Shown here one piece after another: positions 1-64,000 of a DNA stretch of 64,000 nucleotides (its first letter is position 1; every line of letters starts with the position of its first letter). The DNA is from Epithemia pelagica (lineage: Eukaryota; Protista; Bacillariophyta). A model generated the notes under the pieces. It made no database searches and was not told where the DNA came from. It saw nothing but the letters and a program-made list of their open reading frames with translations. The position numbers were made by a program, and so were the translations under genes. The DNA is taken from assembly GCA_946965045.2 (NCBI GenBank), contig OX337241.1, positions 1,116,001-1,180,000 on the forward strand, written 5' to 3'.

Positions 1-307
1 TAGCGAAGAGAGGCAGGCGCGCGTACGACAATGATTCAATTGTGAATGCCCGCTACTATCTATGGTTATACATCCAATGTAATTTTGGAGTAAAAGTACT
101 CGTGTAGGCTGTGAGTGTGCGAGTCTGTCTGTCTGTGTGTGTTTTCGCGAAGGGCGAGGCACGCGCATGGCGCGAGCCGTCACACCTCTACGCGCTCGTC
201 GGCCTCCACTAACCTTTGAGCTTGCCACTTTTTTTGCATGAGCGATGTGTTGTGTGTTGTGTGTTCGAGTTTTGGGTTGAACAGAAAACAGAAACCCATC
301 ATCCGTC

Positions 308-1627
308 ATGTTTCTCGCTTATGCATTATGGAATCGATCAAAAACGATCAAGAATCACGAGACAGTTTGTTCGAGAAATGGAACCTCCACCACGACAGCG
401 CCTTCTACAAAAAGGATCCATACAAAGCTACCAGCTTATCGTTACCATTCGGTTCCATCGTTTTATATTTTCGTAACCCTTGTTGGGATTTGCTGTCTTT
501 CCCATTCCTTGTGGTGGAACCGACAATGTTATCATCCTACGATGACCTACATCGAGGGGCCCATCGCCACCACAAACACACCTCAAAGAAAGCACGCAAC
601 ATCCAACTCCACCACTACGTCCAGAAAAGACAATGATACAAATCATTCCACACTTTCATCACCACATTTTTTCATCTCGAGTACAGACACAACGTTTGCA
701 CTGGTTGTTCAGGAACACAACCATGAACACAACCATTCTGTTCTCGTCACCACTAATGACACCACGAAACCAATTCATGCTATGTCGAACTTGAATAACG
801 AAGCCACTGCTCTTGCTTTACCCCTTTCGGATCCGCCAACCCTGGAAACTATATGTGAAAAAAGCAAGCACTCATTCAAGGAAGCCAGTGGTTTGGCTGT
901 GATTGTGACTGGCATGGAACGGTCCGGAACTACCATTGTCTCTCGACTCATCATGTCTCATCCAACCCTCATGGGTGGATTTGAAGGCGGTGTACTGCTG
1001 GGCTCAAGCCCGGCAGACTTTGAACACATACATCCTTTTTATGAATGGATGACGGGTCCCCAATACATGTGGAATTTGACCTCATCCCAACGAAATGAAA
1101 TGGTCCACGGGTCATCCTGTCATGCTGAAATGTACCATACGTTGCGTCAAAAGTCTCCACTCTTTTCTCAAGGTCGACAGCTCAGCAGGCACAAAATGTA
1201 TCTGGTGGATAAGACGCCCCGCTATGTTTACACCTTGCCCACAATAATGGAACGAGCACCTGAAATTCCCGTAGTGGTCATGGAACGAGATTATGAGGAA
1301 CTCGTAGAGGCCTGGGCCCGGCGCGGAGTGAATGAAACAGCCACGCAAGAAAAGCGTAACCAATTCCGGTATAATCTTGAATCTGCACAAACCTTGTATC
1401 CGGATCGTATTCATGTGGTCAACGTGACCCGTTTCTACCAAGATCCGAATCAAGTCATGTCAGAGGTGTTTACCTTTTTGAACTTGACCTGGAATGAAAC
1501 GTATCTGGGTATGGAGGCGTATAATGCCAAGCTTCCACGCAGCTTGCATCAACCGCCCTTTTCGAGTCATTATTATCCTTCGTCAAAAGAGTATAAACCG
1601 GAGAATGAACATGCCCAACCACAATGA
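308..1627 (+). CDS. Sulfotransferase-family protein, probably a type II membrane (Golgi-type) enzyme
   Basis: 439-aa ORF with the PAPS-binding loop VIVTGMERSGTT, LVDKTPRY and VHVVNVTRF-like segments. One hydrophobic stretch (SFYIFVTLVGICCL) is followed by a Thr/His-rich stem. Confidence 0.75.
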   Translation: MFLAYALWNRSKTIKNHETVCSRNGTSTTTAPSTKRIHTKLPAYRYHSVPSFYIFVTLVGICCLSHSLWWNRQCYHPTMTYIEGPIATTNTPQRKHATSNSTTTSRKDNDTNHSTLSSPHFFISSTDTTFALVVQEHNHEHNHSVLVTTNDTTKPIHAMSNLNNEATALALPLSDPPTLETICEKSKHSFKEASGLAVIVTGMERSGTTIVSRLIMSHPTLMGGFEGGVLLGSSPADFEHIHPFYEWMTGPQYMWNLTSSQRNEMVHGSSCHAEMYHTLRQKSPLFSQGRQLSRHKMYLVDKTPRYVYTLPTIMERAPEIPVVVMERDYEELVEAWARRGVNETATQEKRNQFRYNLESAQTLYPDRIHVVNVTRFYQDPNQVMSEVFTFLNLTWNETYLGMEAYNAKLPRSLHQPPFSSHYYPSSKEYKPENEHAQPQ

Positions 1628-2189
1628 ACAAGCTGCAAGGTTTCGTGGGACGAGAATGTACATTAGAACCAGGGCTTTAAATCGATTTTCATTGTGAAGT
1701 ACTCTGGTTCTGGAATTGGAGCTAGTAGGGAATGCTGCTATCTTTGCACAAATTTACAAACTCGTGGCCCTTTATAAACTAACACCAATAACTTATAATT
1801 GATCAGTCGTCGGCAACGATCGATTATTACTTCTGATTGACACAAACATCTTCCAAATTTTGCTTTCCACTACTATGCTGCTTTCTTCTCCACCCCCTTG
1901 TTCTTGACCTCCTAAACTTGCCAGTGGAGTCGGGAGATGGCTTTATCAGCTGGGATCTCGCCAACACCACCCACGTGCCACATCCATGCCGTCTCCATGT
2001 TCAGGGCCGAACGGAGAAAGTCCAAGTGGACTACGAGGGACTGGGGAAAGGTCAGGAAGGACAGCAGACTCGTGAGCAAGGCAGAGGGGGCCAACGAGTG
2101 TTGCAACCAGCCATAGTGGTTTCGATTCAGGATGCTGGTCATGCGGTGGTCATGGTGGTTGTGTCTTGAAGTAGGCAGTAGGACTTGTT

Positions 2190-2251
2190 GTGGAGGTTCC
2201 ATGTATCGAGCAAACTGTTCGGTGATGCCATATCGTTTTTGATCGATTCCA
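2190..2251 (-). repeat. 62-bp inverted diverged copy of 329-390 (sulfotransferase 5' coding region)
   Basis: The reverse complement of 2190-2251 aligns ungapped with 329-390 at 52/62 nt, including an exact 20-mer TGGAATCGATCAAAAACGAT and an exact 13-mer ATGGAACCTCCAC. Confidence 0.85.
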
Positions 2252-2560
2252 CCACATTCCATGAGCGAGAAAATGAGTGCAAAAATATGCATTCGACAAA
2301 GCCAACATATCGAGTGGTGATTATACGGCTCTCCTCCTCTCGGGCTCGGGTTGCAGTCTCGTTGAGAGATGGGTTCTGTTCTCCAAGCGAGAGATCAAAA
2401 CAAGAAAGTGTCCTTGAAAAAGTGAGCGCTCGATTTCAAGGTGTGACGGCTCGTGAGTAGCGCGAGCCGATGGATCCCGCACGCTAGCCCAGTCGGACAA
2501 TGTCAACACGCAAACAAACCCAATCTCAGAAATCTTCACGGACACAAGAAAACAAATACA

Positions 2561-3937
2561 ATGACTCCTCTTTGTAGGATGATGGCAGATTCTCTTTGCA
2601 CATCATACGGAAACACAAGACTGGATAGCCAGTGTTTACTGCAACGATTGCGATTGCTACTACTACTACAACAACGACGACGACAAGGCGTGTCGCACCC
2701 AAGACTCGGCACAAATGGTCAACGACATTGCTGCTTTGTCACCTGCAATAGTAACCCATCTTCCAATATCCGCAGTGCGAAACATGTGCATGAACGAATG
2801 ACTCAATCTCCCTCGTTCAGCGCCTCTGTCCTTCGTGCGTGGGAAGCAACTGGATTGAAAGAGCTGCTACACCACAATGAGAGAACAATGCCGTCCGATC
2901 AAGATTGTGCTGCTACCTCGTTGCTTCAAGCCCATTTGATGCAAGCATGTCATGGCGTGACGGCCGAGTTGACATTTTACGAAAAGGTTCGAGACGTTTT
3001 GGAGGCAAAAGGAAACTCGAATACCAACATGGTGCCAATGGAATCTTCACTCTTGTATGAATATGAGTCGATCCGAGCGCCTAGCTCAGCCGTTGCCTGT
3101 GTTGCCTTGTTTGGAAACTTTTTTCATACATGTCCGCTCGACCAGAGTCCTTTGCTTTCCAGCAAGACAAGGTATCACAGCGACAAGCGATTTCAAAAGC
3201 TCATGGACTTGTCGTCCTTGATTTCTGGAATTGACAACGACTTGCAATCCTACCAGAAACAAGATGATTCTGATTGGAACAGCATTACCATTCGAACCGT
3301 ATTTGGAGGCAAGACCCTAAGCAACGCCTTTGACGAGGTCTGTCAACGGCACTTTCACTTGGTACAGGCCATGAGAGCACTCGGAAGGCAGCTTCAAGAG
3401 GATTATCCCACCGACTCCAACCATATTGCCGTCTGGGTGAATATCATTCTCCCGAGTGTCCATCGTGGCTTTGTATCTTGGCAATCCCATGTCAAGCGAT
3501 ACAGGAACGAAGGTGACGATGCTACCAATGGCACGTTACTAACAGACAATCTACTAGAACGGCTTTTCCCTGGAGAGCCGTACCACCAAGTTTCACCAGA
3601 GGATGGGACCTTTCCAGGCATGAATGTGGAGTTATATCATTCACTCCATTCGAGTCTCATGGAATGGGCGGCATCTTGTCGACAAATTGGATCGACAGAT
3701 GCGGACAAGTATATTGCGGTTGCCAATCCCGCTTTGTTGGCCTTGTTGTTGTTTCCCTATTGCAATCGGGTAGCAACAGATCTCACACAAGAGGGCCACG
3801 ACGCGCTAATAGTATTTGTCAAGTTCTTTACATTTCTGGCCATTGTGGATGACATGCTCGAGAATCCCCAACTGCACGTGCCTACCAAACACGTCTTTCT
3901 TCAATGCATTGAGTCCATGACCATGGACCATCCATAA
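2561..3937 (+). CDS. Class I (microbial-type) terpene synthase-like protein with permuted motif order
   Basis: Numbering from ORF 2453: YESIR208, N262DLQSYQKQ (NSE-like), RGFVSW343QSHVKRY350 (WxxxxxRY), then FPGMNVELY..EWA..LLALLLFPY..FFTFLAIVD466DMLE (N-terminal helices plus DDxxE). The start codon is uncertain (ATG 2561 or 2798). Confidence 0.8.
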   Translation: MTPLCRMMADSLCTSYGNTRLDSQCLLQRLRLLLLLQQRRRQGVSHPRLGTNGQRHCCFVTCNSNPSSNIRSAKHVHERMTQSPSFSASVLRAWEATGLKELLHHNERTMPSDQDCAATSLLQAHLMQACHGVTAELTFYEKVRDVLEAKGNSNTNMVPMESSLLYEYESIRAPSSAVACVALFGNFFHTCPLDQSPLLSSKTRYHSDKRFQKLMDLSSLISGIDNDLQSYQKQDDSDWNSITIRTVFGGKTLSNAFDEVCQRHFHLVQAMRALGRQLQEDYPTDSNHIAVWVNIILPSVHRGFVSWQSHVKRYRNEGDDATNGTLLTDNLLERLFPGEPYHQVSPEDGTFPGMNVELYHSLHSSLMEWAASCRQIGSTDADKYIAVANPALLALLLFPYCNRVATDLTQEGHDALIVFVKFFTFLAIVDDMLENPQLHVPTKHVFLQCIESMTMDHP

Positions 3938-4120
3938 TCTACCAGAATGCAAAACAACGGGTAGTCGAACGAGAATCATCGGGTCGTGGATCAGTCGTCA
4001 TGGCTTCCCTCAAAAACCTGAGAGGCATAGAACAACCGGAGATTTTATGTCAAGTTTTGGTTGGTTCTGTGCTCTTGGCATTCGGGAGATGGTTGTTTGA
4101 ATAACCACAACTTTGAGGGA

Positions 4121-4858
4121 ATGCCGTCAATCAATAAGAGTGGATCCTTCTTCTTCAAGGCAGGCCATACCGCAAGGATAAACGCTCAACCAAGCGAACC
4201 GTTTTCTGTCTTTCTGATAGGACCGTCATCAACGGGAAAGACACATCATATTCAAGAGCTTCAAGAATCTCTCCCAGCCGTCACGAAGGGCGCTGATGTG
4301 ACCTTCCATTTTGGGATTGCCCGTGATTTTCTACAAAAGCGCGGTATCACAGGAAAGGATTTGCTGAATGACAAGAAATTACACATGGAACTACAGGAGT
4401 TTTTGGTTCATAAATACAGTGTTCTTCAGCAAGACCCAGTCAAGTGTGGTAGCACCACCACCTGCCAGAATGTGCATATGCAAGCAAGCACCAGGAATAT
4501 TCGTATTTTCGACCGCTCTGCAATCGACGCCATTGTGTATGCCAAACAATATGGTACGGACCAGGATGCCATGGCGCTGCAAGCTGGGGCAAACTTTCAG
4601 TCCTGTGTAAAGCTCTATCGCAATCCGAAAAGCTCGTTGGTGGTTTTGTTTCCTGTCATACCTCAACTCGTGAAATCCGATGGTATGCGCATCCATGGAG
4701 ATGTCGCTGAACAAAACGCCTTGTTTCGGCAATATGAAAGTACCATGAAAGACCTTGGCATTCCCTTTGTCGTCTTGGGCACAGACTTGAAGCACCGAGG
4801 CAAGTGGTTGCTGTCTCGAATTTGTTCTGGAACTGGACACGATACAGGAATCCATTGA
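4121..4858 (+). CDS. AAA_28/NadR-like P-loop kinase domain protein
   Basis: VFLIGPSSTGKT (Walker A at 4220-4243), IFDRSAIDAIVY, SDGMRI. First in-frame ATG is at 4121; the frame is open from 4031. Confidence 0.75.
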   Translation: MPSINKSGSFFFKAGHTARINAQPSEPFSVFLIGPSSTGKTHHIQELQESLPAVTKGADVTFHFGIARDFLQKRGITGKDLLNDKKLHMELQEFLVHKYSVLQQDPVKCGSTTTCQNVHMQASTRNIRIFDRSAIDAIVYAKQYGTDQDAMALQAGANFQSCVKLYRNPKSSLVVLFPVIPQLVKSDGMRIHGDVAEQNALFRQYESTMKDLGIPFVVLGTDLKHRGKWLLSRICSGTGHDTGIH

Positions 4859-4859
4859 G

Positions 4860-4949
4860 TATTCAACCAATGCTCGTTTCGGAAATTCTCATGACACAGG
4901 AAACCGTTGAGTATTCAATATTCAACCAATGCTTGTTTCGGAATTTCTC
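4860..4949. repeat. Short imperfect direct repeat (31 bp x2)
   Basis: 4860-4890 and 4919-4949 match at 29/31 nt. The repeat lies between two convergent stop codons. Confidence 0.8.
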
Positions 4950-5136
4950 TATGTAGGTGGTATCTCCTGTCAACTGTCAAGGATAGCGATGGAGGCAAGA
5001 CATGGACATCTATGGATACAACGATAAAAGGACTAAATGCACTGGACAATTCGAATACTACCTAGTTTAATGATTTTGTGTTCATCTGTTCGTGCACTTT
5101 TGTGGACTGGTGATGGATTGAGAAAGAGACACGCGT

Positions 5137-8100
5137 TTAGTGCGAACCTAAATCTGACTTGACTGTTTTCAAAATACTGTCATCTTGTGATAGCCACTCC
5201 ATCCAGAGCGAATCTCTCTGTAGCGTATCCTTGCGTCCTATGACAACTAGACCACGCTTTGCCCGTGTCCACATAACGTTCAATCGTCGGTGGTCTTTGA
5301 GGAAACCCAAGTTACTGCGGCAACGAACGGCCGAAAACAGAATGATCGTACGTTCTTGGCCTTGAAAGCCATCAACAGATCGGACATCAATCTGTGTATT
5401 CTTCAAACGATTTTGAATACATTGTACTTGACCAGAATACCCAGTGATGACTCCAATATCTTTCGGTTCGAGGTTCTTAGAATCGAGAAGACGTGATACA
5501 ATATTGACCACTTCCTCCGCTTCTACATGATTGCTCCATGTTGTTCCTATACGCTTTTCTTCTCCGTCCACGTCAACAAACGCAAGGTAATGAGTTCCGC
5601 ACCATGGAGCCTCTTTGATTGGAGCAACACTCTCCAGGCTGTGGTCAGTTCGAACCTTGTCATCGTAGAACTTCAAGGAGGAGAACTTCATCAAAGAAGG
5701 ATGCATACGATATTGAGTATTTAGCATCACGCAAGGAATGTTGCTGTCGTTTTTAAGACGTTCGAACAAACTTTCTTGAAACCCAAACTCTTTGGAAGAT
5801 TCATGCACTGTTGCCTGTAGCTGTTTGTCATCACCGATCAAGACAAAACGTGTCCTTGCCTTACATGTAGCAACTCGGGTATTGCAGCTCGTCAGCTGGC
5901 CTGCTTCATCGACTATCACAGTATTGAATTCGTTATCCTGGCGTAGCAAACCAACTCCCGACCCAGTCGCAGTTGAAAATACAACCCGAGCAGTGGTAAT
6001 AATCTTCTTCATTTCTTTCTGCTTCCATTTTTCGTCATTTTCTTTCAGCGATTCGTGGTACTCAGGAAGAAAGCGTTGCAAAGATGGCTCAACTTGGCCC
6101 GATTCCCCGACACGCACGATCAATGACTCGACGTCCTCGCGATTCAATTTGTGCAATTCGGAAATGAGCTTAGACAGAATATTGTCCACAGCCTGGTGAG
6201 TCGTTGCTGACACAAGAATTCTTTCTTCTCTCGCAAGCAACGCAAGTATGAGACCAACCACCGTAGAACTTTTTCCGACAGCAGGCGGTCCCCAAATGAG
6301 GCTTACTCGATGTTCGATCGCAGATTTGATAGCTTTCGTTTGGGACCCATTCAACTGGGTCCATTTCATTCCACTCCGTGTCTCATCATCATCAATGTCT
6401 TCTAGTGTTCCTGGTTCGACCTGCGGACGACTTGATGCTTCGAACATGACTCGGTGAGTCGTGGCGTTTCCCACCCTCCATACTTTCCAGTCCACACACT
6501 CAACCTCAAAAGGCATCAGACTCAACACCTCAATCTCTAGATGTCCTGCATCGGAAAATTGCTTGACAACGGCATGGAACGATTGGGAAGTGTAGTCTTT
6601 GTGGTTGTTCGCGGGACACATTGCACGAAAAACAAAAACATCTCCGGCACGGATTTTCTTCCAGACGACACTGTGGGAAACGTTGGGGTCAAGTGTGAGG
6701 CCAAAATTCTGTCCTTTGCGTCTCTTGACACTTGCGTAAATCATTATAGGATCTACAGATCTCTTGCCATCCAGATCTAGGCTCTTGTAGTTCTCTTCCA
6801 GCGTACATTGCAAGTCAACAAAAAGTCCCAACACCGATTTGTGTTCATCTTTGTCGAAGGAAGCAAGAACAACCTCACGAATTTCATGCACCCATTGCGA
6901 AACACATGAGGTTAGAGCTAGAAATTCAAGTGTCTCAACCCATTCGTCCGCAGATGCTTCGATGCATTTCTTTACCAATTGAATGGGAAGTTTGGATAAG
7001 TCGGTATGGTTGTGAATAGATCTCAACAAGCATTTCTTGGATTCGGGAGTATTGGGTAAGCATTCACTTATTTGGAGTGCACATGATAACTCGGGTAGTG
7101 CATCAATGTCGATGACAAGTCCTTGCATCTCGAGGAGCAATATCAACGAAACATCGACAGCTACACTGTGCATATGAAACTCTCTGCAGACTTGAATGAA
7201 CTTGTGAAGTTGTCCGTGCTCAAGATGAGGCAATTCAGTTTCCTCGTGGGCCGTTGCAAGCCTATAGAGACAAAGCACATCTTCATATTCATCAGTTTGG
7301 AGAAAATCAGCTTCCAGTTTTACATCGTAAGACCTTGGTGACCCTCCAGCTTCCTCCACTTCCGTTGTGACCACATCTTTGGTTCCAACATTGTAGTGCC
7401 TCACTTCGGGATCCTTGTCGCAGACGACATACATCTCAACACGCTGAAGTCTCCTTTTCGTGACTAGATCAAATTGTGCCTTTGCATTGTTTCCAAGTCG
7501 GCCCAAGTCAATACTAATTCTACCAAACACTTTAGCGTTGACATCGTCCATCTCATAGGGGCATGTCGACATCCAAACAAAAGTATTTCGTGGGTCTCCT
7601 GGACCTTTCATGGAGATCTGGAAAAGTTGGCCAGTTAATGCCAATTGATACTGTCCACCATGAAGACGACTAATGCTCCTGAACGAACCATTAGGATTCG
7701 TGGAGAACACGTGGACGTCTTTATGCAGTATGTTTCTCCCCTCATTGAACTGTTGCTCAAATTGTAGGCAGAGTGTCAGACGGTCGTCGACTTCGATAAC
7801 GAGTAGTTTCCTTGTAAACTGAACCAATGATGAGATAACTGAATTACCAAATGGAGCTCGATAGTCACTCTCCGAACTGTAAACGCGCTTCCAGTTGAAG
7901 GTCTCAGCAAAACGGAAAGCATCGATGTCGTGTTTCTTGAGAATATTCGACTGTAAGATCTCATTTTTAAGCAGACAGTTCAGTTGGGGACACTCTTTCA
8001 GAGCCCACACTCTTTGTGCCTCTGTAAATCCGTGTAGATCAATATGGGCCAGCAATACGCGGTCAATTTCTTCCAAGTTGTCTGAACGAGCTGTTCTCTG

Positions 8101-10068
8101 AATCAAACGCAGCATTTCGAATTGTGATATATTCTGGAAGCGGCTACTCGACGACAGAAGCCAATGCAGAAGCTGTTGAAAATCGGCCTGGTCCCCCTCA
8201 CGCTCAGAGTCCACACAATCATTTTCTGCTCGGAGAAAATCAGTTATCAGGTCGTTTGCAAGATTATCCGCATGACTGATAAGAACTTCAATGATTGATG
8301 GCTTGCTATCATGAGTTTCCTCTGGAAGTTTTTTAAGATCTGAATCAATCTCAATCGGCTGTCCGTCCACACAGCGACTGAAAAGCGCATTAAGTTTGAG
8401 TGCTTCACGACAAGTCGCACCTTTTGCTTTTACCCAATCCAGGTACAAGTTCTTGACTTGGCCAAGGGAAGCATTGTTGAACTTAGCAAAGTAGCGCACC
8501 ATATCAGAACGTTCAATCGTGTGCTCGTTTTGGGGGATTTTAGCCGGTGGATATTTGCATGGCTTGAACTCCGCTGTAGGAATAAGATCGCGATCGAAGA
8601 TGACCATAAATTCATCACCGTCTAGATCTCCACCTGACATCTCGTCAGCATGAGACCGTTGCAGACGATCATTCGTCGAGAACACAACACAGTCTACTAG
8701 ATGATGGAAATCTGGAACATCGACCAGTTTCAGCTTGCGCATATCCCCCGGATGTAGACAGGGGTTACGAGAAACTAGCACATACCCCTCGGTGAGAGTT
8801 AGTGGTAACCCTTCAACAGTGACACGGACGAAGATTTCATCGGTCCTAAGCTTTCTTTCAGGTTCTGCCACCCCCAAAAGGAGGCGTGATTCCGGAAGAA
8901 GAATTCGGACCTTCCGGTTATTTCTCTTGTCAAACGTTTTCTTCAGCTCTCTTTTGACGGCTCCTCGTACCTCGCATCGGGTTGCCCGGAGTCCTTTGTC
9001 CACAAGTTTCTGCATAGCTGGAAACGCTTCTTGGTACGCAAGTAACTGAAACGCAGCTTCAGGGTCCGTAAAGGCCGAGCGAAGAAACTCAAAATGGTTC
9101 TCCTGTTTGGTCAAGAGCGTTTCCTGAGATATTCCCATCTCGGAAAGAAGAGTGACATACTCAGCATTCAGTGCACCAAACGAGTACGGCCTCGAAGCTT
9201 TGATAACGCCAAAAGATGTACTTGAGGATCCTTTGAATTTGCGCATGGAGGGGCGACATTGGACCAAAACGCCTTGTGGTATGTCCTTGTGAAGTGCCAA
9301 CACACCTTTGTAGCCTTGGTACCGAAATTGAATCACACTTGGGTGGTATCTTTCGCCTCGAAACACCACAGGGCTCCAAGACTCATTTTTCGGAATACGC
9401 TTCACAAGCTCTTTGGACATGAGACCACAGCCATCCGTCAGTAACTCTCCCGAGGACGTTAGAATATCATCGATTTCTTGAACTCGATCAGCGTTGACAG
9501 TGATATTGGTCTTTGTTTCAGAAAACAGGAGGGCAATCCGCTTTGTCATTTTCGCGCATGTTTTCATATCGAAATCGCCCATCGCATTGATCAAGGACGT
9601 GATCTCATCGGGGGATCGATTGAGGAGGTAAGCTTTGCCATCCTTTAAACCCGAATTACTGCATCCATAAAAGTGGAAGTGATCAGACCCTGAGAAAAGC
9701 TGTACACCCCACTTCAGCACCCTTTCCTTGAACTGGGATTTTGCTTTGGGTCCCATGTTCTCTCCGTCCCCAAAGCTAAGTTTGATAACTTCATGTGGTT
9801 TCAAGCCTTGAAAAGCACGGCATGAGGGCAATTCGTCGAAAAACTCAACTTTGGGAGGATCATTTGGCGCCGTTAAACTGAACGTCACGAAACGATTCTT
9901 TTGCCGTATGATGCTCAAGTCTTGTCGGCTCAACCCCTCAATCATGAATGGTGGTGGTGGTGGCTTGCGCTTTCCTTGTTTTGGGCGCCAGGAGTTGTTT
10001 CTATGAGACGATTGGTCTCTTGGATTTCGTGCCCGTGGCTTTGCGGATCGAGAGGTTGTTCGTACCAT
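5137..10068 (-). CDS. Cellular RNA-dependent RNA polymerase (RDR/QDE-1 family) fused to a C-terminal SF1 Upf1-like helicase
   Basis: Uninterrupted 1643-aa ORF. RdRP motifs: TDGCGLMS, QFRYQGYKG, RNPCLHPGD, SGGDLDGD (DLDGD at 8614-8628). Helicase motifs: GPPAVGKS, VIVDEAGQ, GDDKQL, SLFERL, LNTQYRMHP, VDGFQGQE, RRLNVMWTRAK. Confidence 0.95.
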   Translation of the reverse strand: MVRTTSRSAKPRARNPRDQSSHRNNSWRPKQGKRKPPPPPFMIEGLSRQDLSIIRQKNRFVTFSLTAPNDPPKVEFFDELPSCRAFQGLKPHEVIKLSFGDGENMGPKAKSQFKERVLKWGVQLFSGSDHFHFYGCSNSGLKDGKAYLLNRSPDEITSLINAMGDFDMKTCAKMTKRIALLFSETKTNITVNADRVQEIDDILTSSGELLTDGCGLMSKELVKRIPKNESWSPVVFRGERYHPSVIQFRYQGYKGVLALHKDIPQGVLVQCRPSMRKFKGSSSTSFGVIKASRPYSFGALNAEYVTLLSEMGISQETLLTKQENHFEFLRSAFTDPEAAFQLLAYQEAFPAMQKLVDKGLRATRCEVRGAVKRELKKTFDKRNNRKVRILLPESRLLLGVAEPERKLRTDEIFVRVTVEGLPLTLTEGYVLVSRNPCLHPGDMRKLKLVDVPDFHHLVDCVVFSTNDRLQRSHADEMSGGDLDGDEFMVIFDRDLIPTAEFKPCKYPPAKIPQNEHTIERSDMVRYFAKFNNASLGQVKNLYLDWVKAKGATCREALKLNALFSRCVDGQPIEIDSDLKKLPEETHDSKPSIIEVLISHADNLANDLITDFLRAENDCVDSEREGDQADFQQLLHWLLSSSSRFQNISQFEMLRLIQRTARSDNLEEIDRVLLAHIDLHGFTEAQRVWALKECPQLNCLLKNEILQSNILKKHDIDAFRFAETFNWKRVYSSESDYRAPFGNSVISSLVQFTRKLLVIEVDDRLTLCLQFEQQFNEGRNILHKDVHVFSTNPNGSFRSISRLHGGQYQLALTGQLFQISMKGPGDPRNTFVWMSTCPYEMDDVNAKVFGRISIDLGRLGNNAKAQFDLVTKRRLQRVEMYVVCDKDPEVRHYNVGTKDVVTTEVEEAGGSPRSYDVKLEADFLQTDEYEDVLCLYRLATAHEETELPHLEHGQLHKFIQVCREFHMHSVAVDVSLILLLEMQGLVIDIDALPELSCALQISECLPNTPESKKCLLRSIHNHTDLSKLPIQLVKKCIEASADEWVETLEFLALTSCVSQWVHEIREVVLASFDKDEHKSVLGLFVDLQCTLEENYKSLDLDGKRSVDPIMIYASVKRRKGQNFGLTLDPNVSHSVVWKKIRAGDVFVFRAMCPANNHKDYTSQSFHAVVKQFSDAGHLEIEVLSLMPFEVECVDWKVWRVGNATTHRVMFEASSRPQVEPGTLEDIDDDETRSGMKWTQLNGSQTKAIKSAIEHRVSLIWGPPAVGKSSTVVGLILALLAREERILVSATTHQAVDNILSKLISELHKLNREDVESLIVRVGESGQVEPSLQRFLPEYHESLKENDEKWKQKEMKKIITTARVVFSTATGSGVGLLRQDNEFNTVIVDEAGQLTSCNTRVATCKARTRFVLIGDDKQLQATVHESSKEFGFQESLFERLKNDSNIPCVMLNTQYRMHPSLMKFSSLKFYDDKVRTDHSLESVAPIKEAPWCGTHYLAFVDVDGEEKRIGTTWSNHVEAEEVVNIVSRLLDSKNLEPKDIGVITGYSGQVQCIQNRLKNTQIDVRSVDGFQGQERTIILFSAVRCRSNLGFLKDHRRLNVMWTRAKRGLVVIGRKDTLQRDSLWMEWLSQDDSILKTVKSDLGSH

Positions 10069-10390
10069 GCTAGCAAGGGTTAATCGAGATGTTTCGTCAA
10101 TGATGGTCTTGATATGGTTTGAGAAAACTGTGCCGTTGTTGGATCACCCGTCTCATAGAAGGGAGTCCGGTTTACGTACTTGAGTGTGTGTCCAACCAAA
10201 GAACGGCATAAAATGTGGCGGATCAAGATTGAAAGTTCACCGAAAAACGCGAAAAATACCACCAACCAGATGGCGAATTAAAATCATCTTGAATCGATCT
10301 GGCGCGCATCGTAGAGCTGTCACGGTTTCGATTGGATGTGACAGGAAAGACTTTTCATCCATTAAGGATGAAAAGTAGAAAGCCAATACC

Positions 10391-12623
10391 ATGGTCCTGA
10401 CAATCCTTTCGGCGACATGGACCAGCGCTGAAAGTGCTGTGGCATTGTCACACGTTACAACAATCTTGGAATCTGCAATGTGCGTGTCGTTGTTCCTGCT
10501 GTGGCTGCCCTGGGCGCACAAGATAGCCTGGTTCTACTACCGCATGGTGGTGGATTCCTATCTCTTTTCCTTTCGAACCGTGTCCGAGGTAGCGGATCGA
10601 GCCTGTCAGGAAGAAACAAGCAATCAGCCCGTCATTCGATTCCCCTATGGACAACGAACGATTGTGTTTTCGAACAAGGACGACGTCGCTTACATTCTTT
10701 CCAATCCCAAGGTGAACAAAAACTACCGAACACGATTTGCCACAGACTTTGGACTCAACATGTTGGGAATGAACAAATCTGGCTTGATCTGGAACAATGA
10801 TTTGGGATCATGGCAAAGCGTCCGCCGGTGCTTTGATCATACCTTGAGTACCAGCACTCTCAACAGGCTCCAGAGCTTTGTCCAAGATCAATTTCCAAAG
10901 ATACTCGATAAAATGCCTCGCGACGAGAATGGAGGGACCATTGACATGTTGGATGCGCTTCGATGGATGACCCTCAACATCACTCTCGATATGATGCTCG
11001 GCTTGCCTGTTGTGGATGAGTGGAACAAGGCTCAAGGAATTCTTGAAGCTATCGTTACCTTTTTCAAAGCCTGGGAGTTCTTTTTGGTTCGTCCATATCT
11101 TGTGTCCGTGCTTCGACCCGGATACCAAAAGCATGCCATGGCAAGGTAGGTTGCTTCTGGACCACGATCATGAGGTCAGCAGACAAGCTGACTCACAACT
11201 ATTTGTTGATTGACCTGTCGTCGGGTTTTCATTCTTGTACAGTCGCCGATTGCATGAGATTAGTGAAGGCTTGTTGTCGGATTACGAAAGACAACGCGAG
11301 CAACATCCCGAGAAAAAGTCACCCTTGTTGGACAAGGCCATGGAAAATACAGAACTTGCTCGAAGCGATCTCGTGCAATTGGTACTGGAATCCTTGTTGG
11401 CTGGAGTGGACACTTCCTCGGTATCGCTGTTTTACACGTTGAGTTTTTTGTCGCAAACCGAGAATCGCGATTTGCTTCGGCAGGCGGTGGAGGAGGTTGA
11501 CACCTTTGTCCACCAAGGCGACAAGATTAAAGCCATGTCCTTGCCGTTCATCCGAGCATGTATCAAGGAAGCCATGAGACTCAAACCTGTCGGACCCATT
11601 ATAATGCGCAAGGCAGCCCAACAGGACAACGTAGGCACCACTATCATCCAGCCCGGCGATTCGATTATTCTGAACCTGGCCCAAATGAATCTCAAGGGTG
11701 TGGATACCACATACGACCCGACTCGGTTCTTGAATGAGGAGGGCCAGCATACACCCGACGCCCAGTTACCCTTTGGATACTTTCCATTTGGCGATGGTCC
11801 CAAAGGATGTGTCGGGAAACACTTTGCCATGTGGGAAATGCAAGCCATGATGCTCGTGCTCTTGTCCCAGTACAGGGTTGATAAAGCAACGTGTTCGGCT
11901 CCGACCAGTGCCATGGTGACGCATTGGGATATTGCGAACCAACCACAATGCAAGGAGGATTCCCAAATGTCCATTGCTCGTCGAAACAACGTGTTTTTGA
12001 TTGGTCCTTCCAGCACTGGGAAAACGACCTTGCTCGAACAACTGCGCAAACAATGGGGGAATACTTCGGCCATTCACTTTCATGAAGAAACGGCACGGCA
12101 GGTATTGAACCAAAAGGGCCTAACGGGTCGTGATTTGATCCAGAATAAAGTGCTTCACATGGAATTACAGCAAGAATTGTTGCAGATGGAATATGCATCG
12201 TTGGAAGACAAGGCACGTCCTGGTACTTTTCACATTTCCGATCGATCGGTGATTGACGCCTTGGTGTATACCAAAGCGCATGGGACGCCCGTAGATGTCG
12301 AGACCTTTAGGAATATGCCCACCTTTCAAGCCTGTGTAGACCTGTATCGCCAGAATTCGTACATGATCCTCTTTCCAGTCCATACCGTGTTGCACGACGA
12401 CGGTATGCGTATCTTGGGCACTCGACAAGAAGAGGAAACATTTTTTGACCTCTTTGAAACAACCTTGCAAGAGCTCCACATTCCCTACCTGGTCCTGGAC
12501 AAGAACTGGGATACGCGTTGTGAGGACGTCTTGCGTCACATTTCATCTTGGTTGGATCATGGCACGAAACATGTGGAAGACGAACTGGCAACCAGGACGA
12601 CCAAGCCTGAAAGCAAGGAATAA
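10391..12623 (+). CDS. Cytochrome P450 (aromatase/CYP19-like) fused to a C-terminal AAA_28 P-loop domain; join(10391..11145,11243..12623), 711 aa
   Basis: A 97-nt GT..AG intron (11146-11242, CTGAC branch-like site) keeps the frame. P450 motifs: WxxxR (WQSVR), I-helix LAGVDTS, ExxR (EAMR), heme loop PFGDGPKGCVG. The same ORF continues into VFLIGPSSTGKT (12003-12026), ISDRSVIDALVY and DDGMR. Confidence 0.92.
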
Positions 12624-13480
12624 TCAGAGCCACCCAATCTCGAATCCAACCATGTCGCCACGTAAAAAACGGAGAGAAGCATGGCATTTCACCAAGCGAC
12701 CAAGCAAAAAATGATTGTTGTACCCTCCATAAATGCGTAGAAATTGTCTGTCCCTCATTTATTATGAGATCGAGTGAAAGGAGAGCGTTCGAATCCTGTC
12801 TGTTTCCTGAAAGAGTAGGAGATCCTCTTTCCAACAGATATTCTTCTATGGGAGCGCATACCACCTGGATGCGCTCATCTCTCTCCTGAATCTCAACGCG
12901 CGTTTTCGATGTTCCCTAGCGTGTCATCACATTCTGTCATTGTGCGTGAGCGTGTGTGGTGGATTTTCACCCACAGTGGTGGAACGCCACAACAACAATG
13001 TCTTGCGGACTGCTGGATAGATCGATGGATAACGCGCATCGTTGCTGCTACCTCGGCACGAGACACAAACTGCCACAACAGTGGTCTTGAAGTTCTCTCG
13101 CCGACTGTCGTCACCTTTTACCCGATCAGGACACAACACAGAGGCACCCTTTTCAAAGAACATAAACATACCACAGACGTGTCATGGTTGCCATGGTTCA
13201 TGACACTGCTGCGGCGGAGGCGGTGGGGCATAACCGTTACAACGGCGACTCAAAGACTTTGGACGCACCTGGGTCGCTCGAAACCAATGACGACAAAAAG
13301 GCCGCCGTTTGACAGTTGATGATCGACATGTCGGAGCGTGACAATCGACAGCAGTGATACAATAAACAATAACAACAACAATCAAATCGAATAGAATCGA
13401 CCCAACCACACAGCAAAAGACGAAGGACAGAAAGGAGAGATATATCGCCAACCAAAGTTATTCCAAACAACCAGAAGAGA

Positions 13481-15208
13481 ATGTCGATAGAAAGAAGGAC
13501 GAGGAGACGAACGAGCAGGGCAATGAGTGGTGGTTCCTGGCTGGTGTTTGTGACATGCTTGGTATCGTCGTGGACGTTGTCCAAGGGCGACATGGCTTCT
13601 GGGTCGTCGTCGTCGACACTGTTGGGAGTGGATGTGAAGGTGACTGCCGAAGCATCCTTGTTATCGTCCTCAGACGCCACGCAACAACAACAACAACAAA
13701 CGAAGGTGGAAGATCCCATGTTGCATCAACATCATCTTCACGATCCCGAAATTGGTGCCAATTTGGACCCTCATCCCGATCCGAATTTGGAAGACTACCA
13801 CGACATGGCCTACATTGGTCGATGGCATCACGAAAGTGGTCATCGAGTTGGATTCGATCAAGACAATGCCTGGCGTTACATTATGGGTACCTCGTTGCAT
13901 CACAATGAATCGCACGTGTCCAACATTCCCGAACACGATTTGCATCATCATGCCGATTACGATGCCTACGGTAACGTGATTCGATTCCATCATCCCGATT
14001 TTCATCATCCCACCAAAACACGAGAACAAGTCTTGCAGGAACGTCGGCATGGCACAGTATCCGCCGATGGCAAACCGAAACGATACGGCCATGTCGATAC
14101 CAATGTCTTGGATGGAGGTGTCACACCACCCAAGGTGGTGGATGTGGACCCCGTCTTTTTGGATGTGGCACCTGTCACCAATAAGGAATTTGCCAAATTT
14201 GTACGATCCACCTATTACGAAACCGAGGCGGAAAAATATGGCTGGTCCTTTGTTTTGCGCACCTTTTTGCCCAATGGCCAAGTTTTGGAGGACAGTGAAG
14301 TCGATCCCGAAGCCGAGCATTGGGTGGCTGTGGAAGGCGCCTATTGGCGACAACCAGAAGGACCGGGATCGTCCTACAAATATCGAGAACATCATCCCGT
14401 CGTTCATGTCAGTCATTTGGATGCGTCCGAATATTGTACCTGGAAAGGCAAGCGATTGCCGGGAGAACGAGAATACGAAGCCGCGGCGCGAGCCACCTAC
14501 TTTGGACCCACCAATCGGACCGTCTATGGATGGTCCCCGAATTCTTCAAACAAGAACAACAAGAATGAATCCGACTGGACCACGGCTTCGCAATCTGCCA
14601 ATTTGTGGGGTTCCTTGCCATTTCCCTACGAAAATGATGCTCAGGATGGTTGGCGGGGCACTTCCCCGGTCAAGACGTATCCACCCAATGAATGGGGGTT
14701 TTACGACATGACGGGCAATGTTTGGGAATGGATGCGAGGCGGCAAACACAAGAGTCGCATTGTTCGAGGGGCCTCGTACATTGATACGATCCTGCCCGAG
14801 AGTGTCGACGATAGCACGACTACTAGTGATCCAGAACAAGAAGAACTCAAGGCACACATTCCTCATCAACACGTGGCCACCTTGGGTGCCCGTGCCACGT
14901 TGCATGGTACCACCACGACGGGCAATGTTGGATTTCGATGTGCCAAGGCACCCAAACGTCGCACCGAATACCACTATGTCTGGCACGATCCCAGTGAAGG
15001 TGGTCCGGCCTTGGCCATCGAAGATCAATTTGGCAAACGCGATCAAATCAAACAACGAGGATGGGAAGATCAATTTGTCGTACATGACGACGACAACGAC
15101 GAGAATGACGCGGAAAATGATGATGATGAATTGGACGACGAGGATGCTCCACGTCGCGTCAAGAAAAAGGTGGTCAAACGTCGGCATCGATATTCCGATG
15201 AACTGTGA
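13481..15208 (+). CDS. Formylglycine-generating-enzyme family protein lacking the catalytic cysteines (SUMF2/pFGE-like), ER-resident
   Basis: VTNKEFAKFV, HPVVHVS, YCTWKGKRLP, YDMTGNVWEW, RGASYID, NVGFRCA. Has a signal-peptide-like N-terminus and ends in SDEL. Confidence 0.85.
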   Translation: MSIERRTRRRTSRAMSGGSWLVFVTCLVSSWTLSKGDMASGSSSSTLLGVDVKVTAEASLLSSSDATQQQQQQTKVEDPMLHQHHLHDPEIGANLDPHPDPNLEDYHDMAYIGRWHHESGHRVGFDQDNAWRYIMGTSLHHNESHVSNIPEHDLHHHADYDAYGNVIRFHHPDFHHPTKTREQVLQERRHGTVSADGKPKRYGHVDTNVLDGGVTPPKVVDVDPVFLDVAPVTNKEFAKFVRSTYYETEAEKYGWSFVLRTFLPNGQVLEDSEVDPEAEHWVAVEGAYWRQPEGPGSSYKYREHHPVVHVSHLDASEYCTWKGKRLPGEREYEAAARATYFGPTNRTVYGWSPNSSNKNNKNESDWTTASQSANLWGSLPFPYENDAQDGWRGTSPVKTYPPNEWGFYDMTGNVWEWMRGGKHKSRIVRGASYIDTILPESVDDSTTTSDPEQEELKAHIPHQHVATLGARATLHGTTTTGNVGFRCAKAPKRRTEYHYVWHDPSEGGPALAIEDQFGKRDQIKQRGWEDQFVVHDDDNDENDAENDDDELDDEDAPRRVKKKVVKRRHRYSDEL

Positions 15209-15528
15209 GCTCAAAGCCGTCATGTAATGATGTTCAATCGTATGACCCACCACACACAACCCGTACAATGATACCCTATGGCGGCAAAGAGAACAGGTAG
15301 TTACTAGGAAATAGCACAAACTCTTTTAGTTATTAGTTGTCAAAGGTAGTCCATCCCTAACGGTTAGAAAGGCGCCATGGCATGAAAGAATCGGAGTAGT
15401 ACGTAGTAGGACTTGCTTCCCATGGATGAGTGCAGTCTAGAGTCGGTATTCATTCTCTGTTAGAGAGAAGCAACCCATTTTGTTGCTGTTGTCGGTTGTC
15501 GTCGTCCTCATGCGTCTCTTATGGATTA

Positions 15529-16731
15529 TCATTTTGTTTCCGTTGGCGCCACCAAATAGTCCTCAACAAGGGATTCCGTAAACTCCCAAAGCGCCTTTTG
15601 ATGATCTAGATTGAGTGCGTCGGGGTTGGTAACGGCCTGGCCTTGAGGATGATAATACTTTCCTCGAATGTCATGCGTTTGCAGGTATTCCAAATGCGTT
15701 CCCAAAAACAGTCCAGTCAAGGTCCCCTCGTCCACCGACCACATAATGTCCTTCCGAAACCATTGCAGCCAATCCAATGCCCATTGCGGCGGATCATCCA
15801 TAAATTGATCCAGGACCCTGTTCCAAATCCACGTGTCGACCATTCCGGGATGAAAGGAATTGACAAACAAGTGATTCGAATGCAAACTCTTCAACCGTCG
15901 TGTCAGTTCTTGGGTCCACAAAATTTGAGCCAATTTGGTTTGACCATAGGACAAATTCCAACAGGGGAATCCCCAGGTCGATTCCGAACAACCATTCAAT
16001 GTTTTCAAATCAGTGGCGACCTTGTAACTATAGGTTCGAAACGAGTGGGCCGACGAGGTGGAGACAATCCGAGCCATGGGATGGTGGAGGATTGGTTCCA
16101 ACAATCGGTACAACAAATGATGACCCACATAGTTGGTGGCAAAGATATACTCAATGCCATCCTCATTCACTGGAACACACGACTTGAGGGGATCGAGAAA
16201 GAGGGTTCCGGCATTCAAAAATAACATGTCCAAGCTCTTGTTTTGATGGTTCATGGTTGCGACAAATTGGAGGGCAGCTTGTTGGACGGATTGAAGGGAC
16301 GACGTATCCATAATAAGGGTGTTCAACTCCACCTCATCCTTGTTGGGAACATCTTGACGTATTTGCTGAATGGCATTCTGACATTTCTGTGCATTGCGAC
16401 AGGCCAAGGTCACGGAGGAGGCACCCAAGCGCGTCAGTCCCTTGACCAGAGAATATCCAATACCAGAATTGGCACCCGTCACCAAAGCATGTTGACCTTT
16501 GAGGTTGACGTGTTGCTCCAGCATTTCGTAGGTAAATTTCCATTCCTCTCCATATGAGTGAGCCGGTGTCAAGCCGACACAGGCAGGATAACTCACATGG
16601 TTGGCCTGCCACCGATACCAACCCCACACTTTGGGATAAGGCGTCAACAAGAAGAAACCCAACAAGACCGAGACAACCGCCACCGCCAACGAAACTAGGG
16701 AACTGCATTTCATGGATAATGGTTGTTGCAA
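15529..16731 (-). CDS. Short-chain dehydrogenase/reductase (RDH/WWOX-like) with N-terminal membrane anchor
   Basis: ALVTGANSGIG, LNAG and catalytic YGQTK (YxxxK) motifs; HPGMVDT. Confidence 0.9.
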   Translation of the reverse strand: MQQPLSMKCSSLVSLAVAVVSVLLGFFLLTPYPKVWGWYRWQANHVSYPACVGLTPAHSYGEEWKFTYEMLEQHVNLKGQHALVTGANSGIGYSLVKGLTRLGASSVTLACRNAQKCQNAIQQIRQDVPNKDEVELNTLIMDTSSLQSVQQAALQFVATMNHQNKSLDMLFLNAGTLFLDPLKSCVPVNEDGIEYIFATNYVGHHLLYRLLEPILHHPMARIVSTSSAHSFRTYSYKVATDLKTLNGCSESTWGFPCWNLSYGQTKLAQILWTQELTRRLKSLHSNHLFVNSFHPGMVDTWIWNRVLDQFMDDPPQWALDWLQWFRKDIMWSVDEGTLTGLFLGTHLEYLQTHDIRGKYYHPQGQAVTNPDALNLDHQKALWEFTESLVEDYLVAPTETK

Positions 16732-17008
16732 TGAATGGATTATGGAAACAGTTTCTCTTGATCATACACTGGAACTCTGTTTTGATGAGAGATTGGTGGT
16801 GGTGAACGTAAAAGATGAGTAAGTCATTTCTCGGCATCTCGGTTTGAAATGACGTCATCGGTCGCATATAGAACGCGTTATGCCATACACACAAAAACTC
16901 AAAGAAAACACACGTCTCTTCAAGTTTGAAAAAAGGTTTGGGTGCACGACTGCAGAAATCGCAATTCATGTCACAAAAAATTGCAATCTCCATTGCAAGA
17001 AGAACAAC

Positions 17009-19882
17009 ATGAACAAAATCAGAATGAAGATTGTGAATCTCGTCGATAACACTGGTTCCATGGGTGAGGCCACCCGAAGTGTCACAAAGTCAGCTCAAGA
17101 AATGAGAACCATGACCAAGCTCTTGCTGGGGGAGCCGTCCTTTATCACAGCCGTGTATGGCGACTACGATGCAAATACGCCAGATCGTGACTGTGGTGGG
17201 TTTTCCATTCTTTCCGAATCTGCCCCTCCCCCAACACAGACAAGTTGGTACAACAAATACATGCGTCCAATGGGTGGAGGAGGTTGGCCGGAGGCTCAAA
17301 AGACGGCGTTTAATCACATTTTGAGACGTTGGAAGAATGAACGTTGTATTATCTTTCATGTGACCGATGCTCCTCCACATTTACCGTCCAACAAAGATAG
17401 GGAAGGGGATCTCGAAGAAGAGTATTTGAAGAAGAATTCCATGGAAAACGATTGGGATCGTCTCTGTGAAATGGTCCAGGACAATCACCGAGTCGTGACC
17501 TTTCTGACGCATCGAAAAGCGGAACTGGTCGATATTTACTCCAAGCTCGGAGACGTCGTTGTGCTTCAAAAGAATACCTCTACTGAGATCACGGCAACCA
17601 TGATGAAAGTATTGTCGGCTCTGATTGGACAGGGAAGCGACAATTCTGTAAAGTACACTCGGCGTTCACCCTCTGGAGCTGATACCGAAGAACACTATAC
17701 TATCAATGTGGAAGTCCCTGTGCGCCTTGATACAGGCTTGAAATCTGCCAACCCAGTGGATGTCATCCAGGCCTTTGATGAGCTACTTGATCCGTCTCAT
17801 CCGGACCAGGCGCTTTGTTTGGCGACAAATGATATCTTGGGCAAGTACTGGCGGCTAGTATGTGGAAGGTATCAATTCATGCACGACGGAAAATACCGTG
17901 ACGTTGCCCAGAGAGTAATGAACAAATTGTCTCATAGTGTGTCCAAAATGATGAAGACGGATCAGGAAACATTGAAGAAGTGGATAGATGAGAGCCACGA
18001 TAATACGGACATGATCCGTGAGTTGGTCCAGAATGCTCTACCAGAATGTTCCACGGTTCTTGTTCTACGGGGTGATCCCCAGATTACCCTGGATGACTTG
18101 TTGGCGCTCGGCCGGGGCGGCGGAAACTATGGGGAACTCTCCAAGCTGATTGCAACAGTGGAGGAAATTCCGGTCGACCAAGTGTCTTTCCCAGAAGACG
18201 AGCAGACAGCCCCAGCGTTTGTGCCCCTGCAAGGTACATCTAAGTTGGCAACAGTTTTCCGATTAATTGCCAATCTGCTCGTTCCAGGTGTAGTGTTTTC
18301 TCCCGAAACAGCGATGCTAGCTGCGGTGCTTTCCTTGAACAACCACCATCTCGGGGACCTGGCACGACAGCTCTTGGAGAAACGAAAGGGAAAATGGATC
18401 GACCTGACGTTGGATGAAAACGGTGTCCCCAAAAGTCCGACGAACTTTGCGCTCAACTTTGTGCGGATTCTTCAGATTCTTCCCAACGACCTACTTACGG
18501 TCGAAGAAGTGGAATACCGTGACCATTATTTGAAGGTGGAACGTTTGGTTCGTAACCATGATGCAACGATGACGATCCAAACTGGGATCGTGCGTCCCAA
18601 ACCTCGCATGGCTCCAACGTGGAAACGCCGCTGTAATGAAAGGCATGGAGGCTGTGGACAGTATCGATGCTTCACAATCTTTCCAGGGGACTCCAAGATC
18701 TGCGGTAAATGCCTGTCCAAAAATGAGTTTCGAGCCGAAGCTGTACATGACCAAACCAACTGGGTACAATGTCGGTCCTGCCAAGTCAACTATGGAGTCA
18801 CGGCCATTGATTTGTTGAATGTTCAGCCCAAATGTCACTATTGCCGAAACCAGTCACAGTGTCCCTCAGTGGAATGCTATTTGTGCATGCATCGATTTAT
18901 CGATGATGGCAATGCTGCTGGACAAGCAATGGAAAACGCCCTCAAGAGCGCTGACGAAACATCCGTCGAAGGACAGCGCTTGAAGGCGGCCAAGGACGCT
19001 GGTTGCTTTATTTGTCCAGGGTGTGTCCACAATCCCACCTCCATGACGCAGACAACAGAGGTGAGACTGGCAGAAATGATCAAGGAGAACTCTGTATTGA
19101 AGAAAGTCATCCCGGTCTCAGAGTATGGTACCATGATGAACTCGAGCGTGAAATTGTGGAAGAGGGTCCTTCAAGTGAAACCGGCGGAGGGCGAACAGAT
19201 TGATCCTTTTGTTAAACTCTTCTGGAAAGGATTCACCATCCATGAAACAAGCAAAGTTGTGCAAACGTTTTCTTCGATAATGCTTCACAGCAAGGCCGCA
19301 ATGGTTCCGTGTCCGATGTGTGTCGAGGACACCCCGCTCCGCTGTATGGTCGACGCTTGCGGAAATTGCAACCATCGAATTTGTGAAGGATGCGTCAAGA
19401 GCTGGTATGGCCAAATCGTGGCGGGAAGTATTGCCTCACAGAGTCAAACCGCGTGCCCATTTTGCAAGATGCCACCAAAATTTCACACCATTCGTAACCT
19501 GGCCCAAGCTCACATCCGAAACATTCGTCCCTCCAAGGACAATAAGAGAGTACTTTGTGCGTGGGACCCCGGTATGTGGCATGCCGTCTGTATGCGGTGT
19601 TTGAAGGTTGCGCCAGCTGTTGAAAAGGTATGCTCGGCGGAAGCACCGACCATGCGAGGCTTTGTATGCCAAGACTGCCAGAAAGACTATCAGGGACAAG
19701 TCAAGCCTTGCCCTAGATGTGGTATTGATGTGGAAAAGAATGGTGGTTGCAACCACATGAGTTGCCCCAAGTGCAAAGATCACTGGTGTTGGTCTTGTGG
19801 AAAGGGCGGGTTTGACGGACACTCCATCTATGATCACATGTCGAATTGTAAAGGTATCTTCCCGGACGACATAGATGAGTAG
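17009..19882 (+). CDS. vWA-domain, multi-zinc-finger protein with C-terminal RBR-type E3 ligase module
   Basis: N-terminal LVDNTGSMG / YGDY / PEA / TDAPPH. RING1 [21 protein letters not shown]2 [23 protein letters not shown]. First plausible ATG is 17009 (frame open from 16880). Confidence 0.75.
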
Positions 19883-20647
19883 AACAAACTGGCCCCAAAT
19901 ACCATGCATTGTGCATATGTTCTTGTGACAGATTTGTTGAAAATGTTTAACAATAAGTGAACTCCATCGTATAATATTCTTCTGCTACTAGATGCACATG
20001 AAGAAAGAATGATCTGACCTACCAACGAGGTCACCAGTCATACTATTCCAAGGTTCCGGTTCGACACAGAGCGAGAATCCACCAATGGTTTTCAGTCCAC
20101 AGCCACGAAGACAGACAGCAAAGCTATACAGCTCGCGGTTCATGAACTTGTTTTCTTCTTTCTAACGAGTACAGCCCCATCTCTTTTAGCATTCAAGTGT
20201 CCATGACCATCTTGTGGTGCGGGTGCCCTTCGTTATTGTACTAAAGAGAACGCTGAGATGCAAAGCCGCTTGGCTGTAGTTCATTCCATCTCATTTTGCG
20301 AGGAGGTTGGTGATTCGTCACCCCAACCATCGTCCTCCTCGACCCATGAGGATGCGTCGCCGGATGAATCTGTAATCATGGCGGTGATAGTTGGCGCTGT
20401 ACTTTCAGTACTCATGGAGAGTTCAATCACGGCATGACAAGCATGCGTTTCCCAATGCAACGCTGTTTGGATTGGGGCGATACCAATTTTTCGACCCATT
20501 TCACGAAACAACAAACTCGTCTTGGCAATGTGCACTGTGGTGGCACACGAGTTGGTTGGAACGTTGGATTCACACACACAAACATCCAAACCACAAAAGG
20601 GTGAGCCAACGAGTCACACAAACATACCAGAACACGTTTGCGACAAA

Positions 20648-23600
20648 CTAATAATACGTACATGCCGATTCGGGAATGTGTTGGAGTGGGTGCGCTTGCA
20701 TTAAATCGGCCAATTGTTCCAATTCATCCTTGGCCGCAGCATCTGTAGCTGTTTGGTACTTCTTGGTGCCACTCTTTCCATGAAACAAGAGTCGTGCATA
20801 TTCCGCCAATGTGGCAGCCTCCTCGTTGGTGAGTTCTTTCTCGTTGGAGTCTTGTGCTGGTTGCGACCACAATTGGAATCCCCATGCCGTCATGGCTTGT
20901 GCAATCTCTTCGTCGTCCTCACTGGAATCCGGATTTGCCACCGCCAAGGCGCAAATGACGCGGGCAATCCCCAATCGTTCCGAATCATTCAATGACAAGA
21001 CACGAACGTCATGACTCAAGGCCAAGGGTGGTTGGTCCACATTGGTACTTTGAACTTCCAAAAAGTGTTCTATCATTGTGTCATTATTCGAAACCACAGT
21101 CACCAGAGGGATCCCAAAGACAACGAAACGAAAAAGAGACAATACAAAACATGTTATACGTAAGACGAAGACCACCAAAGTCTCACCAACAAACCACACG
21201 AACGGCCAACGTACCGGCTTGTGGATTGTCCAATGCCATGCCATGACCAAACAACAGGTATCCTTGCAATCCCATGTGAATCCAGACATGACGTTGCATG
21301 CGTCGTTGAAAGGCTGTGAGTTTGGCCACGGAACGAAAACTGTAATGGCGTTGCAAAATCCACGAAATGGCTTGTCCCGTCTTGCCGGGCAACAGGGACG
21401 TTAATTTGGGTACGGTGCGAGACAAGACACTGGGAATTGTATCCTCCTCCTCGTCCTTGTCCTCCTCGGTCGAACTGGCTTGTCCTTGGTCGTGTCGCAA
21501 AAATTCCAAAATCTTGTCTTGTTGACCATCCAAGGCACGAGACAAGTCTTGGTCCATGGCTTGGACCAAGGTTCGTACAATCGGATAAGACGGTGCTTCT
21601 GTGGCTTGTTCTTTAGAGTCCTGGTTGTCGTCCTCCTCTTGGTCCTCCATAGAAAGGTCGTCGTCATTGTCATTGTCATTGGGTATGGGACGTGGCAAGA
21701 GTGGTTGCAACACGAGGACATATTTGGTCGACAATGCCACGACTGGTTGGACGGCCAAGGTGACATGGTCGGCATAGGGAGAATGGGTCAAACAGGTTTG
21801 CAACCGTTCCAACTCGAGTGCTTGGTGGTGCATATTCCCATGTAACACGGTGCGGTGCCGTTCGCGACACCACTGGTACCACCACGTGATGCGACAGTGA
21901 TCCACGGTAGTCGTCGTCGGGGTCGAGTGGCTACTGTTGCTACTACGGGAAGGATTGCTCCGGGTGCTCGTTGTCATGGTGCGGATCCACCAGGAAACGA
22001 TGCGAGTGCAAACTTCAAAATCCTGTTGGACCATGGCGTGCCAACGTGGATGTAAGACTTGCAGCCAAATCTCTTCGGTCGTGTCCATTGGCATGTCCTT
22101 CTTGTTTCCATGGACATTGTGATTGGGTTGCACCGTCAGTCCCAACCGATAGGCCCACGCGGCCGACACGCGACCCGTCCAGGTGGGAAGACACCACCAC
22201 GACGACGATGGACTGCTCCTACTGCTGCTGCTGGATGATGGGAGGGGTTGCAAGTAGATGGAATCTGTCGTCTTTGTCGTATCATTTCTCGGAACCAAAA
22301 GAGTGGAGGCATTCCACACGGACCAATCCTCCTTGGTTCGATTCCATTCCACGGGTTGGGGCGCTCCTCCGTCTTTTTCATGTTTTTGTTCCTGTGCGGC
22401 TCGCTGCTGCTCGAATTTGGACTGGATCGAGGTTTGGACCACGTGTTCCAGTTCCCGAGGAGACGACCACACGTGGGTGGGTGGTTGCCACAACCAGGCG
22501 GCTGCTGCTCGATGACGACGATGGTGGTTGTCGTCCGGGTTCGAGGCGGTCTTGGTCGGTTCTGGTGGTTGGAGTTGCGCCAGGGCGTGATGATAGGGCG
22601 CCGGGAGCAACCCAGCTGCTCCGGAGGGTCGGAGCAAGGACAAGACGGACGACGGTTCCTCCAACCATGTGCTGGCCGTGTCGGTGCGGAACAAATCCAA
22701 TGCCAAGACGTGATACAAGCCTTGCAACTGATGCACGGCCACATGGACCAGGGTTGCAGCATGCGTGTCATGCCATACGGTCCAATCCTCCTTGTCGTCG
22801 TTGTCATTATTGTTGTGGTTGCGGTTCTTGTTCCATGGGTGGCACCGTCGTGGCCGCCACGATTGCCACCACACGGGACGCACCACGGTCCACCACACCA
22901 GGCAGGCTCGTGGTCCTGGTCGAGGGCCAAGGTGGTGCGAGTGTTGTGCTTGTTGCATCCACCAGTGCTGTAGTTGCAGGCCCATGCACACCACGAGCAA
23001 CGTTACCGTCAGGGCGATTCCATAGGAGTGCATCCACGCCACGACGGCGGCCGCCAGGGGATGGGTTTGCAAATAGTGCCAATAGCGAAACTGAAGGACG
23101 GTGCGAGCCACGGAACGTCCCAGTGCCAGGCCCCGCACCAGAACCTGACCCACCAGGCGCACGACCGTCGTGACACCACGCCATACCTCGTGCCGATGAC
23201 GCCACGTCCAAACAATGCGACGACGACGTTGGTGGGCCGTGGTGTCGGTATGAACGATCGTAGTGGTTGTCGTCGTGGTAGTACTACGGCGTGTACTGCT
23301 GCTGCTCGCCTGCGGTAAGGACGCCATGGGAACCAACCATACCGTTGGACGAAAGAGACTCGTCGTGCGGGCCATGTTCCTCCACGGGGCAATGGTGTTC
23401 GGAGTGGAATGCCGTGTGGTTGGTAGTTGGCTGGAGGTTGCTCCACCACGATTGGATGCGGCCGTGACACAAGGCAGTGTCCGCAGAATTGCGACCAGAA
23501 GAATCATCATGACCAGTGTTACATACCACAGCACCGGTACCAACCTCGTGCCAGTGGTGGCGACTCGCCGTTGGTGCCTCTTGTAAGGATGATGATGATG

Positions 23601-23705
23601 GTAGTGGTGGTTTTCCTCCTGGGAACGAGTCATGTTTTCATTGATAGAGGAGGAGGAGGAGAAGGGATGGTCACCATGATGGTGGCAATAAGAATGGACA
23701 TTCAT
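20648..23705 (-). CDS. ABC1/UbiB atypical-kinase-like protein with degenerate motifs; predicted join complement(20648..21069,21215..23705)
   Basis: WLQVLHP..QQDF and LSTKYVLVLQP resemble ABC1 VAVKVQHP and STxxVLxME. A GTACGT..TAG intron (21070-21214, phase 1) joins two track ORFs in frame. Confidence 0.5.
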
Positions 23706-24330
23706 GATTTCAACGACAGATCTCGACTCGAGAGGAAACGCGTCGTGAAATCTGCCTGAAAGAAGGAATTGCGACCTCGAACACAGAAAAGAGTCTCTAC
23801 CTAGGTAGAATACTTCAAATGTCGTTTCCAAAAAGAGGCAGAGACTAATAACAAAGCCTTGAAAGACACAATATACAGAAGGGAGCGGTGGATGGGTGTC
23901 GAAGACATATATAGGAGTATCTTTTTTTCAACAAGAAGAGTATCTTTTCGGTAATGCGTTTAAGAGAGACCATTCTGCGACTAAACTATTTTTGGGTCCC
24001 GATCCAAATTCCAAATGGGATTCGGCTACCTTTGGCAGAACCAGTCCCGTTGCATCCAGTATTCCAAAAAAAAAACGACGGATGCCACACAACCATGGAA
24101 AAGAAGACCTTGTCCAAAGCCACGGTTGGTATCCACCATCCCCTGGTTTGGTACTGCTTGGCGCACCATGGGAGGTCAGTGCAACAGAGAGCAAGGTTGT
24201 CCGGGCCTCCTGTCGCCATGCTTCGAGTGTTGAGGGCAAACCCCCCTTTTGGCACACACACATTCACCATGGTCGTGTGTGTGTAGGAGATTGTGTGATG
24301 CGCGTCACTGGAGTTCCTCCGTATGCATTC

Positions 24331-27300
24331 TTAATCCACCACATTGGACGACCATTCCGTGGGAATATTCTGCAAAATCTGTTCCAAAACATCTTGTTGA
24401 TCTCGACGATGGTACCGATTCGTACTACTACTACTACCAGAACTGCTGGTCGTGGTCGAGAGTCCGGCTTCCTGCAACAACTCCTGATACAAGGAGGGAC
24501 TGGCACTGCGAAGTTGCTGGAATTTGGTAGTGGCGGTGGCGGAGAGAGCGCGAGTCAAGGAAACGACACGAAACAAAAAGAAAAGGATGAGTCTCTGGTA
24601 AATCCTTTTGCGAAACAGCTTGGCGATGGACCCGAATTTCCATACTGCAATGCACGTACCGACAAGACAAAGGCATCGACAAATCCTTGTTCACAGCACT
24701 TGTCAAAGAGCGATTGGACCATTTCGGTTCGTTCGGTTCCCAAAGGCATGAGTTGTCCAATGGCCTTGAAGAGTGTTCCATAACTAATATTGTTGGGCCC
24801 GTCGCCCGACGACGAGGACGATTCCAATTGGCACAATTTGCCAAAGGTTCGCAGGGCCACTTGCAAGGCATTGGTTTTGCCTGGCGCATGTTTGTAATAG
24901 GCACAACAATTAATGACAGACGAATAGGTGGTCACGTCGGGTCGTAACAAACTTTGACCCGACTGGTATTCTTGTTCCAATTGCAACAAGATTTGTTCCG
25001 CCATTTCGACGGATCGGACATGTTTGGATCGCGCAATGGCCTTGATGACAATGTTGGGGGTCATGATGGAAATATGAAAGCCTCGTTGTTCCAACGTGAG
25101 GGATTGCATATGATCAAAGATTTGTTGCGCTCGTTGCGGAGCCGCCACATTGGTCGCCGCTTGATTGGCCCAGGCATTGAGAACACAGCCCAAACTCACT
25201 TCGTCTGGTCCCAACAAGACATCACCGGCGCGATGTTGTTCTTCCATCCATTGAAAGATTTCTTCGGCTCGTTCGGCTGCATTGGGTTGGGGTGATTTGC
25301 TCCACGCATGCAACAAAGCATTAAAGACGAGACGGGTCGGACGGACATGTCCCAATCCCTGTTCGTACAATGTCATCATGCGATCCACAATGCTTTGCGC
25401 GCGTTGGGCGGATTTGGAATCCTTGCGTTTGACAATGCCATCAATGGCCACCACGTACGAAATGGTATTGGGACGAATATCGGCTTGTTGCGTTTGGGTA
25501 TATTCGTCTTCCATATACTGCAAGAGGGATTCCATTTTGGTCAAGGCCTGAGGTTTGCGGGAATCCCGCCAGGCACCCATGACCGTGGTATAACAGACAT
25601 AGTTGGGTCGAACGTGGGTTTTTCCTTGTTGATGTAGGCGGACCATTTCGTCCAAGACCCGTTGGGCATTTTCGGCCGCATCGGGAACGCCACTCATGGC
25701 CCAACACCGGAGGACCGCGGCATAGGTTCGGACATTGGGTTGGACATCGCGTTCGCCGTGCACAGTGGTCCGTTGATGCATTTCGGCCAAGTATTGTTCG
25801 GCACGACGGACATAACGGAGACGATTCTTGGGACTGGCCGTGGCGGCTCGACTCAGTGCATTCAAGACGGCATTGTAAATGGTGGTGGTGGGTTTGAGGG
25901 GATGGTATTTTCGCACACGGCCTCTTCCTCCAGATGTCGTTGCTGTTGTGGTGGTGGAGGCCTGGTTGGATGACACGCCACCCGCATTGGTATCGTACAA
26001 TTGATACAATCGTTTCAAGAGGGCTTGTGCCTGTGTGGCTGCAACTTGTCCATCCCAATGATTGCCAATGGCTCGAATGGCTGTGGCATAACTAATGAGG
26101 GTGGGTTTGGCTTGGGCATTGCCTCGGACATGATAACTATATTCCATTTCTTGGACAATCCTCAAGGCTCGAGGAGCGGCCATTTCTCGTTCCCGTCGAG
26201 ACCACGTCTTGGCCCAACAATTCAAGACACTGGTATAGGCCACGACATCGGGGGCAATGCCAAAGCGTTCCATGCGAGCCAAGGTCGCATCCGCCTTGCG
26301 AGCCAAACTCCAATCGTGACTCCGCGCCAAACCACCAATGTAACTGGTGTACGTGACCAAATTGGGGGGTGGAGCGGTCGGAATCGTACTGGTATTGGTA
26401 CGACACGACAATGAGGACGACGAATTGGATGAGGCAGTCGTTTCGTCTTGTGCCGCAGGGTGTTGTTCTTCCATTTCCGTCAGCAAGTCTTGCGCTCGTT
26501 GCAAGGCGATACGAGGAGCAATTTTGGTGCGTTTGCACCAGGCTTCCACCACAATGGACCATACCTTGACACTGGGGACGAAGCCACCTCGAGTTTGCAT
26601 GCGTCGCAAAATATCCTCCGCTTTTTGGGCCCCCTGTCCCGAAACATCGTAGGCAACTTGATAGTCGGCCCAGCCCTGCGCCAACAACATGTAGGAATAT
26701 TCCGTGGCCAATACAGGAGTCGGATTCTTGGGAGATGGCGACGACGATACGGACGTGTCATTGGTGATTGTTGTTGTTGGTGGTTGTATTCGTGCGTTGG
26801 GTTGTTCCATTTGCAAGAGCAAGTCGTCGGCATCTTCTAAATATCCGGCTTGAATGAGTCCTTCCAAGACCGTATTGTAACATCGACCATCGGGTTGGAC
26901 CGTCGAAGGTTTCCCTTGGGCATGCAAGTCTACCATGATTTCCAAGGCATCCAAGGCCATGTGTGGATTGGGTCCATAGGCCATGTTTTGCAAATCCATA
27001 TAAAAGTCGGTCAAGGTCAAATCCTTGTCCCAAAAATTATATGTACTATTGTCGTTGTTGTTGTCGTGGTGCTTGTTGTTGTTGTTGTTGTTGTTGGTGG
27101 TGGTGTCGTCGTCATTCTCACCAATGGTGCGTTTGGTTCGTCGCGTTGTTACGACTGTGGTGGGGGCGACCGAATCCAGTGATTCGTCGTCGTCGTCGTT
27201 GTCGTCATGGTGGAGTGATGGTTCGTCGTTGTCTTGATTCATAGCGTACAACGCTATGCTGGTCCGTGTGGTGGCTCGTCGTCGACACCCGGTGGGTCGC

Positions 27301-27544
27301 AAGACGAGACGGTCCCATGGATTCCCCTCTGGTGCTCTATGTGGTGGTGGTGGTGGTAGTGATGGAACGAATGCCATTGGAGGAGGAACAACCCCACCCA
27401 ACGGTCGACCAACACCCATGACAGGGATCCAACTGGCCGTTCTGGTGGTTGTCGTTGTGATGGTGGTGGTAGCAGCAGCCCCCAGCAAAGGAATCTGGTG
27501 TGCCATCCATACTACGAACAGCAGCTCCAGAACAACCACGGTCG

Positions 27545-27581
<37 letters not shown>

Positions 27582-27623
27582 GGCGGCACGGTCCATTCCC
27601 ACCCGACGACGATGCATCCTCAT
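24331..27623 (-). CDS. Diatom-type pentatricopeptide-repeat protein, probably organelle-targeted; join complement(24331..24516,24660..27623)
   Basis: Repeated PNxxxY/PDxxxY..V(I/L)xxW units. A GTACGT..CAG intron (24517-24659) gives the terminal exon QLRSASPSLY..IPTEWSSNV. Confidence 0.88.
27544..27579. repeat. (GTT)12 microsatellite encoding poly-Thr in the PPR N-terminus
   Basis: Read directly from the sequence. Confidence 0.95.
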
Positions 27624-27997
27624 CCCTTTGTTGTGTGTGGGTGTGCAGTATCTGGCAGACTGGGTTCGCGCAAGGACCGATCCCCGAGCAACCACCAGTA
27701 GAGAGAGAGAGACCGAACAAGACGAAGAGAGAAAATGGCATCGGATGTCGGGTGTGTGTTGATGGGTTGCCAATCCAAAACGGTCCGTCTGTCCATCCGT
27801 CTTTGTGTCAGTCCGTTTTAATGCGATTTAAAAGCGATCCTCTATCTCTGGGGAGTAGTCATCCGTTGTTAGTGATGGGCCGAGTGGAACGGCTCCGAAA
27901 GGGAACTGAATGCAAGAAAAGCAGTGTTGGTACAAAGCCGCCTCCCCGCAAAAGGCACAACGACCACAAAAGAGAACAACAACACTAGCACAAAATC

Positions 27998-30049
27998 ATG
28001 GATCCTCATGAGGACAACCACCACGACGAGTCGGAGATGCACCAAGAAACCACTCCTCCCCAGTCGAATGCCAGCATGAATCCACTCCTAGTAGTCGCAC
28101 CAAAAGAAGAAGAAGAAGAAAAGGAAAAAGAATCCCAACCACAACAACAACAACAAGTAGGAGATGGGTATCTAAACCAGAGTGGGACTGTTGATCAAGA
28201 ACAGCGATTGAAACGAGAAAAGAGCAGCAAGAAAAAGAAGAAGAAAACGAAAAAGAAGAAACTGGAACTGGAGGAAGAAGAGGGTGGTGGTGCGGCACGA
28301 GGACAACCGTCTTCAAAAGACAGGATGAAACCAATACCCAACGCCCCAACAGAAAACCACGACAACCACAATCCCTGGAATACAACGGTTCAATCTCCGG
28401 GTGGATCCTCCTCCAACACTACCAGCAGTGCAGTAGAAGAGGAGGATCATGGTTCTCCTCCCGTGACAAGCCCGACACGTTCTACTACCACCAACGTTCG
28501 GCCATCTACGACGACTGTCTCCCGACCGGGTGCCTTTGCGCAACCCGGCATTGGTCGTCGTCGTAGTACAAGGACGGAAGACGACGAGAGTAGTCATACT
28601 AGCATTATGAATGCCAGTTTGGTTTGGTTCACAAGGAGTCCAGCCACCCACGACACGGACAACGACAACACTCGGCCACACACAACCACAACAACAACGA
28701 CGACCACTGTCACCCTTGAGTCCGACGACGACGAAGCACGTACATTGGAAACGGGTGGTTCCTACAGTGCCGAGACGCCTCCACCAGCAACCACAACGAA
28801 TGGTGTGACAGTGTTGCCATCCACCTTGATGAACGAGGACAAGAACCATGAAAAGCAAAATGGCTCCTCCAAGCGACGACGGCGGAGCAGTGGACCTTGG
28901 ATTTCCCGTCCCTGGCGGATTGGAATATTGGTGACAGCTGTCCTGGTCATGTTTGTCGTGGTGGCGATTGCCATTTATTATTCCGTTTCGGCCGCTGTCC
29001 AGGACGATAACGACACTACACCACAGACATTGATTCCCCGTCCCAATTTCACGCTGCCGGATCCTGCAATGTTTGCATCGTACGACAGCTTGTCCTTTTT
29101 CCTCGTCCAATGGGGTTCCATGTTTCCCCAATGTCAAGTCTCGAAACCACCCACCTTGGAACTACAATGCCATTCCGGAACCAACGACGCCTTTGCGGCT
29201 GGATCATCATCGCCATCTTTGGTGCAATTAATGGCCCAAGTCGACCAAAGTGGAGTGGTATGGGTGGAATGTCAACGCAAGGAGGAGGACGTATCGTCCA
29301 TCGTGCTCTGCCAACCCAACTCGAACAATTACAAACTCATGAACAATATTTTGGACCTTGCCTTGATTGTGGTCTGTGCGACACCGGGCGATGCGGACGT
29401 TGCCTTGAAGGCTACGGTAAGTTCTTTGGAGGGGAAGTGTCAAGCTTTGAATTTGGGTGATGGTACGACCGGCAGTGCTCCGGAAGTGACCATGGGTGTG
29501 TCCATGGGACACTATCTTTTTCCCACGAGCGACGATCCTTCTACTGAATTAAAGTTAGTTCAATCCACCATCCAAGAATGCTCGGAAGATGCCAGGGGGT
29601 TTACCTTGGAAGCCTTTCGAACCGGTGTCATTGTCGCAGCGTGTGGAGCCTTGGGAATTTGTCCCAACACCTTGTCTTGTACCACCGGAACACTGGAATT
29701 TTCGTTTCAAAACCGAATTCCAAAAACTTCGGCACGAGGACTGTGGAATGACCGGGGATTGTTTCCTCCATGGAATATGACGCAATTGTGGCAAGTGGCC
29801 GACCGGGAACTTTTTATTGCCTATGAACGAATCGACGAAGTACTTCGAGGCGTGGAACGAGATCCGCCGTCGGTACCTTGTTTTTTGTGTAGGATCCATC
29901 GCACTCTTTTCTTCTTGACCAACACACCTCTTGGGAGTGTTGAACCCATGCGTAGGTGCCGTTTCTTCAGCCATTGTGATTTTTGCAACACTGTACTCCT
30001 AGGAGTAGTACCTCTAGCGAGAGAACTAGTAGTGCTACCTTATGGATAG
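27998..30049 (+). CDS. Hypothetical single-pass membrane protein (low-complexity N-terminus, TM helix, Cys-rich C-terminal region)
   Basis: 683-aa ORF with TM segment IGILVTAVLVMFVVVAIAIYYSV. The 3' end may be spliced (GTACCT near 29874). Confidence 0.6.
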   Translation: MDPHEDNHHDESEMHQETTPPQSNASMNPLLVVAPKEEEEEKEKESQPQQQQQVGDGYLNQSGTVDQEQRLKREKSSKKKKKKTKKKKLELEEEEGGGAARGQPSSKDRMKPIPNAPTENHDNHNPWNTTVQSPGGSSSNTTSSAVEEEDHGSPPVTSPTRSTTTNVRPSTTTVSRPGAFAQPGIGRRRSTRTEDDESSHTSIMNASLVWFTRSPATHDTDNDNTRPHTTTTTTTTTVTLESDDDEARTLETGGSYSAETPPPATTTNGVTVLPSTLMNEDKNHEKQNGSSKRRRRSSGPWISRPWRIGILVTAVLVMFVVVAIAIYYSVSAAVQDDNDTTPQTLIPRPNFTLPDPAMFASYDSLSFFLVQWGSMFPQCQVSKPPTLELQCHSGTNDAFAAGSSSPSLVQLMAQVDQSGVVWVECQRKEEDVSSIVLCQPNSNNYKLMNNILDLALIVVCATPGDADVALKATVSSLEGKCQALNLGDGTTGSAPEVTMGVSMGHYLFPTSDDPSTELKLVQSTIQECSEDARGFTLEAFRTGVIVAACGALGICPNTLSCTTGTLEFSFQNRIPKTSARGLWNDRGLFPPWNMTQLWQVADRELFIAYERIDEVLRGVERDPPSVPCFLCRIHRTLFFLTNTPLGSVEPMRRCRFFSHCDFCNTVLLGVVPLARELVVLPYG

Positions 30050-30196
30050 GAGAGGTGACTTTCTCCAGTCGCAGAAAATATTTGTGATTCGAATATCGGC
30101 TTGTGACCACGCACTTCCTTCCATCACCCTTTCTTTTCCATGATTGACTTTTGCAATCTGTTGTGTCAAACGACCTTTACTCCGAACAGAAGCACC

Positions 30197-31975
30197 ATGG
30201 CAAGATCCATACTGACTCGTGTCGTAGTATGCGCTTCGGTGATCGCAACGGCAACCTGCTTCACAGTCTCTACGACGACGACGACCAGATCGCTTCAGAG
30301 TAGGGTACCGCCACCAACTCGGGAGCAGCGACAACCACCACACCATCGTGGTCCACTCGTGTCGCTCCTTCGTTTGTCTTCCGCGGCCACACTCGAAGTC
30401 GACCAGACAACCTCGTTTCCTCCCATTAGCCTGTACAATTCCAAAACCAAGCAAAAAGATGTGATTATTCCAGTGAAGGAGGGACAGATATCCATGTACA
30501 CGTGTGGACCCACGGTATACGACTATGCCCATGTCGGCAATTTCCGAGCCTTTTTGACATACGACTTGCTCAAGCGAGTCTTGCAATATTATGGATACGA
30601 CGTCACGCATGTTTGCAATTTGACAGATGTGGATGATAAAATCATTCAACGAGCCAACGAGCAGGGACTTGACGATGTGACGAAGTTGACTCGCAAATTT
30701 GAAGCCTTGTTTATGGAAGACCTTGGCGCCCTCAACATTCGACCGGCCACCTTTTATCCTCGAGCGACGGAACACATTCCGGAAATGATGGAAATGATTC
30801 TCATGTTGCGAGATAAGGGATTAGCCTATGAAACGAGCGATGGGTCATGGTACTTCCGCACGCAGGCACAGCCCAAGTATGGAACTCAATTGATCCAATT
30901 GAACTTTGACGAAATGGAATCGACAGAACGAGGCACTGAACAAGAAACGGACGAAAAGGAGCATTTCGCGGACTTTTGTTTGTGGAAGGCTTTCAAAGAA
31001 GGCATTGACCGGGAAGACATGGCTTGGTCGACGGATGATTTTCAAAAGGGACGACCCGGATGGCATTTGGAATGTTCGGCCATGGCTCGCAAATTTTTTG
31101 GAGCCGATCAGACCATTGACTTGCATGGTGGGGGTGTCGATCTCAAATTCCCTCATCACGAAAATGAAATTGCCCAGTCGGAAGGTGTCATGTGTGGTGA
31201 CGGTGGTGATTGTGTCTTTTGCAACTCGTGGTTTCACAATGGCTTTGTGAATATTGGAGAAGAGAAAATGTCCAAGAGTTTGGGCAACTTTTTGACCCTG
31301 CAGACAGCCTGTCCCAGTGCACTCGATGTCCGAGCCTACCGCTATTTGGTTATCAGCAGCCAGTATCGAAGTCCCCTGGCCTTTGCACCCAAAGCCATTC
31401 AAGCGAGTAAGAATACCATTCAACGCATTGACAAAGTTCGGGCCCGACTCGAGGATATTTTGAAAGAAGCAGAGTCTGTTTCCATAGGGCAAGACACGGA
31501 ATCCGAAATTGCCACTGTGCAGGTACCTGCCGCCTTGGATAATTTTGACAAGGCATTGAGGGATGATTTGAGCATGCCGCGTGCCTCGGCAGCTCTTTTT
31601 TCCGTGATCAAATTGGCAGAAGCCGAATTCAAGAAAGTTCCCGAGACAGTTGTGGAACCGCAATCACCAAACTTGGAGAATTTGGATCTACAGGGGTTGA
31701 CAGCCATTAACAATGCTCTCACTCAGATGGATGAGATCTTTGGAATATTCTATCAAGTTCCTGCCAGTCATCAAGGGAGTGATGAGGTGGCCAACGGCGA
31801 CAACAGTGAGACGATGGCAATTCCCGAGGAAGTCTATCAACTCGTTTCGGAACGGACAGCTGCCAAGGAAGCCAAGGATTGGGAGTTGGCGGATGACTTG
31901 CGCAATCGGATTACGGAACTGGGCTTTGCAGTCAAGGATGTGAAAGGAGGGGATCCGATGATAAGCAAGAGATAA
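30197..31975 (+). CDS. cysS: Cysteinyl-tRNA synthetase, organellar
   Basis: YTCGPTVYDYAHVGN (HIGH), GRPGWHLECSAM, DLKFPHHENE, KMSKS. N-terminal signal peptide followed by Phe (ATC-F). Confidence 0.96.
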   Translation: MARSILTRVVVCASVIATATCFTVSTTTTTRSLQSRVPPPTREQRQPPHHRGPLVSLLRLSSAATLEVDQTTSFPPISLYNSKTKQKDVIIPVKEGQISMYTCGPTVYDYAHVGNFRAFLTYDLLKRVLQYYGYDVTHVCNLTDVDDKIIQRANEQGLDDVTKLTRKFEALFMEDLGALNIRPATFYPRATEHIPEMMEMILMLRDKGLAYETSDGSWYFRTQAQPKYGTQLIQLNFDEMESTERGTEQETDEKEHFADFCLWKAFKEGIDREDMAWSTDDFQKGRPGWHLECSAMARKFFGADQTIDLHGGGVDLKFPHHENEIAQSEGVMCGDGGDCVFCNSWFHNGFVNIGEEKMSKSLGNFLTLQTACPSALDVRAYRYLVISSQYRSPLAFAPKAIQASKNTIQRIDKVRARLEDILKEAESVSIGQDTESEIATVQVPAALDNFDKALRDDLSMPRASAALFSVIKLAEAEFKKVPETVVEPQSPNLENLDLQGLTAINNALTQMDEIFGIFYQVPASHQGSDEVANGDNSETMAIPEEVYQLVSERTAAKEAKDWELADDLRNRITELGFAVKDVKGGDPMISKR

Positions 31976-32240
31976 CACAACTATCTCTGTCTCATTCACC
32001 GAACCTAATCATAAAGCAACGGAACGCAGCACATGAATATTCTAAAAACCTAGTTTGAATTCTCACAGCGTAAGAATAACAGATGAGGAAATCCACCAGT
32101 CGATTTGGGTGGGTGTGAAGTTTGGAGTTGACCGATAAGGGCTGTCGCTAAGAATCAACACATAAGTAGCAGCTGGGATTCGTGTTGATTTGGATCTGTA
32201 AGGTATTTGAGTTGTCTGAGTGGTCAATCCGGCCGGTTTC

Positions 32241-33817
32241 CTACTTTTGTGCCAGTAGCTTTTGATTGATTTCCGCTTGTTTGGCCTTGGCGGCCGGCGT
32301 GGTCCCCACCCACACACCCTTGTCATTAATCGTCGTTTCCCGTTCCCAGAATTGCAAGGGTGAATTGGCTGTCTTTCCCGTCAAGGCTTCCACTCCATCG
32401 GGTGTTATCAATAGGGTATGTTCAAATTGCGCCGATCGCTTTCCATCCACAGTGGTAGCCGTCCATTCATCGGGCCAGCTCAAGGCCTTGGCAGACCCTT
32501 CGCAAATCATGGGTTCAATGGTAAAGGTATGGCCGGCGGCCATTTGTCCATTGGGCTCATTATTCCGATAATGAAGAATATTGGGGTTAGTATGAAATGT
32601 CTACGACACGGAGTGAAAGCAAGGACGAAGAAGCAATGTGAGCAAAAGCATTGTGGAAGCAACACACAGACACATTTTCATTCTGTTGCTTGTACATACG
32701 CTTCCAATTCCATGACCGCAAAAGTTTCGGACGGTGGAATATCCCTTAGGTACTACATAATCTTCAATAATGGCTCCAATATCCTTGTAATCCTTGCCGG
32801 GTTCGACAAACTGACAGGCCTGGATCCAACAATCGTACGTTGTTTGCAACAATCGTTTCGCATCGTCATCGACTTCACCAGCCACAAACATTTCACTGCA
32901 ATCGCCATGATACCCATCCAGATACACCGTGATGTCGAGATTTATAATGTCGCCATTTTGTAACCTACGATCATCCGGAATTCCGTGACAAATCACTTCA
33001 TTCACACTGGTACAGCAACTTTTTGGGAATCCGTGGTAATTCAATGGAGAAGGATAGGCTCCACGCTATAGTAATGGGCACGGACCAAAAGCAAAAATTG
33101 GGTCAAAAGTAAAGAAAACAACTCATGAGCAGTCGTCAATTTTGCAATTCCTCCATCAGCACCAAATTCTCTTTCTTTCTTCACATTCTCTACAGTGCAT
33201 ACACCACCCACCTTGATGGTTTCTTGATGCACCAATTCATCAATTTCATCTGTCGTCACTCCTACCGCAACCGCACGTCCCGCCAAGTCCAATATTTCTC
33301 GCGCCAAGGCACCCGCCTGTCGCATTTTTTCAATTTCCCTGGCTGTTTTGACTTCAATCATCCACGGCAACAAAGGTTTGGCGGCACTCCGTCCTGGCGT
33401 CCCAGTTTCGGCATAATCGGGCTTGAGAATTTCTGGTACCGTCACAATCTTTTGAGGACTTTGTTGTCCTGGACGAATGGCTCCCGCATATGGAAATCGA
33501 TCCAGTTGTTGCGGCATGGGTGCCGTCGTTGTCGAGGAGGACGATAAAGTGGTTCGGCTCTTGCTGCTGGTGCTGCCACCAAATCCCTTGGACGCTTTGG
33601 CAGTCGACTTTTTCTTTTTGTTGTGCATCATAAACAAAGACCATTCCTGATCTCTCCTCGTTGCTGTTGATGTTGGAAGGTAGGACCATTGTGTTCTGGA
33701 TATCTCCATGGATCCTCCTGTTTGTGGAGACCCAACAAACGCACTTGCGTGGGCAAGAAACGAGAGCAACAGGAACAGGTTACAGACGCATATCCTTGAC
33801 ATGATTTCTAATCTCAT
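32241..33817 (-). CDS. map: Methionine aminopeptidase type 1, plastid-targeted; join complement(32241..32600,32700..33065,33212..33817), 443 aa
   Basis: Two GT-AG introns give [49 protein letters not shown] and [15 protein letters not shown] presequence. Confidence 0.95.
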
Positions 33818-34228
33818 GGTCGTTCTGGCACTTCTGATTTCTCTGGTTGTTTCCGCAATGTCCAGACTTCTTTTTTTCTTTAGATACAGGGGAACCAAGA
33901 GGACCACCTTGATCTTTTTTGGTGTTGAGATTTGAGATGTTGGTTTGGTGCTTGCGTGTTATGGCACGAGCTTCTGCGTGTTCTGTGATTCGCCCCGCAG
34001 ATTTCTCGTGTCTCCATGTCCATGTCGCAATGTCGTGGGGCAGTTGATGGATGTCAGATTGAGTCGCGAAAAGGATCCATGCCAAACAACGAATCACGAC
34101 TGACGACGGTCAGGACACAACACAAAACACAACACAAAACAACAACATGACAACCTTCTGAGCCGACGCTTCGTTCCGAACTCGCAGTTACATACCTTAC
34201 AACTGCTTCAACTCCATCAGCTTCGAAG

Positions 34229-34771
34229 ATGCCGCATCCGCCCCAAATTTCGTCAGACTCCTTGTCTCGCCTCTGTGCTGATCTGAGCGGCGCAGGTGCT
34301 GAGTTGAAGACTACAAACGATGGTCTGTGTGATATGACCGTGATTGAGTTTCATCGCAAGGGGGACAAGGGTATGCGCATCCAGGATGCGTACAATAAAT
34401 GGGCTGTTTCCCAAGAGGGTGATCCCCTGACGTTCGCCGTTTGTGCTCCGCCAGGGAATGTGGTTTCTCCAGCGCCGGAAAGCGTGCTAGCCGTTGGAGT
34501 GGAAGCCTACAGCGTATTGCATGCGTATCAAGGGTTGACGATTGCAGCATTTGACGACGGAGCGGTGCCTGCGGTCCCCCTTTTGGGAGGCTATGGGCCC
34601 TTTGTGAACATCCATCATGCAGCTGTTGCCGCGAATAAGCTTTTGGAACGAATTGCAAACCCTGGACCCGGTTTCCCTGCGATCAATTCGGTTGGGGCCG
34701 GAACGTATTTGGCCACCGTATCGCAGCAATACACGAACGTGCTTGTTGTCATTCACGTCTACAAGGTGTAA
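34229..34771 (+). CDS. Hypothetical 180-aa protein, present only in unit 1
   Basis: ATG-started ORF with globular-looking composition; no family recognised. Confidence 0.5.
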   Translation: MPHPPQISSDSLSRLCADLSGAGAELKTTNDGLCDMTVIEFHRKGDKGMRIQDAYNKWAVSQEGDPLTFAVCAPPGNVVSPAPESVLAVGVEAYSVLHAYQGLTIAAFDDGAVPAVPLLGGYGPFVNIHHAAVAANKLLERIANPGPGFPAINSVGAGTYLATVSQQYTNVLVVIHVYKV

Positions 34772-34852
34772 GTAACTGTAAGAATATTTCGAATCGAATC
34801 AAGATGATCATAGTCGACACCAGGAATGTCATCGACATCACTAAGGTTGTCA

Positions 34853-35299
34853 TCAAAGTCTTCCTCGACGTGGCTCTTTGACGGCAAAATACCAAACGTG
34901 ATGCTGCGTCTCTTCTCGTTTTGTTCTCTCCTCTCCATCTTTCGGCCCTTTTCCCAATAATCTCTTCAACCTGTCAGGGTCCGATTTAGACTTGGTACGT
35001 TGAGACTTCTTGTCGAATTGCCATAAATCGGCCTGAGTCAATTGTTTGCGAAGCGAGGCCGACCAAATTCGCAATTCTCTGTGAATCTCGGGCAATAAGG
35101 CCGGGACGGAGACGCATGCTAACCATGGGAGGACTCCGTGAGACATTGCCTTGCGACGATCACGTCGGGATTTTTCGGGGTCATCTTCAACTTCAGTCTT
35201 CTCTTCTTCCACATCTTTCAGAGACGTCATAAGCGCAACTCCACCTGAGACTGATTTCCTCTGGCGACGTCTTGCTTGACGGCGATTGAATCTTTTCAC
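34853..35299 (-). CDS. Possible hypothetical protein or gene fragment
   Basis: 148-aa charged ORF without an ATG start, convergent with 34229-34771. Confidence 0.25.
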   Translation of the reverse strand: MKRFNRRQARRRQRKSVSGGVALMTSLKDVEEEKTEVEDDPEKSRRDRRKAMSHGVLPWLACVSVPALLPEIHRELRIWSASLRKQLTQADLWQFDKKSQRTKSKSDPDRLKRLLGKGPKDGEERTKREETQHHVWYFAVKEPRRGRL

Positions 35300-35315
35300 C
35301 GGTCATGGAAAATAT

Positions 35316-37172
35316 TGCAGACATTGAAGACGTTCTACCAGGCCGTACCGAGATTGGTGCAGACGGAAACGAAGTAGAACGCAAAGCATAAAAACATCTC
35401 AAAAAGGTTATGTTTGTTCTCGAAAGGTACCTCGGAAAGGCAACCTTTTTGACGAGCAAGGATGAGCAATAGGGTACAAAAGTAGAGAAATTGATCAAAG
35501 CCTTGCGGTACGAAATTTGTCAGGCAAGCAGCGAGACCGAGGATTCTTATACCAGTGATCCTACTACAACACCCGAAGAGAAATATGCACCCGGGGCGTA
35601 TGCTCACGAAACAGATGGCACACAGCCTTGCATTCGGTGTCTTTTACAGTTGATCGGTGCGTGTTGGGAACCCGATTCTTCGGAGAAATCCAGACCAGCA
35701 AAAAGTTTTGTTCTCAGAGAGGTTATGATTCCAAGTACCCGTTATCGACGCAAACGATCGATGGATTTCTTGCTCCAGAAGAAAGGGCGATTAGAAGCTG
35801 TTATTTTTTACGATAATCTGACGGTTCCTGTGGAAGCAAAGCCGGGATGCCGTAGTTCTGAGAAACCTGACAAACTCTGGAATGAGGCCACTAATCAAAT
35901 TTTATCTCACGTGAAATAACTTGATGTGAGATAAAACTTGATTTGTGGCCTCATTCGAAAGTGTATCGGGTTTCTCAGAACTACGGCGAATTCAACTTCG
36001 CCTGCTGGGGTGTGCCCTGTCACATTACTGGGATTGTTGTGTCCATGGCCGCCAGTCAGATGTTACAGCTGCGTTATGAAAACGTGGGTTCACCTGACGC
36101 CAAGTTGGTGTTATATCGGTCCAAGCTGATGCCTCTCATGAAAGTTGGGCACTTGAAAAATGGGCAGACGCGGCGGGAGATGAAAACTTAGAATCGTTTG
36201 ATTCACTCAGAACAGTTCTGTAGGGGACGGACGGGACTGGTGGAGTAGATGGTGTTGGACTTCCCTTGGGAGTTCGGGTCCTGTTCAATCTTATGAATCA
36301 ACCCAGTAATAAACTGTATGGCTTCTCAGTGGACATTGAAGTCGATATCTTGGGTCCTCAGATCGGGAGCGGTGGAACGGCGATAGTTTCTAGCAAAAAG
36401 GATGATCGCACGAGCGTGACAAAGCTGTAACGGTATCGGTATGGTATTAAGAACGGAATTGATAATGAGAGAAATTTTTTGAAGAAGCTGGCAGCTGGTT
36501 GCACAAATCTTGCTCAGGAAATCGCCAACGCTTTTCGAGGAGACAAGTTGAAGGTCAAGCTTGGCTCTGTTGAAATTTCTTTGCCCGCCATTCAGCTGAC
36601 CCCTCTTGGAAAAAATGCCTCTGCGTATTTGAATTCATTAGAGAAGACAAAAGCTTCGGGCTTGCGCCTCATACAAATGTTCTTTTCATGTATATACTTC
36701 AAGGCCGAATTGATCCCAGGGGATCCTAGGGGAATCCCAGGGGATCGATTCGGCCTTGAAGTATTTACATCAAAAGAACATTTGTCACTGCGATGTGACT
36801 CCCCAAAATATAATCATCGTTGGGGAAGAAAGTAATGCGAGAGCTGTGTTGATTGACTTCTCGGTTGCACGAGATCTCGGAGAAAGCGTCACTGGCTTTT
36901 GGGGGACACCGGACTACACCCACCGCGAAATATTTCTGAAGAAAACTTGGACGTCTGGTAAGGAAAAAGACAAAGCAGGGCTTGGGTTCACGATGGCTTT
37001 TTTCGCAAATGACTCTATTTTACCATGGGAGGCACTTACGTCTAGCTGGGAATTGGAATCTGAATTGGAGAATCGCCTCGAAAGGGCCCTAGAGGTGACC
37101 CAAGAAGCCGATTGCGAGCAACACATCAAGACAGAAATTGAAAAGCTTCTCGACTGTGACAAGAATTGGTAG
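35316..37172 (+). pseudogene. 5'-truncated, frameshifted copy of the nuclease-like/kinase gene (unit 1)
   Basis: Collinear with 50168-52795 but split over several frames, with an inverted-repeat insertion. Confidence 0.88.
36674..36784. repeat. 44-bp inverted repeat (hairpin) with 23-nt spacer
   Basis: 36674-36717 versus 36741-36784 are 41/44 complementary. Confidence 0.92.
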
Positions 37173-37872
37173 CAAGCAGTACCTAACGGCCTCATCCGAA
37201 AAACGATAGTCTCACAATCCTGCGAAATAGCTTGTTGGTTGAACACGGATTGTGCTATATGCACGTACGGGCGAACTACTTCCTCTTTGTAGACAGTTAC
37301 GAATAACCCACGAGGAATCGATGTCCACGCTGGTTGACGCAATGCAACACAGAGAGACGTACGAGAGGAGCCGAGAAAATGAATCCTTATATATTCGGAG
37401 TTCACATGAACAATGGTTTGAGATGACTCCACTTGCTTGGATGGATGAGCACAGGACAACACAATTGGTTTCAGGATCTGACCCGCATTCCAGGAGTGCT
37501 TTGGGACTGGCCCCTGTCCTAATCTACTCCAACCAGAACTGTGTAAAAAGAAGGAAAGAATCTCTATTCTTGGTTGGGCGTTCGCGATACTGCTGCATTC
37601 TTTGGCAAAAAAGACACGTGTTGCGAATACATACATTGCGTAAAGTGTGTGTGTGAGTGTGCCGTTCCAATACTGTCATCTCCATCCGTATCGCGAACCA
37701 TGTGTGTTTGCCGCCGTCATGTCAAATGTTGGAACTGTGATTTTGTTTGTCTCTGTCGTTGGTTCTGGCTTGTCTTTCTCCTCAGGTCGTCATCTCGTTG
37801 TTCCACCGCAATTCCGACCAGCATGACCATTCTTGCTTCTCCCGAGTATATACGTTCATTGTGTCGTTCGTG

Positions 37873-39040
37873 TTATGGTTGCACCGACTTGGCCTCTGCT
37901 TCTGCTTCTTCCTCCATGAAAGGCAAGACTGCGACGGCAATTTCATTGCGTTTCAAGACGGGCAGGGTATAGGGTGGATTGTACTGAAAGACCACATGGG
38001 GGACCGTCGAACCATGGGGGACATCCAATTCCACACCATCCAAGGCCAATCCAGCCAAGAGGGCATTCTTTTGTCGCATGACTTCACCCTTGGTGGCAAA
38101 GCCGGTAAATCGTCGTACGGCCAAACGGGCGGGAGGAATGTCTTGAATCAAAATTTGACCCGGTTTGTCGAGACCATACCAATATTCGTTGGTACTGCTT
38201 TCGTCCTGCGCCAAGGGTTCCGGAGGGGACAAAGGGGTGGTTGAGGATGAGGAGCCATCATAAAAGGTCCCAAATAAAAGCGCATTTCTCCCGACATGGT
38301 CGTGGTGACGGGCGTCGTCATTTCCATCGAGACAAACAACTCATGAGCAGTCGTCAATTTTGCAATTCATCCATCAGCACCAAATTCTCTTTCTTTCTTC
38401 ACATTCTCTACAGTGCATACACCACCCACCTTGATGGTTTCTTGATGCACCAATTCATCAATTTCATCTGTCGTCACTCCTACCGCAACAGCACGTCCCG
38501 CCAAGTCCAATATTTCTCGCGCCAAGGCACCCGCCTCTCGCATTTTTTCAATTTCCTTGGCTGTTTTGACTTCAATCATCCACACGGCAACAAAGGTTTG
38601 GCGGCACTCCGTCCTGGCGTCCCAGTTTCGGCATAATCGGGCTTGAGAATTTCTGGTACCGTCACAATCTTTTGAGGACTTTGTTGTCCTGGACGAATGG
38701 CTCCCGCATATGGAAATCGATCCAGTTGTTGCGGCATGGGTGCCGTCGTTGTCGAGGAGGACGATGAAGTGGTTCGGCTCTTGCTGCTGGTGCTGCCACC
38801 ACCAAATCCCTTGGACGCTTTGGCAGTCGACTTTTTCTTTTTGTTGTGCATCATAAACAAAGACCATTCCTGATCTCTCCTCGTTGCTGTTGATGTTTGA
38901 ACGGAGGACCATTGTGTTCTGGATATCTCCATGGATCCTCCTGTTTGTGGAGCCCCAAGAAACGCACTTGCGTGGGCAAGAAACGAGAGCAACAGGAACA
39001 GGTTACAGACGCACATCCTTGACATGACTTCTAATCTCAT
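37873..39040 (-). pseudogene. Chimeric pseudogene: MetAP 5' part (38334-39040) joined to SOUL 3' part (37873-38333)
   Basis: Junction ..CCATCGAGAC/AAACAACTC..; both parts carry frameshifts relative to the parent genes. Confidence 0.88.
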
Positions 39041-39260
39041 GGTCGTTCTGGCACTTCTGATTTCTCTGATTGTTTCCGCAATGTCCAGACTTCCTTTTTT
39101 CTTGTTGGATCCACAGGAACCAAGAGGACCACCTTGATCTTTTTTGGTTGAGATTTGAGATGTTGTTTTGGTGCTTGCGTGTTATGGCACGAGCTTCTGC
39201 GTGTTCTTTGATTGCTAGAGTATGTTGTTAGTCTAGCTATTCCCCAGCGCTAAGCGGGGA

Positions 39261-42200
39261 CTAAGAGTGGTGGGGCGGTTGCACCAAGGGTTTGGGACAA
39301 CCAATAGGGCGTGTATGGGGGAGGAGTGTAGGAGGAAGGAATTCGGCAAGAAACGAATTACGGAGTCGAAGTTGTCGTTTTTGTAACGACGCAGAGTCGT
39401 AGATGGCGAGTTGATGTGAGATGTGAGTTGCAAGGCCGATGGCGATAGCATGGCCAAGGGCGATGTGAGAGAAGGTGGACAAGGAGAGATGTTCATGTGG
39501 TGCAGAAGGTGTGGAGGTGCAGGAGGACAAAGGTTTGAAGGGGGGAGAAGGGGAGGTGAGATGCTTTGGGCAATGGGCAAATGTGGGGTAGAGTTCGAAG
39601 GCGTCTGGTTTGGGGGTCGTACGAGGTGAAGAAAGGCCAAGGCGGTCGTCTGGCCATTGTGGAGGTACATTGGGGCCAAAAAGGAAGTGCTGGGAGGAGG
39701 AGGGGTTGTGGAAAAGCAGATTATGGGCGAAATGTCCCAGGCCGCCGAGGTGATCGACAGTGAAAGGGACAAGGGCCATGTGGTGCTGGTTGAGCAGAGA
39801 AGCTGTATGGGCATCTCTTGTGAATTTATGTCGTGCCGCTACATGATGTGCCCTGCTGGCCAATGTGGCGATTTGGGAAAGATCGGGCAGATCGGTTGTA
39901 GAGGGAGAGGGAGGATCAAGTGGTGGGATGGTGACATCAATTGCAATATACGTTAAGTGATGTTGGTTCTCGGTGGGAATGAGTTGAATGCCAACGTCAG
40001 CAGGGCGAATGTTGGAGGAGTGGGCGGGTAGGAGGCCGAGGGGTTCGATGTGAACGTCGTCGGTGGATCGGGTATGACGGCTGTATGGGGCAAGTTGGCG
40101 CAGGATTTGAAAGAGACCATCTCTGATTGTATTGGATGCATGGGTCTTGGGAGCTTTGCGACACGAAAATAGATGGTCGCCGTATGGGTCGGGAGCGTTT
40201 GGTTGTTTGCATTGGCAGTGGTGTGTGTTTGGGAGAAGGGGAAGGCGTAGTTTGCGGTTGAGAATAATGGTGTAAAGGTGGTCGGGGATATGAAATGGGT
40301 GGAAGTGTCGTGGTTGGTGTAAGGCTCTGCTTATGAAAGGGGAGAGAGTGGAGGGAAGAGAAGGGAGTAGGTGGGATGGGAATGTTGCAATCAACCGGGG
40401 GAGGTGTGACTGTTGGATTGTTTGGTCGGTAAGGTTGTTTTGGATGTTATTTGGTAAGTGTTGTAGAAGTTGAGAGACAGGGTCTGTGGATGATGTTGTG
40501 ATGTGAAATGCGGCAAGGGCGTGGAGGAAGGTGTGGAAAAAGGGGAGGTGGGATGCGTGCCAGTCGCGGAATAAGTTGGAGTGGTATGGGGTAAGGGTTG
40601 TTGGTGTGTTTGGTGGGTTTGCGAGGGTGAGTGAACGTGTAATGGTACTGATCAGGGAAGGCAAGGCCATGGTGTGAGCGCTCGGGATGCCGAGGCCACC
40701 GTGGCGTTTGGGAAGGGTAGCGATTAGCAGGGCGTGGGGGGGAAGTGGTTGGTGCTGCTGTGTGGACCGTTGGAGGAAGGTTGTGTGGAGAGTATCAAGG
40801 GCGTGGGTGATAGAGGAGGACCAGTAGGCGTCGAGTTGGTTGGTGGCGGACATAAGAATGTCGGCCCAGAGCAGATGTGAAATGTTGGTGGCGATTGAAA
40901 ATCGGTACATAATGGACCGAGTCTGGGCGTTGGGGAGGAGCATGACTCGCTCTAGATGAGAGGCGGCAGTGGTGAGTCGTTGCATGATGAACGAGTGAAC
41001 GAAGTTGGGATGGCCAATGGGATGGCCTAAAAATCTGATACCGGTGGTGATCTCGGCGGCGGAAGGGTTCTGAGGGTTGAGGAAGGCAAGGGCAGTGGAT
41101 AGAGCGTGGGCGTCAGGGGGTTGCAGGTCTTGGAGTGGGGAGCGGCCAGAGGTAGACGTCATGATTTTTATTTTGGAGAGACTGATGTGGATGCCAAAAG
41201 GGGCGCCACGAGTTTGAAGTTGTGTTAAGAACCATGGAAGGTCTTGAAAGCAGAGACAAATTGATGTATCATCAAGGATGGATGTTGTATGAGCCGTGGC
41301 TCCATGGTCGTCATCCATTGGTTGGTTGTTGTTGCAGCGATTGGTGGCTCTGATTTGAAGGTCGGTGTTGATGGAATCAGTGATGGCTGAAAGGACCAAG
41401 CAAGCAAAAAGGGGGCTAAGAGGGCACCCCTGAGGGAAGCCCTCTTCCTGTAGAAAAGATTGGGGTAGTCGGGATTTGTCGTAGTACCAAGAGGTCGATA
41501 GTTGGGAATGGAGCAAATCGAACAGAGGAATCAGGGGGATTGTGGCAGGTCGCTGTTGGAGAATGAGGCGGCAAGCTTGTCGCGATACCGCATTAAACAT
41601 GTTTGTGAGATCAAGGAGGAGTAGAGCTCGTGTTGGTGTCTGAGGGGAGGTGATGTATTGCTGTAACTGGCAGATGGTGGACTGGATGGCTAAGTCAATG
41701 CCTCCGGACGTTTGAATGCCGAATTGTCCTAGAAGGGGGAGGAAATTGGAAAGGTGTGGGGCGGTGAGATATAGTGCGGCTGTGGCGGAGACGCGGCGGA
41801 GAGCGGTGCCTATGCCTATTGGACGAAGTTTAGAGGGATTTGTCGGGTCTTTATGAAGGGCTAAGAAATAATTTGCGGATACTAGATGGTGGATGGCTGG
41901 TGGGCCCCTTCCTTGGAGGATCAAGTTCAAGAGCGTAGTGAGAGGTTTTAAGAATGGGCAAGGGGATTTTTATTGCCTGTGGCATGATGAAGACCATAAG
42001 CAGCGATACTATCAATGGTGGAGGCAAAAGGGCCTGGCGCAGTGCCCCGTTTGAGTTTGTGCAGGACCGCTATAGTTTGGTTGTGGTTGAGTTGGAGTGG
42101 CGGTGTAGGAGGTGGTTTGTTACGTGTTGAACGTCGGGGTTGGTCGGAGGGAGTGGGAAGGGGAGGAGGCGTGGGCAAAGGGTCTGGATAGAGGGTCGTT

Positions 42201-43035
42201 TTGATGTGTTGAATACTGGTTCTGTGAGGGTGGCTATGGGGAGGGAGGCCGTGAGACGTTTGTAGGCAGTGGAGAAATTGTCGAGCTCGGCGGCGAGACT
42301 CGCCCGTTCGACAGCTTTGTCGTTGTCGGGGGAAGGAACAATGGTTGATGGAGAAAAGTTGCAATTTTGGGACCATGTGGATTCAATTAAGTGTTGGATA
42401 TTTCCTCGTTTAAGATGGGTGATACAAGCTCGGAGCGCTTGATGAGGCGAAGAGTATTCAAGTTTGCTAAATGGTGCAAGTAGGAGAGGCTCCAATACCA
42501 GGAGCAATTTCCAGAACGGGGTGGCATCTTCGGGACTGGGAGAGGTGGAAAGTACTGGCGGAGTGGCGTCAATAGTCCAGTTCACTACGAGGTTGAGAAT
42601 GGTTATGTACTCGGCTTTGGCTTGCGGAGATAAGAGATGCCAAAGGGTAGAACGAGAGGGAGGTGGAGTTGGTTCCCATGTTTGAAGAAAGTCTAGTGAT
42701 GCAGCCTATGCAGCGATGTAGTCGCAAGGCAGATTACGTAATTTGTGCTTTATTAATTGGAGATTAGAGTCTTTACGCTTATGGAATTTGTTCGTATGTT
42801 GGAGAAGATGGGCTTTGTCAAAATAAATAAATTTCGGATCGTTGCATATTGTGCAGGGGAAAAGGGAGGTTTGTTTGCAATAAAGTTCGGACATGTAGGT
42901 GGTTGGAATGTTGGGATGCGCATGCAGGAGGTGTTCACGTATGTGGCGTCGAGGGTGATTTGGAGGGGGAGACCGGAGAGACCAAGAACAAGTGGGACAG
43001 GGACAGGATTGTAGGAGGGATCGCGGGTGGGACAT
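39261..43035 (-). pseudogene. ORF2: C2H2 fingers + reverse transcriptase + CCHC + restriction-like endonuclease; disrupted 5' part, intact 889-aa 3' part
   Basis: CTIC..HTNKFH, TAPGP, LRPIGIG, DLTNMFN, FPQGCPLSP, ILDD, CQC..HLFSC, RPAD, DVT. In-frame TAG at 42706-42708 and frameshifts near 42220 and 41970. Confidence 0.88.
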
Positions 43036-43043
43036 GGCAACCT

Positions 43044-44889
43044 CTAAGTCACAGAGCCCCCTTGGGGCTTTGCGTTTTGAGTTTTGTCTTCCGCGTCCAT
43101 CCTGGCAAGAAGGTCATTAACGAAATCCCAAGTGGTCGCTAGGTCGTTGTCTTGGAAGGTCTGGATTGAAGCCAAATGCTTGATGAGCGCTTCTGTTTTG
43201 GAAGCATCACGTCCATAGACGTGAGCTATAAGTGTGAGAAATTCCTCCATGGTTGCCTGGGACCGAGTTGCCGATGTGATGTTGTGTTGTTGTAGGAGAT
43301 GGATGACTTCGTCTGGGGTGTTGGAAGTGGAAACTCCGTTTCGGCCATTGTTTTGCTACTGGAACTGTAGTGTGATTCATTGGGGGATGCAAAGCGGTTG
43401 TTGTTGTTGCTGTTATTGGACGTTGTAGTAGCAACCGGTTGGGGATTGGGTTGTGCCGGGAGTTTGGTAGTAGTCCAGGATTCATCGGTGTTGTTGTTGT
43501 TGGTGGTGGATTCCGCTGGTGTCATTCGTTTTTTCTGAGGAGGTTCTCGGGTGGGGGACACGATGGGGGTAGTGGCTTGGCGAGGAGTGGGCAAAGCCGG
43601 GTTGGTCCTGGTGATCCTTGCCGCTAAGCGTTGTAAGCGTTGGGTATGATTTTGGTGCTGGTTCATTGGTGGGATGGCGGCTGGGTTGTTGTTTTGTCTT
43701 GGAGGTTGCTGCGGAGTACTAAGCACTGGCGGAGGGAGCAGTTCGGTTGGAAATCCGGGGTAATGATGCAGTTGATTTGCGTCAAGTGTAAAAGTGTCAG
43801 GAGCACTTCTAAGAAACAAGTTGTAGCCGGTTGGTTCAATAGTATGTGCATTGAAGGTAGGAAAAATTCCTTCAAAGACGGGAAGGGTGTATAGTTGTGC
43901 CCAGTCTTGCGGCTTTGGTGGGAGGATGGGTGCCGAAAAGTGGATCACTGTACACCTGGTTTGAAAGTGGTGGTCAATATTCTTGACACTAGTGATACAG
44001 TCTGTGCGTTGGCTTTCGTTGTCGCTTGGAGGGAAAGGGTGTATCTGATAGACAGTCCCGAACCAGGTGAAATCCTGTTCGTTGTCTTGGATGGCGTGGG
44101 TGAAGCGGGAGACTGAACCTAAAAAGGTTTGGAACATGGACTTGGATGAAGCGGAAACTTGAATGACTGGGACGGTAGCTTTTACGCCGCTTTCGAGGGT
44201 TCCGGACATTGTTCCATCACGGAACCCAATGTGGTTTTTAAAGTCATATAAACCGGAGAGATTGGGGGGGGGGGAGGTAAGGGCGGATTTGTTGGTGTAT
44301 GGCTTCCTGTAGATGGATGAAACCTTGCTTGTTCTTGATAGCCATAGCCGGGATGCCTCCGACAATTCCCATGGCCTGAGCATTGGGGTTGTTGCATGCT
44401 GGGAGATAGAGAACCAATTGATGAGCGCGAGGGTCGGTCGTCGGTCCTTTGGGTTGGTTAGGAATTTTGTTGTACTTGAACGGACGAAGGATGATTTGAT
44501 CACCGTGCATGGTTTCTGTGAATTCAGATTTATGATGCTGGTGCCAACGTTGAAGGACAAATCTGATCACTTGATCTTGAAAAATTTCGTAGTCAAACGG
44601 TTTGTTGTTGCAGGCCGGTTTGAAGGCCAGATGGTATATGCTTCGGAAATGGCCATTCCGTGCGGCCGGTTTTTTGGTCTCGATGAATTCTATGCGATGG
44701 ATGGCGATCGCCAAAGGGTGCTCACCTTGTCGTTGTTGATGGTGATGAAGCGTTGCTTCGATCAGATCTTTTAACATGTTGCCCGTCACTGGCGCACGAC
44801 GGATCTCTTCGGACTTCGAGTCATGGTGGAGGTAACCCAGCACATGGAACAACACTGCTGGTTCAGGTTCGCTATGTTTTGGGGTATAG
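43044..44889 (-). pseudogene. ORF1 of the non-LTR element, frameshifted
   Basis: Overlapping track ORFs; one shift is at the 11-G run 44264-44274. The frame is open up to the element edge. Confidence 0.6.
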
Positions 44890-45229
44890 GTTCTTTGATT
44901 CGCCCCGCAGATCTCTCGTGTCATCCATCAACTGCCCCACCATATGTCAGATTGAGTCGCGAAAACGATCCATGCCAGAATAATTGATGCACCCGAGATT
45001 GATCTATCTGCGATCTGCGGGGAGTCCGTGCGGAGTATATGATAGTCCGGAGGAAGGTTGTTGGAAGCAAAATTTCATGTCACACAGCCAGTCGTGCGAA
45101 GAGACTCCTCCAAAGCAGCTCTACGTTTCAAAGGAAGACACAAGTCGGTTGCAATCAACTTCTTGTTGCGTCGTTTCACGATAAGAGGTCAGGACAAACA
45201 AAGAGTTCAAGACAACAAAGCAATACAAA

Positions 45230-47812
45230 ATGAGTAAGGCTGCGCAAGAAAACCTTGAGATTCCACAGAATCAGGAACGGCAAATTGTCAATGCCGAGGA
45301 CCCTTCTACAGAGGAAGCGATGAAGGAACACGCCGTTGCCAAGAAGAAGCCGTCACGCCACGCACGCCCTGAGTACCCCAAGTTATCATTGATTGCTGGC
45401 GACACCGATGATTCGAGAGATGATGAGGAAATTAAGAAGGGCAAAGAAGAATGGCTGGAGAATGGGGAGGAGCAAATTAAGGAGAGACAGAGAAATGCTT
45501 TCGGTGATGATGCTCCCACTTTCTTTCGTGACTTGGACTCTGACGACAAAAAGTCAACGCGGTTTCTGAGAGCCACGGATATCTTGAAAAATATTTGGCC
45601 GGGTGGGGAAATCAATCTGGACGACATCGATACCATAATTGAGCGACTACAGAACATTCCATATCTGGGAAATGGAACCTTGAAAAACGATCTTGACCAT
45701 GCCCGAGGGATTTGCAATGCCAGCGGCGACGACGACAATAATGACGGGATCAGTGATCAAATGAAGAAACGTTTGGCAAGCATTCAAGACGAAGGGACTC
45801 GTAAGTTTTTTTTGGCGCTAGCAAAAAAAAACAGAGGAAGACAATGAACGTACATAACCAACTCTTATTTCTCTCTGGTTTGAACCAGGCCGAAGCGACA
45901 AAAACCACCTGTTCTCCTAGCGGTGGCGCGAATACCAACGAATCTACGGCCTCCAAGAAGCGAAAGAGGAATGAAGAAGAAGCAAAACTCGAGGAAAGAC
46001 GCGAGGTCTACGCGCTTGCAGAAGCGGAAACGATTTTTTCACCGATCTTGGAAGGTCCTGCAGACATTGAAGACGTTCTACAGGACCTTACCAAGGTTAG
46101 TCCACACGACAAAGCAGAAAAACGTCTGAGAAAGGTAATGACTGTTCTCGAAAGGTACCTTGAAGAAGCAACCTTTTTGAAGAACCACGATAACCTGTAC
46201 AGGGAAAAAGTAGAGAAAGGGCTAAAAGCCTTGCGGCACAAAATTCGTCAGACGAGCATGGAGCCTGAGGATTCTTATACCAGTGACTCAGCGTCATCCC
46301 AGTCGGAAGTCTCTTCCTCTACTGCAACACCCGAAGAGAAATATGCACCCGGGGCGTATGCTCACGAAACAGATGGCACGCAGCCTTGGATTCGGTGTCT
46401 TTTACAGTTGATCGGTGCGTGTTGGGAACCCGATTCTTCGGAGAGATCCAGCCCAGCAAAAAATTTTGTTCTCAGAGAGGTTATGATTCCAAGTACCCGT
46501 TATCGACGCAAACGATCGATGGACTTCTTGCTTCAGAAGAAAGGGCGATTAGAAGCCGTTATTTTTGACGATAATCTGACGGTTCCTGTGGAAGCAAAGC
46601 CGGGATGCCGTAGTTCTGAGAAACACGACAAACTCTGGAATGAGGCCACAAATAAAGTTTTATCTCACCTTGCGAAGCATCTTTTCGTTGGCTTCAATTT
46701 TGCGTGCTGGGGTGTGCCCTGTCACATTACTGGGATTGTTGTGTCCATGGCCGCCATTCAGATTTTGCAGCTGCGTTATAAAAACGTGGGTTCACCTGAC
46801 GCCAAGTTGGTGTTATATCGGTCCCAGCTGATGCCTCTCATGAAAGTTGGGCACTTGAAAAATGGGCAGACTCCGCGGGAGATGAAAACAAAGAATCGTT
46901 TGATTCACTCAGAAGAGTTCTGTACAGGACGGACGGGAGAGGTGGATTGGATGATGTTGGACTTCCCCTGGGAGTTCGGGCACTGTTGAATCTTATGAAT
47001 CAACCCAGTAATAAACTGTATGGCTTCTCAGTGGACATTGAAGCCGAGATCTTGGGCCCTCAGATCGGGAGCGGTGGAACGGCGATAGTTTTTCGCAGAA
47101 AGGGTGACGCCGCGAGTGTGATAAAGGTTTCTCGGTATGGTATCAAGAGGGGCATTAACAACGAAAGGGAAATATTGAAGAAGCTGGCAACTGGTTGCAC
47201 AAACCTTCCTAAGGAAATCGCCAACACTTTTCAAGGAAACAAGTTGGAGGTCAAGCTTGGCTGTGTTAAAATTTCTTTGCCCGCCATTGAGCTGAGTCCT
47301 GCTGGGAAAAATGCGTCTGCGTATTTGAATTCATTAGAGAAGACAAAAGCTTTGGGCTTGCGCCTCATCATCGAGGGGATCAATTCGGCCTTGCAGTATT
47401 TACATGAAAAAAAAATTTGTCATTGTGATGTGACTCCCAAAAATATAATCATCGTTGAGGGAAAAGTGATACGAGAGCGGTGCTGATTGACTTCTCGGTT
47501 GCGCGAAAGCTCGGAGAAAGCGTCACTGGCTTTTTGGGGACACCGGATTACACCCACCGCGAAATATTTCTTAAAGAAACTTGAACGACTTGTGAGGAAA
47601 AAGACAAAGCAGGGCTTGGGTTCACGATGGCTTTTTTCGCAAATGGTTCTATTTTACCATGGGAGGCACTTACGTCTAGCTCTGAATTGAAATCTGCATT
47701 AGATAATCGCCTCGAAAGAGCCCAAGGGGTCACCAAACACATCAAGTTCGGGCAAGAAATCAAGGCAGAAATTGAAAAGCTTCTTGAGTATGACAAGATT
47801 GGTAGCAAGTAG
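45230..47812 (+). pseudogene. Frameshifted copy of the nuclease-like/kinase gene (unit 2)
   Basis: Deletion of ~50 nt near 45835 and 1-nt shifts near 46860 and 47460 relative to 50168-52795. Confidence 0.85.
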
Positions 47813-48499
47813 TACCTAACGGCCTCGTCCGAAAAACGATAGTCTCACGATCCTGCGAAATAGCTTGTTGTTTCAATACGGATTGTGCTATTTTGGAGGT
47901 ATGGGCGAACTACTTCCTCTTTGTAGACAGTTACGAGTAACCCACGAGGAATCGATGTCCACGCTGATTGACGCAATGCAACACAGAGAAACGCACGAAA
48001 GGAGCCGAGAAAATGAATCCTTATGTATTCGGAATTCACATGAACAAAGGTTTTAGATGACTCCACTTGGTTGGATAGATGAGCACAACTGGTTTACGAT
48101 CTGAACCGGATTCCAGGGTGCTTTGGGATTGGCCCATATCCTAATCTACTCCAACCAGAACTGTGTTTTACTAGTGAAAAAAAAAATGAAAGAATCTTGG
48201 TGGCGCGTTAGCGATACTGCTGTATTCTTTGGCAAAAAAGACACGTGTTGCGAATACATTGCGTGAAGTGTGTGTGTGAGTGTGCCGTTCCAATAATGTC
48301 ATCTCCATCCCTATCGCGAACCATGTGTGTTTGCCGCCGTCCTGTCAAATGTTGAACTGTGATTGACTTTGTGTGTCTCTGTCGTTGGTTCTGGCTTGTC
48401 TTTCTCCTCATGTCGTCGTCTCGTTGTTCCACCGCAATTCCGACCAGCAGGACCATTCTTGCTTTTCCCGAGTATCATACGTTCATTGTGTCGTTCGTG

Positions 48500-49658
48500 T
48501 TATGGTTGCACCGACTTGGCCTCTGCTTCATCTTCCTCCATGAAAGGCAAGACCGCGACGGCAATTTCATTGCGTCGCAAGATACTCTAGGGTGGATTGT
48601 ACTGAAAGACCACATGGGGGACCGTCGAACCATGGGGGACATCCAATTCCACACCATCCAAGGCCAATCCAGCCAAGAGGGCATTCTTTTGTCGCATGAC
48701 TTCACCCTTGGTGGCAAAGCCTGTAAATCGTCGTACGGCCAACCGGGCGGGAGGAATGTCTTGAATCAAAATTTGACCCGGTTTGTCGAGACCATACCAA
48801 TATTCGTTGGTACTGCTTTCGTCCTGCGCCAAGGGTTCCGGAGGGGACAAAGGGGTGGTTGAGGATGAGGAGCCATTATAAAAGGTCCCAAATAAAAGCG
48901 CATTTCTCCCGACATGGTCGTGGTGACGGGCGTCGTCATTTCCATCGAGACAAACAACTCATGAGCAGTCGTCAATTTTGCAATTCCTCCATCAGCACCA
49001 AATTCTCTTTCTTTCTTCACATTCTCTACAGTGCATACACCACCCACCTTGATGGTTTCTTGATGCACCAATTCATCAATTTCATCTGTCGTCACTCCTA
49101 CCGCAACCGCACGTCCCGCCAAGTCCAATATTTCTCGCGCCAAGGCACCTGCCTCTCGCATTTTTTCAATTTCCTTGGCTGTTTTGACTTCAATCATCCA
49201 CACGGCAACAAAGGTTTGGCGGCACTCCGTCCTGGCGTCCCAGTTTCGGCATAATCGGGCTTGAGAATTTCTGGTACCGTCACAATCTTTTGAGGACTTT
49301 GTTGTCCTGGACGAATGGCTCCCGCATATGGAAATCGATCCAGTTGTTGCGGCATGGGTGCCGTCGTTGTCTAGGAGGACGATGAAGTGGTTCGGCTCTT
49401 GCTGCTGGTGCTGCCACCACCAAATCCCTTGGACGCTTTGGCAGTCGACTTTTTCTTTTTGTTGTGCATCATAAATAAAGACCATTCCTGATCTCTCCTC
49501 GTTGCTGTTGATGTTTGAACGGAGGACCATTGTGTTCTGGATATCTCCATGGATCCTCCTGTTTGTGGAGCCCCAAGAAACGCACTTGCGTGGGCAAGAA
49601 ACGAGAGCAACAGGAACAGGTTACAGACGCATATCCTTGACATGATTTCTAATCTCAT
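48500..49658 (-). pseudogene. Second MetAP-5'/SOUL-3' chimeric pseudogene
   Basis: Identical junction at 48951/48952; extra in-frame stop in the MetAP part. Confidence 0.88.
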
Positions 49659-52600
49659 GGTCGTTCTGGCACTTCTGATTTCTCTGATTGTTTCCGCAAT
49701 GTCCAGACTTCCTTTTTTCTTGTTAGATCCACAGGAACCAAGAGGACCACCTTGATCTAATTTGGTTTAGATTATTTGTTGTTTTGGTGCTTGCGTGTTA
49801 TGGCACGAGCTTCTGCGTGTTCTTTGATTCGCCCCGCAGATTTCTCGTGTCAGTGTGGCTCCATCCATCAACTGCCCCACCATGTCAGATTGAGTCGCGA
49901 AAACGATCCATGCCAGAATAATTGATGCACCCGAGATTGATCTATCTGCGATCTGCGGGGAGTCCGTGCGGAGTATATTATAGTCCGGAGGAAGGTTGTT
50001 GGAAGCAAAATTTCATGTCACACAGCCAGTCGTGCGAAGAGACTCCTCCAAAGCAGCTCTACGTTTCAAAGGAAGACACAAGTCGGTTGCAATCAACTTC
50101 TTGTTGCGTCGTTTCACGATAAGAGGTCAGGACAAACAAAGAGTTCAAGACAACAAAGCAATACAAAATGAGTAAGGCTGCGCAAGAAAACCTTGAGATT
50201 CCACAGAATCAGGAACGGCAAATTGTCAATGCCGAGGACCCTTCTACAGAGGAAGCGATGAAGGAACACGCCGTTGCCAAGAAGAAGCCGTCACGCCACG
50301 CACGCCCTGAGTACCCCAAGTTATCATTGATTGCTGGCGACACCGATGATTCGAGAGATGATGAGGAAATTAAGAAGGGCAAAGAAGAATGGCTGGAGAA
50401 TGGGGAGGAGCAACTTAAGGAGAGACAGAAAAATGCTTTCGGTGATGATGCTCCCACTTTCTTTCGTGACTTGGACTCTGACGACAAAAAGTCAACGCGG
50501 TTTCTGAGAGCCACGGATATCTTGAAAAATATTTGGCCGGGTGGGGAAATCAATCTGGACGACATCGATACCATAATTGAGCGACTACAGAACATTCCAT
50601 ATCTGGGAAATGGATCCTTGAAAAACGATCTTGACCGTGTCCGACAGATTCGCAATGCCAGCGGCGACGAAGACAATAATGACGGGATCAGTGATCAAAT
50701 GAAGAAACGTTTGGCAAGCATTCAAGACGAAGGGACTCGTAAGTTTTTTTTGGCGCTAGCAAAAAAAAAACAATTGTCGATAATAAGAAGCAATATTTCT
50801 GATGTCCTGGTTGAAGTCATGAGGAAGACAATGAACGTACATAACCAACTCTTATTTCTCTCTGGTTTGAACCAGGCCGAAGCGACAAAAACCACCTGTT
50901 CTCCTAGCGGTGGCGCGAATACCAACGAATCTACGGCCTCCAAGAAGCGAAAGAGGAATGAAGAAGAAGCAAAACTCGAGGAAAGACGCGAGGTCTACCC
51001 GCTTGCGGAAGCGGAAACGATTTTTTCACCGATCTTGGAAGATCCTGTAGATATTGAAGAGGTTCTACAGGACCTTACCGAGGTTAGTCCACACGAAAAA
51101 GCACAAAAACGTCTGAGAAAGGTAATGATTGTTCTCGAAAGGTACCTTGAAGAAGCAACCTTTTTGAAGAACAAAGATAATCACTACAGTGACAAAGTAG
51201 AGAAAGGGCTAAAAGCCTTGCGGCACAAAATTCGTCAGACGAGCACGGAGCCTGAGGATTCTTATACCAGTGACTCGGCGTCATCCCAGTCGGAAGTCTC
51301 TTCCTCTACTGCAACACCCGAAGAGAAATATGCACCCGGGGCGTATGCTCACGAAACAGATGGCACGCAGCCTTGGATTCGATGTCTTTTACAGTTGATC
51401 GGTGCGTGTTGGGAACCCGATTCTTCGGAGAGATCCAGCCCAGCAAAAAATTTTGTTCTCAGAGAGGCTAGGACTCCAAGTTCCCCGTATCGACGCAAAC
51501 GATCGGTGGATTTCTTGCTCCAGAAGAAAGGGCGATTGTCAGCCGTTATTCTTGACAATAATATGACGGTTCCGGTGACAGCAAAGCCGGGATGCCGTGG
51601 TTCTGATCAACCCGATACTCTTTGGAATGAGGCCACAAATCAAGTTTTAGCTCACCTTGCGAAGCATCTTGTCGTTGGCTTCAACTTCGCGGGCTGGGGT
51701 GTGCCCTGTCATATTACTGGGATTGTTGTCTCCATGGCCGCCATTCAGATTTTGCAGCTCGGTTATGAAAACGTGAGTACACCTGACGCCAAGTTGGTGT
51801 TGTATCAGTCCAAGCTGATGCCTCTTATGAAAGTTGAACACTTCCAAAAATGGACCGACTCGGCGGGACATACTTATCAAGAATCATTCGATACACTAAA
51901 AACAGATCTGTACGGGACGGACGGGACTGGTGGAGTAGATGGTGTTGGACTTCCCTTGGGAGTTCGGGTCCTGTTCAATCTTATGAATCAACCCAGTGAG
52001 AAACTGTATGGCTTCTCAGTGGACAGTCAAGCAGATATCTTGGGCACTCCAATCGGGAGCGGCGGAACTGCGATAGTTTTTCGCAAAAAGGGTGACGCCG
52101 CGAGTGTGATAAAGGTTTCTCGGTATGGTATCAAGAGGGGCATTAAGAACGAAAGGGAAATATTGAAGAAGCTGGCAGCTGGTTGCACAAACCTTCCTAA
52201 GGAAATCGCCAACAGTTTTCCAGGAGACAAGTTGCAGGTCAAGCTTGGCTGTGTTAAAATGTCTTTGCCCGCCATTGAGCTGAGTCCTGCTGGGAAAAAT
52301 GCGTCTGTGTATTTGAATTCGACAAAGAAGACAAAAGTTCCGGGCTTGCGCCTCATCTTCGAAGGGATCAATTCGGCCTTGAAGTATTTGCATGAAAAGA
52401 AGATTTGTCATTGTGATGTGACTCCCCAAAATATAATCATCGTTGGGGAAGAAAGTAATGCGAGAGCTGTGTTGATTGACTTCTCGGTTGCGCGAGATCT
52501 CGGAGAAAGCGTCACTGGCTTTGGGGGGACACCGGACTACACCCACCGCGAAATATTTCTGAAGAAAACTTGGACGTCTGGTAAGGAAAAAGACAAAGCA

Positions 52601-53950
52601 GGGCTTGGGTTCACGATGGCCTTTTTCGCGAATGACTCTATTTTACCATGGGAGTCACTTGCGTCTAGCTGGGAATTGGAATCTGCATTGGAGAATCGCC
52701 TCGAAAGGGCCCTAGAGGTAACCCAAGAAGCCGATTGCGAGCAACACATCAAGACAGAAATTGAAAAGCTTCTCGACTGTGACAAGAATTGGTAGCAAGC
52801 AGTACCTAACGGCCTCATCCGAAAAACGATAGTCTCACATTCCTGCGAAATAGCTTGTTGTTTCAATACGGATTGTGCTATTTTGGAGGTATGGGCGAAC
52901 TACTTCCTCTTTGTAGACAGTTTCGAGTAACCCACGAGGAATCGATGTCCACGCTGGTTGACGCAATGCAATACAGAGAGAGGCACGAAAGGAGCCGAGA
53001 AAATGAATCCTTATATATTCGGAGTTCACATGACCAATGGTTTTAGATGACTCCACTTGCTTGGATGGATGAGCACAGGACCACACAATTGGTTTCAGGA
53101 TCTGACCCGCATTCCAGGAGTGCTTTGGGACTGGCCCCTGTCCTAATCTACTCCAACCAGAACTGTGTAAAAAGAAGGAAAGAATCTCTATTCTTGGTGG
53201 GGCGTTAGCGATACTGCTGCATTCTTTGGCAAAAAAGACACGTGTTCCGAATTCATTGAAGTGTGTGTGAGTGTGCCGTTCCAATAATGTCATCTCCATC
53301 CTTATCGCGAACCATGTGTGTTTGCCGCCGTCCTGTCAAATGTTGGAAATGTGATTTTTGTTTGTCTCTGTCGTTGGTTCTGGCTTGTCTTTCTCCTCAG
53401 GTCGTCATCTCGTTGTTCCACCGCAATTCCGACCAGCATGACCATTCTTGCTTCTCCCGAGTATATACGTTCATTGTGTCGTTCGTGTTATGGTTGCACC
53501 GACTTGGCCTCTGCTTCTGCTTCTTCCTCCATGAAAGGCAAGACTGCGACGGCAATTTCATTGCGTTTCAAGACGGGCAGGGTATAGGGTGGATTGTACT
53601 GAAAGACCACATGGGGGACCGTCGAACCATGGGGGACATCCAATTCCACACCATCCAAGGCCAATCCAGCCAAGAGGGCATTCTTTTGTCTCATGACTTC
53701 ACCCTTGGTGGCAAAGCCTGTAAATCGTCGTACGGCCAAACGGGCGGGAGGAATGTCTTGAATCAAAATTTGACCCGGTTTGTCGAGACCATACCAATAT
53801 TCGTTGGTACTGCTTTCGTCCTGCGCCAAGGGTTCCGGAGGGGACAAAGGGGTGGTTGAGGATGAGGAGCCATCATAACGGGGTCCCAAATAAAAGCGCA
53901 TTTCTCCCGACATGGTCGTGGTGACGGGCGTCGTCATTTCCATCGAGACA
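48952..53950. repeat. Tandem unit 3 (~5.0 kb)
   Basis: Ends inside the intact SOUL gene at ..CCATCGAGACA. Confidence 0.9.
50168..52795 (+). CDS. Protein with a putative PD-(D/E)xK nuclease-like domain and a C-terminal divergent Ser/Thr kinase (Crinkler/RHS-effector-like architecture)
   Basis: Kinase: IGSGGTAIV, VIK, E(REIL), YLHEKKICHCDVTPQN, LIDFS, GTPDY. Upstream: VDFLL..VPVTAK..NQ. The kinase call is solid; the nuclease call is tentative. Confidence 0.75.
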   Translation: MSKAAQENLEIPQNQERQIVNAEDPSTEEAMKEHAVAKKKPSRHARPEYPKLSLIAGDTDDSRDDEEIKKGKEEWLENGEEQLKERQKNAFGDDAPTFFRDLDSDDKKSTRFLRATDILKNIWPGGEINLDDIDTIIERLQNIPYLGNGSLKNDLDRVRQIRNASGDEDNNDGISDQMKKRLASIQDEGTRKFFLALAKKKQLSIIRSNISDVLVEVMRKTMNVHNQLLFLSGLNQAEATKTTCSPSGGANTNESTASKKRKRNEEEAKLEERREVYPLAEAETIFSPILEDPVDIEEVLQDLTEVSPHEKAQKRLRKVMIVLERYLEEATFLKNKDNHYSDKVEKGLKALRHKIRQTSTEPEDSYTSDSASSQSEVSSSTATPEEKYAPGAYAHETDGTQPWIRCLLQLIGACWEPDSSERSSPAKNFVLREARTPSSPYRRKRSVDFLLQKKGRLSAVILDNNMTVPVTAKPGCRGSDQPDTLWNEATNQVLAHLAKHLVVGFNFAGWGVPCHITGIVVSMAAIQILQLGYENVSTPDAKLVLYQSKLMPLMKVEHFQKWTDSAGHTYQESFDTLKTDLYGTDGTGGVDGVGLPLGVRVLFNLMNQPSEKLYGFSVDSQADILGTPIGSGGTAIVFRKKGDAASVIKVSRYGIKRGIKNEREILKKLAAGCTNLPKEIANSFPGDKLQVKLGCVKMSLPAIELSPAGKNASVYLNSTKKTKVPGLRLIFEGINSALKYLHEKKICHCDVTPQNIIIVGEESNARAVLIDFSVARDLGESVTGFGGTPDYTHREIFLKKTWTSGKEKDKAGLGFTMAFFANDSILPWESLASSWELESALENRLERALEVTQEADCEQHIKTEIEKLLDCDKNW

Positions 53951-55084
53951 CCCTCCTTGTTGGCACCAAAGAGGTAGGCTGCCAAAGTATTAAAGGCCGC
54001 ACCATTCTGCGCCGGGGAGTAGGGATCGGACGTAGAATCTTGATTGGACGGCAGGGGTTCCGCATCCTCCTTGTCCTTATCGTTACCGATACTGCCCGAT
54101 CCCATGGTTGTGGATGCCACTTGGTACGCCTCGTATTGGCGAATTTCGTAATCGGGTCCTTGCTGTACGACTGTATACGGTGGTTCTTGCAATCCCTCGG
54201 GCGTTTCGGCAAAAATGTTGTTGGCTTCCTTGAGCAAATCACGAGATTGTTGGGTCAGTCGTTCGGGAATCCGTTTCCAGGGTTCGTTTTGCATGTCGGA
54301 TTGCATGGTTTTGAATCCATCTTGCAATCGATTTTGCAAGGCATTGAATACGCGATTGCCCACCTTTTCCAAATCCTGAGGATCCAGAGGGGGAAGGGGT
54401 GGTGGGGGTGGCAAAAACGAGGAGCCGCCTTGTGCCGACAAGGGTTTTTTGGGCGACGAAGCAGTCGTCGGAGGGGGGAGCAATTCCGGCAATATATCCG
54501 AGGTCAATTGACGGGCTACGGCCCGCGATCCTTCGCGCAATCGTTTCCCACGAGGGGTCAACAAGGGATCAATCTGTGTAGAGTTCCAAACAACAACACA
54601 CATTGTGATTAGAACAAGGACCCAGGAGACGACGACAGCCATTGTCGACCACAGCAACACACATTGAAAGGGTCGACCCTTTCCAAAATCAGAAACGTAC
54701 CGATCGATCTCGAATGGCGGATTCCACAGAAGATCGAATGTCTTGATTCGACGAGACCAAATCCGAAAAGAGCGCTTGTCGTTGCGTGACGGGTGTCGAT
54801 GGATCCAAAAAATCTTCCAAAATGACTTTCCAATCTCGCTTTTCGTTGGCCGCTGCCGAAGTCGTAGTTGTTTGGCGGTTCTTGTTGTTGTTGTTGCTTG
54901 GCAAAGATTCTTGGTCGTTATCGTCCAACGATGCGGCAAAGGAGGCCAAGTCATTGACCGTGTTGGTATTGGAGATTTCTGCCGCTTGCAATCGGGCGAG
55001 ATTCTGCGACGACGACGGAGTGGCCACAAAGGCTTCCACCACGACCAATGGCGAAATGTAAATTAGCGACGACAGACAACGCAT
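53488..55084 (-). CDS. SOUL heme-binding protein, plastid-targeted; join complement(53488..54573,54701..55084), 489 aa
   Basis: EPPYTV, YEIRQY, FNTLAAYLFG, MEMTTPV, QYNPPYT..RNE. VEA-F presequence. GTACGT..CAG intron at 54574-54700. Confidence 0.93.
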
Positions 55085-55430
55085 CGTGTATTCGGTTCGA
55101 AGAGCGGTGGATTGAAACGCAGGAGGAATGAGAGGAGGGTGGAGAACAAACCACACACAGAGAGTCCAAACTTTCACAAAGAGGGGATCGAGTCACTGCA
55201 AGCGAACATCACACACGAAAAAGGGTGATGAATTGAAGCCAAAGGATTTTGGATTGTGGTGCAGGGCACGCGACGACCGCCGTTTGACGAAGAAGCCAGA
55301 TGATGTCGAAGGCTTCTTTTTCGTTTCGCCCGTTCCGAAAAGATTTGACCGTTCCCCGCGAAGGTCCAATTTCCAATTTCCAGCGCTCAAAGACTTACAA
55401 TACACGACCCGTACGTGTCAGCGATAGACC

Positions 55431-55523
55431 TCTAGCCAAGTAGCTAGACTAGTGATACCGACACTAGATATACTAGCCTAGTGATACTAGCTAGACTCTA
55501 GTGATACCATCGCTATGTCTAGG
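55431..55523. repeat. CTAG-rich internally repetitive segment at the left edge of the YR element
   Basis: 10 CTAG in about 93 nt; CTAGTGATAC x3; TAGCTAGAC x2. Confidence 0.8.
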
Positions 55524-55550
55524 TGACAGACCAATGACGTAAGAGAAGAA

Positions 55551-58500
55551 ATGGAAATGAGCGATAAGAGCTCAGTGTTTTGGAACATCGCAACGTCCAA
55601 TACGCTTTGTATCGTCTTGTTGCTCTGTTGCTCTGTTTGCTCTGTCTTCTTCTTCTTTGCTTCCACCATGACTCTCTCGTTCACTCTCAATCCTTCTACC
55701 GAAGCTCTCGTCGATCCCAAGAGGCTTCCTCCTTCCTTCTCAATTTCAAACTCTGGATTGTACCACTCACCAGATTCAACGTGGCAGACACGTTTCCCAA
55801 CTCAACTAGATTCTCCGTACTGGAATCGTTCTCCGACTGCCACCAATCCTGTAGAGATTCTTTCGTCGAACGCGAAGCTACAGCTTCTACAAAACATCTT
55901 GAAGAAGCTTCAGTACAATGATGAAGACCCTACGGGTTCTCCGTTGGTTCCAGCTACTACGAAGTACGAGCTAGCCCCTTCCCTACCAATTGCAGGTTTT
56001 CTCGCAATTGTTCATTTAGATGCAAACGATGCCTCCAAGACACCCTCTACTACTCCGAAATTAGATGGCCCATATTTGGTGGTTTTAGGCCCCACAGCAT
56101 CTTCTGCCTTTGGCAAACCTTCCACTCCTCAGGACTTTACAGCCCTACCCACCACTCTGAACAACGGACATTTCTCATTCCCATCGTCCAACATTGCCCC
56201 AGCCTTTGGTCTAATTTCTGGACAAGTTCCACCCACTATTTCATCGTTCCAACCCGTTCATTGGGTCGATGATGCCCAGTCTTCTATCATGACAACTTTC
56301 CGCTCTCATCAAGCCTTGTTCTCTACGGTGATCGCCCATTCGCACACCGATTTTGACCATACTCTCCATTCTGAGTGGTCTCCCTTCTGGATCCCGGTCT
56401 CTCCTCGACCCTCTGCGCAATCCGACACTCCTGTCGCATCTTCTGTTGCGCCCTACGATCCCGTTGCTTCCAATGAGGACAACGTCCATAACCCTCTCCT
56501 GCATTCCAAGCTCAATGAAGCTCAGGAAGGTGTTCTATCCGTCGGCCCCTTCCCCTCCGACAACGACCCAACTCCTTCCACCGTTGGATCTTGGGTTCTG
56601 CTTTTGGCGCATCCCCTTCCTCCAAATCATGCCGTCCCAATGGGACTATTTCTCAATGCCACCAAGTTGGACACTCCCGTTGATTTTATCAACACTATCT
56701 TGGGGTGGTTTCAATCCCAAGTTCTTCCCAATACCCCCAATACCAGCGCGCGTTCTCAACCCACTGCTGACGAGCGCCTTCAGGCGCTTGCCAAGGCGCT
56801 TTCCTGGCTCAACAATCCCTATACATCCATGTGGTTTTCGGTAATCCGTTACCACGCTGACCAACTGGCGTGTACGTGGCATTCTACCACAAGCATCATC
56901 CCTGATTTTGCCCAAATGACTGCTTTGCCAGCCCACTTCCTACGAAGCACTTGTCATCCATCCAAAGTTCGTCTTGGCTGCCCATGCCTTTTATGACCTA
57001 CTATCCACCCCTCCTCTGTCTCCCACCATGATAGCCAAATTCCGTTCTTTCTTCTGGAAAGGCCTCTCAACTCTACGGTCCCAACATTCTAATCTGCAAC
57101 ACTTTCCGGACGAGGTTCTCTTTCCTTATCTTCCGTTTCTCCTTTGGCCCCAAGTTGCCTCGTGGAAAAACAACTACAATTTCATCTACTTTCAAGACAA
57201 AACTCTACTGCAACAGTTACCCGGTGTCATTCGGTCCTTGAGCCCTTTCCATATGACCTCGGTTCCCTCTCCGCCAAACCCACCGGTGAACATGTTGGAA
57301 ACTCCACCTCGGCCGCCCCATTTGGGTTTTCGCACAACTCACACATTGGATTGCGCGCCCCCCCCCCCCCGACGACCACAACCGTTCCACCTCCTGTACC
57401 CCCCGTTGCACCCATGGTGGACAATCAACCCAATGAGGACCCCCACGTGATCGATCTCACTCAGCCATCTGCATCCGAGTACACGTACCAGCCACCCATT
57501 CAATCCCCAGATGCTTTCAACCCTCTTGCCGTCCAGCGACGGCCCTAGGACACTCAACAAGTCGTTGCAGAGGAGTCTCCCTGGGGTCTGGCTATTGATA
57601 ATCCGTTGTTCTTTACGAGTACTTGGACCCGTCTATTCCATTCGGTAATCCCTCCGTCGTCGTATGTCCCAACCCTTTCTCCTTTTGTCTCCCTGGAAAA
57701 AGGCCAATTTTCATTTGACAGATTTTTTCATCAAGACACCGAGTCCCTTCCCCCCTTTCTGGTTCCCTGGTGTTTTCTTGGCATGGTCGTTCTACCCACG
57801 TCCCAACAGCTGTTTGATCCCACTCAAAACCCACACCAGCAGCGTCCTCCTTATGCGGCAGCCCTCCTCCATACCCCCAGCCTAATCAATAACAACTGGC
57901 TGAGACAGGTGCTCCCTCATTCCTCCTCAGACACCCGTTCATCACATGCGGAATATTCAGCCGTCGATCTTCTGGACGTCGCGCTCGAAGCTTCAACCCA
58001 TGCTACTGCCCCGTTCCAAGTCTCTCTGTCTCCCTCGTTCATGCACGCGGACCCTGTCCGCAAGGCAATTCGAACATTTTGGATAAGCGCTGGTCTCACT
58101 CTCCATTCCGAAGACCCACGCTCTCTCCAGGCTGCGCTGACGCCCTGGCATTTCTTATGGTCTCTCTCTCTCTCACCAGAGGGCCGTTTTCCTGCCACGG
58201 GCCTCACCTGTGGACAGTCCGCAGCCCTGCTCCGGAACCTTGTTTTCTATTTAAACTGCATCTTGACCAATGATGATGCATTTCCGAACTTCCCGCCGGG
58301 TTTCTCGCCGGTCCTCCTTCGAGGACCCGTCGCCGGTAACCTTCTATGGGCCGTGGCCCAATTGGAGAATCCAGCCACATCGTCAGCTTGGACAACCTTA
58401 GCCTCCTCCGATCCCTCCTTTGCTCTCTCTCTCTCGGTGGCGATCCTTTTTTCGGTCTGCGAATTGTTCCAGCAATTCTTCCGCTGGGGTTCACAAAACC

Positions 58501-59138
58501 GCTCTCAAATCTGTTGTCCTGCTACCGCAGACGCCCATGGTTTTACCACGCAATGCGCAGCCATCTACGACATCACGTCGTTAGGCGCGGAAACAAATCA
58601 ACAATATCGTGTCAAGTGGCGAGCAAACTTCTCCCTGTTGTTTACTCATCCCACCATCATCACACACAAGGTCACCAATTCATTGTCCCCTGTCATGCGG
58701 CGCGTTCCCCCCACCTATCTTCTCCCGGTTTCTCACTCGCCCGACAAGGCCGCCTCTCGGCGTCGTCCGGCTGATCCCTCCAGCCGTGATCAAGCAAAAA
58801 ACCCACGTCCGACGACTCCCTCTCCGTTGCTGCGTACTCCTTCTATCGAAGGCAAAAAAGCCATTGTTCCCCTTTTACATCTCTCGACCGAAGGTCGCGC
58901 CAAGTATGCACATCCAGGTAAGCTATTCGTTGAGTCCAAAGTCCCTGTCCCTCGTTGGGACAACAAACAATTTTGCTTTATGTTTACCGATAAATACTGC
59001 ACAACCGGTTGTACCGGTCAATCTCGACAACGTCGCACCGGTCCGTGCAACCGTCATCATGTGTGTCTTTCCTCCCAAGCGGCCTCTGAATGGTCCCAAG
59101 CCAGCCTTCGTCCTTTATGGGTTTTTTTGCCACCATGA
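55551..59138 (+). pseudogene. Long gag-like ORF1, disrupted
   Basis: Pieces can be joined across a CATC duplication (~56955), a poly-C run (~57357-57370) and an in-frame TAG (57546-57548). It ends in a CCCH-like motif CFMF..C..C..CNRHHVC. Confidence 0.6.
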
Positions 59139-59349
59139 AAAAATTCGGCCATATCTTTCGGTCACGACAGAATTTCAAGCCTTCATGGGCACAACCACTC
59201 CTGCGCCACCACCGGCCCAAGCCAACCCTCCGTCTGCGAGCACCTGACCCGAACATCCTTGGATCCCTTCCACCACTCGGGATCTTCGTCTTTCGCTCCC
59301 AGATACGGACGTCTCCCTCCCCACCATTCCAACAGCTTTCCCTCCTCCA

Positions 59350-62136
59350 TTGGCCACGTGTACCCCGTCCTCCCGAGATCTCCTCCTCAATACCTTCAAC
59401 AAATCTGACGTTGAAAACCCTCGTCTGGTTTGCTTTTTGGTGATGTTGGATCCTTTCCTAGACGATGCCGATCGGTCCGCGCTCCAAGCCCTCGGACTCT
59501 CTTCCCAATGGGGCCCCATGCTGCTCTATCCTCTCTGGCCGTTGACCTTTCATCGTCGGAAATGGGGGTTTGCCCCTGACTCCTCGGCGGTGTCTTCCAT
59601 TCACGATTTTTCTCCGACGAATCCCTCGCCCCGCGACATCCTCTCCCCGGAACAGTTAGGACATTTTGCATGGGATTTCCTGGCGCCCGTCGATCAACAG
59701 GCGCTCGTCCAGTCGTCCATCTCTTTCCAATTTTACTACCGCCTTCGTCTGGCAGCAGCGCGTGGACATCCACTTCACCTCTGCCGAGAACCGCCACACG
59801 TCGACGCTTCCCTGCCCCTTCCCTATCGAAAAGCCTTCAGTTCCGCTGTCGCGCTCTGCAAAGCCAATTTCGTGTACGCAGATTTCTTCCGATGGCTTGG
59901 TGGCAGATACAACAACAAGCACCGAAATTTGGATGACGCTTTCAACATTATTGATCGCGTCCGGGCCTACGACCCACCCCCCAACTATCCTCCACTTGAC
60001 ATTGAGCGCACGTGGCGCCTCTTCCACCATGGGGCACCGCTTTCCGGACACTATTCTTGCAGCCGTTCGGCAGTGGCGGCTAGAAACTTCTTCGACAATC
60101 ATGACGGCGTCCAATCGAATTTAGCCGAGATTATTAAGAAGTATAAAAAAGAAGAACAGTTGCAGTATCATCTTTTTCTGCCTCGTCTTCTGTGGCGTTT
60201 TCTCCCTGGTTTGTTCTTGGCACTCATAAACTGGGTGGCCCCCAAGCCACACCGTTTGGGAGACACGGGTCGACTATGTATCGACCCATCGTCCACCATT
60301 TCCTTCCAAGACGACAGCAATACCAACTCCCAGATTCCCAATGCCGGCGACGATGAGGACGCCAATCCAGCTGTCCACTACGGGACGGCCTTTATGCGGT
60401 TTCTCACCTACATCTACAATTTGAGACTGGACCACCCCCACGAAGATATCCTACTATCGGCCGACGATATCAGTGCTGCGTTTAGACGAATTACCTACAA
60501 CCCGCATGCCGCTGTTGCCTTTGCCTCCGTGTTGGGTTGGTTCCTCATCATACCTGTCGGTATGATATTTGGAGCCAAAAACAGTCCCTCGTACTATATG
60601 AAGCCCGGCGAATTACGGGCCCACCTTGCTCGGTATCTCCCTTCCTTGTTGACGCCGGTCACTTCGTTGAGCAACACCATTGTCCTCCCGCCCCCTCCAT
60701 CTGTCGACATCGTCCGCTCCTTTTCCCCGGCCACTCCAGACCTGCTGAATCAGGGCACGGCCACCCTCTTAGCCGTCTCTCCTTCAACACCACTCTCTCG
60801 GCATGCCCCCGTGTATGCACCGTTCGTGGATGACACCGGCGGCGCGGCGATTCGCCGCAACATTCAACAACTTGTCAGTAGCAGCGTCCTTGCTGCCTAC
60901 GTCACATTTGGATTCCCTGACGAGGACATCGGCCGTCCCGAGGCGATTAATCCGGCGAAATTCGTTCGGGAAATCTTCCACAAACTCAAATTTCTCGGTT
61001 TTATAATCAATACACGAGATTTGACCGTCAGTTGGCCCGACCATAAAAAAGAACAACTCCATCTGTACTTGACCCATTTGTGGTCCAGTCCTCCTCCTAC
61101 TGCTGGCGGGCGACGCCTTTCCCCCCAAGCTGCGGCCACCATTCTTGGCCTAGTCCATCATAGCGCTCCTGTATCAGTTTTTGGAGTGTATGCGGCTCTT
61201 GGCCTGCAATTCGCTTTGAATGACGCTATTCGCGGTGCCAAACTCCGAAATCAAAGTTCTGCTTCCTCGTTCTTCTGGATTAAAACCCGATTCAGTATAT
61301 CTCGCGAAGTTTTGCACGATTTGGACCTCCTGCGGCAGGCTTGTCGGCCCCACGCCCCTTCTTGTGTGTGGACTCGGCCCCTCGGCCTGATTATTCCCCG
61401 GTCGTCTCAGTTCACCGTTCTCGGTGACGCTTCTATCGAGAGCCTTGGGGGGTGGCTAAGCCATGATCGGTTCCCGTTCATGTGGCGGTTGACAAAACGG
61501 GATCTGGAATGTCTGGGTTTCATCATCCCACGGAACATGCAAGTCACCAAACATACCGCCGACACGGACGACCCCAATGCCCCCTGGCATATCAATCTCT
61601 TAGAGTTTGTTGTCCTCATTATTGATTTTTGGGTTGTGGTTGCTTTGGCATCGCGCCTCAAACCCCGTCCCCATGAGCTCGTATTTACCCTTCGAACGGA
61701 CAACACGTCCGCCCTTTCGTGGTTGACACATGCTGCGAGAAGTAAACGGCCATCAGTTCGTCGGCTTGCACGCTTGTTCCAGGCCCTTCTAACCACTTCC
61801 CCTCTGCCGGTCCAATTACAGGCATCCCATATACCGGGAGAAGACAATCACAACGCCGACCTGTTGTCAAGACCCACGAAAGCCCCTACGTGGGAATCCG
61901 TTATCGGTCTGTCTATGCCTCGCTTGGACCCACGTCAAGCTTACCGGCTCCCGCGGAAACTGCTCTCCGTGATCTTATTGGTTTTCAAACACAACACGAC
62001 TGCGGACGCACTCGCAACCGCAACGACCAGGCTGTGGACTCTCGCGCCGGTCACTTTCAACGTTGGTCTATCAAGTATGGATATGATACCGAACTTTTCC
62101 GGCGACTCAGTGACGGCGAGCGTCTCAACACCCTAG
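59350..62136 (+). CDS. Reverse transcriptase-RNase H (DIRS/Ngaro type)
   Basis: RLCIDPS, DDISAAFRR, MIFGAKNSP, FVDD, FLGF. RNase H: DAS, HINLLE, TDN, HIPGEDNHNADLLSR. The frame extends upstream past a TGA at 59245. Confidence 0.92.
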   Translation: MATCTPSSRDLLLNTFNKSDVENPRLVCFLVMLDPFLDDADRSALQALGLSSQWGPMLLYPLWPLTFHRRKWGFAPDSSAVSSIHDFSPTNPSPRDILSPEQLGHFAWDFLAPVDQQALVQSSISFQFYYRLRLAAARGHPLHLCREPPHVDASLPLPYRKAFSSAVALCKANFVYADFFRWLGGRYNNKHRNLDDAFNIIDRVRAYDPPPNYPPLDIERTWRLFHHGAPLSGHYSCSRSAVAARNFFDNHDGVQSNLAEIIKKYKKEEQLQYHLFLPRLLWRFLPGLFLALINWVAPKPHRLGDTGRLCIDPSSTISFQDDSNTNSQIPNAGDDEDANPAVHYGTAFMRFLTYIYNLRLDHPHEDILLSADDISAAFRRITYNPHAAVAFASVLGWFLIIPVGMIFGAKNSPSYYMKPGELRAHLARYLPSLLTPVTSLSNTIVLPPPPSVDIVRSFSPATPDLLNQGTATLLAVSPSTPLSRHAPVYAPFVDDTGGAAIRRNIQQLVSSSVLAAYVTFGFPDEDIGRPEAINPAKFVREIFHKLKFLGFIINTRDLTVSWPDHKKEQLHLYLTHLWSSPPPTAGGRRLSPQAAATILGLVHHSAPVSVFGVYAALGLQFALNDAIRGAKLRNQSSASSFFWIKTRFSISREVLHDLDLLRQACRPHAPSCVWTRPLGLIIPRSSQFTVLGDASIESLGGWLSHDRFPFMWRLTKRDLECLGFIIPRNMQVTKHTADTDDPNAPWHINLLEFVVLIIDFWVVVALASRLKPRPHELVFTLRTDNTSALSWLTHAARSKRPSVRRLARLFQALLTTSPLPVQLQASHIPGEDNHNADLLSRPTKAPTWESVIGLSMPRLDPRQAYRLPRKLLSVILLVFKHNTTADALATATTRLWTLAPVTFNVGLSSMDMIPNFSGDSVTASVSTP

Positions 62137-63155
62137 CTCTGTTCCTCCATGACGTTGCCAATGGCCACAATCTGGTTACTACCGACACCCTCACTCCTTC
62201 CACCCTCACCAATTATCTGGTGGCCGCCAAACATTACCTACAGTTGGTACGCGGCTGTTTCTTGCAGACTCATTGTCCCGAAAACCCCAACAATCTCCAC
62301 CCGGTCTTGGCGCACCAACTGGCATTTCGACGCAAGTGGTTTCGTCCTAGCGACCGCCGAGAACCCATCACACATGACATGTTTGCCAACTTGGCCACTC
62401 GCGTCCACCTTCTGCTGGACGCGTCCCCGGCCTCTCACATATTGTTTCTCCCAACCGTATACGATTGGCTCTGTTTGGGCATTTTCACTGGATCCCGTGC
62501 AGGCGAATATGCCCAGACCAATGGCTTGAAGCACCAGTACTCTCCAGTCCCCCATTGTCCCAACGATCCTTCCTGGGTTGGCAAGCCCATAGCGTTTGTT
62601 GCCTCTGATTTCACTTTCCTCACGGCGCAGAACCAAGAAATCACGGCCGCACGAGCACCGGCTCATCTTTCCTTGGTCGCCGTCCGCATTCGCTTCAGAC
62701 ATGACAAAAGCAAACGGAATTTTACCACGCGCACCTTTCAACGGGCGCAACACCCTTTTCTGTGTCCCCTGCAAGCCACACTTCGCATCCTTATCAGGGC
62801 CCAAACACTTCATCTGCCCCCTTCGGAGCCTCTGGCCTGCTACAAGGAGACCTTGTCCTCGCCGACACCTGTGTACCTCACCTCGGCCGTTATTGTTGCC
62901 GAACTTCGCAAAACCTGTGTGTTAGCGTACCCCGATCCTTCTCATTATCACCGGCGCCACATCAAATGCTTAGTCGCTCACTCTACGCGAGTTACAGCGG
63001 CCGTTGCTCTTTGGAACTGCGGCGTTCCGCCTGAAACCATCGCGTTCCGCTTGCGATGGACGCAACAGTCCTCGGTGGAGCATTACTTACGCGACTGTTC
63101 TAAGGCTATTGGACCTCTTACCACCAAGGCCATCATGGGGGTTATGTCTATTTAA
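61890..63155 (+). CDS. Tyrosine recombinase
   Basis: GSRAGEY (R), RHDKS (K), CP, HSTR (HxxR), RW, EHY (Y). Overlaps the RNase H end by 247 nt. Confidence 0.92.
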   Translation: MGIRYRSVYASLGPTSSLPAPAETALRDLIGFQTQHDCGRTRNRNDQAVDSRAGHFQRWSIKYGYDTELFRRLSDGERLNTLALFLHDVANGHNLVTTDTLTPSTLTNYLVAAKHYLQLVRGCFLQTHCPENPNNLHPVLAHQLAFRRKWFRPSDRREPITHDMFANLATRVHLLLDASPASHILFLPTVYDWLCLGIFTGSRAGEYAQTNGLKHQYSPVPHCPNDPSWVGKPIAFVASDFTFLTAQNQEITAARAPAHLSLVAVRIRFRHDKSKRNFTTRTFQRAQHPFLCPLQATLRILIRAQTLHLPPSEPLACYKETLSSPTPVYLTSAVIVAELRKTCVLAYPDPSHYHRRHIKCLVAHSTRVTAAVALWNCGVPPETIAFRLRWTQQSSVEHYLRDCSKAIGPLTTKAIMGVMSI

Positions 63156-63592
63156 CGTAAACAAATCTTTCTCGTCATACGTTTCTCTTCCACGGCGACA
63201 CCCCCTTGGGTTCCACGTCCACTGTTATGGGATCTCCACTCCTTGTTCTGTTCGTTGTGTTTAATCCAAAACTTGTCCACGCTTTGTTGGAAGGTCTTCA
63301 GAGACCTGTTTTCCAAAAACGGTTCTTTCTTTTATATACACTGTCTGTTGCAGTGCACTATGTCCATATCTGGATTACTTAAAATTCTCATACACTGACA
63401 CTATCATTCAACGACGACAACTAACATTATCATGCAACAACGACAACTGACAGTACGTTTATTATTACATACAACTACTTACAAGTCACTTACTTGGAAA
63501 TGACGTTTACATTCTAAGGAATCTTGTCTGGACATCAACCGACATTGAATCTTGGAAATGAGTTAAGAACACTGTCGACGTACAGACACTAC

Positions 63593-63819
63593 GTGACTAA
63601 TACTTAAGCCTACCGTCACATTCCGTCAGTACGTTGTACGGGTCTCAATCTACCGATGGGTCGCAGATATGGACGACGGACAGTCAAGAGGTGACTACTA
63701 TTTAAGCCTTCCGTCGCATAGCGTCCGTACGTTGCACGGTTCTAAATCTCAACAACGAGTCGCATATAAGGAGGACGGACAGTCGCGATGTGACCAATAC
63801 TTAAGCCTTTTGTCACATC
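63593..63819. repeat. Diverged 98-99-bp tandem repeat, ~2.3 copies
   Basis: Units start at 63593, 63691 and 63790 with GTGAC(T/C)A..TA(C/T)TTAAGCCT; units 1 and 2 share GTACGTTG and GACGGACAGTC. Confidence 0.85.
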
Positions 63820-64000
63820 CAGTCTGTATGTCACCCGTCATGAGTTTTTCTGATTTAGCAGCTCGTTGGCAAACTCAACTCGAGTCCTGTCCGTCGAGCG
63901 TCCGCTGCTTTTCTTCCACCAGCGTCTCCAAATCGCGATATTCTGCGGATACAACCGATACGAGATGCGCCGTTTGTTCAGTCAGCGATCCTCAGTTGAT

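Follow-up and report, generated by a model that had tools for sequence, protein, structure and literature searches.

The class I terpenoid synthase fold is among the most studied of enzyme scaffolds, and the order of its motifs is a defining rule in genome mining. In class I terpene synthases (TPS) this order is DDxxD, Arg, NSE and RY. In catalysis, three Mg2+ ions and the diphosphate of the substrate are bound by the Asp-rich motif together with the NSE triad, the active site is closed by the sensor Arg and RY pair, and ionisation sets off a carbocation cascade. Canonical microbial TPS, i.e., members of the Pfam family PF19086 such as 7ZRN, 9HQ2, 4OKM and 9M25 in the PDB, consist of a single alpha-helical domain carrying these four motifs; 9HQ2 is 1-epi-cubenol synthase, 4OKM selinadiene synthase and 9M25 a Streptomyces type I diterpene synthase. 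The terpenoid cyclases of diatoms are poorly known. A diatom protein with the class I TPS fold is DabA (6VKZ), the domoic-acid N-prenyltransferase of Pseudo-nitzschia, which keeps the canonical order.

Circular permutation joins the old termini of a protein and opens new ones, keeping the fold and the residues of the active site, and is usually explained by duplication, fusion and trimming. Natural examples are found elsewhere, e.g., in swaposins, some DNA methyltransferases and lectins. We know of no natural permutant of the class I terpenoid synthase fold. A search of the full-text literature, including a TPS review and a structure-based genome-mining study and with most subscription journals outside its scope, likewise returned no natural permuted TPS.

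Here we analyse a gene from the diatom Epithemia pelagica that lies in a window of 64,000 nucleotides, this being the whole stretch of DNA under study. An initial annotation had read it as an apparent permutant of a class I TPS. We followed this up with profile and structure comparisons, surveys of relatives and an inspection of the gene model, and conclude that the gene is a natural circular permutant of a class I microbial-like TPS alpha fold, belonging to a conserved marine eukaryotic, mostly diatom, family, to which we assign a probability of roughly 0.82.

Results

Gene and motif order

The gene occupies positions 2561-3937 of the forward strand, from first ATG to stop; the features of the window described below lie on the same strand. 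It forms part of an uninterrupted frame at 2453-3937, whose 494 codons provide the residue numbers used here, whose first ATG is at 2561 and whose stop is at 3935-3937. The true start may be the ATG at 2561, at 2579/2582 or at 2798. The conserved domain starts near codon 116-128, relatives align from residue ~128, and their own N-termini are situated only ~20 residues ahead of the conserved head.

Four motifs follow one another along the chain. The first is Arg208 in YESIR (3074-3076), a candidate diphosphate-sensor Arg within a Y-x-x-x-R pattern conserved in the family, the sensor role being assigned by analogy with canonical TPS. Next comes an NSE-type metal-binding motif, N262-D-L-Q-S266-Y-Q-K-Q270 (3236-3262), recognised from sequence; it stands 54 residues after R208, as against 44 in the Amphora homologue, the difference being a 10-residue insertion in the present protein. 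Its last position is Gln (codon CAA, 3260-3262) in both genomic copies and D or E in relatives, e.g., NDIQSYQKE in the closest relative, P0040, which aligns residue for residue with N262-Q270. The third is the WxxxxxRY motif W343QSHVKRY350 (3479-3502), with R349 and Y350 as the RY pair; canonical enzymes have this motif close to the C-terminus, and alignment pairs it with their W...RY and that of solved TPS. A comparison of the family profile with PDB sequences placed both R208 and W343...R349-Y350 on the same motifs of solved enzymes. After W343-Y350 the chain enters what family alignments identify as a new connector between the former C- and N-termini (residues 351-391; 3503-3625). The connector contains LFPGEPYHQVSPEDGTFPGMN, and in family alignments it consists of a variable part followed by the conserved LFPxEPYHxVxEDGTFxGMN. 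The Asp-rich motif, D466-D467-M-L-E470 (DDxxE; 3848-3862), comes last, with the stop codon 24 codons later, and its D, D and E are invariant in a 17-sequence tail alignment.

A regular-expression scan of the whole protein returned no second DDxx[DE]. The order is hence Arg, NSE, WxxxxxRY and DDxxE, and the canonical order with DDxxD in front is not found. These results agree with the initial annotation, which had placed the four motifs at the same residues in permuted order, had seen no DDxxD upstream of R208 (the pattern scan gives D466-E470 alone), and had called the terminal NSE residue a Gln in place of Glu; the last is correct and specific to the copies in this genome.

The head corresponds to the back of a canonical TPS

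Residues 116-350 (2798-3502), here termed the head, correspond to approximately residues 110-340 of a canonical TPS, i.e., from the helices that follow the Asp-rich motif through to the RY helix. Pfam PF19086 (Terpene_syn_C_2) matched residues 201-301 on profile positions 100-194 of 199 (E 1.8e-6), with a score above the curated cut-off. When the family profile was compared with PDB sequences it matched class I synthases of bacteria and fungi at residues ~208-326, with NSE and W...RY in register. For hhalign, 14 members of the permuted family and 16 canonical synthases from the representative search were aligned separately and then compared; head positions 49-264 aligned with canonical 150-340 at a probability of 99.8% (E 7e-28), and in a second run the head aligned with canonical 130-341 (E 2e-29). 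Structural comparison with VIA-align against 48,161 PDB representatives gave the same picture, all of the best 50 matches listed being class I TPS. The best of these (Z 17.1, rmsd 3.0 A over 195 residues) paired model residues 9-241, i.e., residues 118-350 of the protein, with chain residues 116-337.

The tail corresponds to the front of a canonical TPS

Residues 392-494 (3626-3934), the tail, correspond to approximately canonical residues 31-113 plus ~20 residues more, and comprise the initial helices of the fold, the Asp-rich helix and another helix after it. Scanned against Pfam as a single sequence, the tail gave no domain, and its relationship was detected by profiles only. In hhalign, tail positions 286-380 aligned with canonical 31-113 at a probability of 94.5% (E 8e-8), pairing the W...GL helix and the hydrophobic run into DDxxE with the canonical first and Asp-rich helices. 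The tail alone reached 96% (E 4e-9) with 82 columns on canonical 32-113; a reversed tail and 20 column-shuffled tails used as controls all gave E >= 0.03. Furthermore, a tail-only profile of 17 sequences, searched against 177,635 distinct PDB sequences, yielded 15 matches at E <= 10, all but one of which were class I TPS, matched at chain ~12-142 with their DDxxD/E aligned with the tail DDxxE. The best match was 7ZRN, a 10-epi-cubebol synthase (E 2.3e-4).

Head and tail together span canonical ~31-341 with neither overlap nor gap, and the new termini fall ~25 residues after the canonical Asp-rich motif. On this profile evidence, head and tail are homologous to two complementary segments of a canonical TPS, in swapped order. 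The initial annotation had described two complementary pieces covering one fold cut just after helix D and had suggested that the halves be searched separately. The cut does lie ~25 residues past DDxxD, hhalign, PDB profiles and VIA-align map the head to canonical ~115-341 and the tail, with its Asp-rich motif, to ~31-113, and each half matches TPS profiles on its own, the shuffled and reversed tail controls being negative.

Predicted structure

AlphaFold2, run on a shallow alignment of 14 family sequences, returned an all-helical model of 385 residues with a mean pLDDT of 85.7 and a pTM of 0.88, a prediction of one confident helical domain for the entire chain. The connector is divided in confidence, with pLDDT <50 at 244-252 and 90-92 at 261-280 in model numbering. 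The tail has a pLDDT of ~91 in the whole-chain model against 75 when folded alone (74.9) and, given these values and the pTM of 0.88, is predicted to pack against the head. Structural matches of the tail folded alone were weak (Z 5-6.5, within helical-bundle noise), with about half of the best 30 matches listed being TPS, all at their N-terminal ~100 residues. Foldseek with the full model reached TM <= 0.34 on the PDB and <= 0.57 on AFDB clusters, with partial matches only, and a full-model search of the ESM Atlas gave no meaningful match; failure of sequential aligners on the full model is what a permutation predicts, and it does not bear on whether a full-length counterpart exists.

Relatives share the permuted order

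Approximately 13 full-length relatives, 20-35% identical, have the same motif order and come from Amphora, Attheya sp. CCMP212, 'complete' MMETSP transcripts, GOS and Tara Oceans scaffolds. Being invariant among them, the order is no chance pattern. Two relatives of 31% identity were retrieved by a word-based search, one from Amphora coffeiformis (EukProt) and one an ENA metagenome protein, each with the order and the end point seen here. At E <= 0.001, a profile search of 1.84 billion representatives gave 38 proteins, of which 17 reached E <= 1e-10; P0004-7, P0010, P0015 and P0016 are among the full-length collinear members. The lower-ranked matches are canonical synthases, which align by their own residues ~180-330 on profile positions ~74-214 only. 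The permuted order holds in every family protein that is long enough to show it, and the canonical matches have DDxxD first. In two transcript-sized contigs the ORF is complete, is flanked by short untranslated ends and stops immediately after the last helix. P0008 (2982 aa, 18 matching stretches) was discarded as a spurious repeat-protein match.

The Tara scaffolds were judged to be eukaryotic because of EF-hand and HMG-box neighbours. The ORFs downstream of P0040 on L001 had no Pfam domain. A canonical-order TPS-like neighbour on Tara scaffold L006 was considered as a duplication intermediate and rejected as too distant, and no tandem two-domain intermediate was found among the relatives examined. 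In a tree of the shared NSE-containing region, for which the automatic motif picker misplaced the excerpt of two rows, all permuted proteins fall on one side of a branch with a support of only 66/48, and the nearest canonical sequence is that of Ganoderma (P0020/PIL25567.1), this grouping having a support of 82/87. The tree is compatible with, and does not prove, a single origin of the permuted group.

Second copy, transcripts and gene model

The 1.36-Mb contig carries a second, 98% identical copy of the gene, P0070, at a distance of 31.7 kb and in the same orientation, within a duplicated block that also includes sulfotransferase, AAA_28, RdRP/helicase and P450 genes. Both frames are open, and the copies differ by 14 synonymous and 12 non-synonymous nucleotides (pN/pS roughly 0.25), with non-synonymous differences outnumbering synonymous ones in the tail. 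The permuted order is under purifying selection. Apparent 'allelic' SNPs and a 10-nt insertion seen in the public runs were not retained as allelic, most of them matching the second genomic copy. A 4-nt insertion at 4142 in the run contigs is absent from the second copy.

Depth in run X3, which we take to be RNA from its depth profile, was 0 over 1500-2547, 11-45 over 2571-5016, ~2 in the next intergenic region and 264 over the neighbouring gene; from this RNA-like coverage, the TPS gene appears to be expressed. The run contigs contain no splice joints across 2571-5016. An additional upstream exon carrying DDxxD was rejected because X3 depth is nil before 2571 and no joints were found; relatives also start ~20 residues before the head.

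Downstream, the TPS stop is separated from the next ORF by 184 nt (3938-4121), with four in-frame stops and with 1-nt and 10-nt indels between the copies. Given these stops and frame-breaking indels, the spacer is non-coding, and the TPS is therefore not fused to the downstream AAA_28 gene. A spliced in-frame fusion of the two was rejected on the same stops and indels and the lack of joints in the contigs; in addition, splicing from the candidate donors would remove the last helix, which is conserved, and relatives end at the same point. The two genes may nevertheless share one transcript. The initial annotation had regarded the gap to the next domain as too short for a second C-terminal half, and the gap is indeed short, the AAA_28 P-loop following ~270 nt after the stop. 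It had also named a DDxxD exon upstream, a second C-half downstream and a misassembly as findings that would overturn its reading. The first two are opposed by a jointless 2571-5016, a non-coding spacer and transcriptome relatives with the same ends, and a misassembly by the conservation of the order across genera and in two genomic copies.

Genomic neighbourhood

The gene following the TPS (4122-4858) encodes a P-loop AAA_28 protein, NadR-kinase-like (Pfam PF13521, E 9e-15), and lies under the same continuous RNA-like contig run as the TPS. It is 38% identical to an AAA_28 domain at 11940-12620, which is part of a single ORF (11235-12623) in which the C-terminal half of a cytochrome P450 is fused in frame to this paralogous AAA_28 (Pfam p450 E 2.6e-36, AAA_28 E 1.3e-21). 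The fusion protein is a possible pathway partner of the TPS. The other neighbours include sulfotransferases and acyltransferases.

Discussion

The arrangement described here is genuine and heritable, with two genomic copies, several genera and transcript contigs in agreement. The permuted chain starts ~25 residues past the position of the canonical Asp-rich helix and runs through the helices that carry R208, the NSE residues N262/S266/Q270 and the RY pair R349/Y350, before the conserved ~40-residue connector leads into the helices that normally come first. It closes with the D466-D467-x-x-E470 helix and one more helix. If the protein works as a canonical TPS does, in its folded form the DDxxE would face the NSE motif, the two binding the Mg2+ cluster and the diphosphate of a prenyl diphosphate, which would then be ionised and cyclised. 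The permutation probably arose once, and the simplest route would be a tandem duplication followed by fusion and the loss of both outer ends. With Gln for Glu as the last NSE residue, one metal site may be weakened or the chemistry altered, and activity in this genome may be reduced or altered because both copies have this Gln.

We weighed other explanations of the locus. An artefact of assembly or gene modelling, with two gene fragments wrongly ordered or an exon overlooked, is hardly credible. It would fit that the public-run contigs are broken up across the gene and that a 122.8-kb contig has a third copy divided between two ORFs, but the ORF is one uninterrupted frame with no joints in the run contigs, and the same order recurs in both copies here, in the Amphora and Attheya homologues, in 'complete' MMETSP transcripts and on Tara scaffolds. 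Nor is it at all probable that a TPS has shed its N-terminal third and acquired at its C-terminus an unrelated helical extension with a convergent DDxxE. The empty single-sequence Pfam scans of the tail and its weak matches when compared as a structure on its own would fit such an extension; however, 82 tail columns align with canonical 32-113 at E 4e-9 where the controls fail, a profile search of the whole PDB picks out TPS N-termini almost exclusively, with the W...GL and Asp-rich helices in register, and head and tail cover canonical ~31-341 exactly once.

A permuted fold that does something other than cyclise terpenes is a more serious contender, and one that we still consider unlikely. 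The protein could be a prenyltransferase-type enzyme or, in this genome, a weakened or non-catalytic copy. Such a reading draws on the replacement of a conserved D/E by Q270 in both genomic copies, on the excess of non-synonymous over synonymous differences in the tail, on the match at Z 12.6 to DabA, a diatom N-prenyltransferase with a TPS fold, and on kinase-like, P450 and sulfotransferase neighbours that suit many kinds of pathway. Against this, the protein keeps the DDxxE, the N and S of the NSE motif, the sensor Arg and the RY pair, and the NSE motif of relatives is complete; overall pN/pS between the copies is ~0.25; the gene appears to be expressed; and DabA, which sequence searches did not find, matches no better than ordinary cyclases.

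We therefore favour a natural permutant of the TPS fold. A further step, which we rate at slightly worse than even odds, is that these proteins form an active permuted TPS family, the first natural one, restricted to marine microbial eukaryotes, diatoms among them, and that the duplicated neighbourhood of P450-kinase, kinase-like, sulfotransferase and acyltransferase genes could produce a terpenoid that is oxidised, sulfated or phosphorylated.

The occurrence of a natural, conserved permutant shows that the class I fold can accommodate new termini ~25 residues after the Asp-rich motif. To Pfam such proteins look like half-synthases because they are permuted, and they are therefore missed or mis-annotated. 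The family described here exposes TPS in diatoms, offers protein engineering a natural template for permuted or split TPS, and provides a test case for the duplication-fusion-trimming model of evolution.

Comparison with described systems places the protein among class I TPS and sets out how it departs from them. DabA shares the fold, with the head of the model superposing on DabA chain 238-461 in its C-terminal part (Z 12.6); searches of PDB sequences with the family and tail profiles gave no match to DabA, and the TPS locus gave no evidence for kainoid production. The basidiomycete TPS of Ganoderma (P0020), which served as an hhalign template, is ~22% identical over the aligned head; it is fungal and has the canonical order. 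Compared with canonical microbial TPS as a whole, counterparts of the four motifs are present, N262 and S266 among them for the NSE triad, the head superposes on chain ~110-340 at Z 14-17 and the tail corresponds by profile to ~31-117. However, the last Glu of the NSE motif is Gln in the copies from this genome, a new connector of ~40 residues bridges the old termini, and the ~110 residues with which a canonical synthase begins come last.

Copy number and segmental duplication

The permuted terpene synthase (TPS) lies within a segment of at least 20 kb that has been duplicated in direct orientation. The duplication involves window positions 1-12623 and L008:1-21485, the locus on the same contig that bears the second copy of the gene, 31.7 kb away from the permuted TPS of the window. 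The duplicated segment carries a sulfotransferase, the permuted TPS, an AAA_28 (NadR-kinase-like P-loop) domain, an RNA-dependent RNA polymerase (RdRP)/helicase and a cytochrome P450. At L008 the gene calls divide the RdRP-helicase into ORFs of 519 and 993 aa; upstream there are one additional sulfotransferase and a pair of ORFs for Cas1_AcylT acyltransferases.

A third copy was found on a 122.8-kb contig of the same assembly, as two ORFs (P0069 and P0071), the reading frame being interrupted around codons 224-250; beyond the interruption, identity to the window protein is 100%. This copy is probably the other haplotype, and its split could reflect either an indel error in the long reads or an allele that is truly null.

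Within the N-terminal extension of the window TPS, trinucleotide repeats at 2640-2700 (CTA, CAA and CGA runs) encode LLLLLQQRRRQ, and the contigs of two sequencing runs break off within this stretch, leaving loose ends at positions 2657 and 2688.

Neighbouring genes and transcript coverage

Immediately upstream of the TPS is a Sulfotransfer_3 family gene (308-1627, + strand; E 7e-16), over the 3' end of which run X3, a public run inferred to be RNA from its depth profile, gave no depth. The RNA-like contigs of this run extend unbroken over 2571-5016, covering the TPS, a non-coding spacer and the free AAA_28 ORF directly 3' of it (4122-4858), which suggests that the two ORFs are carried on a single shared transcript or on overlapping transcripts. 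In another run, X5, four extra nucleotides (GATC) are inserted at 4142, 20 nt inside the AAA_28 ORF if translation starts at ATG 4122. Such an insertion would cause a frameshift, so either translation begins at a different site or the copy is broken in the strain of that run.

A second AAA_28 domain (11940-12620), which continues the P450 reading frame as a C-terminal fusion, is a paralogue of the first with 38% identity. The pairing of AAA_28 with both pathway-type enzymes, TPS and P450, is odd. The TPS and its AAA_28 neighbour are separated from the P450 by an intronless ORF of 1643 codons on the minus strand (5137-10068), which combines an RdRP with an SF1 helicase and over which RNA-like depth is 264, far above the neighbouring genes.

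Comparison with a marine relative

On L006, a Tara Oceans eukaryotic scaffold, two genes are arranged head to head at L006:3495-4439 (− strand) and L006:4569-5585 (+ strand); one of them is the permuted TPS and the other a TPS-like gene of canonical motif order. BLASTP between these two neighbours detected no close relationship; the canonical-order gene is highly divergent, with an Asp-rich run near residue 104 and NDYSSYKKE at 232.

What the first reader, a model, noticed from the sequence alone, without database searches (positions are those of the whole stretch)
10391..12623. Aromatase (CYP19)-like P450 in a non-animal genome, fused to a P-loop kinase domain
Seen: the spliced 711-aa protein has YRTRFATDFGLNMLGMNKSGLIWNN, TFFKAW, QLVLESLLAGVDTSSVSLF, PVGPIIMRKA..D..IILN and PFGDGPKGCVGK. 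Recalled human aromatase: [80 protein letters not shown]. Equivalents of R115, F221, W224, D309, T310 and M374 look conserved; P308 and V370 do not. Known: CYP19 is regarded as chordate-restricted. The P450 runs in frame into an AAA_28 domain (Walker A 12003-12026), a fusion I do not recognise. Inference: a clan-19-related oxidase acting on a steroid or terpenoid. Aromatase activity itself is not shown.
Basis: partly seen in the sequence, partly recalled or inferred. Interest (0 to 1): 0.85.

Follow-up and report, generated by a model that had tools for sequence, protein, structure and literature searches.

The report
Aromatase-clan P450–kinase paired with RdRP–helicase
This diatom gene encodes a relative of the oestrogen-making enzyme aromatase joined to a nucleoside-kinase-like domain, and in diatoms, fungi and amphioxus this gene always sits beside a gene for an RNA-copying enzyme joined to a helicase, a trio I found described in no paper.

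Summary
A two-exon gene (10391-11145, 11243-12623, +) encodes a 711-aa protein: an intact P450 running without a break into an AAA_28 P-loop domain.

Three independent tests place the P450 in the aromatase (CYP19) clan:
- A profile built only from non-animal relatives scores human CYP19A1 at 332 bits. The next solved P450 scores 149.
- In an ML tree, canonical aromatases fall inside the family (100/99).
- In a fold search of Swiss-Prot models, ranks 1-23 are all aromatases.

At 30% identity it is not a CYP19 family member, and nothing suggests aromatase activity.

The fusion is widespread: diatoms, chytrids, Glomeromycotina, Amoebozoa, and in reverse domain order in a cryptophyte.

The main new result is the gene's neighbourhood. 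In all 11 informative lineages a gene for an RdRP fused to a Upf1-like helicase lies directly beside the P450. That includes Seminavis and Branchiostoma floridae, where the P450 and AAA_28 are separate adjacent genes. None of 38 control P450 loci has this neighbour. The nearby terpene synthase is not conserved in the two relatives tested.

Canonical aromatase looks like a chordate duplicate that left this module.

The function is unknown. My best guess is a monooxygenase-kinase pair acting on one conserved, possibly nucleoside-like, substrate linked to the RdRP. No transcript data could be obtained.

The parts
10391..11145 (+). Exon 1: weakly hydrophobic N-terminal segment (about aa 16-40), a plausible membrane anchor, followed by the N-terminal half of the P450 (SRS1 'GLNMLGMNKSGLIWNN', 'FFKAWEFFLVRP')
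   Evidence: ORF and sequence. Aligns to human CYP19A1 residues 91-243 at E=2e-12, next hit 0.02. Hydropathy. 58% conserved in L001.
11146..11242 (+). Intron, 97 nt, GTAGGT...ACAG, phase 2 within a Ser codon
   Evidence: Removing it restores the frame. Same position and phase in the second diatom, L001. SNP density is 7 in 97 nt against 29 in 2133 nt of coding sequence.
11243..11978 (+). Exon 2, P450 part: I-helix AGVDTSS, ExxR (EAMR), KPVGPIIMRKA, heme loop FPFGDGPKGCVG (Cys441 codon 11808-11810), SRS6 'THWDIANQP'
   Evidence: Pfam p450 3e-36. CYP19A1 is the best PDB hit. The heme Cys is conserved in all 38 aligned sequences that cover this position.
11979..12623 (+). Exon 2, AAA_28 (NadR-RNK-like) P-loop kinase domain plus C-terminal tail and the TAA stop. 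Walker A is at 12003-12026, DRS at aa 585-587, the LID motif DGMR at 12399-12410.
   Evidence: Pfam AAA_28 1.3e-21. TIGR01526 RNK part 5e-10. Invariant G, GK, R, Q, DR and D..R across 23 homologues. AF2 model pLDDT 88.5. Best structural match is the NadR RNK domain 6gyf, followed by dNK and TMPK.
10069..10390 (.). 322-bp intergenic region between the divergent start codons of the RdRP-helicase gene and the P450-kinase gene. Probably a shared bidirectional promoter.
   Evidence: Coordinates. The head-to-head arrangement recurs in L001, L002, L003, L005, L010-12, L053, L054 and L055. Promoter function is inferred.
5137..10068 (-). Partner gene: one 1643-aa ORF encoding a eukaryotic-type RdRP (DLDGD catalytic motif) fused to a Upf1-like SF1 helicase
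   Evidence: Pfam RdRP 9e-105, AAA_11 3e-37, AAA_12 4e-52. Homologues lie directly beside the P450 in every informative related locus.
4121..4858 (+). Stand-alone AAA_28 paralogue, 38% identical to the fused domain, convergent with the RdRP-helicase gene. A third component of the diatom module.
   Evidence: BLASTP 6e-42. Pfam AAA_28 9e-15. 99% identical to P0012, which another assembly annotates as a separate gene. The same position is occupied by an AAA_28 gene in L001. The start at ATG 4121 is inferred.

Best explanation
This is an intact, selectively maintained gene. It encodes a probably ER-anchored cytochrome P450 of the CYP19 (aromatase) clan, fused at its C-terminus to a NadR-ribosylnicotinamide-kinase-like P-loop kinase.

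It is the diatom representative of an old, widely scattered eukaryotic family. In that family the P450 always travels with an AAA_28 kinase, either fused C-terminally, fused N-terminally, or encoded by the next gene. It also always travels with an immediately adjacent gene for a cellular-type RdRP fused to a Upf1-like helicase.

Shown:
- the gene structure;
- intact catalytic motifs in all four domains;
- clan placement;
- the conserved three-part neighbourhood from diatoms through fungi to amphioxus.

Inferred:
- The strongly conserved substrate-recognition segments of the P450 and the invariant kinase active site mean that the two domains act in succession on one conserved small substrate: oxygenation, then phosphorylation, or the reverse.
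- The nucleoside-kinase fold and the obligatory RdRP-helicase partner make a nucleoside- or nucleotide-like substrate feeding or controlling RNA-templated RNA synthesis the most likely reading. The logic resembles the viperin/CMPK2 pair.
- Canonical aromatase is a chordate duplicate of the module's P450 that left the module.

The protein is not an aromatase.
For: Gene and motifs.

Clan placement:
- Profile A3, built only from non-animal members, scores CYP19A1 at 332 bits against 149 or less for every other solved P450.
- In an exhaustive phmmer search with the animal module-type member P0011, amphioxus and fish aromatases rank 2nd and 3rd among 1.84 billion proteins.
- In the careful IQ-TREE tree, a clade of 52 sequences (family plus canonical aromatases) separates from the 33 nearest other P450s with 100/99 support. 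The window protein groups with the chytrid protein at 99/92.
- In the fold search of Swiss-Prot models, ranks 1-23 are all aromatases at 1e-27 to 6e-25. The next hit is 3e-20.

Fusion and Rosetta-stone evidence:
- C-terminal fusions occur in diatoms, chytrids, Glomeromycotina, Stenamoeba and transcriptome assemblies. Rhodomonas has the reverse domain order.
- Seminavis and amphioxus have separate adjacent genes.

RdRP-helicase neighbour:
- It is present in the window, L001, L002, L003, L005, L010-12, L052, L053, L054, L055 and L056.
- None of the 38 control P450 loci has it.
- Pairwise identities of the two genes correlate across loci, r=0.50.

Kinase:
- The active-site residues are invariant.
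- The fold is NadR-RNK / dNK / TMPK.
- The full-length homologue model has pTM 0.89, and its last P450 strand runs straight into the kinase beta-1 strand.

Papers: amphioxus RdRPs, including one with an AAA_12 domain, have no detectable siRNA role (PMC6396948).
Against: - No transcript or protein evidence for this gene. The runs found were genomic.
- No biochemical data exist for any family member, so substrate and reaction are guesses.
- The residues lining the P450 pocket that can be mapped onto aromatase are mostly hydrophobic or aromatic. That fits a lipophilic substrate at least as well as a nucleoside.
- The NadR/dNK fold is shared with kinases of non-nucleoside small molecules.
- Conserved adjacency could partly reflect transfer of a cassette rather than joint function.
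- Rotifer copies and canonical aromatase function outside the module.
- The tree's outgroups are only the nearest unnamed P450s. Named clans were covered only by the PDB and Swiss-Prot rankings.
Confidence: 0.6

Rival explanations
1. The P450-kinase is a tailoring enzyme of a local terpenoid or sterol gene cluster. It oxidises, and then phosphorylates, the product of the terpene synthase at 2561-3937. The RdRP-helicase gene would be an unrelated insert.
For: - A terpene synthase-like ORF (Terpene_syn_C_2, 1.7e-6) lies 6.5 kb upstream, followed at once by a paralogous AAA_28 ORF.
- A sulfotransferase and an FGE-sulfatase-like gene lie nearby.
- Steroid-contacting residues of aromatase (R115, F221, W224, M374) are conserved.
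- The mapped pocket is hydrophobic.
Against: - tblastn finds no terpene synthase homologue in the syntenic locus of the other diatom (L001) or in the chytrid locus (L002). It was not searched for in the other related loci.
- The AAA_28 ORF starts after the synthase's stop codon. The sister assembly annotates it as a separate gene.
- In L001 the stand-alone AAA_28 keeps its place beside the RdRP-helicase without a detectable synthase.
- The RdRP-helicase, not the synthase, is the invariant neighbour in 11 lineages.
Confidence: 0.12
2. The RdRP-helicase / P450 / AAA_28 set is conserved mainly because it spreads between eukaryotes as one transferable cassette or selfish unit. The adjacency would then say little about a shared biochemical pathway.
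For: - The distribution is patchy: diatoms, chytrids, Glomeromycotina, Amoebozoa, a cryptophyte, a diplonemid, sponge, crinoids and amphioxus, with related copies in rotifers and Collembola.
- The window protein's nearest named full-length relative in the tree is a chytrid protein, not an alga's.
- The flanking genes differ in every lineage.
- Pinzon et al. note stramenopile and fungal sequences embedded in the animal beta-RdRP group (PMC6396948).
Against: - No terminal repeats and no transposase or integrase flank the unit in the window.
- GC content matches the surrounding DNA.
- The amphioxus copies carry many host-type introns.
- Gene order and orientation vary (tandem in Diversispora), while all catalytic motifs stay intact.
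- Repeated independent fusion and fission of the P450 and the kinase (AU test p=1e-60) argues that selection acts on their joint function.
- Transfer as a unit would itself imply that the parts work together.
Confidence: 0.15
3. The P-loop domain is not a catalyst of a second reaction. It is a nucleotide-binding regulatory or docking module. The membrane-bound P450-kinase would mainly tether or regulate the RdRP-helicase at the ER.
For: - A weakly hydrophobic N-terminal segment could act as a membrane anchor.
- The two-domain model is rigid, pTM 0.89.
- The head-to-head arrangement suggests stoichiometric co-expression, as with subunits of a complex.
- The paralogous AAA_28 copies in the diatom module could pair with each other.
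Against: - The full set of kinase catalytic residues (Walker A Lys/Thr, the E..AR motif, Q, DRS, the LID DGxR) is invariant across sequences only 16-50% identical.
- The P450 heme ligand, ExxR motif and I-helix acid-alcohol pair are kept in every member.
- A mere tether would not need these.
Confidence: 0.08
4. Artefact: a mis-joined gene model, a pseudogene or a contaminating contig.
For: - No RNA evidence is available.
- Public annotations of sister assemblies split the gene: P0001 (427 aa), P0003 (280 aa), and 242 aa plus 490 aa in L001.
Against: - One stop-free exon spans both domains.
- The intron position is conserved and both exons are conserved.
- Variant density is lower in the exons than in the intron.
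- The locus is present, with allelic variants, in four runs of the same organism.
- GC content is typical of the window.
- Fused ORFs occur in Trinity transcriptomes of other species.
Confidence: 0.03

Closest known systems
Aromatase, CYP19A1 (human, PDB 3EQM; fish and amphioxus CYP19)
   Same: - Same P450 clan by profile score, ML tree and fold.
- Shared signature segments: Y..RF...GL..GM..G.I.NN, YF.AW, LE.L.A..DT.SVS, PV...MRKA and PFG.GP.GC.GK.
- Equivalents of R115, F221, W224, D309, T310 and M374 are kept.
   Different: - Only about 30% identical, below the 40% rule for a CYP family.
- P308 is V, V370 is G, and F134 is W.
- SRS6 is the family-invariant 'THWDIANQP' instead of 'KIHDLSLHP'.
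- It carries a C-terminal kinase domain.
- It sits in the RdRP-helicase module, whereas canonical amphioxus aromatase does not.
- Aromatase activity is neither shown nor expected.
'Aromatase-like' genes of amphioxus (P0011), crinoids and the sponge Corticium (automatic NCBI names)
   Same: - Same family: 36-37% identity to the window protein, with all family motifs including THWDIA.QP.
- The amphioxus gene lies beside an AAA_28 gene and an RdRP-helicase gene, which is the same module.
   Different: - The P450 and the kinase are separate genes.
- The animal genes are multi-intron.
- In the tree they are the immediate sister group of canonical aromatases (100/97).
NadR C-terminal ribosylnicotinamide kinase domain (PDB 6GYF, 1LW7, 8X7F); Pfam AAA_28 / 'NadR/Ttd14 AAA domain'
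   Same: - Pfam family membership.
- Shared Walker A and the LID motif 'DG.R..G'.
- Best structural match, TM 0.63-0.66.
   Different: - Sequence similarity is marginal (E 7e-4 to 5e-10).
- There is no NMN adenylyltransferase or HTH domain.
- The substrate is unknown.
- Deoxynucleoside and thymidylate kinases match the model almost as well.
Viperin (RSAD2) with the CMPK2 nucleotide kinase: an adjacent gene pair in vertebrates, fused in some other organisms (from my own knowledge, not tested here)
   Same: The logic is the same: an oxidoreductase that chemically alters a nucleotide, genomically coupled or fused to a nucleotide kinase of the TMPK-like fold, and acting on RNA-polymerase biology.
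   Different: - Different enzyme class (radical SAM versus P450).
- No evidence here that the substrate is a nucleotide.
- The partner here is a cellular RdRP-helicase, not a viral target.
Self-sufficient and other fused P450s (CYP102 BM3, CYP505, P450-dioxygenase fusions)
   Same: A P450 joined in one chain to a second catalytic domain.
   Different: In those the partner is a redox or second oxygenase domain. Here it is a P-loop kinase, a combination I found in no paper. A separate reductase is presumably still needed.
RdRP complexes with a helicase (fission-yeast RDRC Rdp1-Hrr1-Cid12); amphioxus RdRP BL02069 with an AAA_12 domain (PMC6396948)
   Same: The partner gene couples a PF05183 RdRP to an SF1 helicase. 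The amphioxus member is the published protein whose role was judged 'unrelated to RNAi'.
   Different: No described RdRP complex includes a P450 or a nucleoside-kinase-like protein.

Membership tests
Cytochrome P450 superfamily (PF00067) | Heme-thiolate loop FxxGxxxCxG with the ligand Cys | tested here: met
   FPFGDGPKGCVG, Cys441, codon 11808-11810. The Cys is conserved in all 38 aligned sequences that cover this position.
Cytochrome P450 superfamily (PF00067) | I-helix (A/G)Gx(D/E)T(T/S), the K-helix ExxR motif, and a profile match above the curated cut-off | tested here: met
   AGVDTSS at aa 305 and EAMR at aa 361. Pfam gives 125.6 bits against a cut-off of 22.8 for the exon-2 piece. The exon-1 piece has no Pfam hit at 0.01 but aligns to CYP19A1 at 2e-12.
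CYP19 clan (clan 19) | Groups with CYP19 in phylogeny to the exclusion of other P450 clans | tested here: met
   A clade of 52 sequences, including the window protein and the amphioxus and fish aromatases, has 100/99 support against the 33 nearest other P450s. The profile gap is 332 versus 149 bits or less over all solved P450s. Swiss-Prot fold ranks 1-23 are all aromatases. Caveat: the named clans were not put in the tree itself.
CYP19 family (nomenclature rule) | At least 40% amino-acid identity to a named CYP19 | tested here: not met
   29.6-29.8% identity to amphioxus and fish aromatases over about 390-400 aa. By contrast, the animal module-type P0011 is 42% identical to amphioxus CYP19.
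Aromatase (enzyme activity) | Three-step C19 oxidation and A-ring aromatisation of androgens; the aromatase-specific I-helix Pro308 and V370 | tested here: not met
   P308 is V and V370 is G. SRS6 has diverged. Activity itself cannot be tested with these tools.
AAA_28 / NadR-RNK-like P-loop kinases (PF13521) | Profile match above the cut-off, Walker A GxxxxGK[ST], and an Arg-bearing LID | tested here: met
   78 bits against a cut-off of 27. GPSSTGKT lies at 12003-12026. DGMR lies at 12399-12410 and aligns to NadR DGLR. Residues G9, G14, K15, R40, Q64, D88, R89, D141 and R144 are invariant in 23 sequences.
AAA_28 / NadR-RNK-like P-loop kinases (PF13521) | Nucleoside/nucleotide-kinase fold | tested here: met
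   The model has pLDDT 88.5. The best PDB matches are NadR with NR (6gyf, 6gye, 8x7f), followed by deoxynucleoside, deoxyadenosine and thymidylate kinases.
AAA_28 / NadR-RNK-like P-loop kinases (PF13521) | Ribosylnicotinamide kinase activity | not testable with these tools
   The NCBIfam equivalog models are matched far below their cut-offs: 39 versus 341 bits, and 32.5 versus 201 bits.
RdRP-helicase / CYP19-clan P450 / AAA_28 module (defined here) | A PF05183 RdRP fused to an AAA_11/AAA_12 helicase as the immediate neighbour of the P450, with AAA_28 fused to it or adjacent | tested here: met
   In the window, the RdRP-helicase at 5137-10068 (-) lies 322 bp from the P450-AAA_28 start. The same holds in 10 other lineages. 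None of 38 control loci shows it.

The most novel reading that the evidence does not exclude
The RdRP-helicase, the CYP19-clan P450 and the nucleoside-kinase-like protein form one ancient eukaryotic pathway. It is either as old as the common ancestor of the supergroups or has moved repeatedly as a cassette. In it, a P450-modified, kinase-activated nucleoside (or a small lipophilic signal) is made for, or controls, RNA-templated RNA synthesis. That would explain the 'non-RNAi' RdRPs of amphioxus. The vertebrate oestrogen-forming enzyme aromatase would then have arisen when a copy of this module's P450 escaped the module in the chordate stem.
Probability: 0.22. Interest if true: 0.95.

Novelty: categorically new. 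Interest (0 to 1): 0.88.

Why it matters
It matters for three reasons.

1. It overturns a repeated statement in the P450 and steroid-evolution literature. Clan 19 is said to be confined to chordates (PMC4229089, PMC8110760, PMC5375646). Here the clan spans diatoms, green algae, cryptophytes, Amoebozoa, Euglenozoa, fungi, sponges and echinoderms. Canonical aromatase appears as a late offshoot inside an animal subclade. That gives a concrete ancestor for the enzyme that made oestrogen signalling possible.

2. It defines a P450-kinase architecture and a three-gene neighbourhood conserved between eukaryotic supergroups. Such conservation is very rare in eukaryotes and implies a shared function that nobody has studied.

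3. It gives a testable lead for an open question. Pinzon et al. asked what the conserved, catalytically intact RdRPs of amphioxus and other animals do, given that they do not make siRNAs (PMC6396948). Their gene partners are now known.

Tried and rejected
- **RNA evidence.** The look-up of sequencing runs returned four runs of the same organism, but their contigs keep the intron and run through intergenic DNA. They are genomic, so splicing and the junction could not be tested.
- **Papers.** Ten full-text searches found nothing on a P450-AAA_28 fusion, on CYP19-like P450s outside chordates, or on an RdRP/P450 neighbourhood. Several of these searches were too broad to be useful. Nelson's 2013 paper is not held. 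Subscription journals and the P450 nomenclature site were not searchable.
- **Homologues of the AAA_28 domain alone.** The word-index search returned only the window's own paralogue. The Atlas search gave only generic AAA_28 clusters.
- **Terpene synthase link.** No homologue was found in the syntenic or related loci tested (L001, L002). I rejected it as a conserved partner.
The ORFs are separated by an in-frame stop and 120 nt. I saw no usable donor site before the stop. I treat them as separate genes.
- **Mobile-element ends.** No long direct or inverted repeats flank the unit.
- **A single origin of the C-terminal fusion.** Rejected by the AU test.
- **Look-up of the sponge locus.** It failed.
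- **Alignment A1.** Discarded because the exon-1 row was misaligned.
Full report
**1. The gene**

- ORF listing and sequence show an ORF from 10391 that ends at TAG 11147-11149. A second ORF, in another frame, runs to TAA 12621-12623.
- Removing 11146-11242 (GTAGGT...TGTACAG, 97 nt) joins them in phase 2 of a Ser codon.
- The P450-to-P-loop junction (aa ~497/498, nt 11978/11979) lies inside the second exon, so the fusion does not depend on the splice.
- The intron is supported comparatively. In a second diatom (locus L001, about 55% aa identity) both exons are conserved. The intron there sits at the identical codon and phase, GCA AG|GT ... AG|(C/T), while its sequence is unrelated.
- Contigs from four runs of the same organism carry allelic variants. 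There are 7 in the 97-nt intron and 29 in 2133 coding nt, of which 13 are synonymous and 16 non-synonymous. The non-synonymous ones cluster in the N-terminus, one loop and the linker.
- Those runs are genomic, with no splice joints. Transcription of this gene remains untested.
- GC content is like the rest of the window.

**2.

- Pfam finds p450 (3e-36) and AAA_28 (1.3e-21) in the exon-2 product.
- Human aromatase is the best solved-structure match of both halves. For the N-terminal half it is essentially the only match: 2e-12, against 0.02 for the next.
- The alignments are to the full-length 503-aa chain, so native numbering applies.
  - Conserved: R115, F221, W224, D309, T310, M374.
  - Not conserved: P308 (V here), V370 (G here), F134 (W here).
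- Walker A is at 12003-12026.

**3. Clan placement**

*A large family exists.*
- A first homologue search found other P450-AAA_28 fusions. Its best unfused hits were 'aromatase-like' proteins of a sponge and of amphioxus.
- A second search, seeded with the amphioxus protein P0011, showed a large family. Members come from crinoids, a sponge, rotifers, a springtail, Glomeromycotina, chytrids, Volvox, Mesostigma, diatoms, a cryptophyte, a diplonemid and an amoebozoan.
- All share 'G.IWNN', 'YFKAWEFFL.RP', 'LLAG(T/V)DTSSV', 'KPVGP' and 'THWDIA.QP'.

*Test 1: profile ranking.*
- A profile made only from non-animal members (A3) scores human CYP19A1 at 332 bits.
- The next solved P450s (CYP11A1, CYP17A2, CYP97A3, CYP3A5) score 147-149 bits.

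*Test 2: exhaustive search.*
- phmmer with P0011 against 1.84 billion representatives ranks the published amphioxus aromatase (ADU57448) second and a fish aromatase third.

*Test 3: phylogeny.*
- A careful ML tree used 85 P450 domains under LG+C20+F+G4 with UFBoot and SH-aLRT support.
- It puts the window protein, the whole family and the canonical aromatases in one clade of 52 (100/99), apart from the 33 nearest other P450s.
- Inside that clade, sponge + (crinoid, amphioxus-like) + (amphioxus aromatase, fish aromatase) form an animal subclade (100/97).
- The window protein groups with the chytrid Nowakowskiella protein (99/92) and a metagenomic one (100/100).

*Test 4: fold.*
- A model of the closest full-length homologue has pLDDT 92.8 and pTM 0.89.
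- In Swiss-Prot models it finds 23 aromatases as ranks 1-23 (1e-27 to 6e-25). Everything else is at 3e-20 or worse.

*Conclusion.*
- The window protein is about 30% identical to aromatases. It belongs to the clan, not to the CYP19 family.
- Papers I could read state that clan 19 or CYP19 is confined to chordates.

**4. The kinase domain**

- It matches the ribosylnicotinamide-kinase part of NadR models (TIGR01526, 5e-10). It shares NadR's LID motif DG.R..G.
- Across 23 fused or stand-alone homologues that are only 16-50% identical, G9, G14, K15, R40, Q64, D88, R89, D141 and R144 are invariant. S12, T16, E37, A39, D93, Y97 and R180 are nearly so.
- The AF2 model (pLDDT 88.5) is closest to NadR bound to nicotinamide riboside (TM 0.63-0.66). 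Deoxyribonucleoside, deoxyadenosine and thymidylate kinases follow.
- From memory, not tested: the order and spacing P-loop K ... E ... Q ... (D/E)RS ... Arg-rich LID resembles the active-site signature of the deoxynucleoside kinase family.
- I conclude that the domain is an active small-molecule kinase, most likely for a nucleoside-like hydroxyl group.

**5. The unexpected part: the neighbourhood**

*In the window.*
- The gene upstream on the other strand (5137-10068) is one 1643-aa ORF: a PF05183 RdRP (9e-105) plus a Upf1-like helicase (AAA_11, AAA_12).
- Its start lies 322 bp from the P450 start.

*In relatives.* Fetching the genomic context of relatives shows the same partner every time.

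| Lineage (locus) | Arrangement |
|---|---|
| Second diatom (L001) | RdRP-helicase beside the fused P450 |
| Nowakowskiella (L002) | RdRP-helicase beside the fused P450 |
| Rhizophlyctis (L053) | RdRP-helicase beside the fused P450 |
| Diversispora epigaea (L052) | Tandem rather than head-to-head |
| Four unnamed metagenomic or SRA lineages (L003, L005, L010-12, L054) | RdRP-helicase beside the fused P450 |
| Seminavis robusta (L055) | Unfused P450, flanked by the RdRP-helicase on one side and a separate AAA_28 gene on the other |
| Branchiostoma floridae (L056) | RdRP-helicase, then a 206-aa AAA_28 gene, then the 'aromatase-like' P450 |

*Controls and limits.*
- tblastn confirms that these neighbours are homologues of the window's ORF along its length.
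- None of the 38 unrelated P450 loci fetched in the same scan has such a neighbour.
- Canonical amphioxus aromatase and a rotifer family member lie outside any such module.
- Pairwise identities of the two genes across the 11 loci correlate (r=0.50, non-independent pairs).

*Other components.*
- In both diatoms a stand-alone AAA_28 paralogue (window 4121-4858) sits at the 3' end of the RdRP-helicase gene.
- Rhodomonas has the reverse domain order, AAA_28 then P450.
- Fused forms are not one clade (AU p=1e-60), so fusion or fission happened repeatedly.

**6. How it probably works**

*Shown.*
- All catalytic motifs of the RdRP, the helicase, the P450 and the kinase are intact.
- The parts are kept together across supergroups.

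*Inferred.*
- All six substrate-recognition segments of the P450 are unusually conserved. This marks a biosynthetic P450 with one fixed substrate.
- The kinase, fused by a two-residue linker into a rigid unit, most likely handles the same molecule.
- The obligate RdRP-helicase partner and the nucleoside-kinase fold make a modified nucleoside or nucleotide, or a small regulator of RNA-templated RNA synthesis, my preferred reading. The logic resembles viperin/CMPK2.
- I give the identity and the module about 0.9, and this mechanism about 0.35.
- A lipophilic substrate (sterol or terpenoid) that is hydroxylated and then phosphorylated remains a serious alternative. The mapped pocket residues are hydrophobic.

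*Context.*
- Pinzon et al. found that amphioxus RdRPs, one of which carries an AAA_12 domain, are conserved and expressed but make no detectable siRNAs. They proposed a role unrelated to RNAi. The module offers candidate partners for that role.

**7. Novelty and limits**

- Automatic database names ('aromatase-like', 'NadR/Ttd14 AAA domain-containing protein', 'nicotinamide riboside kinase') show that annotation pipelines noticed the similarities.
- I found no paper on the family, the fusion or the module. The library lacks most subscription journals.
- Limits of this work:
  - there are no expression data;
  - the outgroups in the tree are unnamed nearest P450s;
  - many metagenomic members are fragments;
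  - several loci come from unidentified organisms;
  - the rooting, and therefore the claim that aromatase descends from the module's P450, rests on those outgroups.

Noticed in passing
window 5137-10068 (-): A single intronless 1643-aa ORF fusing a eukaryotic RdRP (DLDGD motif) to a Upf1-like SF1 helicase, with about 650 aa between the two domains that match no Pfam family. It turned out to be the conserved partner of the P450-kinase gene.
   Followed up: yes
window 4121-4858 (+): A stand-alone AAA_28 paralogue, 38% identical to the fused domain. It lies just after the terpene synthase stop codon and is convergent with the RdRP-helicase gene. It is conserved at the same place in the second diatom (L001 3199-3837).
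   Followed up: partly
window 2561-3937 (+), 308-1627 (+), 13481-15208 (+): Three nearby genes: a terpene synthase-like ORF (Terpene_syn_C_2, 1.7e-6), a Sulfotransfer_3 ORF (7e-16) and an FGE-sulfatase-like ORF (1e-42). None is detected next to the P450 in L001 or L002. I did not examine whether they form a local sulfated-terpenoid cluster.
   Followed up: partly
window 4824-4949: Two overlapping pairs of 37-43-nt direct repeats (77-89% identity, spacing 52-59 nt) in the short convergent 3' region between the AAA_28 and RdRP-helicase stop codons.
   Followed up: no
window 40001-44000 and 56001-60000: Strong local GC skew (+0.47 and -0.31 in 4-kb bins), unlike the rest of the window.
   Followed up: no
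L056 (Branchiostoma floridae CM022889.1, 19518525-19545740): A chordate keeps the whole module as three separate genes: RdRP-helicase (1788 aa), AAA_28 (206 aa) and the 'aromatase-like' P450. The published amphioxus aromatase lies on another chromosome record (CM022888.1, L057) without these neighbours.
   Followed up: partly
L058, L059 (Rotaria sordida): The rotifer family members are intronless 491-aa genes outside the module, next to ABC-transporter genes. One rotifer protein (P0052, 644 aa) is annotated as fused to an ASC sodium-channel domain, which is probably a gene-model error.
   Followed up: no
P0080, P0082 (593 and 627 aa, Logan assemblies): Family members that group with a fused protein (P0091) and with the Folsomia 'aromatase 2'. 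They carry a C-terminal extension of about 160 aa with no Walker A motif and no Pfam match.
   Followed up: no
I could not see from this window whether it also has a P450-kinase neighbour.
   Followed up: no
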